Positions 1 through 63,470 of a DNA stretch of 63,470 nt are shown here, one piece after another. The stretch is from NCBI GenBank assembly GCA_900542615.1, contig UQOG01000003.1:1-63470 (forward strand), read 5' to 3'. The first letter of the stretch is position 1. Each line of letters opens with the position of its first letter. The notes below the pieces were generated by a model that was not told the origin of the DNA, made no database searches, and saw nothing but the letters and a program-made list of their open reading frames with translations. Both the position numbers and the translations under genes were made by a program. Origin of the DNA: an uncultured Eubacteriales bacterium (lineage in GTDB: Bacteria > Bacillota > Clostridia > Christensenellales > CAG-138).

Positions 1-66
1 CGCGCTGACAGTGACCAGAGACATGGTCATCACCAGAGCAAGCACCAGTGAAAGAAATTTCTTCAT
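1..66 (-). CDS. Partial CDS (5' end only) of a signal-peptide-bearing secreted or surface protein; continues beyond window start
   Basis: Minus-strand ATG at 66-64 is preceded by GGAGGAG (complement of 75-81). It encodes MKKFLSLVLALVMTMSLVTVSA, a typical signal peptide. It is absent from the ORF track because it is truncated by the window edge. Confidence 0.45.
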   Translation of the reverse strand, partial: MKKFLSLVLALVMTMSLVTVSA

Positions 67-442
67 TCGGATTTCTCCTCCTTTAAAAGATTTGCAGAGA
101 GCTTTTGAGGTCCAATCTCCGGACCGGCTTCATATGCGCAGGGGTGTCTCTTCCCGTTGCTCCGGCCCAGAGCGGACCACAGAAGTTCCTTTCTGCGCGT
201 TCACTTTACCCCAGGAGAATGCTGCTGTCTACGATTTGCCGGGTTTTGTTAAAAAAGTGAAATAATTACTGGATTTCTTGCGCTTGCCATGAAAAGCAAG
301 TGTAACCGATGAAAAAGTTCCCAAACAAAGTGGCGATTCCGGCAGGCCTCCGCATAGGGGCAAAAAGAAAGATGCCGTGAAAACAGATTCTCTGCTGCCA
401 CGGCATCTTTCTTCTGCTATGTGGGATGCATTGCCCAACAGG

Positions 443-1714
443 CTACGATTCTTTCAGATAGTATTTCTGGCCGACTTTAATCAGGTTTCCAGAATCTACT
501 TCATGCTTGAGCAGCGCGGAGCATTGCTCGGTTTCAATCTGCAGGGCGGTGGTGATGTCCTTCCGACAGGCAAAGCCCTCCTTCTTCAGATATTCGTAGA
601 GGGCTTCCTGCTGTCGTTCCGGCGGAACTACGGAATCCGGTAAGTAGTATTTATAGCCCACGCGGACCAGGAGACCCTTATCCAGCATGGCACGCAGCCG
701 CTGATACGCAGCGGATTTGGTCTGGCCATATAATTCCATGATCTGGCTGCGTGTGATAGGGCCACTGCGGCGAATCGCCTCTGTGATCTTTTGTTCCCAA
801 TTGCTCTTTTCGTATCTGGTCCAGAGATCTCGCAACGTCCAGTTCTCCATGCCGCCGCGGATCAGGGCGGTTCTTGTGATCCTAGACACCCGCGAAACGT
901 CCATGGGTTTTTTTGACTCGGCGGAGAGCAGGACATGGAGATCCTCCGTCCGCTTCTGGAGCCGCTTTGCCAATATTCTTTTGGCTGCCGCTGTCAGCGG
1001 TACCTCTCCTTCCGGCAGGTGAATCAGATTCTTCTCCAGATCCACCTGATCCCAAGTCAAGGACACAATGTTTTTAGCGGTCAGCCCCATGCTCCAAGTA
1101 AGCCAGAGTACCAAGCCGGCAGGAGTGTCTTTTTCCGCCTGCAAAATCTTCCACAGCTTGAACTCATCGATGTCCCCGGACTTCTCACTATGCTTGGGGC
1201 CAGCTCTTCCGTTCGGCAGATACTGGGCAAAATGCAATTGTAAAGACCGGATCTCCATACCGGTGATACGAGCCACATAGGACCAGTCGTGTTGTTCCAG
1301 TTGTCGAATTATATAGTCATGGCGCAGATCGACCAGACGCACGTTCGTTTGCCCTACCTCGTCAAGAACCCTGCGCGCTATCCGGGAGATTGCCTGGGGT
1401 TGCATTTGCTTATGGTAGCGATCAGAGCAGATCACGCAGTTATTTGTGGAATTCCCGGTGAGAAATGTCCATTTTCTGTACACGGAACGCAGGTAATCTG
1501 CCAGCATTTGAGTAATGGGAATCGTCCGAGCTGGCAACTGGAGTTGATTTCGTTCAAAATCCACCTGATCCCAAGTCAGGTTCGTGATCTCATCCCGTAG
1601 CAGTCCCGCCTGCCATGCAAGACGCACAGCCACACCGGCGGCATCGCTGGCGTGGCTTCCCAGAAGTCGTTCCATGGCCGCCGTATCCGGCCGATTCACA
1701 AAAAATTCTCGCAT
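443..1714 (-). CDS. Atypical tyrosine-recombinase-like protein: two tandem degenerate integrase catalytic-type domains plus two C-terminal winged-helix-like repeats
   Basis: 423-aa ORF with ATG at 1714 and a GGAGGGG SD. The first module has GLLRDEITNLTWDQVD ... DLRHDY ... AQYL. The second module, GLTAKNIVSLTWDQVD ... TLRDLW, has the Arg/His positions substituted. The C-terminus has two repeats ending G-x-KYYL that resemble wHTH domains. Confidence 0.7.
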   Translation of the reverse strand: MREFFVNRPDTAAMERLLGSHASDAAGVAVRLAWQAGLLRDEITNLTWDQVDFERNQLQLPARTIPITQMLADYLRSVYRKWTFLTGNSTNNCVICSDRYHKQMQPQAISRIARRVLDEVGQTNVRLVDLRHDYIIRQLEQHDWSYVARITGMEIRSLQLHFAQYLPNGRAGPKHSEKSGDIDEFKLWKILQAEKDTPAGLVLWLTWSMGLTAKNIVSLTWDQVDLEKNLIHLPEGEVPLTAAAKRILAKRLQKRTEDLHVLLSAESKKPMDVSRVSRITRTALIRGGMENWTLRDLWTRYEKSNWEQKITEAIRRSGPITRSQIMELYGQTKSAAYQRLRAMLDKGLLVRVGYKYYLPDSVVPPERQQEALYEYLKKEGFACRKDITTALQIETEQCSALLKHEVDSGNLIKVGQKYYLKES

Positions 1715-1845
1715 ACGGCCCCTCCGTGCCCCGAATTCCCTGCCTGATGCAAATCGAAACTTGCTTGGGCGATTATTCGTCGACGGACGGGCTTAGAGAA
1801 ACTTCACTGAACAGTTCCTGCCGCTTCCCTTTGCTCGCTGCCTCG

Positions 1846-2118
1846 TCACGGAATTATCATTCCGTCGCTGATTCATATGAAAGGGATTGGCGGGTCAAAG
1901 GGAAAAGACACAAAAAAAGCCCGTACTATCTGCACGGGCGAAAAAAACGATATTAGAACCAAGGCCGGACAGAATTTAACGTTTCCCCGGCTTTTTTCTG
2001 CTGCCCGGAGAGGCAAAACCCTCTTGTGGGCAGGCGCCCTATGTGATAAAATGTAATTGCAGATATGTAGGATAAATTGTTTTTTGCGATTATTTGTGTC
2101 GGAATGATAATTCCGTGA
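1846..2118. repeat. Perfect 19-bp inverted repeat pair bracketing a 235-bp segment between two recombinase genes
   Basis: TCACGGAATTATCATTCCG at 1846-1864 has its exact reverse complement (CGGAATGATAATTCCGTGA) at 2100-2118. Each copy is itself an imperfect palindrome (CGGAAT-4 nt-ATTCCG) whose asymmetric spacer (TATC vs GATA) gives it an orientation. Confidence 0.9.
1912..1947 (-). terminator. Rho-independent terminator downstream of the XerC-like gene (bidirectional architecture)
   Basis: Stem GCCCGT (1919-1924) / ACGGGC (1934-1939) with a 9-nt loop, flanked by A7 runs at 1912-1918 and 1941-1947. On the minus strand the stem is followed by T7. Confidence 0.6.
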
Positions 2119-2964
2119 TTACGATATCAGCCCCAGCCGGTCAAGCGTTCGCTGGTGCTCTGCGCCAGAAGTCAGCAGATAGATGCGCGTCGTTTCGATG
2201 CTGCTGTGGCCCAACAGGTCGGACAGTTTGACGATGTCCCGACAGGCCCGGTAAAACACGGTGGCAAACATGTGCCGCAGATTGTGGGGGAACACCTTGC
2301 CCGGCATCACGCCGGCGTATTTGCAAAGGCTCTTCATCTCCGCCCAGATCTGGCGGCGGCCCAGTTCTTTTCCGCTTTTGGTGCGAAAGATCGCACCAGA
2401 GGCGGTCTTTTGCTTTTGGGCATATTTGAGCAGCTTGCGGCAGAGTTTCCCCGGCAGCAGGATCACGCGGATTTTGCCTTTGAGGGAGACTTCGGCCTTG
2501 CCCTGCCGCACGGCTTCCACTGTGATATAGCGGACTTCGCTGACCCGGATGCCGGTGGCCCCGATGGTCTCCACCAGCAAGCCCAGCCGCTCCCGGCCCA
2601 GACGGCAAGCCGCGTCCAGCAGGCTCTGATAATCGGATTTTGTCAGCTCCCGGCCGGCATCCCGGAACAGCCGCCGCTGGATTTTCAGGAATTTCACCCG
2701 GCAGTCGTTTAGATCAAGGTACGCCAACAGGCTGTTTAAGGCAGAGAGCATGGCATTGATACTGGCGGGGGCGTAGCCCTGCTCCGCCAGATAGGCTTTC
2801 CACTCTGCGGTCAGCTCCTTGCAGATTTCGCGATCACCCAGCCAGCAGGCGAATGCCCGGATATCCCGAAGATACTTTTCCATGGTGGCTGCGCTCTTCT
2901 CCTCCAGCAGAAGGTGACGGGCAAACGCCTGTATTTGCAGGGGTGTCAGTTTGTGTTCGGACAT
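2119..2964 (-). CDS. Tyrosine site-specific recombinase, XerC/XerD-like (281 aa)
   Basis: Track ORF 2119..3030 was trimmed to ATG 2964, which has an AAGGAGG SD upstream and gives the same length as the paralog at 10305..11150. Motifs: ATGIRVSEV (Arg I), HNLRHMFAT (HxxR), LLGHSSIETTRIYL (His plus Tyr nucleophile). Confidence 0.9.
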   Translation of the reverse strand: MSEHKLTPLQIQAFARHLLLEEKSAATMEKYLRDIRAFACWLGDREICKELTAEWKAYLAEQGYAPASINAMLSALNSLLAYLDLNDCRVKFLKIQRRLFRDAGRELTKSDYQSLLDAACRLGRERLGLLVETIGATGIRVSEVRYITVEAVRQGKAEVSLKGKIRVILLPGKLCRKLLKYAQKQKTASGAIFRTKSGKELGRRQIWAEMKSLCKYAGVMPGKVFPHNLRHMFATVFYRACRDIVKLSDLLGHSSIETTRIYLLTSGAEHQRTLDRLGLIS

Positions 2965-3472
2965 AGGGGGGCCTCCTTGCATGATTTCATGCCAACATTG
3001 TACAGGAACGGCAGAGACAGCAAAGCCCACAGCGGTAACTGCCGCTGTGGGCTTGTGAATCCTGGTCCCGCAATGGTAGGATTGCCACCGGTTTCCAGAA
3101 AATATACGGGTTGCCCTATCTGCTTATCATGGGATTCTTCTCTTCACGAGTTATGGAAGCAAATATGATACCATACTGCTCCAGAGGCCGATGGGAATAT
3201 CCGAAACACAACGAGGCTGCGTGCAGAAAAATATGCGTAAGCTGTTGATTACGAGTAGATTTTGCCTTTGTTCACAGCATCGAAATGCCGATGGCCGGCA
3301 GAGCGGGTTTTCCTTACGCAATTCTTCTGCCCCTCCGGCCGCGCAAAGTGGGTCCGGGCTTCCGCATGGAACTGCCCCTGGCTATAGCCGGGGACGATGC
3401 TTTCCCTGCCGAAAGGTGGGGGGCTTTTGGGATCGTCCGCCCCAAATCCTGTAAAAATTCTTTTTATTCCCC

Positions 3473-3501
3473 TGAAACGATGGTACTCTGAAACACGAAT
3501 A
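3473..3501 (+). promoter_or_regulatory. Candidate ECF-type (autoregulated) promoter: TGAAAC-N17-CGAAT
   Basis: TGAAAC at 3473-3478 and CGAAT at 3496-3500 with a 17-nt spacer, about 25 nt upstream of the sigma-factor ATG. It resembles the Bacillus SigW-type TGAAAC-N16-CGTA consensus. Confidence 0.4.
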
Positions 3502-3524
3502 TACCTGTGAAAGGCGGTGAGGCG

Positions 3525-4061
3525 ATGGAGCGGGAACAGACATGGATCAGGGCTATCCAGCGGCGAAACTCCCGGGAGGCGGCGGAGCAGCTGATCCAGA
3601 CCTACTATGACGAAATCTACCGCTTCGTCTACCGTCAGACCGGCAGCAAGGAGGACGCCATGGACCTGACCCAGTCCGTCTTCATCGCAGTCCTGCGGGC
3701 ATTGCCCGGCTACCGGGCGGAGCGGGCGTCCTTCCGCACCTGGCTGTACCGCATCGCCGCCAACAAAGTCATCGACACCCGCCGGAAGGCCCGGCCGGTC
3801 TCTATTCCTATTCAGGAAATGGAGCTCCCTGCAGCAGAGGACTTTGTGGCCCGCGTCCATGACCGGGCCCTGCTGGAGACCATCGAAGGCTATGTCTCCG
3901 GCCTGGACCCCGGGGAGCAGGCGGTGTTCCGCCTGCGGATCTACGGGGAAAAGACCTTCCCGGAGATCGCTGCCGCCATGGGAGAGCCGGAGGCGGCAGT
4001 GAAATCCAGATACTACCGCCTGATCGGGCGGCTGCGAAAGGAGTTTGGAGCAGATGGATAA
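3525..4061 (+). CDS. ECF-family RNA polymerase sigma-70 factor
   Basis: Region 2 (DAMDLTQSVFIAVLRALPGYR ... FRTWLYRIAANKVID) and region 4 (FRLRIYGEKTFPEIAAAMGEPEAAVKSRYYR) motifs. The start was moved to ATG 3525 with a GGTGAGG SD; the track starts at GTG 3507. Confidence 0.9.
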   Translation: MEREQTWIRAIQRRNSREAAEQLIQTYYDEIYRFVYRQTGSKEDAMDLTQSVFIAVLRALPGYRAERASFRTWLYRIAANKVIDTRRKARPVSIPIQEMELPAAEDFVARVHDRALLETIEGYVSGLDPGEQAVFRLRIYGEKTFPEIAAAMGEPEAAVKSRYYRLIGRLRKEFGADG

Positions 4062-4803
4062 TCAAAAAATTTCCATGCCCACAGAGGCGGAAAAACAGCG
4101 GGCCATTGCCCGGATTCTGGATGCAGGCCTGCCCCGCCGGGTCGCCTTTGGCCGGGAGCTGCGGGAGGTTTTGCAGCGCATCGGCCCCCGCGCGCTGCTG
4201 TTTGGCGTGGGGGACTGTTTGGCCTTGTCCCTGCTGATCTGGGCCCTGTGCCTGCTGTCGGCGCTTTTTGTGGCCGGTTCCACCGGCTCTTTGGCACCGG
4301 CCCTGTTCCTGTTTTCTCCCCTGCTCTATGCCGCCCTCTCCCTGCTGACTGCCTGGAAGAACCTGCAGACCGGCATTTGGGAGTGGACCTGGACCTTCCA
4401 GGTCTCCGCCCGGATGGTGGCGGCCCTGCAGATGCTGTGCTTCGGCGGGGTGTCCGTACTGGTGTGTGTCCCGGCAAATATGCTGTTGTGGACCTTCACC
4501 GGGCAGGAGATGCCCCTGGGCTGGATGCTGGCACTGTCTCTGGCCAGCCTGTTTCTGTATGGCGCTCTCTCCCTGCTGTGCCAGCGGCTGCGGGGACCTG
4601 CCGGGTGGCTGGCGGCGCCGACCGGCTGGGTTCTGATGGGCCTGATTCCCCTGATCTGGCCCCGGACGGCGGAGTGGCTGACGGCCATCCCCACCGTAGT
4701 GTTCTGCCTGCTGGCCGCGGCCGGGATTACTCTGTACCTTTTGGAACTGCGCTGCTTCTGCCGGCGCCCGATGGAAGGAGGCGTCTCCTATGCTCTCCGT
4801 TGA
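4054..4803 (+). CDS. Multi-pass membrane protein, putative cognate anti-sigma factor
   Basis: ATG 4054 overlaps the sigma-factor stop (ATGGATAA) and follows an AAAGGAG SD. The protein has a short soluble N-terminus followed by about six hydrophobic segments. The function is inferred only from position after the ECF sigma. Confidence 0.5.
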   Translation: MDNQKISMPTEAEKQRAIARILDAGLPRRVAFGRELREVLQRIGPRALLFGVGDCLALSLLIWALCLLSALFVAGSTGSLAPALFLFSPLLYAALSLLTAWKNLQTGIWEWTWTFQVSARMVAALQMLCFGGVSVLVCVPANMLLWTFTGQEMPLGWMLALSLASLFLYGALSLLCQRLRGPAGWLAAPTGWVLMGLIPLIWPRTAEWLTAIPTVVFCLLAAAGITLYLLELRCFCRRPMEGGVSYALR

Positions 4804-5641
4804 GCACGTCACGAAAACCTATGGGAAGTTCACCGCTTTGGAGGACATTTCCCTGACCTTCACTCCCGGCGTCTACGGTCTGCTGGCACCCAATGGGGCG
4901 GGCAAGACCACCCTCATCAAGATGCTCACCACCCTGCTGTTCCCCACCAAGGGACAGATCCTGTGGGAGGGAGAAGACATCCGGGCCTTGGGGGCGGAAT
5001 ACCGGGGCCTGCTGGGGTATCTCCCCCAGCAGTTCGGGTACTATCCCAGCTACACGCCCCGGCAATTCCTCCGGTATGCCGCCGCCCTCCAGTGCATCCC
5101 GAAGCGGGAGGCGGACGGCCGCATTGACCACCTGCTGGAGACAGTGGGACTTGGGGATGCTGCGGACAAAAAAATGAAGAAGTTCTCCGGCGGGATGCTC
5201 CAGCGGGTGGGCATCGCCGTAGCCATGCTGAACGACCCGAAGCTGCTGATCCTGGACGAGCCCACCGCTGGGCTGGACCCCCGGGAGCGGGTGCGGTTCC
5301 GCAATTTGATCCACACGCTGGCTGAGGATCGGATCGTGATTCTCTCCACCCACATCGTCTCAGACATTGAGACCATCGCCGGGCAAATCGTCATGTTCAA
5401 GGATCACCGCCTCTACTGCTGCGACAGCCCTGCCCGCATCTGCGCCCGGTTCCAGGGCAGGGTATTCCAGCTTCCTGCCGGGATGCCCCTGGCCCCGGGA
5501 CAGTTCCTGCTCAGCGAAGGACAGGGGGCGGATGGCCCGGTGCTCCGGGTGCTCTGCGAGACGCCCCCTGTCAATGGAACGCCGGTAACGCCGGGGTTGG
5601 AGGATGCGTTTCTCGCCATCTACCGGGAGGAACAGACATGA
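4790..5641 (+). CDS. ABC transporter ATP-binding protein
   Basis: Walker A GLLAPNGAGKTT, signature FSGGMLQRVG, Walker B LLILDEPTAGLD. GGAAGGAGG SD present; the start overlaps the upstream gene. Confidence 0.92.
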   Translation: MLSVEHVTKTYGKFTALEDISLTFTPGVYGLLAPNGAGKTTLIKMLTTLLFPTKGQILWEGEDIRALGAEYRGLLGYLPQQFGYYPSYTPRQFLRYAAALQCIPKREADGRIDHLLETVGLGDAADKKMKKFSGGMLQRVGIAVAMLNDPKLLILDEPTAGLDPRERVRFRNLIHTLAEDRIVILSTHIVSDIETIAGQIVMFKDHRLYCCDSPARICARFQGRVFQLPAGMPLAPGQFLLSEGQGADGPVLRVLCETPPVNGTPVTPGLEDAFLAIYREEQT

Positions 5642-6783
5642 ATCTGGCGGTCTATGAGTGGCGGAAGCTCTTCCGCCTGCCCGCCCTGTGGGCCTTCCTG
5701 GCCCTGTGTCTGGCCTTTAACGGGCTGCTGATCGCCACGCTCTCCCCCTATGACCGGGCGTTCTTCAACGAGACTTCCCAAACGGCAAAGGCCTTGGGCC
5801 AGCGGGTTGATGAAGACTTTCTTGCCGGGCTGGACGCTATACCCGCCACAGAGAACCGGGATTTGCTGCGTCAATCTGTCACCGGGATGGAGGACATTTT
5901 CGAGACGTATGACACCGGGGAACTCTCGGATTTCTATGCCGGTGTGGTGGAGAAATCCCCTCTGGCAGTTACCTGGATGACCTGGAAATATGATCTGCTG
6001 GCGAGCCGGGTGGAGCACCTGGCCCAGACTGACGCGGCGCTGGATTTGTACGCCGGCCCGGCCACCTACGGCAGCCACCAGTTCCTCTTCGGCGCGCTGT
6101 TCCGGGCCATTCTCTGTGAGAGCGCCATTCTGGCCATGCTGGGGACGCTGTATCTGCTGGGCTACGAGGGGATGCACCGCGCAGAGGGCCTGGCCTGCGC
6201 CTCCCGAACGGGACGGAAACTACGGCGGGTGAAGGTCCTGGCGGCTCTCCAGGCGTCGGCGGCGCTGTACGGCCTGCTGGCGTTCTGCACCCTGGTGCCC
6301 TACTTCCTGCTGTACGACTACAGCGGAATCTGGAATGCCAGCGTGTCCAGCCAGTTCAACTATTTCTCGGACATGCTGGTGGTCCGGCCCTTCCTCACCT
6401 GGGGGGACTTCACGGTGGGTCAGTACCTGGCCGCTGCCCTAGCCCTGGGCGCGGTGCTGACGGCGGTATTCTCCCTGCTGGCGTCGGTGTGCGGCACGCT
6501 GGTGCGAAGCCCCTATCTGGCGGCCCTGGCGCTGTGCCTGGTGTGCTTCGGCGGACTGGGACTGGTCTCCGTTCTGGGGGAGCTGGGCTGGTGGGCGGCC
6601 TATTTGATTGCCTGTTTCCAGCCGGTAACGGTCTGGCTCTCCTGCAGCGCCTGGTTCACGGAGCTGGGACTGAACGCCGTCCTCCCCTGGCAGGAGACCA
6701 TCGCAAGCGGGCTGAACCTGCTGCTTTTGGGCGGCGGAGTCCTGTTGGCTCTCGGTTGGTTTGACAGAAAGGACGTGTCCTGA
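5638..6783 (+). CDS. ABC-2-type transporter permease-like membrane protein
   Basis: ATGA overlap with the ATPase stop. One N-terminal TM, an extracytoplasmic loop of about 130 aa, then multiple C-terminal TMs, as is typical for ABC-2 permeases. Confidence 0.7.
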   Translation: MNLAVYEWRKLFRLPALWAFLALCLAFNGLLIATLSPYDRAFFNETSQTAKALGQRVDEDFLAGLDAIPATENRDLLRQSVTGMEDIFETYDTGELSDFYAGVVEKSPLAVTWMTWKYDLLASRVEHLAQTDAALDLYAGPATYGSHQFLFGALFRAILCESAILAMLGTLYLLGYEGMHRAEGLACASRTGRKLRRVKVLAALQASAALYGLLAFCTLVPYFLLYDYSGIWNASVSSQFNYFSDMLVVRPFLTWGDFTVGQYLAAALALGAVLTAVFSLLASVCGTLVRSPYLAALALCLVCFGGLGLVSVLGELGWWAAYLIACFQPVTVWLSCSAWFTELGLNAVLPWQETIASGLNLLLLGGGVLLALGWFDRKDVS

Positions 6784-7991
6784 TGGAACTTTTGAAATGG
6801 GAGCTGCGGAAGATCTGGCGGCCCGGCATCCTGGCGGCCATCCTGCTGCTGGGGGCGGTATACTACTGGATGTTCCCACAGTTCTATATCGAGCACTTTT
6901 GCAACGGTCCCCAGTCGGAGGCCCAGTTCGATCTGGCCTCCGACTGGGTGGAGCGGTATGGCCCCACCCTGGAACCGGAAGAACGGGCAGAACTGGACGA
7001 GCAGATGGTAGAGGAGATCACGGCCTTTGACACACAGATCACCGCCATCCCGGAAGCTGCGGCAGCGGGGCTGACGGACTATAAATCTTTTCTCTCCTTT
7101 CGGGGGGACTACCTGAACGGCATACGCAACACTGATGGACAGGCAGATATGGATGTGGAGGCCCTGCTCTACCGGGTGTACGGCGGCACCAACTGGTACC
7201 GGATCGAGGCGCTGGCGGATACTCTGGAGACCTATGATACCCAGGAGGATCACCGCGCTCTGATTGTCTCCAACCGGCAGCAATTGGCCCAGCCGGAGGC
7301 CATGGTCCGGCGGGAGGCGGAGCTGGCAAGCTCGGATATGACCCATTCCCTGCTGCCGTCCTCTGTGAAATACTCCACTCAGGAGTACGGCAAGGATCTG
7401 GCGGTATGGTGCGTACTCAGCATCGTGCTCCTGCTCTCCCCCACCCTGGTGCGGGACCGGCTGCGGAACACCCGGCCTATGCAGTGGGCCTCCCGGCGGG
7501 GGCGGTCCGTTTTGAACGTTCAGATGGGAGCTGCCCTGCTCTCTGCGCTGGTGCTGGCGGTGGTGAATATAACAGTCTATGTCATTCCGTTCCTGGCCCA
7601 GGGGCCCCTGCAATTTGCCGCCTGCGGCCTGGACGGCATCTGGGAGTGGGGCACTCCCTGGTTCGACTGGACCTACGGCACCTATCTGCTGGTGCTGGCG
7701 GGGCTGATTTTGGCCCTGTCCCTGGGGGCCGCCGGGCTGACGGCTTTTCTCTCCCAGTACAGCGGCAACTACATCGCCATGCTGCTGAAGGCCGTTCCCC
7801 TGTTCGTGGCGGTGGGGGTCGTGCTGGGCTCCTGGCTTCTGGATCGGCCCTTCACGTTCCGCCCCCTCTGGGACGGCTACGGCCCCTGGGTGCCCAAGGG
7901 TGCGGAGGCGGTGGCCGCTGCAGTCCTGCTGGCTTTGGGACTTGGCCTGTGTGCCCTGGCCTGCCGGCGGCAGCGAAAGAGGGAACTATGA
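6783..7991 (+). CDS. Second ABC-2-type permease-like membrane protein
   Basis: ATGA overlap with the upstream permease gene. Same topology: MELLKWELRKIWRPGILAAILLLG, a large loop, and a C-terminal TM bundle. Confidence 0.7.
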   Translation: MELLKWELRKIWRPGILAAILLLGAVYYWMFPQFYIEHFCNGPQSEAQFDLASDWVERYGPTLEPEERAELDEQMVEEITAFDTQITAIPEAAAAGLTDYKSFLSFRGDYLNGIRNTDGQADMDVEALLYRVYGGTNWYRIEALADTLETYDTQEDHRALIVSNRQQLAQPEAMVRREAELASSDMTHSLLPSSVKYSTQEYGKDLAVWCVLSIVLLLSPTLVRDRLRNTRPMQWASRRGRSVLNVQMGAALLSALVLAVVNITVYVIPFLAQGPLQFAACGLDGIWEWGTPWFDWTYGTYLLVLAGLILALSLGAAGLTAFLSQYSGNYIAMLLKAVPLFVAVGVVLGSWLLDRPFTFRPLWDGYGPWVPKGAEAVAAAVLLALGLGLCALACRRQRKREL

Positions 7992-8267
7992 TAAAGGAAA
8001 TTTTATTTTCTCTTAAATTTTATCTCTACAAGTATGATCCGGATTGTGACCCGGAACGATGAAATAGCGCGGAGTGGAGCGCAGCAGCCTTCGAGTCTTG
8101 GCCCGTTTGGGGTCTAAAAACACTTCGGCGCCGGCCGTCCAAAGTAGGCGTGGGCCTCTCAGCGCTTGGCTGCTGCCGGCAAGCCAAATGCTCCGCGCGT
8201 CCTGCAGGGAGCGGAATTTAATGACATTGGGCCAAAGCCCCCTCCCGCCTCATTGGCTTACAGGAGG

Positions 8268-9150
8268 CCAGTCCATTCCTCTGTGCCGTTGTCCATATCA
8301 TAACTGTGAGCGTTGGTGGCCTCTATAAGTAGGCCCAATGGGTCCCTTCCACATCGGAGAACCGCCGCAGTTCATCAGTATGGCGGTCCATATACGCTGT
8401 GTCGGCGCTGCGGCCCAACATTCGGTTAACGATGGCAGTTACCTGTGCCCGGGTGATAGAATATATGGCCGGAACGTACCATCGAAAAATCCGCCGATCC
8501 AGCCGTACTGGGCGGCGCTGGTCACTTGGGTACAAAACCAGTCATCCTCGTTCGCGTCGGAGAAGAGGCTGGTTCCACCGGGCGTCTCGTTGGCAAACCG
8601 TATGGCGATCACTGCGAATTGGGCCTGGGTGATATCCCGATTGGGCTGAAATGCGCCGTCGGAGTAGCCCTGTATGATGCCCAGGGATAACAGCAGAGGC
8701 GCGCCACATATCATCTGGAACATCTGTGCAACGTATCGGTGACAGACACGTTCTTTTCCAATAGTAGGTTGTAGAACATCTGCGCCGCCTGGCCCCGGGT
8801 CATCTGCCGGCCGGGGGCGAAAGAGCCGCCTGTGAATCCGTCGAGATAAACCGTATGGTCTCTGGTATTCAACCAGCTGGACACGTCGGTGTTATCAGGA
8901 TCGGCGATCGGCTGAGTGGCCTTAAATACCACCTTGATGGTGTGGTTGGCCCGCACGTTCTCAAAGGTATAGTGACTGATAGCGCCTACGCTCTCGCCAT
9001 CTACCAGCACATTAAAAATCCGGTAACCGTCGCCGGCCATAATGTGGAAGGCCCGGTCGCCGCCCCGGCTGACGTTGGCGCGCCCGGAGGGGGTGATGGA
9101 GCCGACTTGGCCTGTCTCGGCGGTGATGGCGCAGGATCCGCTGGTCCTAT
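8268..9150 (-). pseudogene. Decayed 3' portion of an SLH-domain cell-surface protein gene (at least 3 frameshifts, 5' end missing)
   Basis: The reading frame hops across track ORFs 8711..9181, 8439..8723 and 8323..8535, plus an unlisted tail to TAA at 8268-8270. SLH-like motifs are present: FSDVEGTHWAY, GYSDGAFQPNRDITQAQFAVI, GGSFAPGRQMTRGQAAQMFYNLL. An Ig-like stretch (GYRIFNVLVDGESVGAISHYTFENVRANHTIKVVF) starts abruptly next to the recombinase stop at 9147. Confidence 0.7.
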
Positions 9151-10019
9151 TGGGCCGCTTTTTTCTGTTCTGGCAGCTCATCCCAACCGACGGCCAGCTG
9201 CTCCGTGTCCAGCAGACGGTCGTAAGCCTGTTCCGCCAGCAGCCGCACGCCGCGGTCGATCTCTGCCTGGGTGACCAGATACAGCTTTCGCAAGCACCGG
9301 GGATTGCACTTCTCCGGCGCTACACGGGCCGCACCAGACAGACTCTGGATGTCCCCCGTCACCTGTGTCCGCCGCAGGGGCCGCCTGCTTCTGGTGACGA
9401 ACACCGGCCCTGCCGTCAGCCCCTGCCGGCGGCAATAGGATAGCAGCTCTGCCTGCAGACACCTTGGCAACTGGACACGCCGCTGCTCACCGCCGGAGAC
9501 AGCCGGTGTGCGTCCACTCTGCACGGCCTCCACAGTGATCTGAGGCAGTTCTCCGACGTGGGCTCCTGTCAGGGCAATTGCTTTCACCAAAAGATACGTT
9601 CTCTCCTTTTCCAGCGCCCGAGCAGCAGACAGCAGCCGCAGATATTCCGTTCGGGTCAGTTCCGACTGGGGTGCCGTTTCCGTCTCCAGCTGTCCGGTCA
9701 GCTGCAGATCCCGGCGGCCCAAGTAGTCCAGCAGGCCGTTAGCGGCGGAGATGTTTGTGTTCACTGTGGCCGGGGCATATCCCTCTGCCAGCAGAGCCTG
9801 CCGCCATGTCTCCAGAGTATTCAGGACGATTTGCTTGTCAGGCGGCAGATAGTCGTAGAATGTCTTCAGTTTTGCGGCGTAAAACCGCACGGTCTCTTCC
9901 CGGCGCCCTCGGTGATTCAGATCCTCCAAATAGGCCCGGATGCTCTCTTCACTTACCGTTACACCGATTGCTTTCAGCGGTGCTGCCGCCTTTTGACACA
10001 CCGCGCCTGTTCTCTGCAT
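9147..10019 (-). CDS. Degenerate tyrosine-recombinase-like protein (partner of XerC-like 10305..11150)
   Basis: Trimmed to ATG 10019 with a GGGGGAGGAG SD. It has an integrase N-terminal SAM-like domain (ETVRFYAAKLKTFYDYL ... GYAPATVNTNISAANGLLDYL). In the catalytic domain Arg I appears replaced (LTGAHVGEL) and the HxxR box reads NPRCLRKLY. Confidence 0.7.
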   Translation of the reverse strand: MQRTGAVCQKAAAPLKAIGVTVSEESIRAYLEDLNHRGRREETVRFYAAKLKTFYDYLPPDKQIVLNTLETWRQALLAEGYAPATVNTNISAANGLLDYLGRRDLQLTGQLETETAPQSELTRTEYLRLLSAARALEKERTYLLVKAIALTGAHVGELPQITVEAVQSGRTPAVSGGEQRRVQLPRCLQAELLSYCRRQGLTAGPVFVTRSRRPLRRTQVTGDIQSLSGAARVAPEKCNPRCLRKLYLVTQAEIDRGVRLLAEQAYDRLLDTEQLAVGWDELPEQKKAAQ

Positions 10020-10304
10020 TGCTCCTCCCCCTATCAACGAAATCAACATTTTGAATACGTCCGCGGGCAAAGTAAGACCTGGAGCGCATGATTTCAGGAG
10101 AGAATCCGCTTCTAAAACACGCTCCAGACCTCGTTGGGGCAGAGAAAAGAGGGCCGAGAAAAATCCTTTTTCCCGGCCTGATTTTGTGCGTCCCAATTGG
10201 GGGGAGTCCCTTGCGGTTCCTTTCAAACCGTGCTATAATAAAAGCAATTTATGTAAGAAAAAAGGGGCCGTTGAAATTTTTTGTGACAAAATGTTGATTT
10301 TGAC

Positions 10305-11150
10305 CTACGAAACCAGCCCCAGACGTTCCAGTTGCCGGGCGTGCTCCGCTCCGGAGGTCACAAGGTAGATACGAGTGGTTTCAATGGAACTGTGGCCCAG
10401 CACATCGGCCAGCCGCACGATGTCCTTGCAGGCCCGGTAGAAAATGGTGGCGAACAAGTGCCGCAGATTGTGAGGAAACACCTTGGCAGATTCCACTCCG
10501 GCGGACTTGCACAGCCGTTTCAGCTCTGTCCAAATCTGGCGGCGGCTCAGAGAGGTTCCGTTTCTGGTGAGAAAAATCTCGCCTGAAACGGTTTTGTGTT
10601 TTCTGGCGTATTTCAGCAGTTTGCGGCAAAGCTTGCCCGGCAGCAGAATGGTGCGAATTTTTCCCTTGAGGGAGATCTCGGTCCGACCCCGCTGGGCGGC
10701 CTCCACGGTGATATACCGCACCTCGGACACCCGGATACCGGTAGCGCAGATGGCCTCCATCAACAGGGCCAGCCGCTCCTGCCCACGCGCTCTTGCCGCG
10801 GCCAGCAACCGCTCGTACTCCTGGCGGGTCAGTTCACGGCCTGCGTCGCGGAACAGGCGGCGCTGGACTTTCAAAAATTTTGCCCGGCACTCGTCCCAGC
10901 CCAGAAAATGAAACAGTCCGTTAAGTGCAGCCAGCATAGAATTAATGGTCACCGGGGCGTAGTCTTTAGAGAGCAGGTGATCCCTCCATTCGGCAGCCAG
11001 TTCCCTGGAAACTGGTCTGCCGTCCAGCCAGCCGGCAAAGGCCCTGATATCCCGGAGATACTTTTCAATGGTGCCGGGGCTCCGCTCCTCCCTCCGCAGA
11101 TGTGCCGTATATGATGCGAGTTGTGCCGGGTCGATTGTCCGCTCAGGCAT
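10305..11150 (-). CDS. Tyrosine site-specific recombinase, XerC/XerD-like (281 aa), paralog of 2119..2964
   Basis: ATGIRVSEV, HNLRHLFAT and LGHSSIETTRIYL motifs. It is colinear with, and roughly two-thirds identical by eye to, the 2119..2964 product. Confidence 0.9.
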   Translation of the reverse strand: MPERTIDPAQLASYTAHLRREERSPGTIEKYLRDIRAFAGWLDGRPVSRELAAEWRDHLLSKDYAPVTINSMLAALNGLFHFLGWDECRAKFLKVQRRLFRDAGRELTRQEYERLLAAARARGQERLALLMEAICATGIRVSEVRYITVEAAQRGRTEISLKGKIRTILLPGKLCRKLLKYARKHKTVSGEIFLTRNGTSLSRRQIWTELKRLCKSAGVESAKVFPHNLRHLFATIFYRACKDIVRLADVLGHSSIETTRIYLVTSGAEHARQLERLGLVS

Positions 11151-12011
11151 TTCTATAACCTCCTACAAATATTTTTCTTTATTTTATCTTGCAGGAGGCA
11201 GCTTATGCAGTACTAAGAGCCCTCCAAAGTCCGTTCAAAGTCTGGTTTCATTTTTTGTTTTCTGTAGTATACGTGAACTTGTAACGGGCGGTCCGTTATG
11301 CGTTTTTTGCTGTGTGTTTTTTGAAGCAGATGGCCGGCCGATGAACGTAAAGATTTCAGATATTGCCGCTCCCCATAAAAGGCCCGGCTGATAGAGCAAT
11401 TGGGATTCTGGTTGCCTCTCTGATCCGGCAGCCAATCAACTTGTAAGGGGTTTGGATGGGACGGATTGCCCTGTGTGCCTGCCGCATTTCTGGTCAGAGT
11501 GTCAGTGCGACCGGAGGCTGCTTTGCTCTGCCCGTATAGGAAAATATGGCCTATACAGACTGCGGTTTGCTGTTTGAAGCCAGTATGGCATCCGCTATGA
11601 TGTCCGCCATAGTTTTAAGAATAGAAATTTTGTGGAGGAAGTGATCTGCGTCACCTGGGCAGAGCGGCAAGACGCCAAAACCGGTATTTAGCAGGATGTT
11701 CGCCCCTCCTTTCGTTGTGATCTTGTGCTTCCCATAGCCTGCCCCGGAATGATAAAAGCCGCCGTAGAGTGGACACGACCTCCGGGGGTGGGCGATTTCG
11801 GGGCTAAACACACTTGGAAAGCACGGTGTATCGGATGGAGAATCCTGCCTCAGCTTATCACCTGAAAGGCGTTGTACAGGTCCGCCTCCGCAACCGCAAA
11901 ACTGTCTGATTTGCGATCAATCAAGCTGGTTTTCCCGGCTTTTGGCATCAAAAAGCTCGGACCAGATCGGGAGGCACTTCCGCCTGTCCCGAACCCCAAA
12001 CTATACAGGAC

Positions 12012-12051
12012 AAAAAACGAGGCTCAGAAGCATTTTCTGCATCTGAGCCTC
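12012..12051 (-). terminator. Rho-independent terminator (minus strand)
   Basis: Stem GAGGCTCAGA (12019-12028) / TCTGAGCCTC (12042-12051). The A6 run at 12012-17 becomes a T-tract after the stem on the minus strand. Confidence 0.55.
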
Positions 12052-12151
12052 CTGCTGTTTTCGGTTTCAGAACCATTTGCCGGGACTTTTTCCATGGCTT
12101 TTTCCGCCTCTTTTGGGACCGATGGTGTGGCGTGGGACTAGGTGTCCAAGG

Positions 12152-12723
12152 TCAATCCCACACTGAAATATCAGAGTGGCGAATGCGCGGCGTAGGTCGT
12201 GGAACCTCGCTTTCAACAGCCGCCCGCTTCAGAACCCCGTGGAACATGTGCGGGACGCTGTACAGGGAGACCGGTCCGCCGGTGTGGGAGGGGAATACCC
12301 AAGGGCTGCTGCCGCTTTTCCCTTCGGCCTTTGAAAAACGCCCAAGCGGGCGGCAGATGGCCAAATAGACACGCCTCTGCAACGGCGGAACGATGGTCCA
12401 AAACCGGTCCCGGACCGCCTGGAGAGGAACTCTGCCCATCCCGCAAGGCGCATAGCGGCCGAAAGGCAGTCACGTGGGGCATTACCCGCGGGTGTTCTGC
12501 GGCTGTTTGGCGGAGTGCCCGCCAATTTCTGCCGGATCGGACGGATGGTGAACCGCGGGCTGCCGTCGCGTCGTCTGGCGGCCCTGGTCATCAGCTCAGC
12601 TATCTCCGTGGTGCGGAGACCGCGCTCCTCCGGCTGACGATGCGGAACACCAAGAAGTCCGATTCGTACAGCGCTTCGCAGCTGCCGGACGGTAGCACGG
12701 CAAGTACGATCACAGTTGTGCAT
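12152..12723 (-). pseudogene. Phage-type integrase remnant (frameshifted, truncated)
   Basis: Integrase-like strings are split over two frames: GLRTTEIAELM... in ORF 12229..12723, and SPWVFPSHTGGPVSLYSVPHMFHGVLKRAAVE...RIRHS in ORF 12152..12439. The fragment ends before the catalytic Tyr region. Confidence 0.5.
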
Positions 12724-13054
12724 TGAGGAACAGCGTCAGGTCATCGCGGCTTTTGCAACTGGTCCCTTTGACGTGGCTTCCCTCCTGTCGGCCTGTTTCT
12801 TCTCACAGATTCAGACGTTTGGGGCGGCGCCTGTGAACCGCCTCGTTTATACAGAATCAGGTGCCTTTGACGATTCCGAACAATAGAATCCAGAGACACA
12901 TGCAAAGTGAACGCGCCTTGATTTGATGTTCTCGCCAGGAAACGGTCCTCTGTAAAAGTTTACTCTTCCGGACGCTCTCTGCTTTCCGTTGAAAATACGC
13001 GGCCCTTCCATAAGAAATTGCCTTTGGGAATGCTGAATTGAAATCATCTCTGTT

Positions 13055-14809
13055 CTATGCCTCTGTTCCGTTCAGCTTCCACCGGGCGCTCTCACTCTGG
13101 AGCTCCACCATGCGGCGGTAGAGGCCGCCGCGCTCCATCAGCTCCGCCGGAGTTCCCTGCTCGGCTACATGGCCGTTTTCCAGCACCACGATGTGGTCCG
13201 CCCCGGCCACGGTACGCATCCGGTGGGCGATGACCAGCACCGTCTTGCCGGCCAGCAGGCGGGAGAGGGCTCCCTGCACCTTGGTCTCGTTCTCCACATC
13301 CAGGCTGGCGGTGGCCTCGTCCAGCAGGACGATGGGGGCGTTTTTCAAAAGCGCCCGGGCGATGGAGATGCGCTGCCGCTCCCCGCCGGAGAGCTTCGCC
13401 CCGTTCTCCCCGATGGGGGTGTCATAGCCCTGGGGCAGGCGGCGGATGAACTCCCCGCAGTTGGCGGCCTCCGCCGCGGCCCGCACCTCTTCGTCGGTGG
13501 CGCCCCGCTTGCCCAGGCGGATGTTCTCCATCACGGTATCGTCAAAGAGCACCACATCCTGGAACACCATGGAGTAGTCGGTCAGCAGCGCCTCCGGGTC
13601 CACGGTGGAGATGTCCACGCCGCCTACCCGGATGGTGCCCTCCGTAACATCCCACAGCCGGGCGGCCAGCCGGGCGCAGGTGCTCTTGCCGGAGCCGGAG
13701 GGTCCCACCAGAGCGGTCACTTCACCCTCCCGGGCGGTAAAGTTCACACCGTCCAATACCTTCTTCTTGTCGTAGGCGAAGCCCACATGGTCGAACACAA
13801 TGTCGTGGCCCTTGGGCTGGAAACGCTCCACTCCCTCGGCGGTGGGGGTGTTATAGATTTCGTTCATGCGGTCGGCAGACACCTGGGACACGAACAGCTC
13901 TGCAATGAGGGCCAGACTCTGGTCGAAGGGGGCGTACACACGGGTGATGACCAGCAGGAACAAAAACAGCAGCATGAAGTCGATCTGTCCGGAGACGATC
14001 AGGCTGGCCCCCGCCAGGATGGTGGTGGCGACCCCCAGGCGCATGATGACGCTGGCCGCATTGACAAAGATGCCGGTGCCCAGCTCGCCCTGGATGGTGA
14101 CCTTCTCATGGTCGTCGATCTTCTGGTTGAGCCCGGCCAGATAGCGCACCTCCTGGTTGGTGGCGCGGATCTCCCGGACGTTTTCCAACGCCTCCTGGAT
14201 GCCGTCGGAGACACGGATTGCGGCCTGTTTCGTCCGCTCCGAGGCCCGGGCGGAGATCTTCCGGGTGCCGAACAGCAGGCCGAAGGCCACCGGCACCCCC
14301 CACAGGCAGGCGATAGTCAGCCGCCAGTCATATACCAGCAGGCAAACCGCGATAATGGCCGTGGAGATGTAGGCGCCGTACAGGTATCCCAGCACATGGG
14401 ACCAGACGTGCTCCATGCGGTTCACATCGCCCATGAGGGTCTCGGTCAGGTCCGCCAGATCCCGCTTGCCGAAGTAGCCCAAGGGCAGCTTGCGCAGCCG
14501 CTCCGCCAGGCTGAGGCGGGTGGACTTCACCTCGTTGTAGACCAGGCCGTAAGTGGCGTGGTACTGCTGCAGGTGGGTCACAAAGGACAGAATGACGAAC
14601 GCGATTACCAGCCCAAGAAAGAGCGCCGGGCCGGGCAGCGGCGCTCCGTCCGTCAGGGTTCCCATCAGGCCGTACATCAACAGGTACAGGATGCCCATGC
14701 CGTCCATGACGACCAGATTGACAATGACCGTCCAGAAAGCGCCCTTTTTGGCGTTTTTCACGCCCTGGTCGGTGAGGGCGTATTTGCGCTGAAAGTTTTT
14801 GCCGAACAT
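13055..14809 (-). CDS. ABC exporter, fused permease/ATPase subunit (heterodimer partner B)
   Basis: Trimmed to ATG 14809 (MFGKNFQRKY). It has a six-TM exporter domain, Walker A GPSGSGKST, signature LSGGERQRISIARA and Walker B IVLLDEATASLD. Confidence 0.92.
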   Translation of the reverse strand: MFGKNFQRKYALTDQGVKNAKKGAFWTVIVNLVVMDGMGILYLLMYGLMGTLTDGAPLPGPALFLGLVIAFVILSFVTHLQQYHATYGLVYNEVKSTRLSLAERLRKLPLGYFGKRDLADLTETLMGDVNRMEHVWSHVLGYLYGAYISTAIIAVCLLVYDWRLTIACLWGVPVAFGLLFGTRKISARASERTKQAAIRVSDGIQEALENVREIRATNQEVRYLAGLNQKIDDHEKVTIQGELGTGIFVNAASVIMRLGVATTILAGASLIVSGQIDFMLLFLFLLVITRVYAPFDQSLALIAELFVSQVSADRMNEIYNTPTAEGVERFQPKGHDIVFDHVGFAYDKKKVLDGVNFTAREGEVTALVGPSGSGKSTCARLAARLWDVTEGTIRVGGVDISTVDPEALLTDYSMVFQDVVLFDDTVMENIRLGKRGATDEEVRAAAEAANCGEFIRRLPQGYDTPIGENGAKLSGGERQRISIARALLKNAPIVLLDEATASLDVENETKVQGALSRLLAGKTVLVIAHRMRTVAGADHIVVLENGHVAEQGTPAELMERGGLYRRMVELQSESARWKLNGTEA

Positions 14810-14825
14810 CTTCTTCACCCCTCTC

Positions 14826-16619
14826 TCACTGTTCGCTGGTGATCTTCCACTGGACCGCCTGGTTGTAATCCGCCCACATCCGGGCATAGAGGCCGCCGGC
14901 GGCAGTCAGCTCCTGATGGGAGCCCTGCTCCACGATGCGTCCCTCCTCCAGCACCAGGATCTTATCCGCGCCTACCACAGTAGACAGACGGTGGGCAATC
15001 ATGATCACGGTGCGGCCACGGGTCAACTCGGCAAACGCCTTTTGAATCAACGCCTCGTTCTCGGGGTCAGCAAAGGCGGTGGCTTCATCAAGGACAACGA
15101 TGGGCGCGTCCTTCAGAATGGCCCGGGCCAGGGCGATGCGCTGCTGCTCGCCGCCGGAGAGATACGTTCCCTCGGAGCCGATCCGGGTGTCCATGCCCTG
15201 GGGCAGTTTCTCCAGAATGTCTCCACACTGGGCGGCCATCAATGCCGAGAGCACCTGCGCCCGGGTGGCGTTGGGGCGGGCAGCCCGCACATTCTCCAAA
15301 ATGGAGGCTTTAAACAGGCGGCCATTCTGGAACACAAAGGCGATCTGATCCATGAGTACATGGGGATCGATCTGCCGCACATCCACGCCGCCCACCTTCA
15401 CTACGCCAGAGGTGGCGTCCCAGAAGCGAGGGATCAGGCTGGCAGCGGTGGTCTTGCCACCGCCGGAGGGCCCTACCAGGGCTACGGTCTGTCCCGGCTC
15501 CGCTGTGAAGGACACATGGGAGAGGGCGGAGGCCTGGGCCCCGTCGTATGTAAAGCTCACATCTTCAAATTCCACGCGGCTGCTTCCGGGGGATTGGGGG
15601 TGTTCCGGCACTTTCAGCTCAGGGGCGCACATGACCTGGTCAATACGCCCCAGCGCAGTACCGGCCAGCATCATACCGGATGCGGCAAACATGATCTTGG
15701 CAAGCGCCGTGGAAATGATGGCGGAGAACACTGCGTAAAAGGCAAAGTTTGTAATGAACTCCGCAAAGGCGCCGCCAGCCAGGGCCCCGGGCGCCAGGAA
15801 CAGGGCCGCAGGCGCCAGGAACACAAAAGCGCCCTCGGTAAAGGTCAGATTGACGGACTGCGGCACTCGGCACACATCTCCTTGATAGTGCTCCGCTTTG
15901 GCGCTGTATTCCTCAATGGCTTCCTGAAAGGCCTTGAAGGAATAAACGGTCTGCTGGAAAATCTTGACTACCGGAATTCCTCGCACATACTCGGTACCCG
16001 CCTTGGTCATGCGGTCCTGGGCCGCCTGATATTCCGCCATCAGCTTGGCGTTTTTGCCGCCCATCATAGAAAACATGGCGACAATGGAAATCACCGCCGA
16101 GAGCAGGCAGGCCGCGCCCATCCGCCAATCAAATACGAACATCAGCACCAGCATGGAAACGAACAGGGTGACGGTGCCTACAATGTCCGCCAGATTGTGG
16201 GCAAGCAGGGTCTCCGTATCGGCCGCCGCCGCATCCAGCCGTCCCCGGATGAGGCCGGAGGCGTTGGAGTCGAAGAAGCCCAGCGGGGCTTTCATCACAC
16301 GGGCAACGCCCTGCTTGCGGATGTTGGCCGCTGTGCGGAAGGCCGCCAGATGGGTACACATCAATCCTGCAAAGCACAGGACGATACCGGCCACCGCAAA
16401 GGCAAACGCCAGCCAGCCGTATTGGGCGACATCCTGCGCCCGGGTCCAGTCCGGCGCCACCGCGATCAGATCCCGGGCCACCAGCCAGATGCAGATGTAG
16501 GGTGCCATGCTCAACAGCATGGACACCGCCGACAGGGTCAGCCCCAGGAAGGTCAGCCCCTTGTGACTGCCTGCGTAGTCCAGCAGGACCGCAACATCAC
16601 TCTTTTTCTTCTGCTTCAT
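14826..16619 (-). CDS. ABC exporter, fused permease/ATPase subunit (heterodimer partner A)
   Basis: Trimmed to ATG 16619 (MKQKKKSDV) with an AGGGAGG SD. Walker A GPSGGGKTT, signature LSGGEQQRIALARA, Walker B IVVLDEATAFAD. Confidence 0.92.
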   Translation of the reverse strand: MKQKKKSDVAVLLDYAGSHKGLTFLGLTLSAVSMLLSMAPYICIWLVARDLIAVAPDWTRAQDVAQYGWLAFAFAVAGIVLCFAGLMCTHLAAFRTAANIRKQGVARVMKAPLGFFDSNASGLIRGRLDAAAADTETLLAHNLADIVGTVTLFVSMLVLMFVFDWRMGAACLLSAVISIVAMFSMMGGKNAKLMAEYQAAQDRMTKAGTEYVRGIPVVKIFQQTVYSFKAFQEAIEEYSAKAEHYQGDVCRVPQSVNLTFTEGAFVFLAPAALFLAPGALAGGAFAEFITNFAFYAVFSAIISTALAKIMFAASGMMLAGTALGRIDQVMCAPELKVPEHPQSPGSSRVEFEDVSFTYDGAQASALSHVSFTAEPGQTVALVGPSGGGKTTAASLIPRFWDATSGVVKVGGVDVRQIDPHVLMDQIAFVFQNGRLFKASILENVRAARPNATRAQVLSALMAAQCGDILEKLPQGMDTRIGSEGTYLSGGEQQRIALARAILKDAPIVVLDEATAFADPENEALIQKAFAELTRGRTVIMIAHRLSTVVGADKILVLEEGRIVEQGSHQELTAAGGLYARMWADYNQAVQWKITSEQ

Positions 16620-16678
16620 TAATAAAACCTCCCTTTGAAAGTTAGTATTAACTAACCTATGTTCAAAAAAGGTAGGGG

Positions 16679-17296
16679 TCATGCCCCCATCAATTTCAGC
16701 CATCCGCCAGTGTAGAACGTGCGGAACTGTTCTACGTCCCGCAGGGCCTGTTCTTTCGGCATATCATGGACCACGATCTCAAAAAGGCCATTGAACATTC
16801 CGCTGGCGATAATGTGGCAAAGAGACTGGCTCAGTTCCGGGACCTCCCGGCCCAAGCGACGGAGAACATCCATATAGCGGAGCGTGTACTCCACCTCCAC
16901 CTCTACCATGTTGTGGACAAAGTGCTCATAGCTGGTGCCCTCCGCCCGGCAGAGCAACAACTTGACCGGTTCCCGGTGCTGGCAGATATAGTCCACCATC
17001 CAATGGACACACTGACTGGACTCCAGCCCCATGTGCTCCGGCTGTTCCTGCTCTGGCAGCTCGGCAAAGGAAGTCTGCGCCTCCATGAACCGCCCCATCA
17101 AAGCGGCGGCGTGTGGCTCCACGAGGGAGGCAAAGAGCGCCTCCTTGCTGGAGAAATAGCCATAAAAAGCCCCGGTGGTTACACCGGCGTTCTTCACAAT
17201 TTGACGCAGGGAAGCGCTCTGAAAGCCCTTGTCCAGAAATTCTTGCATGGCAGCCTGCTGGATGCTCTCAAAAGTTGCGCTCATTTTTTCTTCCAT
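16679..17296 (-). CDS. TetR/AcrR-family transcriptional regulator
   Basis: Trimmed to ATG 17296 (MEEKMSATF). It has an N-terminal HTH, FQSASLRQIVKNAGVTTGAFYGYFSSKEALF, and is the first gene of the exporter operon. Confidence 0.9.
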   Translation of the reverse strand: MEEKMSATFESIQQAAMQEFLDKGFQSASLRQIVKNAGVTTGAFYGYFSSKEALFASLVEPHAAALMGRFMEAQTSFAELPEQEQPEHMGLESSQCVHWMVDYICQHREPVKLLLCRAEGTSYEHFVHNMVEVEVEYTLRYMDVLRRLGREVPELSQSLCHIIASGMFNGLFEIVVHDMPKEQALRDVEQFRTFYTGGWLKLMGA

Positions 17297-17313
17297 GGGC
17301 GTTCTCCATATAA

Positions 17314-17344
17314 CGCTGTAATATAACACCGTTATATTACAGCG
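17314..17344. promoter_or_regulatory. Candidate TetR operator: perfect 14-bp inverted repeat
   Basis: CGCTGTAATATAAC (17314-17327), a 3-nt spacer, then GTTATATTACAGCG (17331-17344). It lies 18 nt upstream of the tetR start codon. Confidence 0.55.
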
Positions 17345-17559
17345 CTTTGGTCATGCTGTCAAGATGGCCGTTGAAATTCTTTTTTCAAAATGCGGTTTTG
17401 CTATATTGGAAAGCCGGAACAGGGTCGGTTGTATGCTTTTCCACGCTTTTGAAAAGCCTCTGGGCTTGTTTGGATGTTACATGAATTCCAAAAGATACGA
17501 ATGGAGGTGGCGCAAATGGCGAGAACCAAGGCCATCACGGTTGTTTCAAAAAGGCAGTT

Positions 17560-17874
17560 TTGCCCGTTGCCATCGCCGGGCTGCTGTACTGCATTTTCAA
17601 ATCCGTCTGCGTAAAGGATGGAAAGCTGGAGCTTTTCTGGCTCTGGATACTCTGCGGCCTGCCTTTCGTCATCCAGCGGACGCGCCTTTGGATCGTACCG
17701 GGCGGCGGCTCCCTGGGCGGCGGCGCCGCCCTGTTCGTGCTGAACTTCGTCTTCGGCGGTCGCACGGGAAACTTCGTCCTGGTTTTGCGGCTGCTGGTGG
17801 CGGCCTGGCATGTGCCCCTTACCATCTACCGGATAATTGCAGAATACACAACATGCCGAAAACACAATATATAG
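17560..17874 (+). CDS. Hypothetical small membrane protein (start uncertain; possibly frameshifted)
   Basis: The 104-aa product is hydrophobic (TTG start in the track). A better ATG with a GGAGGTGG SD sits at 17516, but in another frame that closes after 32 codons, so either a frameshift or the weak TTG start applies. Confidence 0.3.
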   Translation: MPVAIAGLLYCIFKSVCVKDGKLELFWLWILCGLPFVIQRTRLWIVPGGGSLGGGAALFVLNFVFGGRTGNFVLVLRLLVAAWHVPLTIYRIIAEYTTCRKHNI

Positions 17875-18475
17875 TGGATTTGAGTTGATCGCTTTGTGAA
17901 TATGTGGTAATCTCGTGTTGTTATAACACATCTCCCGATACGCACAAAGAGGTGTAACTATCATTGCCAAAAGACTAGCTTTCTTAAGTGCTTGAAAGTG
18001 CAGGTTCAGATATAATTTGTACGCGGCAGGCACAAGACCCTTCGGTTGAAGAAATGACAGACAGCAGTATAAGAAATACTTTTAGAGCACGCATCAAAAG
18101 ATTATCATAACTATTTCCATGAAAAAGTTTTGATATTGCATATAGCCAAAAAATTGAAACCAATAAATTTATGGCTCCCCAAAACGAGATTTGAGGAAAC
18201 TGTTTTGTAATCTCAGCAAGTATGTATGTAATGGCATTAGAAGCAGCTGCGCAATATGCTGCTTTTGCAAGCGAAAACATCTCGGATGTTCTAGAAAAGA
18301 AAAAGCAATATACTTTTTTGGTGTTACAATATACACAAGGCTGCTGTTGTCAAGAGTTTTGGGAAATATTACATTCGATAAAACTTGGTTTTGCAGATTG
18401 TGCTTATGCCAGATGGCGTTCAATGTATGAATTATGCTGTAATGCATCGTCCCTTTGGGGCTAGACATAACAATA

Positions 18476-18517
18476 CCCCCTGATGTAGTACTTTTTTCCT
18501 ACACCAGGGGGCTTTTT
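18476..18517. terminator. Strong hairpin with T-tract (plus-strand terminator; may also stop the convergent minus-strand phosphatase transcript)
   Basis: CCCCCTGATGTAG (18476-18488) / CTACACCAGGGGG (18499-18511) pair at 12 of 13 positions, followed by CTTTTTG. Confidence 0.6.
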
Positions 18518-18586
18518 GTCTATCGCCCGTTTTTCCTGGGCGCGGTTCAAAGCTGCTCCCAGGCTTTTCCAGATAACAAATCGGCT

Positions 18587-28473: not shown

Positions 28474-29226
28474 TTACTCCTTTCCTTTGGGCTTTGCGCC
28501 CAGATCCACCTGATTGACCCCCTTGTCCAGCTTCCATTCCGTAAGGTTCGCTTTATCGGGGTCCAGTATATAAGCCGGTACGGGCTCCCGGAAAAAGGCC
28601 AGGATCTGACCCTTTTCGTCTGTATGATATTCCTGGGCGGGATAAAAGGCCGCCCCCCGCTTATGGGAAAACTGCAAGGGGGTATCCAAGGTGGCGTGCC
28701 CGCCCTCTGCGCCGGAAATGGCCACCACTTCGCTGTTTTTTCCATCCACGATCAGATAATTTCCCGGGAAGCGCCCCTCGGGCCCGCCCCGGAAATACAG
28801 CTTCGCCTCCCGGCTGCCCGCCTCCGCCGTATCCTGGGCCAGCTTCAGATCCGCCATGGCGGCCTTGGCCGCTACCCACAGGGCGCGGTCCGCTACCGGT
28901 TTCCCCCGCTCCGTCAGGGTGGCGGAAAGCTGGGTCATCTGGCTGTAAAGGGGATAGTTGGGGGCCGGCTTTAAGGTGACGTTTCGCTCCACATGGCCGG
29001 CTTCCGGGATCTCCAATAGGATCTTCTCATCCCGATACCGTCCGCCCCGCAGCACCACCGTATGGGGCCCGGGGGCCAGGTTGGTGAAGATCAGGTAGCC
29101 CCCCGGGCGGTAGCCCGGATGGCAAACCTGGCCGTCCAAGATACACCCCACGGCGTTTTGGGCCATAGGCTTGCCGGTAAACCCATCCCGCACAGCCAAA
29201 GCTGCGCTCAACCGCACGCGGATCAT
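28474..29226 (-). CDS. Hypothetical protein with carboxypeptidase-regulatory-like (beta-sandwich) N-terminal domain
   Basis: Trimmed to ATG 29226, which forms an ATGA overlap with the cap gene stop. GYLIFTNLAPGPHTVVLRGGRYRDEKILLEIP resembles the CarboxypepD_reg fold. The rest is unassigned. Confidence 0.6.
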   Translation of the reverse strand: MIRVRLSAALAVRDGFTGKPMAQNAVGCILDGQVCHPGYRPGGYLIFTNLAPGPHTVVLRGGRYRDEKILLEIPEAGHVERNVTLKPAPNYPLYSQMTQLSATLTERGKPVADRALWVAAKAAMADLKLAQDTAEAGSREAKLYFRGGPEGRFPGNYLIVDGKNSEVVAISGAEGGHATLDTPLQFSHKRGAAFYPAQEYHTDEKGQILAFFREPVPAYILDPDKANLTEWKLDKGVNQVDLGAKPKGKE

Positions 29227-29825
29227 AGGTTGCCTCCTTCCCGGATGCCGGCCTTTTCGTCCAACGCGATGGCCACGTCGCCCACCCGGGCCACCCGGCG
29301 GGTGCGCTTGCTGTCGATGAGGATGCCCTCCAGCTTGCACACGATGGATAGCTTATAGGGCTTGGTGGTATTGTTCCAGATCTTGATCATCTGGTCGAAA
29401 TTAGGCCGCTCCACGGAAATATGGATGGCCGCCCCGGTATCCAACAGGGAGCCCTGCAAATACTTCCGGTCCAGCACGGGCTGGTCCTTGAGTACCTGGA
29501 GCGCTGCCCCCAGCATCCGGTATTGATCCGCCTCCCGCAGCTGGGCGGGGGCCTTGGAATGGGCGGTGATCAAAAAGCTCAGCTGAAAGCGGGAAGGGGC
29601 CATGCGCTGCATGTTCCGGGTCTGTTGCATATAGCCCGCCTGGGGCGCGGCCTGCTTATCCTCCTCAATGTGGAACAGATAAACGGTAAGCTGGTTGTTT
29701 TCGCTTTCATGGGGGGAACACAGGGATATCAGATCCCGCTTGCTGATGGGCTCTGGGGTCATATTCTCCCGCAAAAGCTCCACCAGGCCGTTTCCCGCCT
29801 CCACAAAGGCCGTATAGTCTGCCAT
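29223..29825 (-). CDS. DUF4255 tail terminator/cap protein (Afp16/Pvc16-like)
   Basis: 200 aa. The N-terminal pattern LVELLRENM...ISLCSPHE...NQLTVYLFHIEED is characteristic of Pvc16_N/DUF4255. AGGAGGGAAGG SD present. Confidence 0.8.
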   Translation of the reverse strand: MADYTAFVEAGNGLVELLRENMTPEPISKRDLISLCSPHESENNQLTVYLFHIEEDKQAAPQAGYMQQTRNMQRMAPSRFQLSFLITAHSKAPAQLREADQYRMLGAALQVLKDQPVLDRKYLQGSLLDTGAAIHISVERPNFDQMIKIWNNTTKPYKLSIVCKLEGILIDSKRTRRVARVGDVAIALDEKAGIREGGNL

Positions 29826-29838
29826 CCGTCCTTCCCTC

Positions 29839-32349
29839 CTATCGGCTTAAGGCCGCCAGCCAATCATACTGGCTGGCCAGCATCCCATTGGTCAAGGTAT
29901 TCAAGGCGTACATCTGCACCGCGCAGCCGTGAATGGCCGTATGCAGATCCACCGTTGCCTGGCTGTGGGCGCACAGGGCGTCGCAACGGGCGGTCTCATC
30001 CACCGTGCCCATGGCGTATCCCTCCAGGGCTTTTTCCATATCCCCTTTGGCGGTATTGTAATCCGTCTGGGCTTGCAGCAGCTCCTGCCAGGCCAGTTCC
30101 AGATCCATCAACCCCAGGGCGATGGCCTCGCTATTTCCCGCCCCCTGTAACGCGTCCACATCCAAGGTGGCCGGGTCCACCAAAAACAGCGCCTCCGTCA
30201 AGTCATAATCCGCCAATGTCCCCGTCAGGGTACCCTTGGCTTCCAGCTGGATCTTCTCCATGGCCACCATGGCCCGGTTGGCGCTCAACTCCAGCTTGTT
30301 TACCTCCGCCGTCAGGGCGTCCACCGTCTCCTGGCTGCCTGTGCCCATGCTGCACTTTTTTTCTTCCGCCGCCAGCAGGGCCTTCTTCCACGCCGCCTGC
30401 TCCTCCATGGCCTGCCGGGTCTCCCCCTGCAGATAATAATCCGCCATGGCGGTCAGCCCCGCTTCCAGGGAGGCCCCCGAGGTGGCGCCTAACAACGCCG
30501 CCGGCGCCGCCGTGCCGTAATATTCGCAGCCCGGCCCTTCGCCGGCCGCGGATAGGGCGGCCGTTGCCCCGCTGCTGGCGGCAGCAGCGGCGGACGTTTG
30601 GGCGGTTTCAGCGGCGCTGCCGCTTGTTTGCGGCTCTGTTTGGGATTCCCCTACGGCCTCCCCGGTGGCACCGGCATCCTCCGTCAGCCCCAGCTTGCCC
30701 AGTAGGCTGTCCATCCGGGTGGCGTTCCCGCCATCCCCGGCGCTCCCCGACCCGGAGGCGCCCGGCAGGCTCTGGTTCACGATCCATTCCACCATCACCC
30801 ATTCCGTTTCCCCGGGCTGGCTCCAGCCCACGAATACATAGTCCTCGTAATAATAGGCGGTCCGGTGATAGGTGCCGTCGGGATAGGGCACCCCGCCGGT
30901 AAACACGGCGGCCTCGTCCCGCTCCTGCTTGTCGTACCCTGCGGCCTGGGCCTCGTATTCCGCCGGGGTATGCCAGGACATGGCGTCCGCAAAGGGGTCC
31001 GCATCCCGGTCATAGCCGTATACATAATATACCGTGGGGTCCGCCTCTTCGGTCTTGTAGGTACAGAACAGGGTCACGCCCAGGGCTTTGTTGTTGATGG
31101 AGAACCCGTTGCGCTCCCCCGGGGTCTCCATCAGCTCCGCTTCCCCAAAGGCCGCCCGCACCTCGTCCCCGGTCTTGTTGAGCAGCGCCCCCAGATCCGG
31201 CACCCCATGGATCATATTGCCGATGTAAATGGATTCCCCGGTGCTGGCATACAGGGTGCCTTCCCCATGGGGCACCAGCCCTTCCACATAGCCCTCGTAA
31301 TAGAGCTTGCCGCCCCAATGGATGGTCACCGCCCCCACCGGTTCCCCGGCCTCAAAGGTGCCGGTGAGCCGCAGGTCCTTGCGGATGTTCAGCACCCCGT
31401 CCCCGGAATACAGCCCTTGCAGGAACCCGCCCTGGTATAACAGGCTGCCGTCCTCGTTATAGAGGTTGCCCGTCTGGTCATACAGGCCGTCCAGGAAGCC
31501 GCCCTTATACTGCACCTGGCCGTTTTCATAGTACAAGGTGCCCTCGCCGTCGTATTTCCCCTGCAAATAGCCGCCCCGGTGGAGGATCTGGCCATTGGGG
31601 TAATAGGAAGTGCCCGTGCCGTCGTACAGGTCTGCGGCAAAGTCCCCCTTGTAACATACGATGCCGTCTTCATAGGCGGTGCCGGTACCCTCCCGCAAGC
31701 CGCCTGCAAACTGGCCTTCGTATAGGATCTCTCCGTCCTCATACAGGGTGCCCTTGCCTTCATAGACCCCGCCGGCAAAGTCGCCGGTATACACCAGCAC
31801 CCCTTCTTCATAATAGCTGCCCTTGCCCTCGTACATGCCGTCTACAAAGGCGCCTTCATACAGGACCCGGCCCGCCTCGTCATAGGCTTTGCCCTGGCCC
31901 TGGATCATGCCGTCCTCCATTTTGCCCTGGAGCATGGGCATATCCTTTTCCGGATCGTAATATACGATCACCTTCCCGCTGTAGGTGGGCACCGCTTCAT
32001 CCTTCTGATACAGCCGGGCGGTAAAGAACATGCGCACCAGCCAGGGCCATATCACGAAATAGAACAGCAACCCGAAGGCGATCAGCCCCACCGCCAGCAT
32101 GACCAGCAGGGACTTTGCCACGAACAATCGCTTGGTCTCAACGAAATCCTCCCGCTTGGTGGGCTTTTTCCCGGCCACCGCCACCGAGGACATGGCCTTG
32201 GGCACCAGCCGCACCGCCTGGCGGGACAGGCTGGTGACCCGGCGGATACGGGCCCGAAGCCCCACCACCTGCCGGGTGAGGAAGGCTCGGAAGGTACGGA
32301 ATACCAGCCCGCAGGAATTTAGGATTTGCTGAAAAAATCTTGCGATCAC
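29839..32349 (-). CDS. Single-pass membrane protein with ~12 MORN repeats, low-complexity linker and helical C-terminal domain
   Basis: GTG 32349 with an AGGGAGGA SD. The N-terminus is Arg/Lys-rich, followed by the TM LLVMLAVGLIAFGLLFYFVIWPWLV. Repeats follow the pattern YEGxFxxGxxxGxGTxYxxDG. A Ser/Ala/Gly/Thr-rich tract and a coiled/helical C-terminus follow. Confidence 0.8.
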   Translation of the reverse strand: MIARFFQQILNSCGLVFRTFRAFLTRQVVGLRARIRRVTSLSRQAVRLVPKAMSSVAVAGKKPTKREDFVETKRLFVAKSLLVMLAVGLIAFGLLFYFVIWPWLVRMFFTARLYQKDEAVPTYSGKVIVYYDPEKDMPMLQGKMEDGMIQGQGKAYDEAGRVLYEGAFVDGMYEGKGSYYEEGVLVYTGDFAGGVYEGKGTLYEDGEILYEGQFAGGLREGTGTAYEDGIVCYKGDFAADLYDGTGTSYYPNGQILHRGGYLQGKYDGEGTLYYENGQVQYKGGFLDGLYDQTGNLYNEDGSLLYQGGFLQGLYSGDGVLNIRKDLRLTGTFEAGEPVGAVTIHWGGKLYYEGYVEGLVPHGEGTLYASTGESIYIGNMIHGVPDLGALLNKTGDEVRAAFGEAELMETPGERNGFSINNKALGVTLFCTYKTEEADPTVYYVYGYDRDADPFADAMSWHTPAEYEAQAAGYDKQERDEAAVFTGGVPYPDGTYHRTAYYYEDYVFVGWSQPGETEWVMVEWIVNQSLPGASGSGSAGDGGNATRMDSLLGKLGLTEDAGATGEAVGESQTEPQTSGSAAETAQTSAAAAASSGATAALSAAGEGPGCEYYGTAAPAALLGATSGASLEAGLTAMADYYLQGETRQAMEEQAAWKKALLAAEEKKCSMGTGSQETVDALTAEVNKLELSANRAMVAMEKIQLEAKGTLTGTLADYDLTEALFLVDPATLDVDALQGAGNSEAIALGLMDLELAWQELLQAQTDYNTAKGDMEKALEGYAMGTVDETARCDALCAHSQATVDLHTAIHGCAVQMYALNTLTNGMLASQYDWLAALSR

Positions 32350-32402
32350 GTATGGATCCTCCCTGGAAAATCATCCTGTCCGGGCCGCGGCCCTTTGGGG
32401 GA

Positions 32403-32780
32403 TTAGAATAGGTACTGGATCAGCAGCAGGGCAATGCCTGCAAGCAACGCCGCCGCCACCACCCCGCCGACGATCCGCCGGGTCAGCCGTTTGTAATAGT
32501 CCGGCGCCACCCTAAGGGGCTGCACCGGGGAGCGGCGCACATAGCCATCCGGAGCTAAGACGGCCGGCTGCTCCTGCACATAAACCCCGGCCTTGGCCCG
32601 CTTGGGGGCGGCCTGTTTTTTTCGGGCCCGCTCCACCCGTTGGGCGGCGGCGCCGATCCTGGCGTTGGCGTAGCCCACGATGCTGGTCTCCCGGCGGAGC
32701 TCCGCCTGGGCGGTCCGCACCTGGTTCCGGGCCGCGCTCTTGACCTGGTTGCCCACCAGGTTCAAGGGATTGATGGCCAT
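32403..32780 (-). CDS. Small tail-anchored membrane protein (125 aa)
   Basis: ATG 32780 lies 2 nt after the upstream stop. It has a basic helical N-terminus and a single C-terminal TM, IVGGVVAAALLAGIALLLIQYLF. Confidence 0.6.
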   Translation of the reverse strand: MAINPLNLVGNQVKSAARNQVRTAQAELRRETSIVGYANARIGAAAQRVERARKKQAAPKRAKAGVYVQEQPAVLAPDGYVRRSPVQPLRVAPDYYKRLTRRIVGGVVAAALLAGIALLLIQYLF

Positions 32781-32782
32781 GG

Positions 32783-35272
32783 TTACACTTCCCTTCTGCT
32801 GGCCGGCTCCGACCCGTTCAGGCCGATCCAATCCGGCGCCTGCTTTTCAAACCGATCCGCCAGATACAGATAATGCCGCGCCACGCCGTCCTCGCCCTGC
32901 TGCCGGGCGATCTCCATAAACAGCCGCTTGGCCTGGGCGAAATCCCCGCTGTACAGGGCGTAGATCCCCGCGCTGAAGGAGGCCCGGGCGCTTTCCTTGG
33001 CCAGCCGCATTCCGTAGGGGTCCCCGTCGAAGATCTCGTATACCCGGATCGGGCTATCCCCATCCCGGCTCTTGCCGATATAGCGCAGGTGATATTCCTT
33101 GGCCGCGTCCGCCACCGCCATGGTACATAGGATGTTGGCGTCCAGCACCTGGGCCAGCTCCACCAGCTTGCGGGCGGTGTTCAGGCAGGCGGATACCACC
33201 GTGGGCACCACCCGGTCCTCGTCCCCCACCACGCCCATCATGGCCACCCCATGATCCAGGGCCACCCGCAGCTCCACCGGCGCGTCGTCCCGGGCTTCCC
33301 GCTGGGCGTTGAGCTCTAAAAGGGCCTGCCGGACCTCCACAGCCGCCCCCACCGCTGCCTGGGGCCCGCTTTCAAACACCGCGTCAAAGCCGTCGTGGGT
33401 AAAGTTATAAATGGTGCCCCCTGCGCCGGATACAGCGCCGGCGATGTGGGCGAATACCTCGTTAATGTTGTCGAACAGGGTCTGGGCGTCCTGCTGATAG
33501 GCTGCCTCCGGGAAGCGGAAGCGCACCACCATCATGGCGATCTCCTGGGATACGCTGGTATCCTTATCTACCTGCTCGATGTTGGCGACCCCCAGCAGGG
33601 CCACCAGCCGCCTGGGCACGAAGCGCATATACGCGCTTCCCGCCAGAGCCGCGCTTTCCTTTTTCTTCTCCAGGGCCCCGCTCAGGTCGTTGAAGGCCGC
33701 AGCCAGGGCTTCCAGCTCGTCTCCGGTATGGTGCTCCACCCGCACCTGGGGCGCTCCGCTGGCCAGCAGGTCCACCCCGCGGGTCACCCGCCGGGCGCCC
33801 AGGGCAGCCTCCCCGATGGCCAACAGGCTCAGCAGCGCCACCAGGGCCACCGCCCCGTAGGCATACAGGCCCAGCTCCAGGATGCCCCCCTGGATCGCCT
33901 GCTCCAGAGCCTTATCCTGCACCCGCACATAGAGCGCGCCGCCCTCCGCCTTCAGGCAGACGGCGTAATAATAGCCGATGCCGCCGGATGTGGCGTGGCC
34001 GGCATATTGCCCCTTTTCCCGGGCCAGGGCCAGCTGCTCCGCCACCCCGGGCAGGAAGCCCGGCGTCTGCAGGGTTGTGCCCGCCGCCTCCGGGCCGGAG
34101 CTGGCCAGCACTTCGTAGGCCCCATCCCCTCCCTGGCCCAATGCCAGGAAGGTGCAATCCGCATAATCCCCATCCGCCTGGGCCAGGGCCTGGGCGGCCT
34201 GGGTCAAGCCCGCCTCGTCCTGGGCGTCCACCTGGGCGGCCTGGGCCTCCAGAGCGGCCAGGATGTTCTGCTCCGCGCCGGCCCGGTACCGGGGCCCCAC
34301 CGCGATCAGCAGCGCCGTGCTTACGGCCACATAGCCTGCCAGGCCCAGCCACAGCAGGTTTTTCACCACCAGGGGGAAGTATAGCTTCTGGTATTCGCAC
34401 ACCAGATAGTAGAACCCATAGGACAGGAACAGCACCCCCGCCACCAGCAGGGCCAGCACCAGGCCGCTCTGCCAGGGGATCCGGTACAGGCCGGCGCTCA
34501 GGTCGGTATGCCCGCCTTGTGGGGATACCGATAGCAACATCTGCCCGCTCTCATAGAGGAGGGCCAAGGCCCCCCCGTTCCCATCGGGGGCCAGCCACGC
34601 CACGCTGGCGCCGGGCAGACCCGCCAGGGAAACGGCCTGCCTGGCCTGCTCCAGGGCCGCCGCGTTGGCGGCCTGGGCCTCCTGAACATCTTCCCCCGTC
34701 AGGGCGCCGGCGGCCACCAGGCCCTGGCCCTGGGCCGGATCAAAGGTATAGGCGGCGTATTCCCCCTCCTGGAGCACCGCCAGCTCCACCAGCTCCCCGG
34801 CGTCGGCGGCGTACAAGATCCCGGCGCTGGCCCGCCGCTGATCCCCGGTGGTCCCCGACAGGGGGGCCTCCAGCAGCAGCTGGAAGGGCTGCTCCGGCAA
34901 AGCCGCATACAGGGCATAGCGGGTCAGCTCCACGCCGGCCCGCTCATACAGCCCCAACAGGATGCAGCCGTTTTTCGCCACATAAATTTGTTCCACGGAA
35001 AAGTCCTGGGGCAAGCCCTCGGAAAGGGGCCGCTGGGAAACCCGGCCCTCCGCGCTGGCGCCATATAGGCTATACCCGCCGCCCCGCTCCGCTTCCAGGG
35101 CGTAGGCCACCCCGTCCGCCCCCTGGACGGCCTGGATAAAGGTACGCGTCCCGCCGCCGCTGCGCAGGTTTTCCGCCATATCCCCCAGCGCCGCCGGAAA
35201 CAAGCTGTAGAGCAGCACGCCAAACACGGCGATAAACAATAGGAAGATCGAAAACTTGCGAAGATTTCTCAT
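32783..35272 (-). CDS. Multi-pass membrane protein: ectodomain plus HAMP-like linker plus class III nucleotidyl-cyclase homology domain (probably degenerate) plus C-terminal TPR-like repeats
   Basis: Trimmed to ATG 35272, an ATGA overlap with the upstream stop. The HAMP-like string is GDELEALAAAFNDLSGAL. The cyclase-like strings are IAMMVVRFRFPE..., GGTIYNFTHDGFDAVFE, LRVALDHGVAMMGVVG and VSACLNTARKL. The C-terminus reads GIYALYSGDFAQAKRLFMEIA...ARHYLYLADRF. Confidence 0.75.
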   Translation of the reverse strand: MRNLRKFSIFLLFIAVFGVLLYSLFPAALGDMAENLRSGGGTRTFIQAVQGADGVAYALEAERGGGYSLYGASAEGRVSQRPLSEGLPQDFSVEQIYVAKNGCILLGLYERAGVELTRYALYAALPEQPFQLLLEAPLSGTTGDQRRASAGILYAADAGELVELAVLQEGEYAAYTFDPAQGQGLVAAGALTGEDVQEAQAANAAALEQARQAVSLAGLPGASVAWLAPDGNGGALALLYESGQMLLSVSPQGGHTDLSAGLYRIPWQSGLVLALLVAGVLFLSYGFYYLVCEYQKLYFPLVVKNLLWLGLAGYVAVSTALLIAVGPRYRAGAEQNILAALEAQAAQVDAQDEAGLTQAAQALAQADGDYADCTFLALGQGGDGAYEVLASSGPEAAGTTLQTPGFLPGVAEQLALAREKGQYAGHATSGGIGYYYAVCLKAEGGALYVRVQDKALEQAIQGGILELGLYAYGAVALVALLSLLAIGEAALGARRVTRGVDLLASGAPQVRVEHHTGDELEALAAAFNDLSGALEKKKESAALAGSAYMRFVPRRLVALLGVANIEQVDKDTSVSQEIAMMVVRFRFPEAAYQQDAQTLFDNINEVFAHIAGAVSGAGGTIYNFTHDGFDAVFESGPQAAVGAAVEVRQALLELNAQREARDDAPVELRVALDHGVAMMGVVGDEDRVVPTVVSACLNTARKLVELAQVLDANILCTMAVADAAKEYHLRYIGKSRDGDSPIRVYEIFDGDPYGMRLAKESARASFSAGIYALYSGDFAQAKRLFMEIARQQGEDGVARHYLYLADRFEKQAPDWIGLNGSEPASRREV

Positions 35273-36018
35273 GCTTTGCGTCCCTTTCTCTTTTTCCACA
35301 GCCGTTTACACCATCTACCCAGGTTCTGGAAGCATAGGTACAGGGCCCGCTGCAGGGAGGATTTCGCCTCCAGGGCCTCATAATCCGCGATGATCCCTTC
35401 CTTGGCCCGCAGCCAATGGCTATATAGGGCCACCGGCGTCAAAAACGCCTGCTCTTCCAAGCTATCCAAAAAGCGGATCTCCGCCTTGGGGGAGCTGAAC
35501 CGGCGAAGCAATACCTTCTTGACCTGGTCCATCAGCAGCAAGGCTTCCTCCCGGGGGTTCATATCCGCCAGGGGCAGCACCTGATACTGGACCTCCAGCC
35601 TGCCCTCCTTGGGCCAGATCCGCAGGTTGTCGCTGAGCAGGGCGGCGCAGGCGATCTCCGGCGGATAATCGGAAATGGACAGCCCCAGGTGGAACAGGGC
35701 CTGGGCCGTATCCACCCGTTCCTTCCAGCTTACCTCCGCCCCCTTATAGAATACCTGGTCGATGGGGGCGCCGTCCACCGCGTCGAACACCGCCACCAGG
35801 CTGCCCTTATCCATAAATATCCCATGGTACGCCGGGCAATGGCGCAGCCGGTCAAAGCTGTCCACATAGGTCTTGACCAGCTGCCCCTCGTATACGTTCA
35901 GCAGGTATTCCCGTTTGTCCCGGCTTTCCAGATCCACGGCCAGCAGGGCCGCATACTGGTCCTGGGCATGTTGGATATGGGTCACCTTATATCTGGAACG
36001 GATCAGGATCGCGTCCAC
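35269..36018 (-). CDS. Hypothetical soluble protein, faint degenerate protein-kinase-like layout
   Basis: The track ORF starts at TTG 36060. GTG 36018 behind AAGGGAGAAAGGGG is the more likely start. ILIRSRYKVTHI...YLLNVYEG...SLVAVFDAVDGAPIDQVF...LSDNLRIWPKEGRLEV loosely follows the kinase subdomain order but has no glycine loop, VAIK Lys or HRD. The functional call is weak. Confidence 0.55.
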   Translation of the reverse strand: MDAILIRSRYKVTHIQHAQDQYAALLAVDLESRDKREYLLNVYEGQLVKTYVDSFDRLRHCPAYHGIFMDKGSLVAVFDAVDGAPIDQVFYKGAEVSWKERVDTAQALFHLGLSISDYPPEIACAALLSDNLRIWPKEGRLEVQYQVLPLADMNPREEALLLMDQVKKVLLRRFSSPKAEIRFLDSLEEQAFLTPVALYSHWLRAKEGIIADYEALEAKSSLQRALYLCFQNLGRWCKRLWKKRKGRKA

Positions 36019-36049
36019 AGCATAACCCCTTTCTCCCTTGCTCTTCGGT

Positions 36050-37819
36050 TTATTCCACAATCACATAGGCGCTGGCCGCCACGCTTTCATCCGCGCTGGC
36101 CGTGGCTACGATCTCATAGGTGCCCTGGGCCTCCGGCGCCTGATAGATGCCGTTCTGGTCGATGGCCCCGCCGCCGGCGTCCTTCACCGTCCAGATCACG
36201 CTCTTATCCTCGCTGCCCTGTACCACCGCCTTGAAGCGCATTTGCTCCCGCTTCTCCAGCCTGGATACCTCCGGCACGATGCTCACCCGCACCTGCCGGT
36301 TCTCCAGCAGCCGCTTGGTATCCCGCTCGGGCTTCTGGGCGTAATAATGGATGCGCACCCGGTTCCCCTCCACGTTGTCGTGGAGCCAGATCCCGATCCG
36401 CATGGTGCCCTTGCCGGGATACACCACCGCCGCCGTCTCCACCCAAGGGGCTGCGATGGGGCTATTCTTGGAGCGGAACACCTCGCTGTTGCCGAACAGG
36501 TGGGCCTCCCCGTCGTTTTCAAATTCCACCGCCAGCCGCACTTCCACGTTCCCCGGCCCCAGGCCGTGGGGGATCTCCTCGGACATATACCGGCCGTTTA
36601 CCTTGATGCCGCCCGGCATGGCGATGTCCACGATGCCGTGGCTGGTGGTATAATCGTACAGCTCCGGCGACGGGATGCCAAAGGCCAGGTGCAGCGCATT
36701 TTCGCTCTGGGAATAGCTGGCCTTCACGTCCGGCTTCTGCCAGAACTCCAGGGATTCCACCGAGGTGGTCACCTCCAGCCGGTCCTGGCCCGCCGTCTGG
36801 GCCGTCCGGTCCCGATCCAGCCGCTGCCCGAAAGGCAGGTTGGTCACATGGCCCAGGAATACCCGGTCCGTGGACTGGATCAGCTCCAGCTTGGCCAGAT
36901 AGATGGGGGTCTCCCGGCCCTTCAGGTGCTGGCTCAGGTCATCCTTTTGATGCTTCAAATCCAGGTATGCCGTCCGGTCTGCGCAAAGGGCGATCTCCGC
37001 CGGGATCTCCAGCATGTTTTTGTAGGTATGGCCCCCCATTTCGATGGTCAACTCCGCCCCGTTGGGGAACAGGGGCGCCACGATGTCCGAAAGGCCCTGG
37101 GCCTTGAGCCGGAAGGTGGTGACCAGCACGTTGCGGGTCTCCTCCGGGCTCTCGCTATAGCTTAGGCTGATCCGGCCGTCCTCGCCATCCACGATGCCGC
37201 ACTCCCCTTCCAGGGTAAAGCGCACCGGCGGGGTCTTTTCGTTTTTGACCACCAGCATACCCGCGGTGAATTCATCCCCGCCGCATACCGCCGCGTCCAC
37301 GAAGAACACCAGGGTCAGCCCGTTGTCCCCGTACAGGATGCGCACGTTTTCCCGGCCCATGGTCTCCAGCAGGCCCCGGTATTCCGGCGGCTCCGCGGAG
37401 AAGTACAGCTTATAGCCCTCCCGGGTCATATTGAACTGGCTGGTGGCCCCCGTATCCGAGCCCACCGCGTTCACCGGCTCCGTATCGGTTTCATCGTAGG
37501 CCAGGCACAGATACGCGTCCGCCTGGTCCTTCAGGGAGCCATAGCCTTCGATCATCTCCAGCCGCCGCACCAGGGGCTCCTCGATGACCACCTCCCGGCC
37601 CAGATAGTCCAGGGCCATGCCGCTGCCGATGAGCAGGGTGGTATCGTCGCTGCGGCTCACTCCCAGGCCGCACACCACGCCCGCGCCATGCACCACACGG
37701 TTGACCAGGCGGCGCTTCGCGCTTGCATAGTTCTGCTCCGCCTCAAAATCCCGCACCGTAAGCAGCTTTCCATAGAAATACCGGTTTCGCTCCATGGGGA
37801 AAAAGCTAACGTCCTTCAA
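36050..37819 (-). CDS. CIS distal baseplate / tail-fibre-like protein with C-terminal Ig-like (Big_2-type) domain (Afp13 position)
   Basis: TTG 37819 with a GGAGGA SD. The N-terminal string RNRYFYGKLLTVRDFEAEQNYASAKRRLVNRVVHGAGVVCGLGV is a pattern I associate with eCIS-locus fibre/baseplate-distal proteins. The C-terminal string VSIVPEVSRLEKREQMRFKAVVQGSEDKSVIWTV...GIYQAPEAQGTYEIVATS is Big_2-like. Confidence 0.6.
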   Translation of the reverse strand: MKDVSFFPMERNRYFYGKLLTVRDFEAEQNYASAKRRLVNRVVHGAGVVCGLGVSRSDDTTLLIGSGMALDYLGREVVIEEPLVRRLEMIEGYGSLKDQADAYLCLAYDETDTEPVNAVGSDTGATSQFNMTREGYKLYFSAEPPEYRGLLETMGRENVRILYGDNGLTLVFFVDAAVCGGDEFTAGMLVVKNEKTPPVRFTLEGECGIVDGEDGRISLSYSESPEETRNVLVTTFRLKAQGLSDIVAPLFPNGAELTIEMGGHTYKNMLEIPAEIALCADRTAYLDLKHQKDDLSQHLKGRETPIYLAKLELIQSTDRVFLGHVTNLPFGQRLDRDRTAQTAGQDRLEVTTSVESLEFWQKPDVKASYSQSENALHLAFGIPSPELYDYTTSHGIVDIAMPGGIKVNGRYMSEEIPHGLGPGNVEVRLAVEFENDGEAHLFGNSEVFRSKNSPIAAPWVETAAVVYPGKGTMRIGIWLHDNVEGNRVRIHYYAQKPERDTKRLLENRQVRVSIVPEVSRLEKREQMRFKAVVQGSEDKSVIWTVKDAGGGAIDQNGIYQAPEAQGTYEIVATASADESVAASAYVIVE

Positions 37820-38924
37820 CTTCGTTTCCTCCGATCATAGTGTCATAGTGGATGGTGGTGTTTTCATCTATTACAACCGGGACATAATCGCTTACCATGG
37901 TATTGACCCCCAGGTAGGTATGCCGGTCCAATTGTACGCATCGCTTAAGCAGCACCAGCTCAAATTCCGTGCCCGCCGGGATCAGGCGCTGCATCCGTTC
38001 CAAAAAGGCTTCCATCTGGGCCCGGCTGTGGAAAGCGTCCTCCGGCAGCAGAATGAAAAACTGATAGGGGTTTTCCCCGTACAGCCGCCGGTACAAGGCG
38101 GAATTGGCGCAATCCGGCCGGTTGGGGTCCACGTCCGCGCTTTCGATGAGCAAGGGCGTCTGGCCGGTGAGCCGCCGGACGGAGCGCTTGATCCCCGCCA
38201 CCGTGTACAGGCTTTCATAATCCGCCTGGGCGGTGCGGATCCGGTCCGCCAGGGTCTCGCCCCCGCCTTCCTCCGCCCCCACGCACATCCAGTCCGCCAG
38301 GTATTCCAGCATGGGGCCCGAGGTGTTCTCATAGTCGAACCGGGCGGGCAGGTCGTAGATGGCCTGTTCCATATCCATCATAATGCTGTCGAATATGGAA
38401 AGGAAGCGTTTTGTGAAATCCCCGTTCTCCCGGTAGATGGCCGGCAGGTAATCCACCATATGGTCCCCCGCCATGTGGAGCCGCAGGGCCTCCAGCCCGG
38501 GCGCGGGCCCGGAGGCAAAGAACTCCAGCATCAGCCACAGATAGCGGCCGTTCTGGTCGATGTAAAAATCCTCTCCCTCCCCCACCGGGGTGAACAGGGC
38601 CTCCAGGGCCTCCTCCGCCTCCGGTGCGCCGGGGGCCAGGCTGGCCAGGTATGCTTCCAGGGTGGCGTAATCCCCATAGGGGGCTGCGTCCGCCGCATAG
38701 GCCCGGGTGCGGATCAGGCTATCCTGGGCCAGCCGGCAATCCAGGGACGTCCGGCCCCAATAAAAGCCCGTTTCCCCGCTATCCAGGCCCCATAGGCAAA
38801 TGACCCCCCGCCTGGCGCCTGGCGCCAGGGTCAGGCCGTCCCCTTCGGGGACCACCCCCCAGCAATAGGCGGCGCGCCAATCCTCCGCTTTGTTCAGCAC
38901 AAGCTGTCGTTGAAGCCGTTTCAT
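37806..38924 (-). CDS. Baseplate protein, phage P2 gpI-like tail protein
   Basis: LPAIYRENGDFTKRFLSIFDSIMMDMEQAIYDLPARFDYENTSGPMLEYLADWM matches the gpI/TIGR02242-type tail protein pattern. AGGAGGAAAGG SD present. Confidence 0.75.
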   Translation of the reverse strand: MKRLQRQLVLNKAEDWRAAYCWGVVPEGDGLTLAPGARRGVICLWGLDSGETGFYWGRTSLDCRLAQDSLIRTRAYAADAAPYGDYATLEAYLASLAPGAPEAEEALEALFTPVGEGEDFYIDQNGRYLWLMLEFFASGPAPGLEALRLHMAGDHMVDYLPAIYRENGDFTKRFLSIFDSIMMDMEQAIYDLPARFDYENTSGPMLEYLADWMCVGAEEGGGETLADRIRTAQADYESLYTVAGIKRSVRRLTGQTPLLIESADVDPNRPDCANSALYRRLYGENPYQFFILLPEDAFHSRAQMEAFLERMQRLIPAGTEFELVLLKRCVQLDRHTYLGVNTMVSDYVPVVIDENTTIHYDTMIGGNEVEGR

Positions 38925-38944
38925 CCTTTCCTCCTATGCGGGCC

Positions 38945-41008
38945 CTAGCGGGTCTGTAGATCCAGGGAGCCCAGGTAGGCGATGGCGTTCTGCTTGAGCC
39001 TCAGGTCCCCCCGGGGATCCTCGTAGCAGTCGGGCCGCAGGGCCCTTAGCTCCAGCCGCTCCACCTGCATCACCCCGTCCAGGGCCATCAGCTCCGCCAT
39101 CAGGTCGTCCTTGACCACCGGGTCCCCGATGGTCCGGCCCTGCCTGCCCGTTTCCAGGTAAGCCTCCACCTGCCGCCGGATAGCCGCCTCCAGGCCGGGG
39201 CCCCGGCCCCGCACCTGCAAGCGCACCCCCACCGGCACGTATTGGGGCGGCACCACCTTCACCCGGGTGCATACCGGCCGGTATCGCTCCAGCTGGGCCT
39301 GGATCGCCGCCATAAAAGCCGCGTCCGGCATGGGCCGCTCCTGGGCGCTCCAGGGGCGCACCACCACCGTCACCACCGGGATCCGGCTGCGGCCCGCAGG
39401 CTCATCCGGGTCAAACCCGGCGATGGCCTTGGCCTGGGCCACCCGCAGCCCCGGCGTCGCCAGGGCCAGGCGCTCATAGTCCGCCTGGGACACGCATTTA
39501 TAGGTATCCTCCATGGAATGGAGGAAGGCGGTAGCCGCATCCTGCAGGCTTTGGGCCTCCCGGCCGCCTACGGCCGCCCGGTTGTCCGCAGGGCTGCCGT
39601 CTGCAAAGGTAAGGCCGCAGCCCTCCGGCACATTGCCCCTGCTGCAATAGGACAGGGCCAGGGAGGCGATCATCACCCCCTGCTCCCCACGGGGCGGGAT
39701 GGCCCCATGGGCCCCGTCCCCGAAGAGCAGCTGTTCCCCGGCCGGGTCAAAGGTAAAGGCCAGATCCCGGGGGCCGCAGGCGGACAAGTCCGCCACATAC
39801 CGCCACAACCGGGGTCGCACCTGGCCATCCCGGCAGCGGGTATCGCAGATGAGGGCCAGGGTCTCAGGCAACGCCTGCCTGCCCCCCAGATCCAATTCGA
39901 TGGCCATATTGGGCAACCCGGTGGAGGGGTACAGCAGCCGGTTATACCGCAGGGCGTCCTGGCTCACCACCAGCAGGTTGTCCTGGCCGTCCTGGGCGCT
40001 GCCCGCGCCCTGCACCGTCACCGCCAACCCGTCCGCCGTGGGCCGCTGCGCCCATTCCGCCACCCTTAGCCCCGCTTCCTCCCGGAGGAACAGGTAGACC
40101 CCGCCGGTCTGGGACACCGCGTCCTGCAAAAGGAGGGTGGTCTCCCCCGGCCCGATCCTGTGCCAGCGAAATCTGGCCCAGGTCTCCTGCTGGGCGCTGC
40201 GGAACCAGCCGGCGGATACCTGGCTGAGCCGCACGTCCTCCTCGCAGCCGTGCCGGGTCTCCTCCGCCACCAGATACCGGCCCGGGGGCAGCCCGCAGCC
40301 GCCGTCGCTTTCCCCGAAGCCTTCCGGGAAGGTAAAGGTGATAAAGCCGCTATGGCTCAAGGCGTGGGTCTCATCCTGGACCTGGGGCAGGGCGTCTGTG
40401 CCCCAGCACCGCCATGCCAACGTCCGCGGGGCCGCCTGGCCTGGGGCGAAGGGGTTCCGGTCCACGGGCCGCTTGTCGTCCACCTCAAACCACAGGCGCA
40501 TGACCCGTTCTTCCCCGGAGATGCCGATGATCAGCTGGCCGCCGCCCTTTCTAGGCAGGAAGGGCCATATGGTGATGCCCGGCTGCCCCATAATGCCGGT
40601 CATATCCTGAGGGCCCTGGGGCCCGTTCAGATAGATGGCCGTCACCTGGCCCCCCGCCCGGGCGGGCTCCAGCAGCTCGAAGCATACCCCTTCGCTATTT
40701 TCCAGCCGGGCCAGCAGGGGATAGGCTTCCCCCTCCTCCCAGGCCGGGCGCACCAGGCAGGCCGCCGGCCGGGCCGGCGCGGGGATCACGCCCAGGAGCT
40801 TGAGGAACTTCTGCTTGAGCTCCTCCGTCACCACGTTCATGTGGTATTGCTGCATTTCCTTATACCAGGCCATCAGCTCCAAAATGGTGATGCCTGGGTC
40901 ATGGGCGTTATGATCCGTCCAGGCGGGGCAAAGCCAGGGCAAGCGCCCCAGGGCATATTCCATGATATCCCCAAAGGTCTGGTCGTCCAGATTCCTGGAT
41001 CGCAGCAT
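38945..41008 (-). CDS. Baseplate J-like (gp6-like) wedge protein, second paralog (Afp11/12-like)
   Basis: N-terminal DDQTFGDIMEYALGRLPWLCPAWTDHNAHDPGITILELMAWY and C-terminal VSQADYERLALATPGLRVAQAKA are typical of Baseplate_J proteins. Confidence 0.85.
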   Translation of the reverse strand: MLRSRNLDDQTFGDIMEYALGRLPWLCPAWTDHNAHDPGITILELMAWYKEMQQYHMNVVTEELKQKFLKLLGVIPAPARPAACLVRPAWEEGEAYPLLARLENSEGVCFELLEPARAGGQVTAIYLNGPQGPQDMTGIMGQPGITIWPFLPRKGGGQLIIGISGEERVMRLWFEVDDKRPVDRNPFAPGQAAPRTLAWRCWGTDALPQVQDETHALSHSGFITFTFPEGFGESDGGCGLPPGRYLVAEETRHGCEEDVRLSQVSAGWFRSAQQETWARFRWHRIGPGETTLLLQDAVSQTGGVYLFLREEAGLRVAEWAQRPTADGLAVTVQGAGSAQDGQDNLLVVSQDALRYNRLLYPSTGLPNMAIELDLGGRQALPETLALICDTRCRDGQVRPRLWRYVADLSACGPRDLAFTFDPAGEQLLFGDGAHGAIPPRGEQGVMIASLALSYCSRGNVPEGCGLTFADGSPADNRAAVGGREAQSLQDAATAFLHSMEDTYKCVSQADYERLALATPGLRVAQAKAIAGFDPDEPAGRSRIPVVTVVVRPWSAQERPMPDAAFMAAIQAQLERYRPVCTRVKVVPPQYVPVGVRLQVRGRGPGLEAAIRRQVEAYLETGRQGRTIGDPVVKDDLMAELMALDGVMQVERLELRALRPDCYEDPRGDLRLKQNAIAYLGSLDLQTR

Positions 41009-41032
41009 ATCCCCTTCCCTCCTTTCCCGGGC

Positions 41033-43960
41033 TTATACCACCCGGATGGTGTGGTTCCCGCTGCGCACCGTGGCAAAGGGGAACCCATCGTCCGTATCCA
41101 AGGCGCACAGACAGCGCCGTCCGTCTTCAAAATAACTGCCCTCGCAGGACACCCGCTCCACGCTGCGCACATTGGGCGTAGCCTTGATGGTGCGGTATAG
41201 CTCCAGCAGGTTGATCTGCTGGCCGATCTCCCGGCTGCGCCAGGTCTTTTCGATCAGGGCCGCGATATGCCCCATCAGCGCCTGCTGGGTGGTGGCCGCC
41301 TGGTCCAGATCCCACATCTGCACCTGGGCGTGCACGTGTACCGTCATCTCCGTGGAGGGCACCACGTGGAGCCGCTCCCCGGCGATCAGGTTGCAATCGC
41401 ACCGCTCTGCCAGGTAGTCGTAGATCTCCCGGCACAGGTTATAGCCCATGGCGGTCTCGGAAAGGTCCTTGCCCATCACCACCAAACATACATGGCCCGG
41501 GGCGTGGCGGCCCTTTTGATCCGTATTGGAGAAGCATTTCACATGGGCGGCCCGGGAGAAGCGGAAGAGCACCATCTGCTCAAAATCCGCCGCGCCCAGA
41601 GCCCTGCCCCGGTGGCGAATGCACTTGTTACCAAGGCTTTCGATTTTTTCCATGGGGGTAGGGTCGGTGCCGCCGCTCATGGGGCCAATGTTTACCACCC
41701 CGGTGATCCGGGGTAAGGAGCCCACCAGGGCGTTGACCTGGCCGGCTGGCAGGTTTCCCCGCACGCCACCTCCATAGAAGTAGGTCACTCGGATATTCAG
41801 CGTACCCTTGGGGGGCACCTTGCCGTTGCGGCCGTTGCCGAAGCGGATGATCCCCGCCAGGGCCTCCAGCTCATAAACCCGGGCGTCCCCATCTGCCAGC
41901 AACAGATTGGAAACCGGTTCCCAGCGGACGAAGCAATGGGTCACCAGCCCTTCCTCCCGCTCCAGCCGGATCCGGCCGGGCAGCTGGGCTTCCAGCTGGG
42001 CCATCTGGCCGGCGGACAGCTCCCCGGCTTCATCCACCCACACCTGGCATTCCAGCACCGGGGTCTCCAGCAGCTCCAGGGTCTTATCCACCTCATAGGC
42101 TTCCGTGCTGAAGTATTGATCTGCGCCCCGCTGCTGCTGCCGGGCCTCCACGATGTTGAAGTCCAGCCCGGTCACCTGGGGCGCGGGCCGGGTGAGGGGA
42201 GTGAAGGAGCTCAGGCTCATCCGCAGCCAGCAGCCCGTTTCCCCAAAGAAGGTGGTCTCAGGCACCGGCTGGGAGATATACAGGAAGGCCGTGCCCGTAT
42301 AGCGCATATTCTTGGTTTGATCCACCGTGCGCACCTGGACGAACCCGGTCCCGTCCCAGGCCTCAAAGAGGATCTTGCTGGGCAGCCGGGTCTCCCCGGC
42401 GATCTGCATCAGCATGGACAGGGGCATCCCGTGGGGCGAGCCGTCAAAGCGCAGATACATGGCCCGGGGATGGGGAGGCAGGGGATCGTAGACGGTCATG
42501 GCCAGGTCCGTGACCCCCTCCGCCTCCGGGACCTCGGTCAGGGTGGCGTTGTTCCAGGCACGCACGGCCTGGGCAGGCCGCAGGTGGTCGTATTGGAAGT
42601 TGCACTGGATCCCCTTCACAAAGGGCAAGATCCAGCGGGGAATGGCGCTCAGGTAGTTTTCCACGTTCACCACCCGGGCCCGGATGTAATAGCCGGTTTC
42701 CGCGTTGACCGTGGCGGCCGCCATGTCCTCCGGCACCGTGAACAGCACCAGCAGCGCCCCCTCCCGCTTGCAGGAGAAGGGGTTCTGGTTGCCGCCCACC
42801 GAAAGCTTGGCCCAGCCGGTGCCGTTGTAGTACTCCCACACCACCTGCTCCACGAACACGTCGTCCGGCAGGATGCGCACCGCGTCGTTCTTATCGATGA
42901 TCCGCTTGTTGAATTCGTATTGGGGCTCATCCCCCACGGTGGAATAGATCACCGGCACGATATCCAGCCCCAGGTTTACCCGGGCGCCCCGCTTGCAGAA
43001 CACCCGGTCGGAGCGGATGTAGAACATCTCATAGGGGGCGGGCCGCCGGCCAAAGCAATAGCCGCCCTCCGCCAGGGAGATGGGGATGTCGTTGTTGGAG
43101 GCGCTGTCCGCGGCCACGCTTTTGGGGATCATGCTTCGCAAGGCGATGCCGCTGAGCTGAATGGCGCCCTCCACCTTGGGGCTCACATCGCAGTAGATGT
43201 AAATGTTGCCGTCCGCCTCCGGGCAAAGGGCCTTTTCATCCTCCTTGAACAGCCGCAGGATACCGCCCTCCGCCTGCACCCGGTCAAAGGCCGGGTAATC
43301 CACCCCGTCAAAATACCGCCAGGCGGCCCCTTCCGGGTCCCCCAGGGTCTGGGCGGTGGCAGCCTCCAAAAACCGGGCGGTCTGCCGCAGGGAGATCTGC
43401 AATTCGCAGGGGCCCGCCAGGTCCAACACCTGGTTCTGGGCAAAGGCGAACCGGTGGAACTGAAGGTTTGCTTCCCCGGTGGGGGCGAAGAAGGGCTGCT
43501 CTTTGGAACGATCCAGCCGCTCGATCCGGCCCGCCTCCGGGTCCACGTAATATACGTCCGCCAGGCTGGCGGTAATGGCCTCGATCCGGTGGGTGGTGGC
43601 AAAGACCGTATTGGTGCCGTCCTCTTCCTGGGCGGCGGCAAAGATCTCCGTGCCCGCCGGCACCGGCACCGGCCCGCCTTCCCCGCCGGCTTCAAAGCGC
43701 ACCAGCCCGCACGCAGGGGTCACCCCCGGCCCGGGCACGCCCAGCAGGTTGAGAAATTCCGTATAATGCTTTTGCGGCAGCAGGTTGAACCGGTCGATGG
43801 TCTGATAAAACATCTCCCCAAACAGGGTGGCGATGGCCGCCCCGGGGTCGGTTTCATCCCCCTGCTCATAGCGCCATTCCGGGACGTATTCCCCCGCCCG
43901 GCGCTGGATCAGGTCCATCAGGTCCTTCTTGGTCCGCGGGTCCAGGATGGGCTTGTTCAT
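41033..43960 (-). CDS. Large baseplate J-like (gp6-like) wedge protein (Afp11/12-like)
   Basis: 975 aa. The N-terminal string is LMDLIQRRAGEYVPEWRYEQGDETDPGAAIATLFGEMFY. A J-like C-terminal string is LGAADFEQMVLFRFSRAAHVKC. ATGA overlap with gp25. Confidence 0.85.
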   Translation of the reverse strand: MNKPILDPRTKKDLMDLIQRRAGEYVPEWRYEQGDETDPGAAIATLFGEMFYQTIDRFNLLPQKHYTEFLNLLGVPGPGVTPACGLVRFEAGGEGGPVPVPAGTEIFAAAQEEDGTNTVFATTHRIEAITASLADVYYVDPEAGRIERLDRSKEQPFFAPTGEANLQFHRFAFAQNQVLDLAGPCELQISLRQTARFLEAATAQTLGDPEGAAWRYFDGVDYPAFDRVQAEGGILRLFKEDEKALCPEADGNIYIYCDVSPKVEGAIQLSGIALRSMIPKSVAADSASNNDIPISLAEGGYCFGRRPAPYEMFYIRSDRVFCKRGARVNLGLDIVPVIYSTVGDEPQYEFNKRIIDKNDAVRILPDDVFVEQVVWEYYNGTGWAKLSVGGNQNPFSCKREGALLVLFTVPEDMAAATVNAETGYYIRARVVNVENYLSAIPRWILPFVKGIQCNFQYDHLRPAQAVRAWNNATLTEVPEAEGVTDLAMTVYDPLPPHPRAMYLRFDGSPHGMPLSMLMQIAGETRLPSKILFEAWDGTGFVQVRTVDQTKNMRYTGTAFLYISQPVPETTFFGETGCWLRMSLSSFTPLTRPAPQVTGLDFNIVEARQQQRGADQYFSTEAYEVDKTLELLETPVLECQVWVDEAGELSAGQMAQLEAQLPGRIRLEREEGLVTHCFVRWEPVSNLLLADGDARVYELEALAGIIRFGNGRNGKVPPKGTLNIRVTYFYGGGVRGNLPAGQVNALVGSLPRITGVVNIGPMSGGTDPTPMEKIESLGNKCIRHRGRALGAADFEQMVLFRFSRAAHVKCFSNTDQKGRHAPGHVCLVVMGKDLSETAMGYNLCREIYDYLAERCDCNLIAGERLHVVPSTEMTVHVHAQVQMWDLDQAATTQQALMGHIAALIEKTWRSREIGQQINLLELYRTIKATPNVRSVERVSCEGSYFEDGRRCLCALDTDDGFPFATVRSGNHTIRVV

Positions 43961-44364
43961 TCTTCCGCTCCCTCGTTCAAATAAAACGGGTATACCCGAT
44001 TGTACCGGTTATTGGTATTGCGCACGGTATACTCCACCTGGATGAGCAAGGCGCCGGCATTGCCGTCCTGCTCCCGGGTCTCCACCTCCACGTCCACGAT
44101 CCGGGGCTCCTGGAGCAAGAGCTGCTCCTGCACATCGTATGCGATGGCGGATTTGGAATTGTGGGCCATGGGGGAAAAGGCGTATTCCGCCACATTGGAT
44201 CCGAATTCCGGCCGCATCACCCGCTCCCCGATGGAGGTCTGGATGATGATGCGCACCGCTTCCTCGATATCTTCCTCAAAGAGGGACATGGCGATCTTTC
44301 CTGTCCGCCGGTCGATCTGCAGCGGGAATTTCAAGCCGCTGCCCAAAAAGTCCTTGCTGCCCAT
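43957..44364 (-). CDS. GPW/gp25-like baseplate wedge protein (Afp9-like)
   Basis: 135 aa. FLGSGLKFPLQIDRRTGKIAMSLFEEDIEEAVRIIIQTSIGERVMRPEFGSNV is the gp25 signature. Confidence 0.9.
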   Translation of the reverse strand: MGSKDFLGSGLKFPLQIDRRTGKIAMSLFEEDIEEAVRIIIQTSIGERVMRPEFGSNVAEYAFSPMAHNSKSAIAYDVQEQLLLQEPRIVDVEVETREQDGNAGALLIQVEYTVRNTNNRYNRVYPFYLNEGAEE

Positions 44365-44381
44365 GCTGCCTCCTTCCGGGC

Positions 44382-45131
44382 TCAGTTGATCTGCACCAGG
44401 GCGCCCTTGATGGTGGTATTTCCGGACGCCTGTACGTTCAGCAGGCCGTTGGACTTGATATCCACCTGGCTGCCGTTGGCGGTAAAGCCGTTGTTCGCCT
44501 TATGCTCCACATCCGTGCCGGCAAAGGATATGGTCTTGTTCCCCTTGCCGGTGATGTTGCCGGCGGATTCCAGCACCAGGCTGGTATCCCCCGCGCTCAG
44601 GGTAAGCTTGGTCTTGGCCGCCAGGGTGATCTCCCCCTTTTCCCACAGGATGGTCAGCTTGTTGTCCCCGTTTTTATCCTGCAGGGCCAGGCTTTTGTTT
44701 TCATCGTCCAGCTGGAGCATGGTCCCCGCCGGGGTGGTGACGGTGACCTTTTCCTTTTTTTCGGTATCCTCCAGCTTGATCTCTATGCCCGCCGGGGTCT
44801 TGATGCACCGCACCTCGTTGACCCCGTCCTGCACCGTATAGGGGGGCTTGATATCGTTGGCCCAATAGCTGCCCAGCACGATGGGATGGTGCACATCCCC
44901 GCCCAGATAGGTGAGCAGCACCAGGTCCCCCACCTTTGGGAAGAAAAACTGGCCGTAGCCCTGTCCGCCCATGGGCGCCATGCAAAAGCACCAATCCGTT
45001 TCCCCCACGTCCTTGTCCGCGGTGACGGGCTTGCACTTAAGCCGGTTCAGGTTATCCGGGTCCTTGATGTTGGTGACCTCGGCCAGGATGACCCCGGATT
45101 TGCGCATATAGCTGGTGGCGTCGTTGCTCAT
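44382..45131 (-). CDS. Spike protein, gpV/gp5 OB-fold plus beta-helix (VgrG C-terminal half; Afp8-like)
   Basis: VTNIKDPDNLNRLKC...WCFCMAPMGGQGYGQFFFPKVGDLVLLTYLGGDVHHPIVLGSYW, followed by a repetitive beta-helical tail. Confidence 0.88.
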   Translation of the reverse strand: MSNDATSYMRKSGVILAEVTNIKDPDNLNRLKCKPVTADKDVGETDWCFCMAPMGGQGYGQFFFPKVGDLVLLTYLGGDVHHPIVLGSYWANDIKPPYTVQDGVNEVRCIKTPAGIEIKLEDTEKKEKVTVTTPAGTMLQLDDENKSLALQDKNGDNKLTILWEKGEITLAAKTKLTLSAGDTSLVLESAGNITGKGNKTISFAGTDVEHKANNGFTANGSQVDIKSNGLLNVQASGNTTIKGALVQIN

Positions 45132-46228
45132 TTGCTCTTAGCTCCCTTTACCTCAAAGCTGGTATAATAGCCGTCCTCGCTGAACTCGTGGGTGACTTTG
45201 CTGATAAAATACTTATCCGCCGTGGATTTATCAAAGCCCTTCAGGGAGATATACCGGCCGGGGATCAGCTCCGGCAGGCCCACGCACCGGCCCTTGCCGG
45301 ATACGAAGGAATAGGCCCGCTGGTCGAAGATGGCCTGGGCCAGCTCCTTGCACTCCTCCGGGGTCTGGACGAAGAAGTTGATCTCCTTGAGCACCATGCC
45401 GCTAAACCCCCGGGCGATATCCCCGGCCTCCTTACCAGAGCCCGAGGCGCTGGTATCGGTGGCCTCCCCGGAGATGGGTTTCAGGGTCTTGGGGTCGATG
45501 CCGTAGACCACCACCTTGCCGATCTGCTTGCGCAGGGACACGGTCTTGGAGAACTGCAAAAGGCTAACCCCCAGGTTCAGCTCGATGATGGAGCTGGTCT
45601 TGCGCATCAGGGAATCGAATACGATCTCCCCGTCGATGACGGTGAAGGTCAGGTTATAGGTGCGGGCCAGGAAGCACAGGAAATGGTAATCGTCCATCTC
45701 CTCCTGGATCAGCTCCGCGTCGAAGTCCTTGATGGTGCCCACGTTGACCTTTTTGGCGTAGCCCTTGGAAACGCATTCGTTGAGGATCTCCTTTACCACG
45801 GTGGTGGTGGATTTTTCCTGCATGTATTTGCGGTCCTGGGCGTTCATAAGGTACCCTTTTGCATCGATGCCGTTTACGGTGATGCTGGGGGCGCCGTTGG
45901 CGGTATAGTTGATGGTATAGTCGTCCACAAACCCAAAGAAGATGGATTCCTTGCGCACGTAGCCGGCTTTGATCTCGATTTTGTTGCCCACCTGGATGGT
46001 ATCCAACAGGCTGTTGTTCCACTTGCTGCCCTCGTAGTCGTACTGGGACTCCAGGGTAAAGCTGCAGCCGCCCGCGCCCTCCCCGGCGTCGATGTCCACG
46101 GTGATGGAAGAAAAGTGGAACTTGGAGGTTTCCAGGGTCTTGCCGTCCACGGATACCGCAAAGGCCGGCGCGCGAAACCCGTCGTATTTATCTTCCAGGC
46201 TTTTGAATTGATAGGACCCTGTATCCAT
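45128..46228 (-). CDS. Baseplate hub, phage late control gpD / gp27-like (VgrG N-terminal half)
   Basis: 366 aa. ATGA overlap with the spike gene. The pattern F..P.F.V.VDG......F...S.TVD.. and the gpD-like length fit, and the gene sits between the LysM and spike genes. Confidence 0.75.
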   Translation of the reverse strand: MDTGSYQFKSLEDKYDGFRAPAFAVSVDGKTLETSKFHFSSITVDIDAGEGAGGCSFTLESQYDYEGSKWNNSLLDTIQVGNKIEIKAGYVRKESIFFGFVDDYTINYTANGAPSITVNGIDAKGYLMNAQDRKYMQEKSTTTVVKEILNECVSKGYAKKVNVGTIKDFDAELIQEEMDDYHFLCFLARTYNLTFTVIDGEIVFDSLMRKTSSIIELNLGVSLLQFSKTVSLRKQIGKVVVYGIDPKTLKPISGEATDTSASGSGKEAGDIARGFSGMVLKEINFFVQTPEECKELAQAIFDQRAYSFVSGKGRCVGLPELIPGRYISLKGFDKSTADKYFISKVTHEFSEDGYYTSFEVKGAKSK

Positions 46229-46255
46229 GGGCGATGTATCTCCTAAAACGCGTCC

Positions 46256-46981
46256 TTACTTGAGGGCCGGCAGCTTGATCATGCGGCCGGTATCCAGCAA
46301 ACGGGGGTTTTCGATCTGGTTGGCGTTGGCGATGACCCGCCATTGCTCGCACTGGCCGTATTCCCGGCCGGAAAAGCTCCACAGGGCGTCCCCCTGATGC
46401 ACGGTGCGGTACTTGGCGGTATCCGGGGACTCGTTGGGCTTCATCTCGGCGATCTTGCTGGGCTTCATATATTGCTTGAAGGTCACCTGCAAGGTAGCCC
46501 GCACCGGGGTGCCCAGCTGGTTGAACATGGTGAACTTCTGGCTGCAGTTCACCAGATGCCCCTCGAATTGCAGCGAACCCCATTCGATCTTCAGCAGAGG
46601 GGGCACGTGGGTGCTTTTATCGATGATCATCAGGTCGTAGATCTTGGCGGTATATTTGCGCACGTCCATCTTGGCGGGGGCGGGGGCCAGGGCGGTGGCG
46701 TTGAGCTTGAGCACGTCCCCCACGCTGCCGCCCACCATGCTGGCGGCGTAATAGGTATCGAAAAACAATTCCATTTGCAAGGTCTCGCTGCTTCCGTGCA
46801 CAAACTGGATGCTGGGCATATTGGAAGCCAGGCCCGGGGCCTCGCTGTATTTGGCCCCCCGCTCCTGGACGTAGGACTCGGGATTGTACATCACGTAGAT
46901 CTTTTTGTTGTTGGTCTTGTTGGTGATGCACATCTTTTCCAGGGGCATGATCATATTGGGATTGGGCTTGCCGATCTGCAT
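46256..46981 (-). CDS. LysM-domain tube-initiator/baseplate protein (Afp7-like)
   Basis: The N-terminal tube-like fold has YVMYNPESY...LQMELFFDTY. The C-terminal LysM domain has YRTVHQGDALWSFSGREYGQCEQWRVIANANQIENPRLLDTGRMIKLP. Confidence 0.85.
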   Translation of the reverse strand: MQIGKPNPNMIMPLEKMCITNKTNNKKIYVMYNPESYVQERGAKYSEAPGLASNMPSIQFVHGSSETLQMELFFDTYYAASMVGGSVGDVLKLNATALAPAPAKMDVRKYTAKIYDLMIIDKSTHVPPLLKIEWGSLQFEGHLVNCSQKFTMFNQLGTPVRATLQVTFKQYMKPSKIAEMKPNESPDTAKYRTVHQGDALWSFSGREYGQCEQWRVIANANQIENPRLLDTGRMIKLPALK

Positions 46982-47004
46982 GGGGCACCTCCTCTAGGGG
47001 TTGT

Positions 47005-49476
47005 TCATAGGCCCAGCCTGCGCTGGTCCCGTTTGAGCCGGTCCTGGATGATGGTATAGACCTGGTTGGCCATGCGCCTGATCTCCGCATCGGAAAACCG
47101 CAGCGGAGGCGTTTCCTGGGGTTCCGGCTTTTTCTTATGGGTCATACGGGCGGTGGCGCCGGTATACCCGGGGGCGGTCCAAACCATCTGGCTGGCCGGC
47201 TGGCTCTGGGGCCGCGCCGGGCTTGCGCCGGACTGCCCCTGGGCGGGCTGGCCGCCGGGCTTTGGCTGGGCCGGCTGGCTCTGCTTGGTTGGTTCAAAGC
47301 TATCCCGCAGGAAGTCCCGAGCCCACCCGGGCAAGGACTGCACGTAGGGGGATTCCGAATACCCTGCTTGGGCCGGGGCGGCTTTCTCCCCGCCCTTGGG
47401 GGCCGGGCCCATGGCCGGCTGCGCCTGCGGCCGGCTGGCCGCATAGGTGAGGGGCTGGCGCTGGAATTGGCCGCTTCCCCCCGCCGCCGGCAAGGCGGCC
47501 GCCTGGGTTTGCCCGGGCCGGAACCCGGTCATATGGCCGGGGCTCTTTACGCTGCCCAAAGGCCGGAATACCCGGTTCAACCCCTGTCCTTCCGCCGCCG
47601 GCGTTTGCCGGGAAAGGGCCTGGGCCGTCCGCTGGCCCAGGGGCTGGAAGTCCCGGTGCCAGGGCAGCTGTAGCGTCTCTTCCGCCCCGCCCTGGGGGGC
47701 AGGGCCGTACACCAGGGGCGTTCCCGTCTGCATCCCGCCTGTGGCAGCCACCGGCTGGGCCGGGGCCTGGGCCATGGGGGCGGGCTGGGCTTGGGGCTGC
47801 GCCGCCTCTGGGGAGGCTTGGCTCGCCTGAAGTGGGGATCGCTCCGCTGCTACCGCCTCTTGGACAGCCTGTTTTCCTTCCCCTTGGATGACGCGCTGCG
47901 CTTCCGATTTGGCCGTTTGCCGGGCCGCCTCCCCTGCCGCCTGGGCTTCCGCCGTCCCTTGGACTTCCCCGGCTTTGGCCAGGGGCCTTTCCGGTTCCCG
48001 AGCCGCCCTCTGCCGAAGAGCCGGCCCGGGCTCCGGGGCTTGGCCCGGCTCCGGGATGGGGGCGTATTGCAACGGCGCCTCCAGGGGGGCGAACGCCGCC
48101 TGTCCCAAAGCCCGCTGGGCCATGGCAGGCTGGTCGTCCGCGCTTCCGGGCTGGGCCTCTTCCCCGGCCGCTACCGTCTGGCCGGAGCCTGGATGGGCCG
48201 CTCCGGGGCGTTCTTCTATGTCCTGCCCCGTTGGGGGCTGCGGTTCCCTTGCTTGCTTTTGTGCGGGGGCTTTGGCCGCCGTTGCCTTTGGCCCGGCCTG
48301 AGCCCGGGATGAGGCGTCCATGGACGGCTGGCCGGCCGCTTGTGGGGTCCGGGCCTTTTTTGCCTGCCGGTCCTCCGTCCGGCTACCTCCTTCTTGGGCC
48401 GCCTGCCGGATTACCGGCTGGGCGGGAAGGACGTCCGGTTGGGTTGAAGCCGCCCCCTCCTGCCGGTGGGTCATGGCCGCCGGGCTGACAAGGCCGGCCT
48501 TCTCTTGGATGGCCGGGGCCAATCCCGTGGCCAGCGCCTCCTCCTCCGCAACCGTCTGGGAGATCGCCGAACCCGCCGCCGGCTGGAAAGCCGATTGAAC
48601 CCGCGCCTGGCCCGGGAAGGCCGCCTGCCGCAGATCCAGCGGCGCCATGTCCGGCTCCAGCTGAACCGCGGGGCCGGCAACCATGTCCGGGGGCATCGCG
48701 CCCTGCTCCAACCCCGCTTGGGGCGGGATGGCGCCCGGCTGGGCTTGGGATGCGCCGTCCGGGCCGGTCTGGGCCGCCTGGGCCGGGGCGATCGGAGTCC
48801 TATTCCCTTGGCCCCTGCCCGCCTGCGCCGAAACGGCCTGGGCGTCGCCGGCCCGGGCTGGCGGCGCCTTGGGGGCTGCCGCCCGGGCCGGGGGAAACGC
48901 CTGCCGCTCCAGCGGGGCGCGGGTGGAAGCGGTCAGGCCCGCTTCCTGGTTCCGGCGCAACACCTGGGCATAGCGCAGCTGGGCCGGTTCCGGGGCCTTT
49001 TGCCGGGCCGCAGCCACCTCCGCCATGGCCTTGGCCTGGGCCACCGGGCCCTGCAAAAATACCTCCCGCCGCGCCAGGGCGGCGCGCACGCTGGTATGGT
49101 AAAAATTCTGGATGGTGGGCGCGGCTTGGCGGATGACGCTGCGTTCCAGGGTGAACCGCTCCCGCAGGATGCGCTCCACCAGCCGCTCCGTCATGCTCTC
49201 CACGACCCTTTCCCCGGGTTCTTCCTGCTTTGCCTTGGATTGCTTTTCCGCCGGCAGGGTCAGGTGCAGATCCACCTGTACGTTGGGAACCGGGGCTGCG
49301 CCCTGGTCCTCCTCCGGGGCATATATGAGATGCAGGGGCGTATACAGGCCGGTAGCGGTATTGTTCCGCTCCAAAATGGCCTGGGCGAACGCCAGGGATG
49401 CAAAGGGGGATGCCGCCAGCGCCTCACGCTGGGGCAATACCGCCATATCCCGTTTGCATAGCCCGATGTTCTCCAT
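47005..49476 (-). CDS. Pro/Ala/Gln-rich low-complexity protein in tape-measure position (Afp14-like tail-length determinant candidate)
   Basis: 823 aa. The N-terminus of about 130 aa and the C-terminus of about 40 aa (FSDAEIRRMANQVYTIIQDRLKRDQRRLGL) are structured. The rest is PAQG-rich. The gene lies between the tube and LysM genes, as tape-measure genes do in phage and CIS clusters. Confidence 0.65.
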   Translation of the reverse strand: MENIGLCKRDMAVLPQREALAASPFASLAFAQAILERNNTATGLYTPLHLIYAPEEDQGAAPVPNVQVDLHLTLPAEKQSKAKQEEPGERVVESMTERLVERILRERFTLERSVIRQAAPTIQNFYHTSVRAALARREVFLQGPVAQAKAMAEVAAARQKAPEPAQLRYAQVLRRNQEAGLTASTRAPLERQAFPPARAAAPKAPPARAGDAQAVSAQAGRGQGNRTPIAPAQAAQTGPDGASQAQPGAIPPQAGLEQGAMPPDMVAGPAVQLEPDMAPLDLRQAAFPGQARVQSAFQPAAGSAISQTVAEEEALATGLAPAIQEKAGLVSPAAMTHRQEGAASTQPDVLPAQPVIRQAAQEGGSRTEDRQAKKARTPQAAGQPSMDASSRAQAGPKATAAKAPAQKQAREPQPPTGQDIEERPGAAHPGSGQTVAAGEEAQPGSADDQPAMAQRALGQAAFAPLEAPLQYAPIPEPGQAPEPGPALRQRAAREPERPLAKAGEVQGTAEAQAAGEAARQTAKSEAQRVIQGEGKQAVQEAVAAERSPLQASQASPEAAQPQAQPAPMAQAPAQPVAATGGMQTGTPLVYGPAPQGGAEETLQLPWHRDFQPLGQRTAQALSRQTPAAEGQGLNRVFRPLGSVKSPGHMTGFRPGQTQAAALPAAGGSGQFQRQPLTYAASRPQAQPAMGPAPKGGEKAAPAQAGYSESPYVQSLPGWARDFLRDSFEPTKQSQPAQPKPGGQPAQGQSGASPARPQSQPASQMVWTAPGYTGATARMTHKKKPEPQETPPLRFSDAEIRRMANQVYTIIQDRLKRDQRRLGL

Positions 49477-49504
49477 GGGTACGCCGCCTTCCTTTCTTGC
49501 GCGT

Positions 49505-49927
49505 TTAGATGCAGCCGTTGTACTGCAATTCGATCCGGTTTACCGCCAGCTCCGGCTGGGTGCTGTTGAGGCTGGGCCCCACATATTTGGACAGCAGGGC
49601 GTCGTTGATCATCCAGGTGCGCTTGGTGGCCCCGGTATGATCCTTCAGGGTGATGATGCCGTTGATGGGCATACGCATTCCCAGGTTCATCAGGTGCATC
49701 CAGGCCTCAAACCCGTCGATCATGGTCACCGTCCCCTGCTCCAGCACCAGGGTCTGGGGGACGATATTCTTAAAAAACTGCCGGGGGTAAGGACAGCCGC
49801 CCTCGTTATAGGTTTCGTATTCAAATTCCATGGCCAGGCCGCTCACCGATGTGAACCGCCCGCTCAGGCCCAACGCCGGCGCCCCGAACATCACTTCAAA
49901 ATAGGTATTTGCCACATAATCCGACAT
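49505..49927 (-). CDS. Tail tube family protein, paralog 3 (Afp5-like)
   Basis: YFEVMFG...GRFTSVSGLAMEFEYETYNEGG...LVLEQG follows the gp19/TIGR02241 tube pattern. Confidence 0.85.
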   Translation of the reverse strand: MSDYVANTYFEVMFGAPALGLSGRFTSVSGLAMEFEYETYNEGGCPYPRQFFKNIVPQTLVLEQGTVTMIDGFEAWMHLMNLGMRMPINGIITLKDHTGATKRTWMINDALLSKYVGPSLNSTQPELAVNRIELQYNGCI

Positions 49928-49955
49928 CGCTATGGCTCCTTGGTCCTTTCTTCCA

Positions 49956-50435
49956 TCAGGCCGGCGGGTTGGCCACCCGCTTGAACCCGGTGATGGAAAA
50001 TTCGATGGTTTCGGTCAACACGGCGCTCTGGCTGCTATCCATGGGCGCCAGGGTATAGGAAACCGGCATGGCGTTGATCAGCGACCAGATCACCCCCCGC
50101 TTCCCCTTCCCGTCCACGGCCACCACGTTGATGGTGCGGCGCAGGGACGCCCCGGTAGGCGGCGCGCTTTCCGAGGGGGCGCAGGCCAAGATCCAGTCGA
50201 AAAACTCATTGTCCCCGATCACCCCCTTGGTGAGGGTCACGTTTTCAAAGGAGGTGATAGAGGGGATCTTCTCGGTGACCCCCCGTTCCTCGGAGCCCCA
50301 GCGGGTCTCCACCACGTGGGTCTGCATCCGGATGCCGGAAAACTGGGCAAAGGCCGCCACCACCGTGGGCCCGGCCCCTTCCACCTCCACCAGGAAGCGA
50401 AACGCGTTGAAGGGCTCGTTATAGATAACGGACAT
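49956..50435 (-). CDS. Tail tube protein, paralog 2 (Afp1-like)
   Basis: FNAFRFLVEVEG...AAFAQFSGIRMQTHVVE...FENVTLTKGV. AAAGGAGGG SD present. Confidence 0.88.
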   Translation of the reverse strand: MSVIYNEPFNAFRFLVEVEGAGPTVVAAFAQFSGIRMQTHVVETRWGSEERGVTEKIPSITSFENVTLTKGVIGDNEFFDWILACAPSESAPPTGASLRRTINVVAVDGKGKRGVIWSLINAMPVSYTLAPMDSSQSAVLTETIEFSITGFKRVANPPA

Positions 50436-50460
50436 AGGCCCTCCTTTCTATAAAATGGCG

Positions 50461-50610
50461 TCAGCGGAATTCGATGGGCCGCTGTTGGTCTTTGCCGCTT
50501 AGGTTCTGGTTGATGCCGGAAACCTCCGCGCACCAGCGCCGCCGTTCCCGGTGATCCAGATTCATCAGCTCTTCCCTGGGCCAATGGAGATAATATCCCA
50601 AAAAGGCCAT
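50461..50610 (-). CDS. Small conserved-looking ORF (49 aa from its ATG), probably the -1 frame extension (E'/T-like) of the tail assembly chaperone
   Basis: Not in the track because it is under 60 aa. It encodes MAFLGYYLHWPREELMNLDHRERRRWCAEVSGINQNLSGKDQQRPIEFR. The frame is -1 relative to 50649..51008 and stays open upstream through the chaperone stop. The ATG has no properly spaced SD (GAGGAA abuts it). Confidence 0.55.
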   Translation of the reverse strand: MAFLGYYLHWPREELMNLDHRERRRWCAEVSGINQNLSGKDQQRPIEFR

Positions 50611-50618
50611 TTCCTCAT

Positions 50619-50664
50619 AGAGCCGGTCCTGGGGATACAGGGCCAGCTCTAATCCAATAAAAAA
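50619..50664 (-). promoter_or_regulatory. Candidate -1 programmed ribosomal frameshift signal: T_TTT_TTA slippery heptamer plus downstream stem-loop
   Basis: On the minus strand the sequence reads GAT TTT TTA TTG GAT TAG. The heptamer T TTT TTA occupies 50664-50658 in the zero frame of the chaperone. Seven nt downstream, AGAGCTGGCC (50650-50641) can pair with GGACCGGCTCT (50629-50619). Confidence 0.5.
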
Positions 50665-51008
50665 TCCAGGGGCACCTCAAAGCTTTGGCCGCAATGGGGG
50701 CAGGCCACCTTATAGGAGGGGGTGTCCGCCATATTGATCCGCTGATACAGGTCCTGCAAATAGGCCAAGTCCATGGTGAACAGGCCCTCGATGACCCGGG
50801 TATTGATATTGGGCAGGGTGCCCAGCTTGGTGATGACCCGGGAGAGCAGGATGATGGAAAGATAGCCGGGGTTCTGCTGCACCTTGGGGTCCCGCATGGG
50901 CAATATCTCATCCGCCGCCGTGGCCAGGCGCATCACACCTTTGCGGTGCAGATCCCCGTTGGCGTCCACATAACCCTTTGGCAGTTCAAATTCAAATTCC
51001 GTTTGCAT
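50649..51008 (-). CDS. Tail assembly chaperone-like protein (P2 gpE / lambda gpG analog) with C-terminal zinc-ribbon-like CPHCG
   Basis: 119 aa. FELPKGYVDANGDLHRKGVMRLATAADEILPMRDPKV resembles the phage_E family chaperone pattern. It sits between tube paralogs and upstream of the tape-measure-like gene. Confidence 0.65.
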   Translation of the reverse strand: MQTEFEFELPKGYVDANGDLHRKGVMRLATAADEILPMRDPKVQQNPGYLSIILLSRVITKLGTLPNINTRVIEGLFTMDLAYLQDLYQRINMADTPSYKVACPHCGQSFEVPLDFLLD

Positions 51009-51107
51009 GGGTTGCCTCCATCATGCCGCGCGGGCCCCGGCGGGCGCCGCCGGGGGGCAAAGCCCCCGGCTTTGCGGCGCGCGCCGGGCGCGCAAGGTCA
51101 TAGGGTA

Positions 51108-51587
51108 TTAGTTGGGAGAGGGCTCGCCGGCAGGGCTGCCGGGGGTATGCTCCAGGCCCTCGTGGCACAGCTCCAGGGAATGGATGGCCACCTCGCCGCC
51201 CATACCGGACAGATCCGGCACCGTGTAGCTCACCGGCCAGGCGTTGATCAGGCTCCAGGAGGGGCCCGGGTTGCCCGCATCGTCGATGAGGGTGATGGTC
51301 ACGTTATGCCGCTCCAAGCCGGTGGGGTTGGCGGTGTTGGTGGGAGCTACGGAATAGACCCAGGTGAGGAAATCCGTATCGTCGCTCACGCCCCAGCGCA
51401 GGGTCACGTTGCCAAACTTGGTCAGGCCCGGCAGCTTGCGGGGGGTATTGCGCAGATCGTCGCCTTCCCGGTATTCGATGGCGTCCACGGAGGAGCTCAT
51501 GCCGGATACTTCAGAGAAGCCTGCCCGGCTGATGCCGTCGATCTCCACCTGGTAGCGAAATACTCTGTAGGGATAATTGATTGCCAT
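51108..51587 (-). CDS. Tail tube protein, paralog 1 (Afp1-like)
   Basis: YRVFRYQVEIDGISRAGFSEVSGMSSSVDAIEYREG...FGNVTLRWGV follows the tube family pattern. It lies directly after the sheath gene. Confidence 0.9.
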   Translation of the reverse strand: MAINYPYRVFRYQVEIDGISRAGFSEVSGMSSSVDAIEYREGDDLRNTPRKLPGLTKFGNVTLRWGVSDDTDFLTWVYSVAPTNTANPTGLERHNVTITLIDDAGNPGPSWSLINAWPVSYTVPDLSGMGGEVAIHSLELCHEGLEHTPGSPAGEPSPN

Positions 51588-51621
51588 AGTATTCTCGTCC
51601 TTTCGTCAGCGTTGGTCTGCC

Positions 51622-53373
51622 TTAGCCTTCCGACTCGGAGGAGGCGGTGTGCTGGGTGATCCGGAAGATCACGAACTCGGCGGGCTTCACGGCAGCGATA
51701 CCGATGTTGCAGATCAACCGGCCGTTGTCGATATCATCCTGGGTCATGGTGGTGGGTCCGCACTCTACGAAATAGGCCTCAGAGGGGGTGGAGCCGGCCA
51801 GGGCGCCGGAACGCCAGCAGGTGGCCAGGAACATTTCGATGGTACGGGTCACCCGGCCCCAAAGCACTTCGCTGTTGGGCTCGAATACCACCCAGTTGGT
51901 GTTGGCCTTGATGGACTCCTCGATGTAGATGTACAACCGCCGTACGTTCACATACTTCCACAGGCCGTTGGAGCTCATGGTCCTGGCGCCCCATACCCGG
52001 ATGCCCCGGCCCGTAAAGGCGCGGATCAGGTTGACGCCCTTGGGGTTGAGGATATCCTGCTCGCCCTCGTTGTAGTTGCAGCTCAGGCCCGTGCAGCCCC
52101 GGACGATCTCATTGGCAGGGGCCTTATGCACGCCCCGCTCGTTGTCGGTGCGGGCATAGATGCCGGCCATGGCGCCGGAGGGCGGGAAGTAGGCGCTGCG
52201 CTTGGCCAGGGGGTCGAACATCTCCAGCCAGGGATGATACATGGCAGCGTAGGTGGTGTCGTACATATCCCGGAATTCCGCCACATCGTTGGTCTTTTTC
52301 CGGTCGATGGGCACATCCAGAATGGCGAAGCAGGACTTGCAGTTTTCGCAATGGGCGATCAGGGCAGCCTGTACCTCGGGGGCGGTGACGCCGGGGATGG
52401 CCATGATGGACACATCCACGTTCTCCAGGAAGGCAGCCAGGCCGCTGCGCTTGCCGGGGCCGTTATCCGCGCCCATGTAGACGCTGGGGTTCACGTTGGC
52501 GACCTTGCCGTCGCTGCCGCCCGCCAGGGCGATCACAGCGGCGCCGCCCACCAGCTCGATGGGGGTCGCGCCGGCCTTGGCGGGCGCGGGGGCCTTCTCG
52601 TCCTTGCCCTCCTTGGGGGCGGCGGGGGCCTTGGCTTCCGTTACGGCGACGGTCACCAGGTCGGACTTGCGGGTCCGGGCGCTGACGAAGTTGCCGGCTT
52701 CGGGGCAGAGGGATACGTTGGCGTAGGTCTCCACCACGTCGTCCAGCTTCACGGTCAGGGTCAGCTCGCAGGTCTTGATGTACTTGGGGGTGCCGATCTT
52801 TTCATCCGCCACGTTCAGGGTGCAGGGCGCATCCAGGGTAACGATGTTGTCCAGGCTGGAAACGATGGTGGCATAGGCCTTGGCCTTGCCGTCGAACAGC
52901 TCCACCACGTCCCCCTGGTTGAAGCCATCGGCATTCTTCAGCTTCAGGTCCGCGCCGTTCACGGCGATAACCTGGGTCTTGGCCTTGGAGGAGGCCTCCA
53001 CGGTTACGCGGATCTTGTTGCCCCATTCGCCGGGGTTAGCCGCCTCGATCTGCAGCACGCCGGCCGTTGCCTTGGCCGCCGCAGCGCCCTCGGCCGCCAC
53101 GCGCATGATATACGCGCGGGATCCGCCATTGATGAAGAACTGCTCCACCGCATAGGGCAGGAACCGGGCTTCGCCAAACTTGGCCTCGCTCAGATACCCG
53201 CCAAAGGCCCGCTTATAATCGGCAAAGCTGGTGACCAGCTGGGGCTTGCCCACCACCGGTCCCCTCTGCGCCAGGCCGATAAAGCCTGCGGTGCTGGTGC
53301 TGACGCCCTGCATGGGCACCGCACCGGAATCGTATTCTTCCACATACACGCCCGGGGATAAGTATTCTGCCAT
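51622..53373 (-). CDS. Contractile tail sheath protein (Afp2-4-like)
   Basis: 583 aa. It has the canonical N-terminus MAEYLSPGVYVEE...STAGFIGLAQRGP...VTSFADYKRAFGG and the C-terminal sheath core ...IRVWGARTMS...WKYVNVRRLYIYIEESI. Confidence 0.93.
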   Translation of the reverse strand: MAEYLSPGVYVEEYDSGAVPMQGVSTSTAGFIGLAQRGPVVGKPQLVTSFADYKRAFGGYLSEAKFGEARFLPYAVEQFFINGGSRAYIMRVAAEGAAAAKATAGVLQIEAANPGEWGNKIRVTVEASSKAKTQVIAVNGADLKLKNADGFNQGDVVELFDGKAKAYATIVSSLDNIVTLDAPCTLNVADEKIGTPKYIKTCELTLTVKLDDVVETYANVSLCPEAGNFVSARTRKSDLVTVAVTEAKAPAAPKEGKDEKAPAPAKAGATPIELVGGAAVIALAGGSDGKVANVNPSVYMGADNGPGKRSGLAAFLENVDVSIMAIPGVTAPEVQAALIAHCENCKSCFAILDVPIDRKKTNDVAEFRDMYDTTYAAMYHPWLEMFDPLAKRSAYFPPSGAMAGIYARTDNERGVHKAPANEIVRGCTGLSCNYNEGEQDILNPKGVNLIRAFTGRGIRVWGARTMSSNGLWKYVNVRRLYIYIEESIKANTNWVVFEPNSEVLWGRVTRTIEMFLATCWRSGALAGSTPSEAYFVECGPTTMTQDDIDNGRLICNIGIAAVKPAEFVIFRITQHTASSESEG

Positions 53374-53459
53374 CCCTTTGTGTGCTCCGCGCCCACTTGG
53401 AGCTTACGCGGAGCATTCCTCCTTTCTTTTTCTGGGTTTTCCGTTGATTTTTTGTATCC

Positions 53460-53891
53460 TCAATGTTGGAATACACCTGATTGTTTGGCGCAGGCCTCCA
53501 TTTGGGTCCAGAAGTGTTTCATCACCCCTGCGCTGTACTCCAACGCCCGGGTGATGGATTCCTGGGCGCTGTAAGCGTCGAACAGATCCGCGCTGACCCG
53601 CAGCACGATCCGCTCCCCCGAAAGGAATAGCCCGCCCCTTGTGAGGGCGGCGTTGACCTGGTTCACCTGGTGCAACGCCCGTCCCTTGTCCGCCACGGGA
53701 AACGGGTATACGCCATAGATCATAACCGTCTGCGGCGCATACCGGCAAACGGTCTCCCACCTGCGGCTCCCATCCTCAAACACGAACCGCACGCCGTCCT
53801 TTTCCCCGCGGTACGGAATGCCGTTGTAGGCGAGCGCCTCCAAAAGGGCTGCCGCGGGATCCACTCGCTCGTCAGGAAGATAGCCGGCCAT
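53460..53891 (-). CDS. YbjN/T3SS-chaperone-like fold protein (candidate cargo chaperone)
   Basis: 143 aa. RFVFEDGSRRWETVCRYAPQTVMIYGVYPFPVADKGRALHQVNQVNAALTRGGLFLSGERIVLRVS follows the YbjN-family secondary pattern. CAGGAGG SD present. The assignment is by eye only. Confidence 0.5.
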   Translation of the reverse strand: MAGYLPDERVDPAAALLEALAYNGIPYRGEKDGVRFVFEDGSRRWETVCRYAPQTVMIYGVYPFPVADKGRALHQVNQVNAALTRGGLFLSGERIVLRVSADLFDAYSAQESITRALEYSAGVMKHFWTQMEACAKQSGVFQH

Positions 53892-54309
53892 CCGCGCCTC
53901 CTGTCCAATCCCCTAAGCCTGCGGCCCAATCCCCGCCCAGGGCTGCCGCCGGATAGCTTTCCATATCCAGCGGCCCCGGCGCCAACGCGCCCCTGAAAAG
54001 GGCGGGCGCCTTTGCCGCGATGGGGTAGGCTTCGGGCAATTGGGGGTTTTGTTCATAGGCAAAGGGCTCCACCGTCAACTTGGGCCCGCCCTGGACCAGG
54101 GCGCCCAACGCGCTGTTGCCCACCTGGGCTCCCAGGGCCAGTGCGTCCACCGGCCGTAGCATGGCCGCCGTACCCCCCAGCCGCAACACAGCCGCCGCCC
54201 GGGCGGCGCATTGGGCCTGGCGCTGGGAATCCCCTTGCCGTTGCGCCGGCAACGAAAACCGGGCTTCCGGTTGTTCCGCCCGGGCCGTTTGCTGCGCCTG
54301 CTTCTCCAT
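53872..54309 (-). CDS. Hypothetical Ala/Gln-rich protein (145 aa)
   Basis: Good SD (AGGAAGGGAGA). Its 3' end overlaps the downstream start by 20 nt. No recognisable domain. Confidence 0.55.
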   Translation of the reverse strand: MEKQAQQTARAEQPEARFSLPAQRQGDSQRQAQCAARAAAVLRLGGTAAMLRPVDALALGAQVGNSALGALVQGGPKLTVEPFAYEQNPQLPEAYPIAAKAPALFRGALAPGPLDMESYPAAALGGDWAAGLGDWTGGADGRLSS

Positions 54310-54426
54310 GACGTTTGTCTCCCTTCCTGTTTGGAATCCCGAGGATCGCCTCCGGGCCCTGCCTGCGCCTGGCCCGCGGCGGTTCGCCGGACTCCGGCAT
54401 CCCCCCTCTCACTGCGTTTGGGAATC

Positions 54427-60637: not shown

Positions 60638-62734
60638 ATGATTACCAAAATTCGTAAGCGCAATGGCGCCGTAGTGGATTTTCAGCCCGACCGGATTACC
60701 CGGGCCATCTTCAAAGCAGCCAACGCCGTGGGCGGCAACGACTGGGCCAGGGCCGCCGGCCTGACGGACCAGGTGGTGGCCATCGCGGAGCGCCAATATG
60801 GGGACGACATCGCGGAGGTGGAGGGCATCCAGGATATCGTGGAAAAGGTGCTCATCGAAAACGGCCACGCAAAAACCGCTAAGGCCTATATTCTGTACCG
60901 GGAAAAGCGCCGGGGCGCCCGGGAAGCCAACGCCCTCATCGGCGCCACCATCGAGATGTTCGGCAACTACCTGGGGGAAAACGATTGGCGCATCAAGGAA
61001 AACGCCAACACCCAGAAGAGCATCAACGGCATGAACAACTACATCCGGGAGGCCTTTACCAAGCAGTATTGGCTCCATGAGATCTACCCGGAGGAGGTGC
61101 GCAGAGCCCACCAAAGCGGGGATCTGCACCTGCATGACCTGGGCTTCTTCGGCCCCTACTGCGCAGGCTGGGATCTAAGGCAGCTGCTCATGGTGGGCTT
61201 TGGCGGCGTGCCCGGCAAGGTGGAATCCTCCCCGGCCAAGCACCTGCGCAGCTTCCTGGGCCAGGTGGTCAACTCCACCTTCACCACCCAGGGGGAAACC
61301 GCGGGCGCCCAAGCCTGGAGCAGCTTCGATACCTATTGTGCGCCCTTTGTCCGCTATGACAACATGGACTATCACGCGGTAAAGCAGGCCCTGCAGGAGT
61401 TCATCTTCAACCTGAACGTGCCCACCCGGGTGGGCTTCCAGTGCCCCTTCTCCAACCTGACCTTCGACATCCATCCTCCCCGCACCCTCCGGGATCAGGC
61501 GGTGATCCTGGGCGGCCAGCTCCAGAAGGAAACCTATGGGGAATTCCAAAAGGAGATGGACATGATCAACATGGCCTTCTGCGAGGTGATGATGGAAGGG
61601 GATAAAAAGGGCCGGGTCTTTACCTTCCCCATCCCCACCATCAACGTGACCGCGGACTTTGAATGGGACAGCCCGGTGGTGAACAAATTCATGGAGATCA
61701 CCTGCCGCTACGGCATCCCCTATTTCTCCAACTACATCAACTCCGACCTTTCCCCGGAGGACGCCCTGTCCATGTGCTGCCGGCTGCGGCTGAATACCGG
61801 CGAATTGCGCAAGCGGGGCGGCGGCCTCTTCGGCTCCAACCCCATGACCGGCTCCATCGGCGTGGTCACCATCAACCTGCCCCGGATCGGCTACCTGGCC
61901 CGCACGGAAAAGGAATATTTCGACCGGCTGCTCTCCCAGATGGAGATCGCCAGAAAGAGCCTGGAGATCAAGCGCAAGACCATCGAGGAGCAGACCGAGC
62001 GGGGCATGTATCCCTATTCCGCCCATTACCTGGCGGACGTGAAGCAACGTACCGGGGATTATTGGTACAACCATTTCAACACCATCGGCCTGATCGGCAT
62101 GAACGAGGCCTGCCTCAACTTCCTGGGCAAGGACATTACCACCCCAGAGGGCCAGGACTTCGCCCTGCGCACCCTGGATTTTATGCGGGACGTGATCACC
62201 CGCTTCCAGGAGGAGACCGGCCACGTGTACAACCTGGAGGCCACCCCCGCCGAGGGCACCAGCTACAGCCTGGCCCGGCTGGACAAGAAGCGCTATCCGG
62301 ATATCATCACCGCCGGCAAGGAGGAGCCCTATTATACCAATTCCTCCCAGCTGCCCGTGGGCTTTACGGACGACATCTTCGAGACCCTGGACCTCCAGGA
62401 CGAGCTCCAGTGCAAGTACACCGGCGGCACCGTGCTGCATCTGTACCTGGGCGAGCAGATCCGGGATGTAGAAGTGGCCAAGTCCCTGATCCGCAAGGCC
62501 TTTACCCACTACAAGCTGCCCTATATCTCCCTGACCCCCACCTTCTCCATCTGTCCGGAGCACGGATACCTGAACGGAGAGGTGTATACCTGCCCCACCT
62601 GCGGCCAGGATACCGAGGTTTGGAGCCGGGTAGTAGGCTATCTGCGGCCCGTGCAAAACTACAACAAGGGCAAGCAGGAAGAATATAAGGAGCGGGTCAA
62701 GTATGTGATCAAGGAGGACGAATTGCAGGCATGA
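60638..62734 (+). CDS. nrdD: Anaerobic ribonucleoside-triphosphate reductase (class III)
   Basis: The start was moved to ATG 60638 (AGAAAGAGG SD; MITKIRKRNGAVVDFQPDRI is an ATP-cone). The track extension to 60326 is non-coding-like. The C-terminal Zn ribbon is CPEHG...CPTCG and the glycyl-radical motif is SRVVGYLRPV. Confidence 0.95.
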   Translation: MITKIRKRNGAVVDFQPDRITRAIFKAANAVGGNDWARAAGLTDQVVAIAERQYGDDIAEVEGIQDIVEKVLIENGHAKTAKAYILYREKRRGAREANALIGATIEMFGNYLGENDWRIKENANTQKSINGMNNYIREAFTKQYWLHEIYPEEVRRAHQSGDLHLHDLGFFGPYCAGWDLRQLLMVGFGGVPGKVESSPAKHLRSFLGQVVNSTFTTQGETAGAQAWSSFDTYCAPFVRYDNMDYHAVKQALQEFIFNLNVPTRVGFQCPFSNLTFDIHPPRTLRDQAVILGGQLQKETYGEFQKEMDMINMAFCEVMMEGDKKGRVFTFPIPTINVTADFEWDSPVVNKFMEITCRYGIPYFSNYINSDLSPEDALSMCCRLRLNTGELRKRGGGLFGSNPMTGSIGVVTINLPRIGYLARTEKEYFDRLLSQMEIARKSLEIKRKTIEEQTERGMYPYSAHYLADVKQRTGDYWYNHFNTIGLIGMNEACLNFLGKDITTPEGQDFALRTLDFMRDVITRFQEETGHVYNLEATPAEGTSYSLARLDKKRYPDIITAGKEEPYYTNSSQLPVGFTDDIFETLDLQDELQCKYTGGTVLHLYLGEQIRDVEVAKSLIRKAFTHYKLPYISLTPTFSICPEHGYLNGEVYTCPTCGQDTEVWSRVVGYLRPVQNYNKGKQEEYKERVKYVIKEDELQA

Positions 62735-63414
62735 TCTTCGGGGGCATCCAAAAGAGCAGTACCATCGATTTCCCCGGCATTCTTTGCTGCGTGCTCTTTA
62801 CCCGGGGCTGCGATCTGAACTGCTTTTACTGCCACAACCGGGATCTGATCCCCCGGGGCGGTTCCGCCTTGCCTGAAGCGGAGGTCTGGGCGTTCTTAGA
62901 AAAGCGCCGGGGCCTGCTGGATGGCGTAGTGGTCAGCGGCGGGGAGCCCACCCTCCAAGCCGACCTGCCGGAAGCCCTGCGCCGGCTCAAGGCCATGGGC
63001 TACCAAACCAAGCTGGATACCAACGGCCAGCGGCCCGGGGCTGTAGCCGCCCTGGTGGAGGAGGGCTTGGTGGACTATGTGGCCCTGGATATCAAGGCCA
63101 CCGCCGAGGACTATGCCCAGGTTTGCGGCATAAGCGGCTTCCAGCAGGCCGCCAAAACCGCCAAGGCCCTACAATGGGCCGGGATAGCCTATGAGCTGCG
63201 CACCACCCTATACCCTGGCATGACCCTGAAAACCCTCTGTGATCTGCTGGCCGCCTTCCCCCCTGCCCCCCGTTGGCGGGTCAACTATTTCCGCCCCCCC
63301 GCCCTCTTCCGGCCCCAGGACGCGCCTTTGCTCCGGCGCCCCGCCCTGTCCCAGCCGGAACTCATGGCAGACCGGGACGCTTTATTGGCCATCCAGCCCA
63401 ATCTGATCCTTTGA
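62731..63414 (+). CDS. nrdG: Anaerobic ribonucleotide reductase activating protein (radical SAM)
   Basis: ATGA overlap with nrdD. CDLNCFYCHN is the CxxxCxxC cluster motif, and GVVVSGGEPTL is the SAM-binding motif. Confidence 0.9.
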   Translation: MIFGGIQKSSTIDFPGILCCVLFTRGCDLNCFYCHNRDLIPRGGSALPEAEVWAFLEKRRGLLDGVVVSGGEPTLQADLPEALRRLKAMGYQTKLDTNGQRPGAVAALVEEGLVDYVALDIKATAEDYAQVCGISGFQQAAKTAKALQWAGIAYELRTTLYPGMTLKTLCDLLAAFPPAPRWRVNYFRPPALFRPQDAPLLRRPALSQPELMADRDALLAIQPNLIL

Positions 63415-63436
63415 AAAGCGGCCTTTGGCCGCTTTT
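63415..63436 (+). terminator. Rho-independent terminator after nrdG
   Basis: AAAAGCGGCC-TTT-GGCCGCTTTT starts immediately after the TGA stop at 63412-63414. Confidence 0.7.
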
Positions 63437-63470
63437 CAGGCTGTCGAAAAAGTGGCTTTCGCCACTTTTT
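63437..63470. repeat. Second (window-truncated) copy of the hairpin repeat seen at 56810
   Basis: CAGGCTGTCGAAAAAGTGGCTTTCGCCACTTTTT is 33/34 identical to 56810-56843. The single difference lies in the hairpin loop. Confidence 0.8.

Follow-up and report, generated by a model that had tools for sequence, protein, structure and literature searches.

The window analysed here, a stretch of 63,470 nucleotides from an uncultured Eubacteriales bacterium, carries near its start a recombinase gene, a pair of inverted repeats and a second gene that shares the strand of the first. The features of this locus are as follows.

1–66, minus strand: start of the next gene, with the signal-peptide-like N-terminus MKKFLSLVLALVMTMSLVTVSA, running off the start of the contig
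365–413, minus strand: hairpin with 23-nt arms, 87% complementary, and 3 nt between them, followed by a short T-run seen by eye; a possible terminator after the 423-aa gene
443–1714, minus strand: gene under the candidate switch, encoding 423 aa, with a pair of degenerate catalytic folds of the tyrosine-recombinase type plus two winged-helix domains
1846–1864, no strand assigned: distal inverted repeat, TCA followed by CGGAAT-TATC-ATTCCG, 131 nt upstream of the start codon at 1714
1865–2099, no strand assigned: candidate invertible segment, 235 bp between the arms
1912–1939, minus strand: predicted intrinsic terminator, a hairpin (1919–1939) followed by U7 (1912–1918), on the strand of the recombinase and downstream gene
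2024–2052, plus strand: sigma-70-type promoter (consensus prediction), TTGTGG (2024–2029), 17-nt spacer and TAAAAT (2047–2052), with TG at 2044–2045
2100–2118, no strand assigned: recombinase-proximal inverted repeat, core site CGGAAT-GATA-ATTCCG followed by TGA, adjoining the recombinase stop codon (2119–2121)
2119–2964, minus strand: 281-aa Xer-like tyrosine recombinase, presumed to be the invertase (Pfam Phage_integrase 4.3e-23 and, for an N-terminal SAM-like domain, SAM_1 6e-11)

The distal arm reads TCACGGAATTATCATTCCG and its exact reverse complement forms the proximal arm, so that the two 19-nt arms are 100% complementary. The original prediction described perfect 19-bp repeats bracketing 235 bp of intergenic DNA, with the look of recombinase core sites in which 6-bp arms (CGGAAT and ATTCCG) surround 4-bp spacers of opposed orientation, and all of this is legible directly in the sequence, the recombinase stop codon and the next gene start lying where they had been placed. 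It had also held the pair to be far beyond chance, which searches bear out: with up to three mismatches allowed, the 63,470-base window contains no match to the 19-mer besides the two arms, and 0 of 100 dinucleotide-preserving shuffles produced one. Each arm consists of two palindromic half-sites around an asymmetric 4-nt centre, and the centres are oppositely oriented in the two arms. Tyrosine recombinases have known crossover regions of 6–8 bp, and because the 4-nt centre is shorter than this, the boundaries between half-sites and spacer are uncertain. An 80% identical relative (L112) matches the arms at 37 of 38 positions but the enclosed segment at only 75%, so that the arms are under constraint where the segment has diverged. 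The segment is also homologous to that of another relative (L008), at 75% over 185 nt.

Beyond the window, we searched the whole genome (2.14 Mb in 182 contigs, 96.7% complete) for the 16-nt core with up to two mismatches and found no copy other than the two arms. The consensus of the arms in related loci, described below, matches four lone places in the genome (C8, C52, C57 and C95), and these are probably chance matches because none has a partner repeat. These counts bear on the idea that a small MITE-like non-autonomous mobile element, with these repeats as its terminal inverted repeats, happened to land between the two genes. A short, AT-richer segment with perfect bounding repeats does have the outward shape of a MITE, yet this one exists as a single copy in the genome and its flanks (...GCCTCG and TTACGA...) display no target-site duplication. 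Together with its position relative to the recombinase gene, to which we return below, this leaves us giving the mobile-element explanation next to no credence.

The gene that adjoins the proximal arm encodes a recombinase whose reading frame and catalytic motifs are intact. The assignment of its catalytic residues is one that we take from established knowledge. Aligned to the XerA structure 4a8e, the protein keeps the R, K, HxxRH and GH...Y motifs, and its best named relatives are XerA, XerD and XerC. It is nevertheless not recognized as a XerC/XerD dimer resolvase by the curated equivalog models, of whose cut-offs it falls far short (XerA, 139.2 against a cut-off of 220; XerD, 114.9 against 329.6; XerC, 110.4 against 335.2). 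The NCBIfam models for tyrosine-type DNA invertases give scores of 22–23 bits, against cut-offs of 221–222.

Inside the segment, two predicted elements face in opposite directions. The predicted promoter starts at segment offset 159 and is directed into the 3′ end of the recombinase gene; this element, overlooked in the original prediction, is the putative payload of the segment. The predicted terminator lies on the other strand, where the fold of its hairpin has an energy of −15.3 kcal/mol (z = −4.2). The same hairpin had been taken for a bidirectional terminator spanning 1912–1947, a claim that does not hold: on the plus strand it is followed by an A-run, without a U-tract, and because the U-tract is found on the minus strand only, the terminator should act one way, on that strand. 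Two weak promoter-like matches straddle the repeat boundaries, and for that reason the OFF state described below may be leaky. A search of positions 1–12000 against Rfam returned no known RNA family.

The gene on the far side of the distal arm encodes a recombinase-derived protein. Pfam reports two partial Phage_integrase stretches and weak helix-turn-helix matches within its 423 residues, and BLASTP against the neighbouring recombinase gives no detectable similarity. An AlphaFold2 model (pLDDT 88) matches in Foldseek both the XerA catalytic domain, over about 165 columns with an rmsd of 2.6–2.9, and the tandem winged helices of SelB. At least 835 proteins in the database, each of about 420 aa, are related to it, under source names from Oscillibacter, Dysosmobacter and Oscillospiraceae, and in an alignment of 36 of these there is little or no variation at the first arginine (R40) and in a DLRH box. 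At the position of the nucleophile, the same alignment has no conserved tyrosine, the tyrosine of an 'AQY' motif being variable. The protein is thus predicted, from model and alignment, to be a catalytically dead, recombinase-derived DNA-binding protein. Without a conserved catalytic tyrosine in it, only one of the flanking genes is a plausible working recombinase, and of the two recombinase genes proposed originally, the one at 2119–2964, with its motifs intact, stands while the one at 443–1714 does not.

This 423-aa gene is not tied to the switch, because among eight relatives that a pattern scan retrieved from Oscillibacter-type genomes only one (L121) has a recombinase and repeats upstream. 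No match to the protein was returned from 150 genomes sampled from the same taxonomic family, a result that reflects the sample or the search filter and not absence, since the at least 835 database relatives and the eight pattern-scan matches exist. SLH-domain surface proteins are direct neighbours of the relatives of this gene. At the window's own locus, the gene that follows, whose start occupies positions 1–66, is predicted to encode a secreted and probably cell-surface protein, and no contig overlapping the start of the window is present in the genome assembly.

Taken together, these features make it very probable, in our judgement, that the locus is a recombinase-served promoter inverton of the fimS type. 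In the mechanism that we propose, the recombinase would bind both 19-bp sites, and strand exchange would flip the 235-bp segment between them. In the present orientation, the promoter would fire antisense into the 3′ end of the recombinase gene, while the minus-strand terminator would halt read-through from that gene. Because the terminator would block read-through and the promoter faces away, the downstream operon, consisting of the genes for the 423-aa protein and the secreted protein, would be OFF. After inversion, the promoter would come to lie at about 1940–1912 on the minus strand, from where transcription would pass the distal repeat toward the gene starting at 1714; the terminator would be reversed and read-through unblocked, turning the operon ON. 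Where the sites would be cleaved, that the promoter is active and that the downstream genes depend on it are points that we infer.

To place the locus in a wider context, we scanned for homologues of the recombinase, keeping one genome per species, and of 250 relatives found we analysed the best 80 loci. Recombinases in these 80 loci are 61–85% identical and come from sources with titles such as Oscillibacter, Lawsonibacter, Pseudoflavonifractor, Dysosmobacter, Agathobaculum and Neglectibacter; by source title, the related loci belong to Oscillospiraceae, Lachnospiraceae and other Clostridia. The same order recurs: a recombinase, a repeat, a terminator and a promoter within about 230 bp, a second repeat, and a variable gene. 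In 61 of the 80 loci, as well as in both copies of the arrangement in the window, an inverted repeat that is perfect over 10 nt or more begins −5 to +45 nt from the last codon of the recombinase, and the arms are mostly 224–256 nt apart. The promoter element, TTGnnn-17-TATAAT in the family, lies at about offset 143–216 of the segment, mostly at 150–165. Such a repeat is missing from 19 loci, nine of which hold less than 300 nt after the stop codon; when only the loci with at least 700 nt after the recombinase stop are considered, 10 of 68 lack any perfect repeat that reaches 10 nt.

The repeats show specificity for this position: of the windows placed just after the stop codon, 54 of 68 contain a perfect repeat of 12 nt or longer, compared with 1 of 73 placed upstream of the recombinase gene and 2 of 64 placed 1.4–2.1 kb downstream. 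This fixed placement with respect to the recombinase stop codon, seen in dozens of species with differing repeat sequences, is a further point that the mobile-element explanation would have to accommodate. Contig ends are distributed unevenly as well: 11 of 80 loci stop within 400 nt after the stop codon, against 4 of 80 that begin within 400 nt before the start codon, and this excess is the pattern expected if assemblies break at a bubble of mixed orientation.

Across the family, the arms share the consensus C-A-R-A-A-T, four variable bases (most often CAAC) and A-T-T-Y-Y-G. The half-sites covary, AAAAT being paired with ATTTT, AGAAT with ATTCT and GGAAT with ATTCC, and the arms of 52 of 63 loci have at least five of the seven palindromic pairs. 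The similarity of the sites grows with that of the recombinases, with a Spearman coefficient of 0.33 over 1,326 pairs that are not independent of each other. We also ran the test in reverse, starting from the pattern of the repeat pair alone, which matched at least 119 stretches; among the 80 whose DNA was examined, a recombinase abuts one arm in 32. Of the remaining 48, 43 have arms of 10–13 nt and come mostly from unrelated AT-rich genomes; the other five have longer arms, and in three of these a contig end cuts the locus next to an arm. A close homologue of the recombinase (E 1e-90 or better) was found in 5 of 300 sampled genomes of the same order, which points to a patchy distribution of the cassette.

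A second member of the family lies some way along the same window, with these features.

8439–9181: SLH-domain ORF fragments, after the 290-aa paralogue
9147–10019, minus strand: gene under the second switch, a 290-aa recombinase paralogue without catalytic residues, starting 20 bases beyond the distal arm
10040–10300, no strand assigned: second switch of the same family, with perfect 14-nt arms (10040–10053 and 10287–10300) and 233 nt between them
10211–10239, plus strand: predicted promoter of the second switch, TTGCGG-17-TATAAT, directed at its own recombinase
10305–11150, minus strand: recombinase of the second switch, a paralogue with 66% identity to the first recombinase

Here the proximal arm is found four bases past the stop codon of the recombinase, and the segment contains a hairpin with T-runs on both sides.

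If the segments invert, related loci should be found in both states, and the direction of the predicted promoter gives one view of this. Across a first set of 63 loci, it points toward the recombinase in 50, toward the downstream gene in 9 and is unclear in 4; in 24 further loci, counted after seven duplicates were dropped, the corresponding numbers are 22, 1 and 1. Overall, 72 of 87 loci have the promoter facing the recombinase and 10 have it facing the downstream gene, and in these 10 it sits at the mirrored position, as inversion predicts. Direct alignment gives a second view. Between two paralogous loci of one MAG (L018 and L027), the flanks are colinear at 82% and 80% while the segment matches at 73% on the opposite strand. 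Likewise, L011 and L013 have colinear upstream (90%) and downstream (72%) flanks around a segment that matches at 77% on the opposite strand, L011 and L017 share a colinear upstream flank (93%) next to an opposite-strand segment match of 76%, and L011 and L009 are also among the homologous pairs of opposite orientation with colinear flanks. Among all segment alignments of at least 80 nt, 9 pairs match on opposite strands and 45 on the same strand. It is from this comparison across the family that we infer flipping at the locus in question.

Two further pairs were considered and set aside. Two genomes titled with the same species name have loci of opposite promoter direction (L136 and L161). 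As a flip of one and the same locus this pair was rejected: the two are paralogous loci whose identity, 74%, is confined to the recombinase gene. Another pair (L035 and L038) shows a 99% inverted match along with a 91% colinear one, the arms of L038 being 67 nt long, and was not counted because it looks like an assembly of mixed orientation.

The comparison of homologous loci bears on whether the repeats might serve a purpose other than inversion, either as operators for repression, bound by the recombinase or by the downstream DNA-binding protein, or as the two sides of a long-range stem in a read-through RNA. Behind the switch, the first gene does encode a predicted DNA-binding protein of recombinase descent, and one repeat stands directly after the recombinase stop codon, for which reason it is probably transcribed. 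Such roles, however, leave unexplained both the reverse-complemented segments between colinear flanks and the mirrored positions of the promoters. A single RNA spanning both arms is also unlikely in the present orientation, because the terminator lies between the arms on the transcribed strand. We therefore regard an operator or RNA-stem function in place of inversion as highly improbable.

At the window's own locus, a single orientation is seen. The 19-mer is present in 27 metagenome stretches, of which 17 span the segment colinearly at 80–100% identity, several of them near-identical and hence not independent, and none of these 17 spanning contigs holds a flipped copy. Eight of the other stretches are unrelated single matches, one metagenome contig (L097) ends inside the segment, and in one (L099) unrelated DNA stands where the left half should be, although recombinase, right arm and promoter half are retained. 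Nor does the genome's own assembly include a contig of the alternative orientation, although its smallest contig is about 2.2 kb, so that bubble contigs would have been filtered from it.

This uniformity could be attributed to a locked or decaying switch, one that was invertible in the past, now flips rarely or never, and has become fixed facing the recombinase. The 17 of 17 spanning contigs in one orientation, the natural one-armed variant (L099) and the bias of the family toward the recombinase-facing state (72 of 87 loci) would all fit such a history. Decay would not, however, account for arms that are perfect over 19 nt and conserved where the segment diverged, nor for a recombinase with its frame and catalytic motifs intact. 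Moreover, since assemblies report the majority orientation only, 17 of 17 in one orientation is what would be expected of a phase-variable locus that is mostly OFF, and is a weak negative as regards flipping. A locked switch is in our view quite unlikely; the locus is conserved, constrained and predominantly in the predicted OFF orientation. The original proposal of an invertible switch is supported by the repeats, the recombinase, the predicted promoter and terminator and the two orientations found among homologues, and is corrected as to the direction of the terminator and the nature of the second recombinase.

We examined what such switches might control by a Pfam scan of the first ORF behind the distal arm in 53 loci. 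In 16 loci this ORF encodes a DUF4379 zinc-finger repeat protein; in about 12, as well as at the second switch of the window, it encodes a recombinase paralogue of roughly 285 aa; and in about 9 the product is large and secreted, its domains being of the VWA/Cna_B, pilin, GLUG/Flg_new or beta-helix kind, the remaining loci having small membrane proteins or others. In the roughly 285-aa paralogues, the first arginine and the lysine are missing, as are the two histidines and the tyrosine; among themselves these proteins are well conserved, with ...VGW at the C-terminus. Behind them lie genes for signal-peptide proteins, GT2 glycosyltransferases and an ABC-2 permease. The theme of the putatively switch-controlled genes is thus cell-surface phase variation, often with a predicted recombinase-derived DNA-binding protein in first place.

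Dead descendants of recombinases therefore come in two forms, the 423-aa protein with its double catalytic fold and winged helices, and the roughly 285-aa paralogue. One tentative and rather doubtful proposal is that these proteins would be regulators made in the ON state only, which would bind core sites, either of their own or of other switches, and thereby lock or bias the orientation or silence rival surface-protein loci; the orientation bias and the antisense promoter would then belong to the same feedback circuit. Regulators of this kind would parallel the cross-control of the UpxZ type or the directional bias of the FimE type, with the difference that they derive from a recombinase. If it is true that dead paralogues regulate switching, they would form a layer of control that has not been described before.

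Bacteroides, E. coli and C. difficile are organisms in which phase-variable promoters have been well studied; in Oscillospiraceae and related gut Clostridia, which are abundant but poorly cultured, they have hardly been studied. The locus described here is a clean, self-contained cassette, made up of a recombinase gene, two sites, a terminator and a promoter, which has been copied before many types of gene, among them the secreted-protein, glycosyltransferase/ABC-2 exporter, DUF4379 and dead-paralogue loci. Its mechanism is that of a classical promoter inverton, and the family to which it belongs in gut Clostridia is large and little described. The fixed geometry, along with the motif CARAAT-N4-ATTYYG, offers a simple, read-free prediction of phase-variable surface genes in MAGs, and with one recombinase for each switch, the family is attractive as a source of orthogonal genetic switches.

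A close counterpart within Clostridia is found in a 2025 read-mapping study of the hCom2 defined gut community with PhaseFinderDC (PMC11892184). Its inverton group 139 comprises 33 invertons, 32 of them from Clostridia, is linked to invertase group 35, and is the inverton group most strongly linked to an adjacent group of tyrosine-type recombinases; its members are intergenic, and a tyrosine-type recombinase/integrase adjoins nearly every copy (PMC11892184). Examples given there include 13-nt repeats 228 nt apart in Intestinimonas and 25-nt repeats 206 nt apart in Clostridium sp. D5, and flipping of the group was seen in reads, with ratios that shift over passages and between mucin-attached and supernatant cultures (PMC11892184). 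The loci compared here include neither of these two example genomes. The likeness to our cassettes lies in the class Clostridia, the adjacent tyrosine-type recombinase (within 5 kb) and a similar repeat geometry, and the two are probably the same family. In the accessible portions of PMC11892184, we found for group 139 no account of a promoter and terminator inside the inverton, of a set position past the stop codon or of what the downstream genes are. In the literature searched more generally, there was likewise no description of the internal anatomy of the cassette, of its site consensus or of the dead recombinase paralogues.

RecV-dependent switches are found in Clostridioides difficile, an organism of the same class. 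There, RecV acts in trans on several unlinked switches (flagellar, cwpV and pdcB), and the cwpV and flagellar switches act after transcription initiation. Phase variation within the class Clostridia, by tyrosine-recombinase inversion of short stretches upstream of surface or signalling genes, is common to both. In contrast to the RecV switches, each switch here has its own adjacent recombinase, with no orphan sites found in the genome, and carries a predicted promoter.

In Bacteroides, the Mpi and Tsr recombinases invert the promoters of capsular polysaccharide and surface-protein loci, in which UpxY and UpxZ are encoded by the first genes; papers on such systems include Weinacht 2004 and Coyne 2003. 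Promoter invertons in front of surface-structure loci are a shared feature, as is the encoding of regulators (putative ones here), instead of structural proteins, by the first genes, and the family here is followed by secreted proteins, glycosyltransferases and ABC-2 exporters. The phylum, the repeat motifs and the type of promoter differ, and the first genes here encode dead recombinase paralogues or DUF4379 zinc-finger proteins, whose regulatory role is hypothetical. With the XerC/XerD-dif system, our recombinase shares the same two-domain fold and catalytic motifs; whereas that system has one dif site, the window has two paralogues, and a pair of inverted sites lies next to the gene of each.

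In its layout, the locus most closely resembles fimS of E. coli, because there too the recombinase gene reads into the switch. The fimS element is a segment of 314 bp with 9-bp repeats that carries the promoter of the type 1 fimbriae operon, and it is served by the FimB and FimE recombinases, which have different directional biases and whose genes lie directly upstream and read toward the switch. Both systems consist of a short promoter-carrying segment into which the recombinase transcript runs, and in both the fate of that transcript would be set by the orientation of the segment. The differences are ones of dimension and of cargo: the segment here is 235 bp long with 19-bp repeats and one recombinase predicted to be active, the proteins of the two systems are only distantly related, and where the first gene behind fimS encodes a fimbrial subunit, the first gene here encodes a predicted dead, recombinase-like DNA-binding protein.

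A second switch cassette, of the same family as the first switch, spans 9147-11150 of the window; its parts, and the ORFs that lie behind its first gene, are laid out as follows.

8439-9181, - strand: two short ORFs (156 aa and 94 aa) with SLH-domain matches, behind the second switch's first gene
9147-10019, - strand: 290-aa recombinase paralogue, predicted to be catalytically dead
10040-10053 and 10287-10300: perfect 14-nt inverted repeats
10211-10239, + strand: promoter, directed at the recombinase
10305-11150, - strand: recombinase

The two SLH ORFs look like fragments of a single surface-protein gene that may carry a frameshift or a truncation. Between the two cassettes (3507-7991, + strand) lie genes for an ECF sigma factor, an overlapping membrane protein, an ABC ATPase-like protein and two permease-like proteins. 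The membrane protein, for which no Pfam match was found, is a possible anti-sigma factor.

The 290-aa paralogue belongs to a conserved family of ∼285-aa tyrosine-recombinase paralogues in which every catalytic residue is absent, as seen in an alignment of the window's copy (9147-10019) with those of related loci L012, L015, L035, L041, L047, L056, L064, L070, L074 and L077. Each of these genes lies directly behind a switch, and downstream of them are genes for secreted proteins, glycosyltransferases or an ABC-2 permease. In 16 loci (L009, L010, L013, L018-L021, L027, L029, L031, L042, L045, L055, L063, L068 and L072) the first gene behind the switch instead encodes a protein built from 3-5 DUF4379 treble-clef zinc-finger repeats.

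At the first switch, the centre of the repeat reads GATAAT, and a promoter scan paired this motif with TTCATA and TTGCGA within the segment, giving two weak promoter-like sites, each of which spans the edge of a repeat.

1853-1881, - strand: weak promoter-like site (9 of 12)
2084-2111, + strand: weak promoter-like site (9 of 12)

Because of these two sites, the OFF state, in which the segment promoter faces away from the 423-aa gene, may be leaky. Upstream of the first-switch recombinase, a perfect 13-nt hairpin with a 6-nt loop (3023-3054) sits between a promoter-like site (3130-3101, - strand) and the start codon; it lacks a T-run and may therefore serve to regulate the recombinase gene. Within the 423-aa gene, a 46-nt direct repeat (1014-1059 and 1533-1578, 74% identity) reflects a duplication inside the encoded protein, where the LTWDQVD-containing recombinase-fold domain occurs twice.

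Over-long 'repeats' were seen in three related loci, at 67 nt in L038 (3845-4112), 55 nt in L039, where the repeat extends into the 3′ end of the recombinase gene, and 112 nt in L142. Read in the opposite orientation, L038 gives a 99% match to L035, and all three look like assemblies that run through mixed orientations. In metagenome contig L099 (1-720) the first-switch recombinase is present at 98% identity, together with the right repeat and the half of the segment that holds the promoter. The half with the terminator, the left repeat and the 423-aa gene have given way to unrelated DNA, which encodes the C-terminus of a helicase and a ComF-like protein; this contig is a one-armed and presumably locked variant.

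What the first reader, a model, noticed from the sequence alone, without database searches (positions are those of the whole stretch)
29839..36018. Four membrane/signalling genes embedded inside the CIS structural operon: possible anchoring or trigger module defining a new CIS subtype
Four ORFs between the fibre-like gene and the DUF4255 cap gene belong to no canonical Afp/PVC gene set. (a) 35269..36018 encodes a soluble protein with only a faint, catalytically dead kinase-like layout. (b) 32783..35272 encodes an 829-aa multi-pass membrane protein with a large ectodomain, a HAMP-like linker, a cyclase-homology domain and TPR-like repeats. (c) 32403..32780 encodes a 125-aa tail-anchored protein. 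(d) 29839..32349 encodes an 836-aa single-pass protein with an Arg/Lys-rich cytoplasmic N-terminus and about 12 MORN repeats predicted to be outside the membrane. They are translationally coupled to their neighbours (ATGA overlap at 35269-35272, a 2-nt gap at 32781-32782). That argues they are integral to the system rather than a later insertion. Established precedents show that CIS can work without being released: Streptomyces cytoplasmic CIS depend on a membrane adaptor, Anabaena has a thylakoid-anchored CIS, and Amoebophilus has T6SS-iv. A plausible inference is that this locus encodes a membrane- or wall-associated, signal-gated CIS.
Basis: inference. Interest (0 to 1): 0.86.

Follow-up and report, generated by a model that had tools for sequence, protein, structure and literature searches.

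The report
Membrane module inside a clostridial injection system
A phage-tail-like injection machine of gut Clostridia always carries four unstudied genes (a dead kinase, a membrane receptor with a dead cyclase, a small tail-anchored protein and a wall-reaching MORN protein) that probably tie the machine to the cell membrane, which would show how such machines work in Gram-positive bacteria.

Summary
All four ORFs (minus strand) are real genes under purifying selection (dN/dS 0.06-0.23, similar to baseplate genes). They sit between a Cis13-family baseplate gene and the Cis16 cap gene of a contractile injection system (CIS).

- (a) has a Hanks-kinase fold but none of the catalytic motifs.
- (b) has 4 TM helices, two ectodomains, a HAMP domain and a class III cyclase domain that lacks the first metal Asp in 12 divergent homologues.
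- (c) is tail-anchored.
- (d) is bitopic: a basic conserved cytoplasmic N-terminus, about 11-12 MORN hairpins, and a previously unnoticed TolC-like helical C-terminus.

The module is not an insertion. Every related locus examined that had enough flanking sequence carries a, b and d, including 44 of 44 metagenome loci. These come from Anaerotruncus, Oscillibacter valericigenes and Christensenellales. (c) is absent from one divergent subclade.

The closest solved sheath is the membrane-bound haloarchaeal T6SS, followed by the Streptomyces cytoplasmic CIS. Both rely on unrelated membrane proteins, and neither has a-d homologues.

Best reading (inferred, about 0.5): a lineage-specific membrane docking or trigger complex built from catalytically dead signalling folds. 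I rate it a new variant of a known kind. No paper describing it was found.

The parts
36050..37819 (-). It lies immediately upstream of the module.
   Evidence: NCBIfam CIS13_fam matches residues 9-152 at E 1.7e-26. It has a homologue next to the sheath gene in the haloarchaeal T6SS cluster (E 6e-14). No TM helix is predicted.
35269..36018 (-). Gene a: 249-aa soluble pseudokinase with a basic C-terminal helix. It overlaps gene b by 4 nt (ATGA).
   Evidence: AF2 pLDDT 91. Foldseek gives a Hanks-kinase fold. There are no Pfam, NCBIfam or PDB sequence hits. It is a small stand-alone family: 152 representatives among 1.84 billion proteins. dN/dS is 0.06.
32783..35272 (-). Gene b: 829-aa membrane receptor. 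It has 4 TM helices, two ectodomains (residues 26-268 and 326-472), then cytoplasmic HAMP, a degenerate cyclase-homology domain and a conserved helical C-terminus.
   Evidence: The cytoplasmic part is the conserved part. A 478-aa homologue in L011 lacks both ectodomains and keeps everything else.
33668..33793 (-). HAMP-like linker of b (residues 494-535).
   Evidence: Pfam HAMP at E 8.4e-4, 20.1 bits against a cut-off of 25. The L009 homologue scores 24.8 bits. NCBIfam BaeS/MtrB models match this segment.
32993..33550 (-). Class III cyclase-homology domain of b (about residues 575-760), predicted to be catalytically inactive.
   Evidence: PDB 2W01 at E 1.5e-6 and 6FHT at E 1.7e-6. The first metal-binding Asp is absent in all 12 homologues. 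The transition-state Asn and Arg are not conserved. The residue at the Lys/Glu specificity position is Asn.
32403..32780 (-). Gene c: 125-aa tail-anchored protein. It has a TM helix at 103-121 and a conserved APDGYVRRSPVQ motif starting at residue 76.
   Evidence: It is shortened to 84 aa in L011. It is absent from subclade L103-L109.
29839..32349 (-). Gene d: 836-aa bitopic protein.
   Evidence: AF2 pLDDT 84. The family has 147 clusters. dN/dS is 0.14.
32107..32349 (-). d residues 1-81: basic cytoplasmic N-terminus, the best-conserved part of d.
   Evidence: 18 K+R against 3 D+E. Mean identity to the window's d is 0.59, against 0.19-0.57 for the other regions of d, in a 44-sequence alignment.
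31210..32019 (-). d residues 111-380: MORN beta-hairpin array, predicted to lie outside the membrane.
   Evidence: PDB MORN1 at E 1e-12. Foldseek against 6T6Q gives E 2e-14 and TMt 0.79. The hairpins are listed.
29845..30501 (-). d residues 617-835: four long helices forming a TolC-like (outer-membrane-efflux-protein-like) helical domain behind a disordered linker.
   Evidence: Foldseek hits to TolC, CmeC, PDB 5AZO (a Pseudomonas membrane protein) and ST50 at E 2e-5 to 2e-4. Pfam OEP is sub-threshold at E 0.002. The domain is missing in subclade L103-L109.
29223..29825 (-). Cis16/Afp16 cap gene (Pvc16_N, DUF4255), immediately downstream of d.
   Evidence: Pfam at E 1e-27.

Best explanation
Genes a-d encode a lineage-specific membrane complex that belongs to this clostridial CIS.

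**Shown**
- The four genes are co-oriented and tightly packed between cis13 and cis16.
- They are under purifying selection.
- a, b and d are present in every related locus examined that had enough flanking sequence. (c) is missing from one divergent subclade.

**Inferred mechanism**
- The conserved cytoplasmic parts form a docking platform at the inner face of the membrane. These parts are the pseudokinase (a), the HAMP, pseudo-cyclase and C-terminal helices of (b), the N-terminal part of (c), and the basic N-terminus of (d).
- The platform binds the peripheral baseplate (Cis11a, Cis11b, Cis12, Cis13).
- The variable ectodomains of (b) and the MORN and TolC-like exterior of (d) reach into the cell wall. 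They report an envelope cue, or a contact, through HAMP-type conformational change rather than through enzymatic signalling.
- Docking or release then decides where and when the sheath fires.
- Firing is either outward, as in the haloarchaeal T6SS, or into the producer's own membrane, as in Streptomyces with CisA.
For: **Operon structure**
- Intergenic gaps are 31, -4, 2, 53 and 13 nt. There is no excess of promoter-like or terminator-like sites.

**Conservation and co-occurrence**
- a-d diverge at rates like the structural genes. dN/dS is 0.06-0.23.
- Loci from Anaerotruncus, Oscillibacter valericigenes Sjm18-20, Christensenellales and other Clostridia all show cis13-a-b-c-d-cap where the flank allows.
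- 44 of 44 metagenome loci carry a, b and d. 39 of 39 with enough sequence then have the cap gene.
- Loci at only 29-33% identity of (d) keep the same order.

**Which parts are conserved**
- In (b) and (d) the cytoplasmic parts are the most conserved and the ectodomains vary.
- One (b) homologue lacks its ectodomains entirely.

**Dead enzymes**
- The catalytic residues of both enzyme-like folds are missing. This points to scaffold or allosteric roles.

**Precedents**
- Pseudokinases are interaction hubs in the membrane cores of monoderm T7SSb (EssB/YukC) and T4SS (TraF) (PMC13037476).
- The sheath is closest to the membrane-bound haloarchaeal T6SS (9EZM, E 3e-122), then to the Streptomyces CIS (8BKY/9GTP, E 1e-105).
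- Cis11b is closest to the baseplate J-like chain of PDB 9GTP, presumably Streptomyces Cis11.
- Both of those systems use cluster-encoded membrane proteins: Hbor_38620 (PMC11566945) and CisA (PMC12237407). CisA is bitopic, N-in, and encoded right after the baseplate genes.

**Not a prophage**
- The genes tested in the window's flanks include no capsid or terminase gene.
Against: - No physical link between a-d and the CIS particle has been shown. Complex prediction was not possible with these tools.
- Topology rests on hydropathy and the positive-inside rule only.
- a-d have no detectable homology to CisA-position proteins or to the haloarchaeal anchor, so the analogy is positional and architectural only.
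- Related CIS in Paenibacillus and haloarchaea work, or at least exist, without a-d.
- (c) and the TolC-like domain of (d) are dispensable in one subclade.
- The locus also carries HAMP-SpoIIE-HATPase and transporter genes. A purely regulatory role for a and b therefore remains possible.
Confidence: 0.5

Rival explanations
1. a-d form a sensory or regulatory unit. They control expression or assembly of the CIS without physically anchoring it. For example, they might feed into the neighbouring PP2C/anti-sigma-kinase partner-switching proteins or the LytTR regulators.
For: - (b) has receptor architecture: ectodomains, HAMP and an output domain.
- A HAMP-SpoIIE-HATPase_c_2 gene lies in the same gene run.
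- SpoIIE, STAS or HATPase_c_2 genes recur downstream in L009, L011, L023, L028 and L029.
- Two LytTR response regulators lie upstream.
Against: - The output domains are catalytically dead across the family.
- The genes sit between structural genes (cis13 and cis16), not with the regulators.
- Their order and their a/b overlap are conserved in the same way as structural genes.
- (d) and (c) have no regulatory domains.
Confidence: 0.2
2. The system is a classical released eCIS. Under this reading a-d serve export or release through the Gram-positive envelope: local wall remodelling or a lysis-like exit, with the MORN and TolC-like part of (d) acting in the wall.
For: - The exterior of (d) carries a wall-length disordered linker and a TolC-like helical domain.
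- No holin or endolysin was recognised among the ORFs of the gene run that were tested against Pfam.
Against: - No hydrolase or holin-like domain was found in a-d.
- The TolC-like domain and (c) are absent in subclade L103-L109.
- The nearest characterised relatives are not released.
Confidence: 0.15
3. a-d are cargo, immunity or otherwise unrelated passenger genes that happen to sit in the operon.
For: CIS clusters often hold variable cargo and immunity genes. The haloarchaeal cluster has an interspacing region of this kind.
Against: - Cargo is variable, whereas a, b and d are present in every locus examined.
- In the same loci the real cargo gene (eCIS_core, 24274-25791) swaps its C-terminal two-thirds between near-identical clusters, while a-d stay 80-96% identical.
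Confidence: 0.03

Closest known systems
CisA (SCO4242), membrane adaptor of the Streptomyces coelicolor cytoplasmic CIS (type IId) - PMC12237407
   Same: - It is encoded directly after the baseplate genes, where tail fibres usually sit.
- It is bitopic with a cytoplasmic N-terminus and an extracytoplasmic C-terminal domain, as predicted for (d).
- It is not part of the purified particle.
- The core machines are related: sheath E 1e-105 and Cis11 E 6e-18 to chains of the Streptomyces CIS entries.
   Different: - No sequence similarity was found. a-d give no hit at E<=1 in a Streptomyces CIS locus, including the CisA-position gene.
- CisA is one protein with a disordered N-terminus and a substrate-binding-like C-terminal domain.
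- Here there are four proteins with pseudokinase, HAMP/pseudo-cyclase, MORN and TolC-like parts.
Haloarchaeal T6SS of Halogeometricum borinquense (clade IIa) with putative anchor Hbor_38620 - PMC11566945
   Same: - It has the closest solved sheath (9EZM, E 3e-122).
- It shares Cis11a, Cis11b, Cis12, Cis13, the cap, the AAA ATPase and DUF4157 cargo.
- It operates without an outer membrane.
- A conserved cluster-associated membrane protein marks the membrane-bound clade.
   Different: - The anchor is a single protein with 6 TM helices and a cytoplasmic domain of about 150 residues.
- No a-d homologues are present on pHBOR03 around the cluster.
- Gene order differs: the cap and AAA genes lie apart from the baseplate block.
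EssB/YukC (T7SSb) and TraF (pIP501 T4SS): pseudokinase hubs of monoderm secretion systems - PMC13037476
   Same: - They have a Hanks-kinase fold with mutated catalytic residues.
- The fold is used as an interaction hub in a membrane core complex of Gram-positive bacteria. In that paper, as here, PknB structures are among the Foldseek matches.
   Different: - EssB and TraF carry their own TM helix and an extracellular domain.
- (a) is soluble and only translationally coupled to the membrane protein (b).
- No sequence relationship was tested or claimed.
Class III adenylate/guanylate cyclase receptors with HAMP (e.g. Cya2, PDB 2W01)
   Same: The domain order is TM - HAMP - cyclase-homology domain. 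The sequence match is E 1.5e-6.
   Different: - The first metal Asp is absent.
- The specificity residue is Asn.
- The transition-state Asn and Arg are not conserved.
- (b) is most likely not a cyclase.

Membership tests
Contractile injection system (Afp/PVC-type gene set) - the surrounding operon | Sheath, tube, VgrG-like spike, gp25, baseplate J/Cis11, Cis12, cap (DUF4255) and AAA ATPase in one gene run | tested here: met
   Pfam and NCBIfam hits for all of these on the minus strand between 25875 and 53373.
CisA-type CIS membrane adaptor | Sequence homology to CisA/SCO4242 | tested here: not met
   phmmer of a-d against all ORFs of a Streptomyces plasmid CIS locus, including the bitopic 370-aa gene at the CisA position, gave no hit at E<=1. 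SCO4242 itself was not available.
CisA-type CIS membrane adaptor | [quoted passage not shown] | tested here: met
   For (d): a single TM at 82-100, a basic N-terminus (18 K+R in 81 residues), and a position after cis11, cis12 and cis13. Topology is predicted, not measured.
CisA-type CIS membrane adaptor | Required for contraction or firing, and binds Cis11 | not testable with these tools
   Needs genetics, cryo-ET or complex prediction.
Haloarchaeal T6SS anchor (Hbor_38620 family) | Homology to the 6-TM anchor protein | tested here: not met
   No a-d hit at E<=1 in 55 kb of pHBOR03 around the cluster. This stretch includes HBOR_RS17580, a 388-aa multi-TM protein that I take to be Hbor_38620 from its size and TM profile.
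Hanks-type Ser/Thr protein kinase (gene a) | Kinase fold | tested here: met
   AF2 pLDDT 91. There are 1326 PDB matches at E<=1e-3, and the top 50 listed are almost all kinases, with PknA/PknB on top.
Hanks-type Ser/Thr protein kinase (gene a) | Catalytic motifs: Gly-rich loop, beta3 Lys, HRD Asp, DFG Asp | tested here: not met
   None is among the invariant or near-invariant columns of 31 homologues. There is no Pfam Pkinase hit. Motif positions were placed from the model's secondary structure, not from a structural alignment.
Class III nucleotidyl cyclase (gene b) | Cyclase-homology domain | tested here: met
   PDB 2W01 at E 1.5e-6 over residues 601-760. Pfam Guanylate_cyc scores E 0.007 in the L009 homologue.
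Class III nucleotidyl cyclase (gene b) | Two metal-binding Asp, Lys/Glu specificity residue, transition-state Asn and Arg | tested here: not met
   The first Asp is absent in 12 of 12 homologues. The second Asp is kept in 10 of 12. The specificity position is Asn. The Asn and Arg are variable.
HAMP domain (gene b) | Match to the HAMP profile directly after the last TM helix | tested here: inconclusive
   20.1 bits in the window and 24.8 bits in L009, against a cut-off of 25. The position after TM4 is correct.
TPR repeats (gene b C-terminus) | Significant match to a TPR profile, with more than one repeat | tested here: not met
   No TPR family at E<=0.01. One conserved helical motif of about 45 residues is present.
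MORN repeat protein (gene d) | Tandem MORN units of about 23 residues forming a beta-hairpin array | tested here: met
   Pfam MORN at 33.9 bits against a cut-off of 22.5. MORN1 at E 1e-12. Foldseek TMt 0.79.
TolC / outer membrane efflux protein (gene d C-terminus) | OEP profile match and beta-barrel plus alpha-barrel architecture | tested here: not met
   Only the helical part resembles TolC (Foldseek E 2e-5 to 2e-4). Pfam OEP scores 18.3 bits against a cut-off of 22. The model has no beta-barrel segment. This is a resemblance in fold, not membership.

The most novel reading that the evidence does not exclude
This is a membrane-anchored, outward-firing, T6SS-like system of monoderm (Gram-positive-type) gut Clostridia. 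Under this reading a-d are its trans-envelope complex:
- a pseudokinase hub (a);
- a pseudo-cyclase receptor that couples an external cue to firing (b);
- a MORN and TolC-like strut that spans or opens the peptidoglycan (d).

It would deliver the polymorphic DUF4157 cargo into neighbouring cells.
Probability: 0.22. Interest if true: 0.92.

Novelty: new variant of a known kind. Interest (0 to 1): 0.72.

Why it matters
How contractile injection systems work behind a thick Gram-positive wall is largely open. Only the Streptomyces cytoplasmic system and its adaptor CisA have been studied.

This locus type is common in gut Clostridia. A Cis13 scan found 363 relatives in metagenomes, including human-gut contigs 96-99% identical to the window. 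It carries an invariant but wholly unannotated membrane module. That module gives concrete candidates for the missing link between particle and envelope.

It would also be a third case, after T7SSb and a Gram-positive T4SS, of a dead kinase fold serving as part of a secretion machine. In addition it pairs that fold with a dead cyclase receptor. A cultured strain with a complete genome, Oscillibacter valericigenes Sjm18-20, carries the full module, so the idea can be tested.

Tried and rejected
- **Later insertion or passenger genes:** rejected by invariant synteny.
- **Active cyclase or active kinase signalling:** rejected on catalytic residues.
- **Homology of a-d to the known CIS anchors:** none at E<=1 in the haloarchaeal or Streptomyces clusters, nor in a Paenibacillus CIS locus at E<=0.01.
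- **Prophage tail:** rejected. The flanks tested hold anaerobe housekeeping genes, plus tyrosine recombinases on the far left, and no capsid or terminase.
- **Pfam and NCBIfam on (a), (c), the two ectodomains of (b) and the alpha/beta domain of (d):** nothing found.
- **PDB sequence search with (a):** nothing found.
- **hhalign of the (a) profile against PknB:** nothing.
- **Literature searches:** CIS with Oscillibacter, and CIS with MORN, returned no papers. CIS with Clostridia and eCIS returned two papers whose titles and abstracts are not about this module. One broad search was uninformative.
- **Long plus-strand ORFs across the region** (for example 29421-30902): I take these as antisense artefacts of the high G+C content.
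- **Not possible with the tools:** multimer prediction could not be run. The species of the window was not identified.

Full report
**1. What is in the sequence**

The region lies inside a minus-strand gene run that is a contractile injection system (CIS).
- In order it holds: sheath (51622-53373), three gp19-type tube genes, CIS_tube, a YQBQ-like gene, a VgrG-like spike, gp25, two large baseplate proteins (975 and 687 aa, TIGR02243/Baseplate_J), a Cis12-family protein and a Cis13-family protein (36050-37819).
- The four genes of the finding follow.
- After them come the DUF4255 cap (29223-29825), a conserved 250-aa gene, DUF4280, an AAA ATPase and a DUF4157/eCIS_core protein.
- The flanks tested carry anaerobe housekeeping genes (Fe-only hydrogenase, NrdD), plus tyrosine recombinases on the far left, and no capsid or terminase gene. 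This is not a prophage.

**2. The four ORFs are real genes**

- Coordinates, start codons, ribosome-binding sites, the ATGA overlap of a and b, and the 2-nt b/c gap are as described.
- Long ORFs are cheap in 62-68% G+C DNA, so length alone proves nothing. The evidence for coding is comparative.
- Orthologues occur in loci of 54-67% G+C. They diverge at rates like the structural genes: a 70-74%, b 56-64%, c 50-60% and d 61-69% identity, where gp25 is 73-76% and Cis11b is 59-65%.
- dN/dS against a closely related locus is 0.06, 0.16, 0.23 and 0.14 for a-d. It is 0.13 for cis11b and 0.09 for cis13.
- There is no excess of promoter-like or terminator-like sites in the region.

**3. What each protein is**

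*Gene a (249 aa)*
- It has no Pfam, NCBIfam or PDB sequence match.
- With a 31-sequence alignment, AlphaFold2 gives a confident model (pLDDT 91).
- The best PDB matches of that model are Hanks-type kinases, with PknA and PknB on top (E about 4e-7).
- There is no sequence similarity to PknB.
- The invariant columns of the family contain no Gly-rich loop, beta3 lysine, HRD or DFG. It is a pseudokinase.
- It ends in a basic helix.
- An exhaustive HMM search of 1.84 billion representative proteins finds only 152 relatives. Nearly all are stand-alone proteins of about 245 aa or fragments of such proteins.

*Gene b (829 aa)*
- It has four hydropathy TM helices that place two ectodomains outside.
- After TM4 come a HAMP-like segment (sub-threshold) and a class III cyclase-homology domain (2W01, E 1.5e-6).
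- In 12 homologues spanning the family, the first metal-binding Asp is never present. The specificity position is Asn, and the transition-state Asn and Arg vary. It is a pseudo-cyclase.
- The cytoplasmic half is far better conserved than the ectodomains. One homologue (L011, 478 aa) has lost both ectodomains and kept the rest.
- The claimed TPR repeats reduce to one conserved helical motif with no significant profile hit.

*Gene c (125 aa)*
- It is tail-anchored, with a conserved APDGYVRRSPVQ motif before the TM helix.

*Gene d (836 aa)*
- Its basic N-terminus (18 K+R in 81 residues) is its best-conserved part, and it has one TM helix.
- In a pLDDT-84 model it then shows about 11-12 MORN hairpins, an alpha/beta domain, a disordered Ser/Ala/Gly/Thr linker and four long helices.
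- The helical part resembles the helical portion of TolC-family proteins (Foldseek E 2e-5 to 2e-4; Pfam OEP sub-threshold). It fits an extracytoplasmic location.

**4. The module is integral to the system**

- Look-ups of (b), (a) and (d) homologues always landed in the same arrangement: cis11a-cis11b-cis12-cis13-a-b-c-d-cap-p245-DUF4280(-AAA). This held down to 57%, 43% and 29% identity respectively.
- A scan of one genome per GTDB species with the (a) alignment found 13 loci. They include Anaerotruncus spp., Oscillibacter valericigenes Sjm18-20 (complete genome, AP012044.1, 2457204-2477881), another Oscillibacter, Christensenellales and unclassified Clostridia. The 9 loci with enough downstream sequence show the whole module in place, and the truncated ones keep the expected order as far as they reach.
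- A metagenome scan anchored on Cis13, not on the module itself, found 363 relatives. Of the 80 loci kept, 44 of 44 with at least 6 kb downstream carry a, b and d. 39 of 39 with at least 7.7 kb downstream then have the cap gene.
- Human-gut contigs are 96-99% identical to the window's Cis13.
- The exceptions are informative. In the most divergent subclade (L103-L109), (c) is absent and (d) lacks the TolC-like end. The invariant core is therefore a, the TM-HAMP-pseudo-cyclase part of b, and the N-terminus-TM-MORN part of d.

**5. Where the system sits among known CIS**

- The sheath's best solved relative is 9EZM (E 3e-122). This is the sheath of the Halogeometricum borinquense T6SS.
  - That system is a membrane-bound, contact-dependent killing machine without an outer membrane.
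  - Its authors assign it to clade IIa.
  - They report that Bacillota Cis11 proteins are its closest relatives.
- Next come the Streptomyces cytoplasmic CIS sheaths (E 1e-105). Cis11b matches the baseplate J-like chain of 9GTP, presumably Streptomyces Cis11.
- Both systems depend, or are proposed to depend, on cluster-encoded membrane proteins.
  - CisA is bitopic, N-in, encoded right after the baseplate genes, required for firing and predicted to bind Cis11.
  - The haloarchaeal candidate is the 6-TM protein Hbor_38620.
- I fetched the haloarchaeal plasmid cluster, a Streptomyces plasmid cluster and a Paenibacillus cluster. The CIS core is recognisable in all three. No a-d homologue is present in any of them.
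- The module is therefore specific to the Oscillospirales/Christensenellales lineage.

**6. Mechanism**

*Shown:* a conserved, co-oriented, lineage-defining set of three membrane proteins plus one soluble pseudokinase sits inside the structural operon.

*Inferred:*
- The conserved cytoplasmic faces form a docking platform for the peripheral baseplate.
- The variable exterior senses or holds the wall.
- HAMP-type conformational coupling, not enzymatic signalling, gates docking or firing.

Pseudokinase hubs in the membrane cores of T7SSb (EssB/YukC) and the pIP501 T4SS (TraF) are a precedent in monoderm bacteria.

I put about 0.5 on this reading. The rivals are a purely regulatory role (0.2), release or export through the wall (0.15), and passenger genes or cargo (0.03). 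The remainder is unassigned.

Whether firing is outward (T6SS-like) or suicidal (Streptomyces-like) cannot be decided from sequence. The polymorphic C-terminus of the DUF4157 cargo leans toward antagonism. No immunity gene was seen next to it: only about 160 nt separate it from the next gene.

**7. Novelty**

- Sources name these proteins only 'hypothetical' or 'MORN repeat protein'.
- No paper in the held library links CIS with Oscillibacter or with MORN. The two papers that mention CIS together with Clostridia and eCIS are, by title and abstract, not about this module. A metagenome survey of CIS does not mention Clostridia or Firmicutes.
- Membrane adaptors of CIS are a known kind. This one is non-homologous, has several components and is built from dead signalling folds. 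I rate it a new variant of a known kind.

**Limits**

- Topology is predicted only.
- No complex prediction or experiment was possible.
- The library search cannot exclude subscription-only papers.
- The species of the window was not identified.

Noticed in passing
window 18587-20578 (-); also L009, L011, L023, L028, L029 downstream of the AAA or DUF4280 gene: A 663-aa membrane protein (TMs at 12-30 and 200-218) combines HAMP, a SpoIIE/PP2C phosphatase domain and an HATPase_c_2 (anti-sigma-kinase-like) domain. SpoIIE-type genes recur at the end of these CIS loci. L028 adds a STAS protein, a second SpoIIE and a separate HATPase_c_2. A partner-switching module seems to travel with this CIS lineage.
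   Followed up: partly
window 21229-24114 (-) and 20606-21205 (-): A 961-aa fusion joins an N-terminal region (weak SGL/beta-propeller hit) to an MFS_1 transporter, and a GNAT-like gene follows. The MFS fusion recurs in L001, L004, L008 and L011, and the GNAT-like gene also in L011. L028 has a MatE transporter in a similar place. Function unknown.
   Followed up: partly
window 24274-25791 (-): The DUF4157/eCIS_core cargo protein is modular. Its N-terminal third is 86% identical to L008 and its C-terminal two-thirds only 21-27%, although core genes of the two loci are 92-100% identical. Its last third instead resembles the last third of L004's protein (52%). This is polymorphic-toxin-like domain swapping. 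No obvious immunity gene is adjacent.
   Followed up: partly
window 47005-49476 (-): An 823-aa ORF of 72% G+C lies between tube genes. It is Ala/Gln/Pro-rich (43% of residues) and has no family hit. It may be a tape-measure-like or disordered component.
   Followed up: no
window 28474-29226 (-): A conserved 250-aa gene with no family hit overlaps the cap gene's end by 4 nt in the orthologous loci; the same start (29226) was assumed in the window. A weak homologue also sits next to the cap gene in the Paenibacillus CIS locus (E 2e-7). It may be an unrecognised cap-associated CIS component.
   Followed up: no
L103-L109 (metagenome loci, Cis13 42-43% identical): In this divergent subclade gene c is absent, with a b-d gap of at most 32 nt. 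Gene d is shorter (645 aa in L103, the one read) and there ends in a Pro/Thr-rich tail without the TolC-like helices. The two features are lost together.
   Followed up: partly
L011 10729-12165: A 478-aa version of gene b lacks both ectodomains but keeps 4 TM helices, HAMP, the pseudo-cyclase and the C-terminal motif. The c gene in the same locus is cut down to 84 aa.
   Followed up: partly
window 56086-56793 and 57039-57755 (-): Two LytTR-type response regulators lie directly upstream of the CIS gene run. No cognate histidine kinase was looked for.
   Followed up: no
window 53460-55527 (-): Three ORFs (366, 145 and 143 aa) lie upstream of the sheath gene with no significant family hits. The 143-aa ORF has a sub-threshold YbjN match. 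Whether they belong to the CIS was not checked.
   Followed up: no
window 443-1714, 9147-10226, 10305-11150 (-): Three tyrosine-recombinase (phage integrase family) ORFs lie in the left part of the window, well outside the CIS. They may mark a mobile element boundary.
   Followed up: no

What the first reader, a model, noticed from the sequence alone, without database searches (positions are those of the whole stretch)
50461..51008. Candidate phage-style -1 programmed frameshift (U UUU UUA) joining the CIS tail chaperone to a downstream conserved-looking ORF
The 119-aa chaperone-like ORF ends ...CCC CTG GAT TTT TTA TTG GAT TAG. The zero-frame heptamer T_TTT_TTA (50664-50658) is a canonical X_XXY_YYZ slippery site, the same heptamer used at HIV-1 gag-pol. 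The -1 frame is open from there and reads ...DFL-IGLELALYPQDRLYEEMAFLGYYLHWPREELMNLDHRERRRWCAEVSGIN..., ending at 50461. This 49-codon ORF is too short for the supplied track, and its own ATG (50610) has GAGGAA abutting it with no proper SD spacing. A potential stem-loop, AGAGCUGGCC/GGACCGGCUCU, starts 7 nt after the heptamer. Tailed phages (lambda G/GT, P2 E/E+E') make two chaperone isoforms this way just upstream of the tape-measure gene, which is the position occupied here. I am not aware of this being documented for Firmicute CIS loci.
Basis: seen in the sequence. Interest (0 to 1): 0.7.

Follow-up and report, generated by a model that had tools for sequence, protein, structure and literature searches.

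The report
Frameshift joins CIS chaperone to DUF6760
The assembly-helper gene of a bacterial phage-tail-like injection machine carries a conserved slippery site that very probably makes some ribosomes slip back one base and build a second, longer protein, as tailed viruses do; databases annotate it as two genes, yet it is conserved from gut Clostridia to salt-loving archaea.

Summary
The 119-aa ORF (50649-51008, minus strand) ends GAT TTT TTA TTG GAT TAG. T_TTT_TTA (50664-50658) is in the zero frame, and the -1 frame is open from there to 50461.

- The 119-aa protein belongs to a phage tail-assembly-chaperone family (phrog_508).
- The -1 ORF is Pfam DUF6760. Its conserved domain, including the first half of its first predicted helix, begins upstream of the ATG at 50610, where no ATG/GTG/TTG exists.
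- DUF6760 lies in the -1 frame relative to the chaperone in 171 loci across three sets: 80 Clostridia species plus the window, 80 environmental loci, and 10 plasmids/chromids including haloarchaea.
- A shift-prone run sits at the homologous site: T_TTT_TTR, A_AAT_TTT, G_GGG_GGR or G_GGA_AAY.
- GAT-TTT-TTR is kept in 67 of 72 D-F-L loci, against about 6.5% expected from codon usage.
- One lineage encodes a stand-alone chaperone next to an in-frame chaperone-DUF6760 fusion gene.

This is the phage G/GT (P2 E/E+E') frameshift, carried by extracellular contractile injection systems and annotated by RefSeq as two genes. The tape-measure candidate lies two genes downstream, not adjacent. I rate it a new member of a known kind, of moderate to good interest.

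The parts
50649..51008 (-). Tail assembly chaperone (TAC) gene, zero-frame product of 119 aa (13.5 kDa), with a C-terminal CxxC...zinc-ribbon-like tail. This is the 'G-like' product.
   Evidence: ORF. phrog_508 'tail assembly chaperone' at 1.9e-6, matched by 26/26 diverse homologues. NCBI names homologues 'phage tail assembly protein'. Mass.
50658..50664 (-). Slippery heptamer T_TTT_TTA in the zero-frame register (codons GAT TTT TTA).
   Evidence: A canonical heptamer sits at the homologous codon in 76/81 Clostridia-type loci. GAT-TTT-TTR is found in 67/72 D-F-L loci against about 6.5% expected from local codon usage.
50461..50658 (-). The -1-frame extension read after the slip: 65 codons plus stop. 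The predicted trans-frame product is 182 aa (21.2 kDa), the 'GT-like' product.
   Evidence: The -1 frame is open from 50676.
50494..50643 (-). DUF6760 (PF20546) domain in the -1 frame, predicted to form three helices.
   Evidence: Pfam 52.9 bits over profile positions 3-52 when the pre-ATG codons are included, against 42 bits over positions 15-52 for the ATG ORF. AlphaFold2 pLDDT 85-89 over residues 10-50; helix 1 spans residues 10-24 and contains Met17, which is ATG 50610.
50608..50610 (-). Internal ATG of the 49-aa ORF. It is most likely an ordinary Met codon inside helix 1, not the start of the protein.
   Evidence: This position is Ala/Ser/Leu/Thr/Val/Ile in about 20 Clostridia-type loci and Val in at least 90% of distant family members.
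50618..50651 (-). Candidate stimulatory hairpin, 13 bp, 6-nt spacer after the heptamer. Its 5' arm contains the zero-frame stop TAG (50651-50649).
   Evidence: -21 kcal/mol, z -2.3. On 36 short-linker loci, 77% of cells are paired against 32-50% for slid controls, with GC<->UA covariation at two pairs. No consensus structure in the long-linker class.
50673..50678 (-). SD-like GAGGTG. GAGG ends 10 nt before the heptamer, a possible upstream stimulator. It also encodes the conserved Glu-Val.
   Evidence: GAGG at -14 in 67/81 loci. The spacing resembles that of E. coli dnaX, which I recall from memory. Not tested.
51108..51587 (-). Tube protein gene (T4 gp19 family) immediately upstream.
   Evidence: PF06841 at 3e-40.
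51622..53373 (-). Sheath protein gene.
   Evidence: PF04984 and PF17482.
49505..50435 (-). Two further gp19-type tube paralogues (49956-50435 and 49505-49927) immediately downstream.
   Evidence: PF06841 at 1.6e-26 and 1.7e-18.
47005..49476 (-). An 823-aa Ala/Gln/Pro-rich low-complexity protein in the tape-measure/Tme position. This assignment is inferred only.
   Evidence: No Pfam, NCBIfam or PHROG hit even at E<5. Composition. It lies upstream of the CIS_tube/baseplate genes, as described for Tme in PMC11126660.

Best explanation
The 119-aa gene is the tail assembly chaperone of an extracellular contractile injection system (eCIS). Most ribosomes translate it to the TAG at 50651-50649 and release a 13.5-kDa chaperone. 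A minority slip back one nucleotide on U_UUU_UUA (50664-50658). They continue in the -1 frame and make a 21-kDa chaperone-DUF6760 fusion.

The slip may be helped by the hairpin 6 nt downstream and perhaps by the GAGG 10 nt upstream. By analogy with lambda gpG/gpGT and P2 gpE/gpE+E', the shared chaperone part would coat the tape-measure-like protein. The DUF6760 part would then recruit tube subunits, and neither product would remain in the finished particle.

Shown here:
- the sequence anatomy;
- homology of both parts;
- conservation of the frame relation, of the shift-prone site and of an open -1 frame;
- absence of a usable start codon;
- the existence of natural in-frame fusions.

Inferred:
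- that slipping actually occurs, and at what rate;
- which elements stimulate it;
- what DUF6760 binds.
For: 1. Frame. DUF6760 is in the -1 frame of the chaperone gene in 81/81 Clostridia-type loci, 80/80 assessable environmental and Chloroflexota/Acidobacteriota loci and 10/10 plasmid/chromid loci from Nostoc, Rhodococcus, Kitasatospora, Streptomyces, Burkholderia, Ralstonia, Rhizobium, Paenibacillus, Haloferax and Halogeometricum.

2. Shift site. A canonical heptamer sits at the homologous codon in 76/81 loci. GAT-TTT-TTR occurs in 67/72 D-F-L loci against 6.5% expected, across loci of 29-69% GC. Other lineages carry G_GGG_GGR, C_CCG_GGG or G_GGA_AAC/T at the same place.

3. Domain boundary. 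The Pfam match starts 11-12 codons upstream of the ATG (52.9 against 42 bits). The ATG lies inside predicted helix 1 and is not conserved.

4. No start codon. 25/81 and 65/78 loci have no ATG/GTG/TTG between the slip site and the domain. Annotated DUF6760 proteins have ragged N-termini.

5. Long-linker loci. In 34 loci a 38-52-codon linker separates the slip site from the domain. It is open in the -1 frame in 34/34, against 16/34 for the zero frame and 8/34 for +1, and it has an excess of third-position changes.

6. Natural fusions. Locus L178 has a stand-alone chaperone (54% identical to the window's) directly followed by an in-frame chaperone-DUF6760 fusion gene whose cluster has 3 members. 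L133 is a second in-frame fusion.

7. Chaperone identity. phrog_508 is matched by 26/26 members. The gene sits directly after sheath and tube.

8. Mechanistic precedent. Atkins et al. 2016 (PMC5009743) describe gpG/gpGT.
Against: - There is no protein, ribosome-profiling or reporter evidence.
- U_UUU_UUA is a weak shifter in E. coli compared with A_AAA_AAG (PMC5009743).
- Five Clostridia-type loci have GAT TTT CTG/CTC. About 24 environmental loci, and most of the plasmid loci, have G_GGG_GAR. These are not canonical tandem-slip heptamers and would need P-site-only slippage.
- Some lineages have an ATG or GTG at the domain start, including ATGA overlaps (Rhizobium, Burkholderia, L086). Independent, coupled initiation is possible there, and 4-nt or 1-nt overlaps also give a '-1 frame' relation.
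- The hairpin is only partly conserved and lies in sequence constrained by coding.
- The chaperone structure model was poor (pLDDT 60), so no fold-level confirmation was obtained.
- Loci within each set are phylogenetically related, so counts overstate the number of independent events.
Confidence: 0.8

Rival explanations
1. There are two separate proteins only. DUF6760 is translated on its own, from ATG 50610 or from a non-canonical start such as ATT 50658 or CTG 50646, possibly coupled to termination of the chaperone gene. The heptamer is merely the codons for conserved Asp-Phe-Leu.
For: RefSeq/PGAP annotates 'DUF6760 family protein' as a separate CDS. 48/81 loci have some ATG/GTG/TTG near the domain start, and 8 of these have an SD-like motif. 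ATGA-type overlaps occur in Rhizobium, Burkholderia, L086, L114 and L122. Such overlaps automatically give a -1 frame relation.
Against: In the window there is no ATG/GTG/TTG before 50610. That Met lies mid-helix and is not conserved. GAGGAA abuts it with no spacer. 25/81 and 65/78 loci have no canonical start at all. The synonymous choice GAT-TTT-TTR is far above codon-usage expectation. The 110-150-nt linkers stay open only in the -1 frame. Natural in-frame fusions exist.
Confidence: 0.1
2. The same fusion protein is made, but by transcriptional slippage. RNA polymerase adds or drops a base in the T6 run (G5-G7 in other lineages), and ribosomes then read a subset of mRNAs normally.
For: The site is a homopolymer run in most lineages: T6 in 70/81 loci and G5-G9 in 78/80.
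Against: Efficient bacterial slippage is described for runs of about 9 A or T (PMC5009743), and here the run is 6. Several lineages keep the frame relation with sites that are not long homopolymers: A_AAT_TTT, T_TTT_CTG, G_GGA_AAC/T and C_CCG_GGG. A hairpin at a 6-nt spacing is typical of ribosomal stimulators.
Confidence: 0.07
3. This is an artefact or a decayed gene: a single chaperone-DUF6760 gene broken by a homopolymer indel, either an assembly error or a pseudogene.
For: Homopolymer runs are error-prone. A few singleton metagenome proteins (P0001-P0003) read through in various ways.
Against: The same interrupted arrangement occurs in 171 independent loci, including complete genomes such as Oscillibacter valericigenes Sjm18-20 and finished plasmids. 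The zero frame always stops 2-7 codons after the site.
Confidence: 0.02

Closest known systems
Bacteriophage lambda gpG/gpGT tail assembly chaperone frameshift (Levin, Hendrix & Casjens 1993; Xu, Hendrix & Duda 2004, 2013, 2014; summarised in Atkins et al. 2016, PMC5009743)
   Same: There are two overlapping ORFs after the tube gene. The second is in the -1 frame with no start of its own. An X_XXY_YYZ heptamer lies a few codons before the zero-frame stop. Both a short product and a C-terminally extended product are predicted. In haloarchaeal eCIS loci the heptamer is G_GGA_AAC/T, close to lambda's G_GGA_AAG (the lambda sequence is from memory).
   Different: The host element is a capsid-less eCIS with an AAA+ ATPase, not a virus. 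The extension is a different family (DUF6760, a roughly 50-aa three-helix domain). The chaperone carries a zinc-ribbon-like tail. tblastn of the fused product against 50,697 phage genomes and a pattern scan of IMG/VR with the chaperone found nothing credible; only a profile match to phrog_508 links the chaperone to phage TACs. Two tube paralogues separate the pair from the tape-measure candidate.
Bacteriophage P2 gpE/gpE+E' (Christie et al. 2002, J Bacteriol 184:6522; recalled from memory)
   Same: It is a contractile-tail system with gene order sheath, tube, chaperone, -1 extension, tape measure. It uses a T-rich slippery run, which I recall as T_TTT_TTG, the heptamer found in 38 of the Clostridia-type loci. 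Frameshift efficiency is reported to be higher than in lambda (PMC5009743).
   Different: No sequence similarity was tested or found. P2 is a virus, and E' is unrelated to DUF6760 as far as is known.
E. coli dnaX -1 frameshift (A_AAA_AAG with an upstream SD-like element and a downstream hairpin)
   Same: It is a chromosomal bacterial -1 frameshift. The candidate stimulators have the same layout: GAGG 10 nt upstream and a hairpin 6 nt downstream.
   Different: In dnaX the shifted product is the shorter one and the ratio is about 1:1. Here the shifted product is longer and is probably the minor one. The stimulators here are untested.
RefSeq 'DUF6760 family protein' / Pfam PF20546
   Same: The -1 ORF is a member: 52.9 bits against a gathering score of 27.
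   Different: The database model treats it as a free-standing small protein of unknown function. The data here indicate that it is normally the C-terminal domain of a frameshift product.
-1 frameshifts in the tail chaperone genes of haloarchaeal tailed viruses (HVTV-1, HCTV-1/2/5; PMC5009743)
   Same: They provide an archaeal precedent for G/GT-type frameshifting.
   Different: Those are viruses. The Haloferax and Halogeometricum loci here are plasmid-borne eCIS clusters.

Membership tests
G/GT-type tail assembly chaperone frameshift pair (lambda G/GT, P2 E/E+E') | The second ORF overlaps the 3' end of the chaperone ORF in the -1 frame and has no translation start of its own. | tested here: met
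   The window has a 28-nt overlap window and no ATG/GTG/TTG before 50610, while the domain starts at about 50643. The -1 frame holds in 171 loci. No start codon in 25/81 and 65/78 loci.
G/GT-type tail assembly chaperone frameshift pair (lambda G/GT, P2 E/E+E') | A slippery X_XXY_YYZ heptamer in the zero-frame register within the overlap, conserved among relatives. | tested here: met
   T_TTT_TTA at 50664-50658. 76/81 loci are canonical, with strong synonymous constraint. In other phyla about 30% of loci carry only G_GGG_GAR, which is not canonical.
G/GT-type tail assembly chaperone frameshift pair (lambda G/GT, P2 E/E+E') | Located between the major tube gene and the tape-measure gene. | tested here: inconclusive
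   The tube gene is directly upstream. Downstream come two tube paralogues and then an 823-aa low-complexity ORF with no family match. Its tape-measure role is inferred from position only. In Kitasatospora a DUF4157 (Tme-like) giant gene follows directly.
G/GT-type tail assembly chaperone frameshift pair (lambda G/GT, P2 E/E+E') | The upstream ORF is homologous to known tail assembly chaperones. | tested here: met
   The window protein matches phrog_508 'tail assembly chaperone' at 1.9e-6, and 26/26 diverse homologues match it, best 6.3e-10. No Pfam TAC family was hit. The structure model was too poor for fold comparison.
G/GT-type tail assembly chaperone frameshift pair (lambda G/GT, P2 E/E+E') | Both the short and the frameshift-extended protein are made, in a fixed ratio, and both are needed for tail assembly. 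| not testable with these tools
   There is indirect support only. L178 encodes a stand-alone chaperone and a chaperone-DUF6760 fusion as two adjacent genes.
G/GT-type tail assembly chaperone frameshift pair (lambda G/GT, P2 E/E+E') | The chaperone part binds the tape-measure protein, the extension binds the tube protein, and neither is present in the mature particle. | not testable with these tools
   Neither family matches any chain sequence in the PDB, which includes eCIS particle structures. That is consistent with the feature but weak.
Extracellular contractile injection system (eCIS/PLTS) | Sheath, gp19-type tube, VgrG-like spike, gp25 and baseplate J genes, together with an AAA+ ATPase and eCIS_core (DUF4157) proteins, and without capsid or terminase genes. 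| tested here: met
   Sheath, tube, CIS_tube, Phage_base_V, GPW_gp25, Baseplate_J, AAA+WHD ATPase (25875-28091) and eCIS_core (24274-25791) were found. No capsid or terminase family was seen among the scanned ORFs.
Extracellular contractile injection system (eCIS/PLTS) | A Pvc16/DUF4255 cap (terminator) protein. | tested here: inconclusive
   It was not found among the window ORFs scanned. It is present next to the sheath gene in related loci.
Pfam DUF6760 (PF20546) | A score above the curated gathering threshold. | tested here: met
   52.9 bits against 27 for the -1 peptide, and 42 bits for the ATG ORF.
Transcriptional (RNA polymerase) slippage sites | A homopolymer run long enough for efficient slippage (about 9 A/T in bacteria, per PMC5009743). 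| tested here: not met
   The run is T6 in the window. Several lineages have only T4, or mixed heptamers.

The most novel reading that the evidence does not exclude
The chaperone-DUF6760 -1 frameshift is an obligatory and so far unannotated recoding event of a whole major branch of extracellular contractile injection systems, in bacteria and in haloarchaea. In this reading DUF6760 is the tube-recruiting 'T domain'. The ratio of short to extended chaperone controls particle assembly or length. In many lineages the shift would occur on non-canonical G_GGG_GAR or T_TTT_CTG sites by peptidyl-tRNA-only slippage. That would make it one of the most widespread cellular (non-viral, non-IS) programmed frameshifts, and a rare archaeal one.
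Probability: 0.55. Interest if true: 0.7.

Novelty: new member of a known kind. Interest (0 to 1): 0.6.

Why it matters
If true, this matters in five ways.
1. It assigns a role to a domain of unknown function: DUF6760 would be the frameshift-added C-terminal domain of the eCIS tail assembly chaperone. It also corrects thousands of database entries that list it as a free-standing gene with ragged starts.
2. It shows that eCIS kept the assembly logic of their phage-tail ancestors. The question of how eCIS tubes are nucleated and measured then becomes directly testable, through heptamer mutants and fusion-only or short-only complementation.
3. People who re-engineer or codon-optimise eCIS operons for protein delivery would destroy the site unknowingly. 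The Streptomyces-type and Clostridia-type systems carry it.
4. It adds a large, phylogenetically broad set of cellular -1 frameshift sites. These include GC-rich G-run sites and archaeal sites that are poorly studied.
5. It gives a clean comparative data set for studying which heptamers and stimulators different translation systems tolerate. That set contains T_TTT_TTR, A_AAT_TTT, G_GGG_GGR, G_GGG_GAR and G_GGA_AAY at one homologous position.

Tried and rejected
- **Structure of the chaperone.** AlphaFold2 on a 26-sequence alignment gave pLDDT 59.7. Foldseek against BFVD gave nothing below E = 0.08, so the result is unusable.
- **Structure of DUF6760.** The core was predicted well as three helices. 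Foldseek against the PDB gave only chance hits.
- **Profile searches against PDB sequences.** Both families gave nothing credible.
- **Phage searches.** tblastn of the fusion against 50,697 phage genomes gave only weak chance hits to mycobacteriophage hydrolases. The IMG/VR scan with the chaperone gave two 17-residue zinc-ribbon matches. The family is therefore not recognisably present in sequenced phages at this sensitivity.
- **Consensus structure.** RNAalifold on all short-linker or all long-linker loci found none. Only the named helix, tested on the short-linker alignment, had support.
- **Singleton fused proteins.** P0001-P0003 have irregular junctions and are probably assembly errors or deletions, so I did not use them as evidence.
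- **Tandem chaperone proteins.** The context of the 250-aa tandem chaperone-chaperone proteins could not be read because no DNA was available.
- **Fusion alignment.** An alignment of the fusion with short DUF6760 proteins mis-aligned YPLDxL with the chaperone's PLDFL and was abandoned.
- **Literature.** Ten full-text searches found no paper describing a frameshift in a CIS chaperone gene (spot checks). Subscription journals are not covered.
- **Terminators.** The terminator scan around the locus found none.
Full report
**1. The observation**

On the minus strand the 119-aa ORF 50649-51008 ends CCC CTG GAT TTT TTA TTG GAT TAG. T(50664)_TTT_TTA(50658) is a canonical X_XXY_YYZ heptamer in the zero-frame register.

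The -1 frame is closed by TGA at 50679-50677. It is then open to 50461 and reads GAPGFF-IGLELALYPQDRLYEEMAFLGYYLHWPREELMNLDHRERRRWCAEVSGINQNLSGKDQQRPIEFR. Its only ATG/GTG/TTG is ATG 50610, which has GAGGAA directly against it.

A 13-bp hairpin lies at 50651-50618, starting 6 nt after the heptamer. Its free energy is -21 kcal/mol, with z = -2.3.

By itself one TTTTTTR means little: there are 22 in the window.

**2. What the two ORFs are**

The 119-aa protein has no Pfam family. It matches PHROG 508, 'tail assembly chaperone', at 1.9e-6. All 26 members of a diverse alignment match the same family, best 6.3e-10. NCBI names homologues 'phage tail assembly protein'.

The small ORF is Pfam DUF6760. 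Starting at the ATG it scores 42 bits and covers profile positions 15-52. When the -1-frame codons upstream of the ATG are added, it scores 52.9 bits and covers positions 3-52.

An AlphaFold2 model of the 65-residue -1 peptide has pLDDT 85-89 over residues 10-50 and shows three helices. Helix 1 spans residues 10-24, and the ATG codon is residue 17, in its middle. That position is not a conserved Met. It is Ala, Ser, Leu, Thr, Val or Ile in about 20 related loci and Val in at least 90% of distant members.

The conserved domain therefore begins where there is no start codon.

**3. Context**

The surrounding genes, all on the minus strand, form a capsid-less contractile injection system:
- sheath (51622-53373);
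- gp19-type tube (51108-51587);
- the chaperone pair;
- two more gp19-type proteins (49956-50435 and 49505-49927);
- an 823-aa protein rich in Ala, Gln and Pro with no family match (47005-49476);
- CIS_tube (46256-46981);
- a YQBQ-like protein;
- a VgrG-type OB-fold protein;
- gp25;
- baseplate J;
- further on, an AAA+/WHD ATPase (25875-28091) and an eCIS_core protein (24274-25791).

The pair is thus not immediately upstream of a tape-measure gene. The only candidate is the 823-aa ORF two genes downstream, and that assignment rests on position and composition alone. For comparison, Tme of Streptomyces davawensis is described in PMC11126660.

**4. Comparative test, set 1**

A scan of one genome per GTDB species returned 80 loci with 69-100% chaperone identity. 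They come from Oscillospiraceae, Lachnospiraceae, Christensenellales, Desulfosporosinus, Syntrophomonadaceae and others. Results, counting the window:
- DUF6760 is in the -1 frame in 81/81.
- The codons at the site are GAT TTT TTG (36), GAT TTT TTA (31), GAT TTT TTC (1), AAT TTT NNN preceded by GTA/ATA, that is A_AAT_TTT (8), and GAT TTT CTG/CTC (5).
- A canonical heptamer is therefore present in 76/81, and an in-register T_TTT in 81/81.
- Among the 72 loci with Asp-Phe-Leu, 67 use GAT-TTT-TTR, whereas each locus's own codon usage predicts 6.5% on average. The loci span 29-69% GC.

In 46 'short-linker' loci, exactly five codons separate the heptamer from the start of the aligned DUF6760 domain (A-L-Y-P in the window). 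In 34 'long-linker' loci a conserved 38-52-codon peptide (AGLEWASEEDEGLPIRR...) is inserted. That linker is open in the -1 frame in 34/34, against 16/34 for the zero frame and 8/34 for +1. Third-codon-position differences also exceed first and second positions: 1005 against 658 and 690.

Between the slip site and the domain, 25/81 loci have no ATG/GTG/TTG, 48 have one without an SD-like motif, and 8 have one with such a motif.

**5. Comparative test, sets 2 and 3**

Distant DUF6760 proteins (Anaerolineae, Thermoanaerobaculia) sit in the same synteny: Pvc16-type cap, sheath, tube, a 121-127-aa chaperone, DUF6760.

Eighty-five loci were examined in set 2: five fetched directly for these distant proteins and 80 from a metagenome scan seeded with that lineage. 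Of these, 80 had both parts placeable, and all 80 are in the -1 frame. One further locus (L133) is an in-frame fusion, and four are truncated by contig ends. The site there is a G run, of length 5 in 29 loci, 6 in 17 and 7 in 30. It reads G_GGG_GGG (32), G_GGG_GGA (17) or C_CCG_GGG (4), and is non-canonical in about 24 loci, mostly G_GGG_GAR. In 65/78 loci no canonical start lies between the site and the domain.

tblastn against plasmids found the two-piece pair in 46 replicons. Ten were fetched: Nostoc, Rhodococcus, Kitasatospora, S. clavuligerus, Burkholderia, Ralstonia, Rhizobium, Paenibacillus, Haloferax and Halogeometricum. All ten have the -1 relation. The two haloarchaea carry G_GGA_AAC and G_GGA_AAT.

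RefSeq lists 'phage tail assembly protein' (or 'hypothetical protein') and 'DUF6760 family protein' as separate CDS.

**6. Natural fusions**

A search of 1.8 billion representative proteins found 254 DUF6760 clusters. Most are 45-100 aa with ragged N-termini: some start at the domain, some carry 16-28 residues of out-of-frame chaperone 3' sequence, and some are truncated at the internal Met.

Two clusters are clean in-frame chaperone-DUF6760 fusions: P0213 (150 aa, cluster of 3) and P0231 (167 aa, singleton).

The locus of the first fusion (L178) contains sheath, three tube genes, a stand-alone chaperone of 138 aa (54% identical to the window's) and, 8 nt later, the fusion gene. The chaperone part of the fusion is 37% identical to its neighbour. 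This lineage has in effect hard-wired 'G' and 'GT' as two genes. I regard this as the strongest single argument that the functional products are a chaperone and a chaperone-DUF6760 fusion.

**7. Stimulators**

On 36 short-linker sequences the named hairpin is paired in 77% of cells, against 32-50% for slid controls. It shows GC<->UA double changes at two pairs and exceeds all 500 shuffles in covariation score. The region is coding, however, and the sequences are related. No shared structure appears in the long-linker class.

GAGG lies 10 nt upstream of the heptamer in 67/81 loci. The spacing is like the dnaX SD-like stimulator, which I recall from memory, but GAGG also encodes the conserved Glu-Val. 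Both elements are candidates only. Lambda G/GT is reported to need little beyond the heptamer, also from memory.

**8. Mechanism proposed**

The scheme follows the lambda model summarised in Atkins et al. 2016 (PMC5009743). There gpG and the G part of gpGT bind the tape-measure protein, the T domain binds the tube protein and nucleates polymerisation, and both leave the finished tail.

Here the 13.5-kDa chaperone would be the major product and the 21.2-kDa fusion the minor one (masses). DUF6760 would be the tube-recruiting module.

The junction would be ..PLDFL-IGLE.. if the Leu-tRNA slips in tandem. It would be ..PLDFF-IGLE.. if only the peptidyl Phe-tRNA slips and a new Phe-tRNA enters (PMC5009743). 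The non-canonical sites in other lineages (T_TTT_CTG, G_GGG_GAR) are compatible only with the second mode. The same review cites experimental support for that mode.

**9. Rivals**

- *Independent initiation.* This cannot be excluded for lineages with an ATG or GTG at the domain start or with ATGA overlaps. Such overlaps would also give a -1 relation. It does not explain the start-less majority, the synonymous constraint, the long open linkers or the fusions. It fits the window itself poorly.
- *Transcriptional slippage.* This is disfavoured by the short runs and by the mixed heptamers.
- *Assembly error.* This is excluded by recurrence in finished genomes.

**10. Novelty**

The mechanism is the classic tail-chaperone frameshift. 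What appears to be new is where it occurs and what it joins. It sits in eCIS loci across bacteria and haloarchaea. It joins a PHROG-508-type chaperone to DUF6760. Public annotation treats the two as separate genes.

In ten full-text searches of 8.3 million open papers and preprints, none of the papers I checked describes a frameshift in a CIS chaperone gene. Thirty papers contain both 'contractile injection' and 'frameshift'. I judged most by title and abstract and spot-checked several in full text. I could not search subscription journals.

I therefore class this as a new member of a known kind, with interest 0.6. It is unsurprising in hindsight for a phage-tail derivative. It is also broadly conserved, unannotated, directly testable, and of practical relevance for engineering these systems.

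Noticed in passing
window 51009-51110 (minus strand): A very stable GC-rich hairpin (-60 kcal/mol, z -2.15) fills the spacer between the tube gene and the chaperone gene. It has no U-tail and the scan called no terminator. It could be an attenuator or an mRNA-stabilising element that sets lower expression of the genes after sheath and tube.
   Followed up: partly
L178 4577-5453: A stand-alone chaperone gene (138 aa) is directly followed by an in-frame chaperone-DUF6760 fusion gene (150 aa) in a metagenomic eCIS locus with three tube genes. The two products of the frameshift are encoded here as two genes.
   Followed up: yes
L133 about 2501-3010: The chaperone and DUF6760 are in one reading frame through two compensating indels: the G run is shortened to four G and the GYP motif is lost (..NASGNDWLPSDRLFEEVAY..). 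It is either a hard-wired fusion or an assembly artefact.
   Followed up: partly
proteins P0004, P0007, P0008, P0014; context: These are roughly 250-aa proteins made of two tandem chaperone repeats, each with its own zinc-ribbon-like tail. They are encoded upstream of the sheath gene in a different eCIS arrangement, with no DUF6760 called next to them. No DNA was available.
   Followed up: partly
L008, L010, L011, L013-L014, L016-L021, L028-L030, L032-L035, L037-L040, L042-L051, L055, L071 (about 110-150 nt after the chaperone stop): A conserved 38-52-codon insertion (AGLEWASEEDEGLPIRR...W(R/Q)D(I/L)PRR..SPLS.K) lies between the slip site and the DUF6760 domain in Flavonifractor/Oscillibacter-type loci. 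It usually ends with ATG or GTG right before the domain, so an additional internal start is conceivable there.
   Followed up: partly
window 47005-49476 (minus strand): An 823-aa protein with 20% Ala, 12% Gln and 11.5% Pro, largely low-complexity, has no family match in Pfam, NCBIfam or PHROGs. It ends in a basic helix-like tail (..FSDAEIRRMANQVYTIIQDRLKRDQRRLGL). It occupies the tape-measure/Tme position.
   Followed up: partly
alignment A5; window 50464-50478: Many DUF6760 proteins of Chloroflexota-type loci end in a conserved G-(I/V)-P-L-(Q/E)-x-W motif after a variable spacer. The window's protein ends ..RPIEFR and relatives end ..TFELR or ..TFSLR. This may be a short C-terminal docking peptide.
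   Followed up: no
L169 4986-5782 and L176 1486-2288 (Haloferax, Halogeometricum plasmids): The haloarchaeal eCIS chaperones are longer (about 177 aa) with an acidic linker and no zinc-ribbon tail. They use G_GGA_AAC/T, and their DUF6760 proteins carry a roughly 40-residue C-terminal extension. A 50-aa ORF sits between the tube gene and the chaperone gene.
   Followed up: partly
window 55531-57755 (minus strand): Two LytTR-type response regulators (56086-56793 and 57039-57755) and a receiver-only protein (55531-55899) lie just upstream of the injection-system operon. HAMP, SpoIIE and MORN proteins lie downstream of it. These are possible dedicated regulators.
   Followed up: no
window, whole: TTTTTTR occurs 22 times against 9.3 expected from dinucleotide shuffles. 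Most copies lie in the first 19 kb. One more TTTTTTA (49771-49777, minus strand) lies inside the second tube paralogue but is not in the X_XXY_YYZ register.
   Followed up: partly
window 50658-50672 versus 50632-50646: The chaperone's C-terminal PLDFL resembles the YPLDxL(Y/F)EE start of distant DUF6760 domains closely enough to mislead MAFFT. This is probably coincidence.
   Followed up: no
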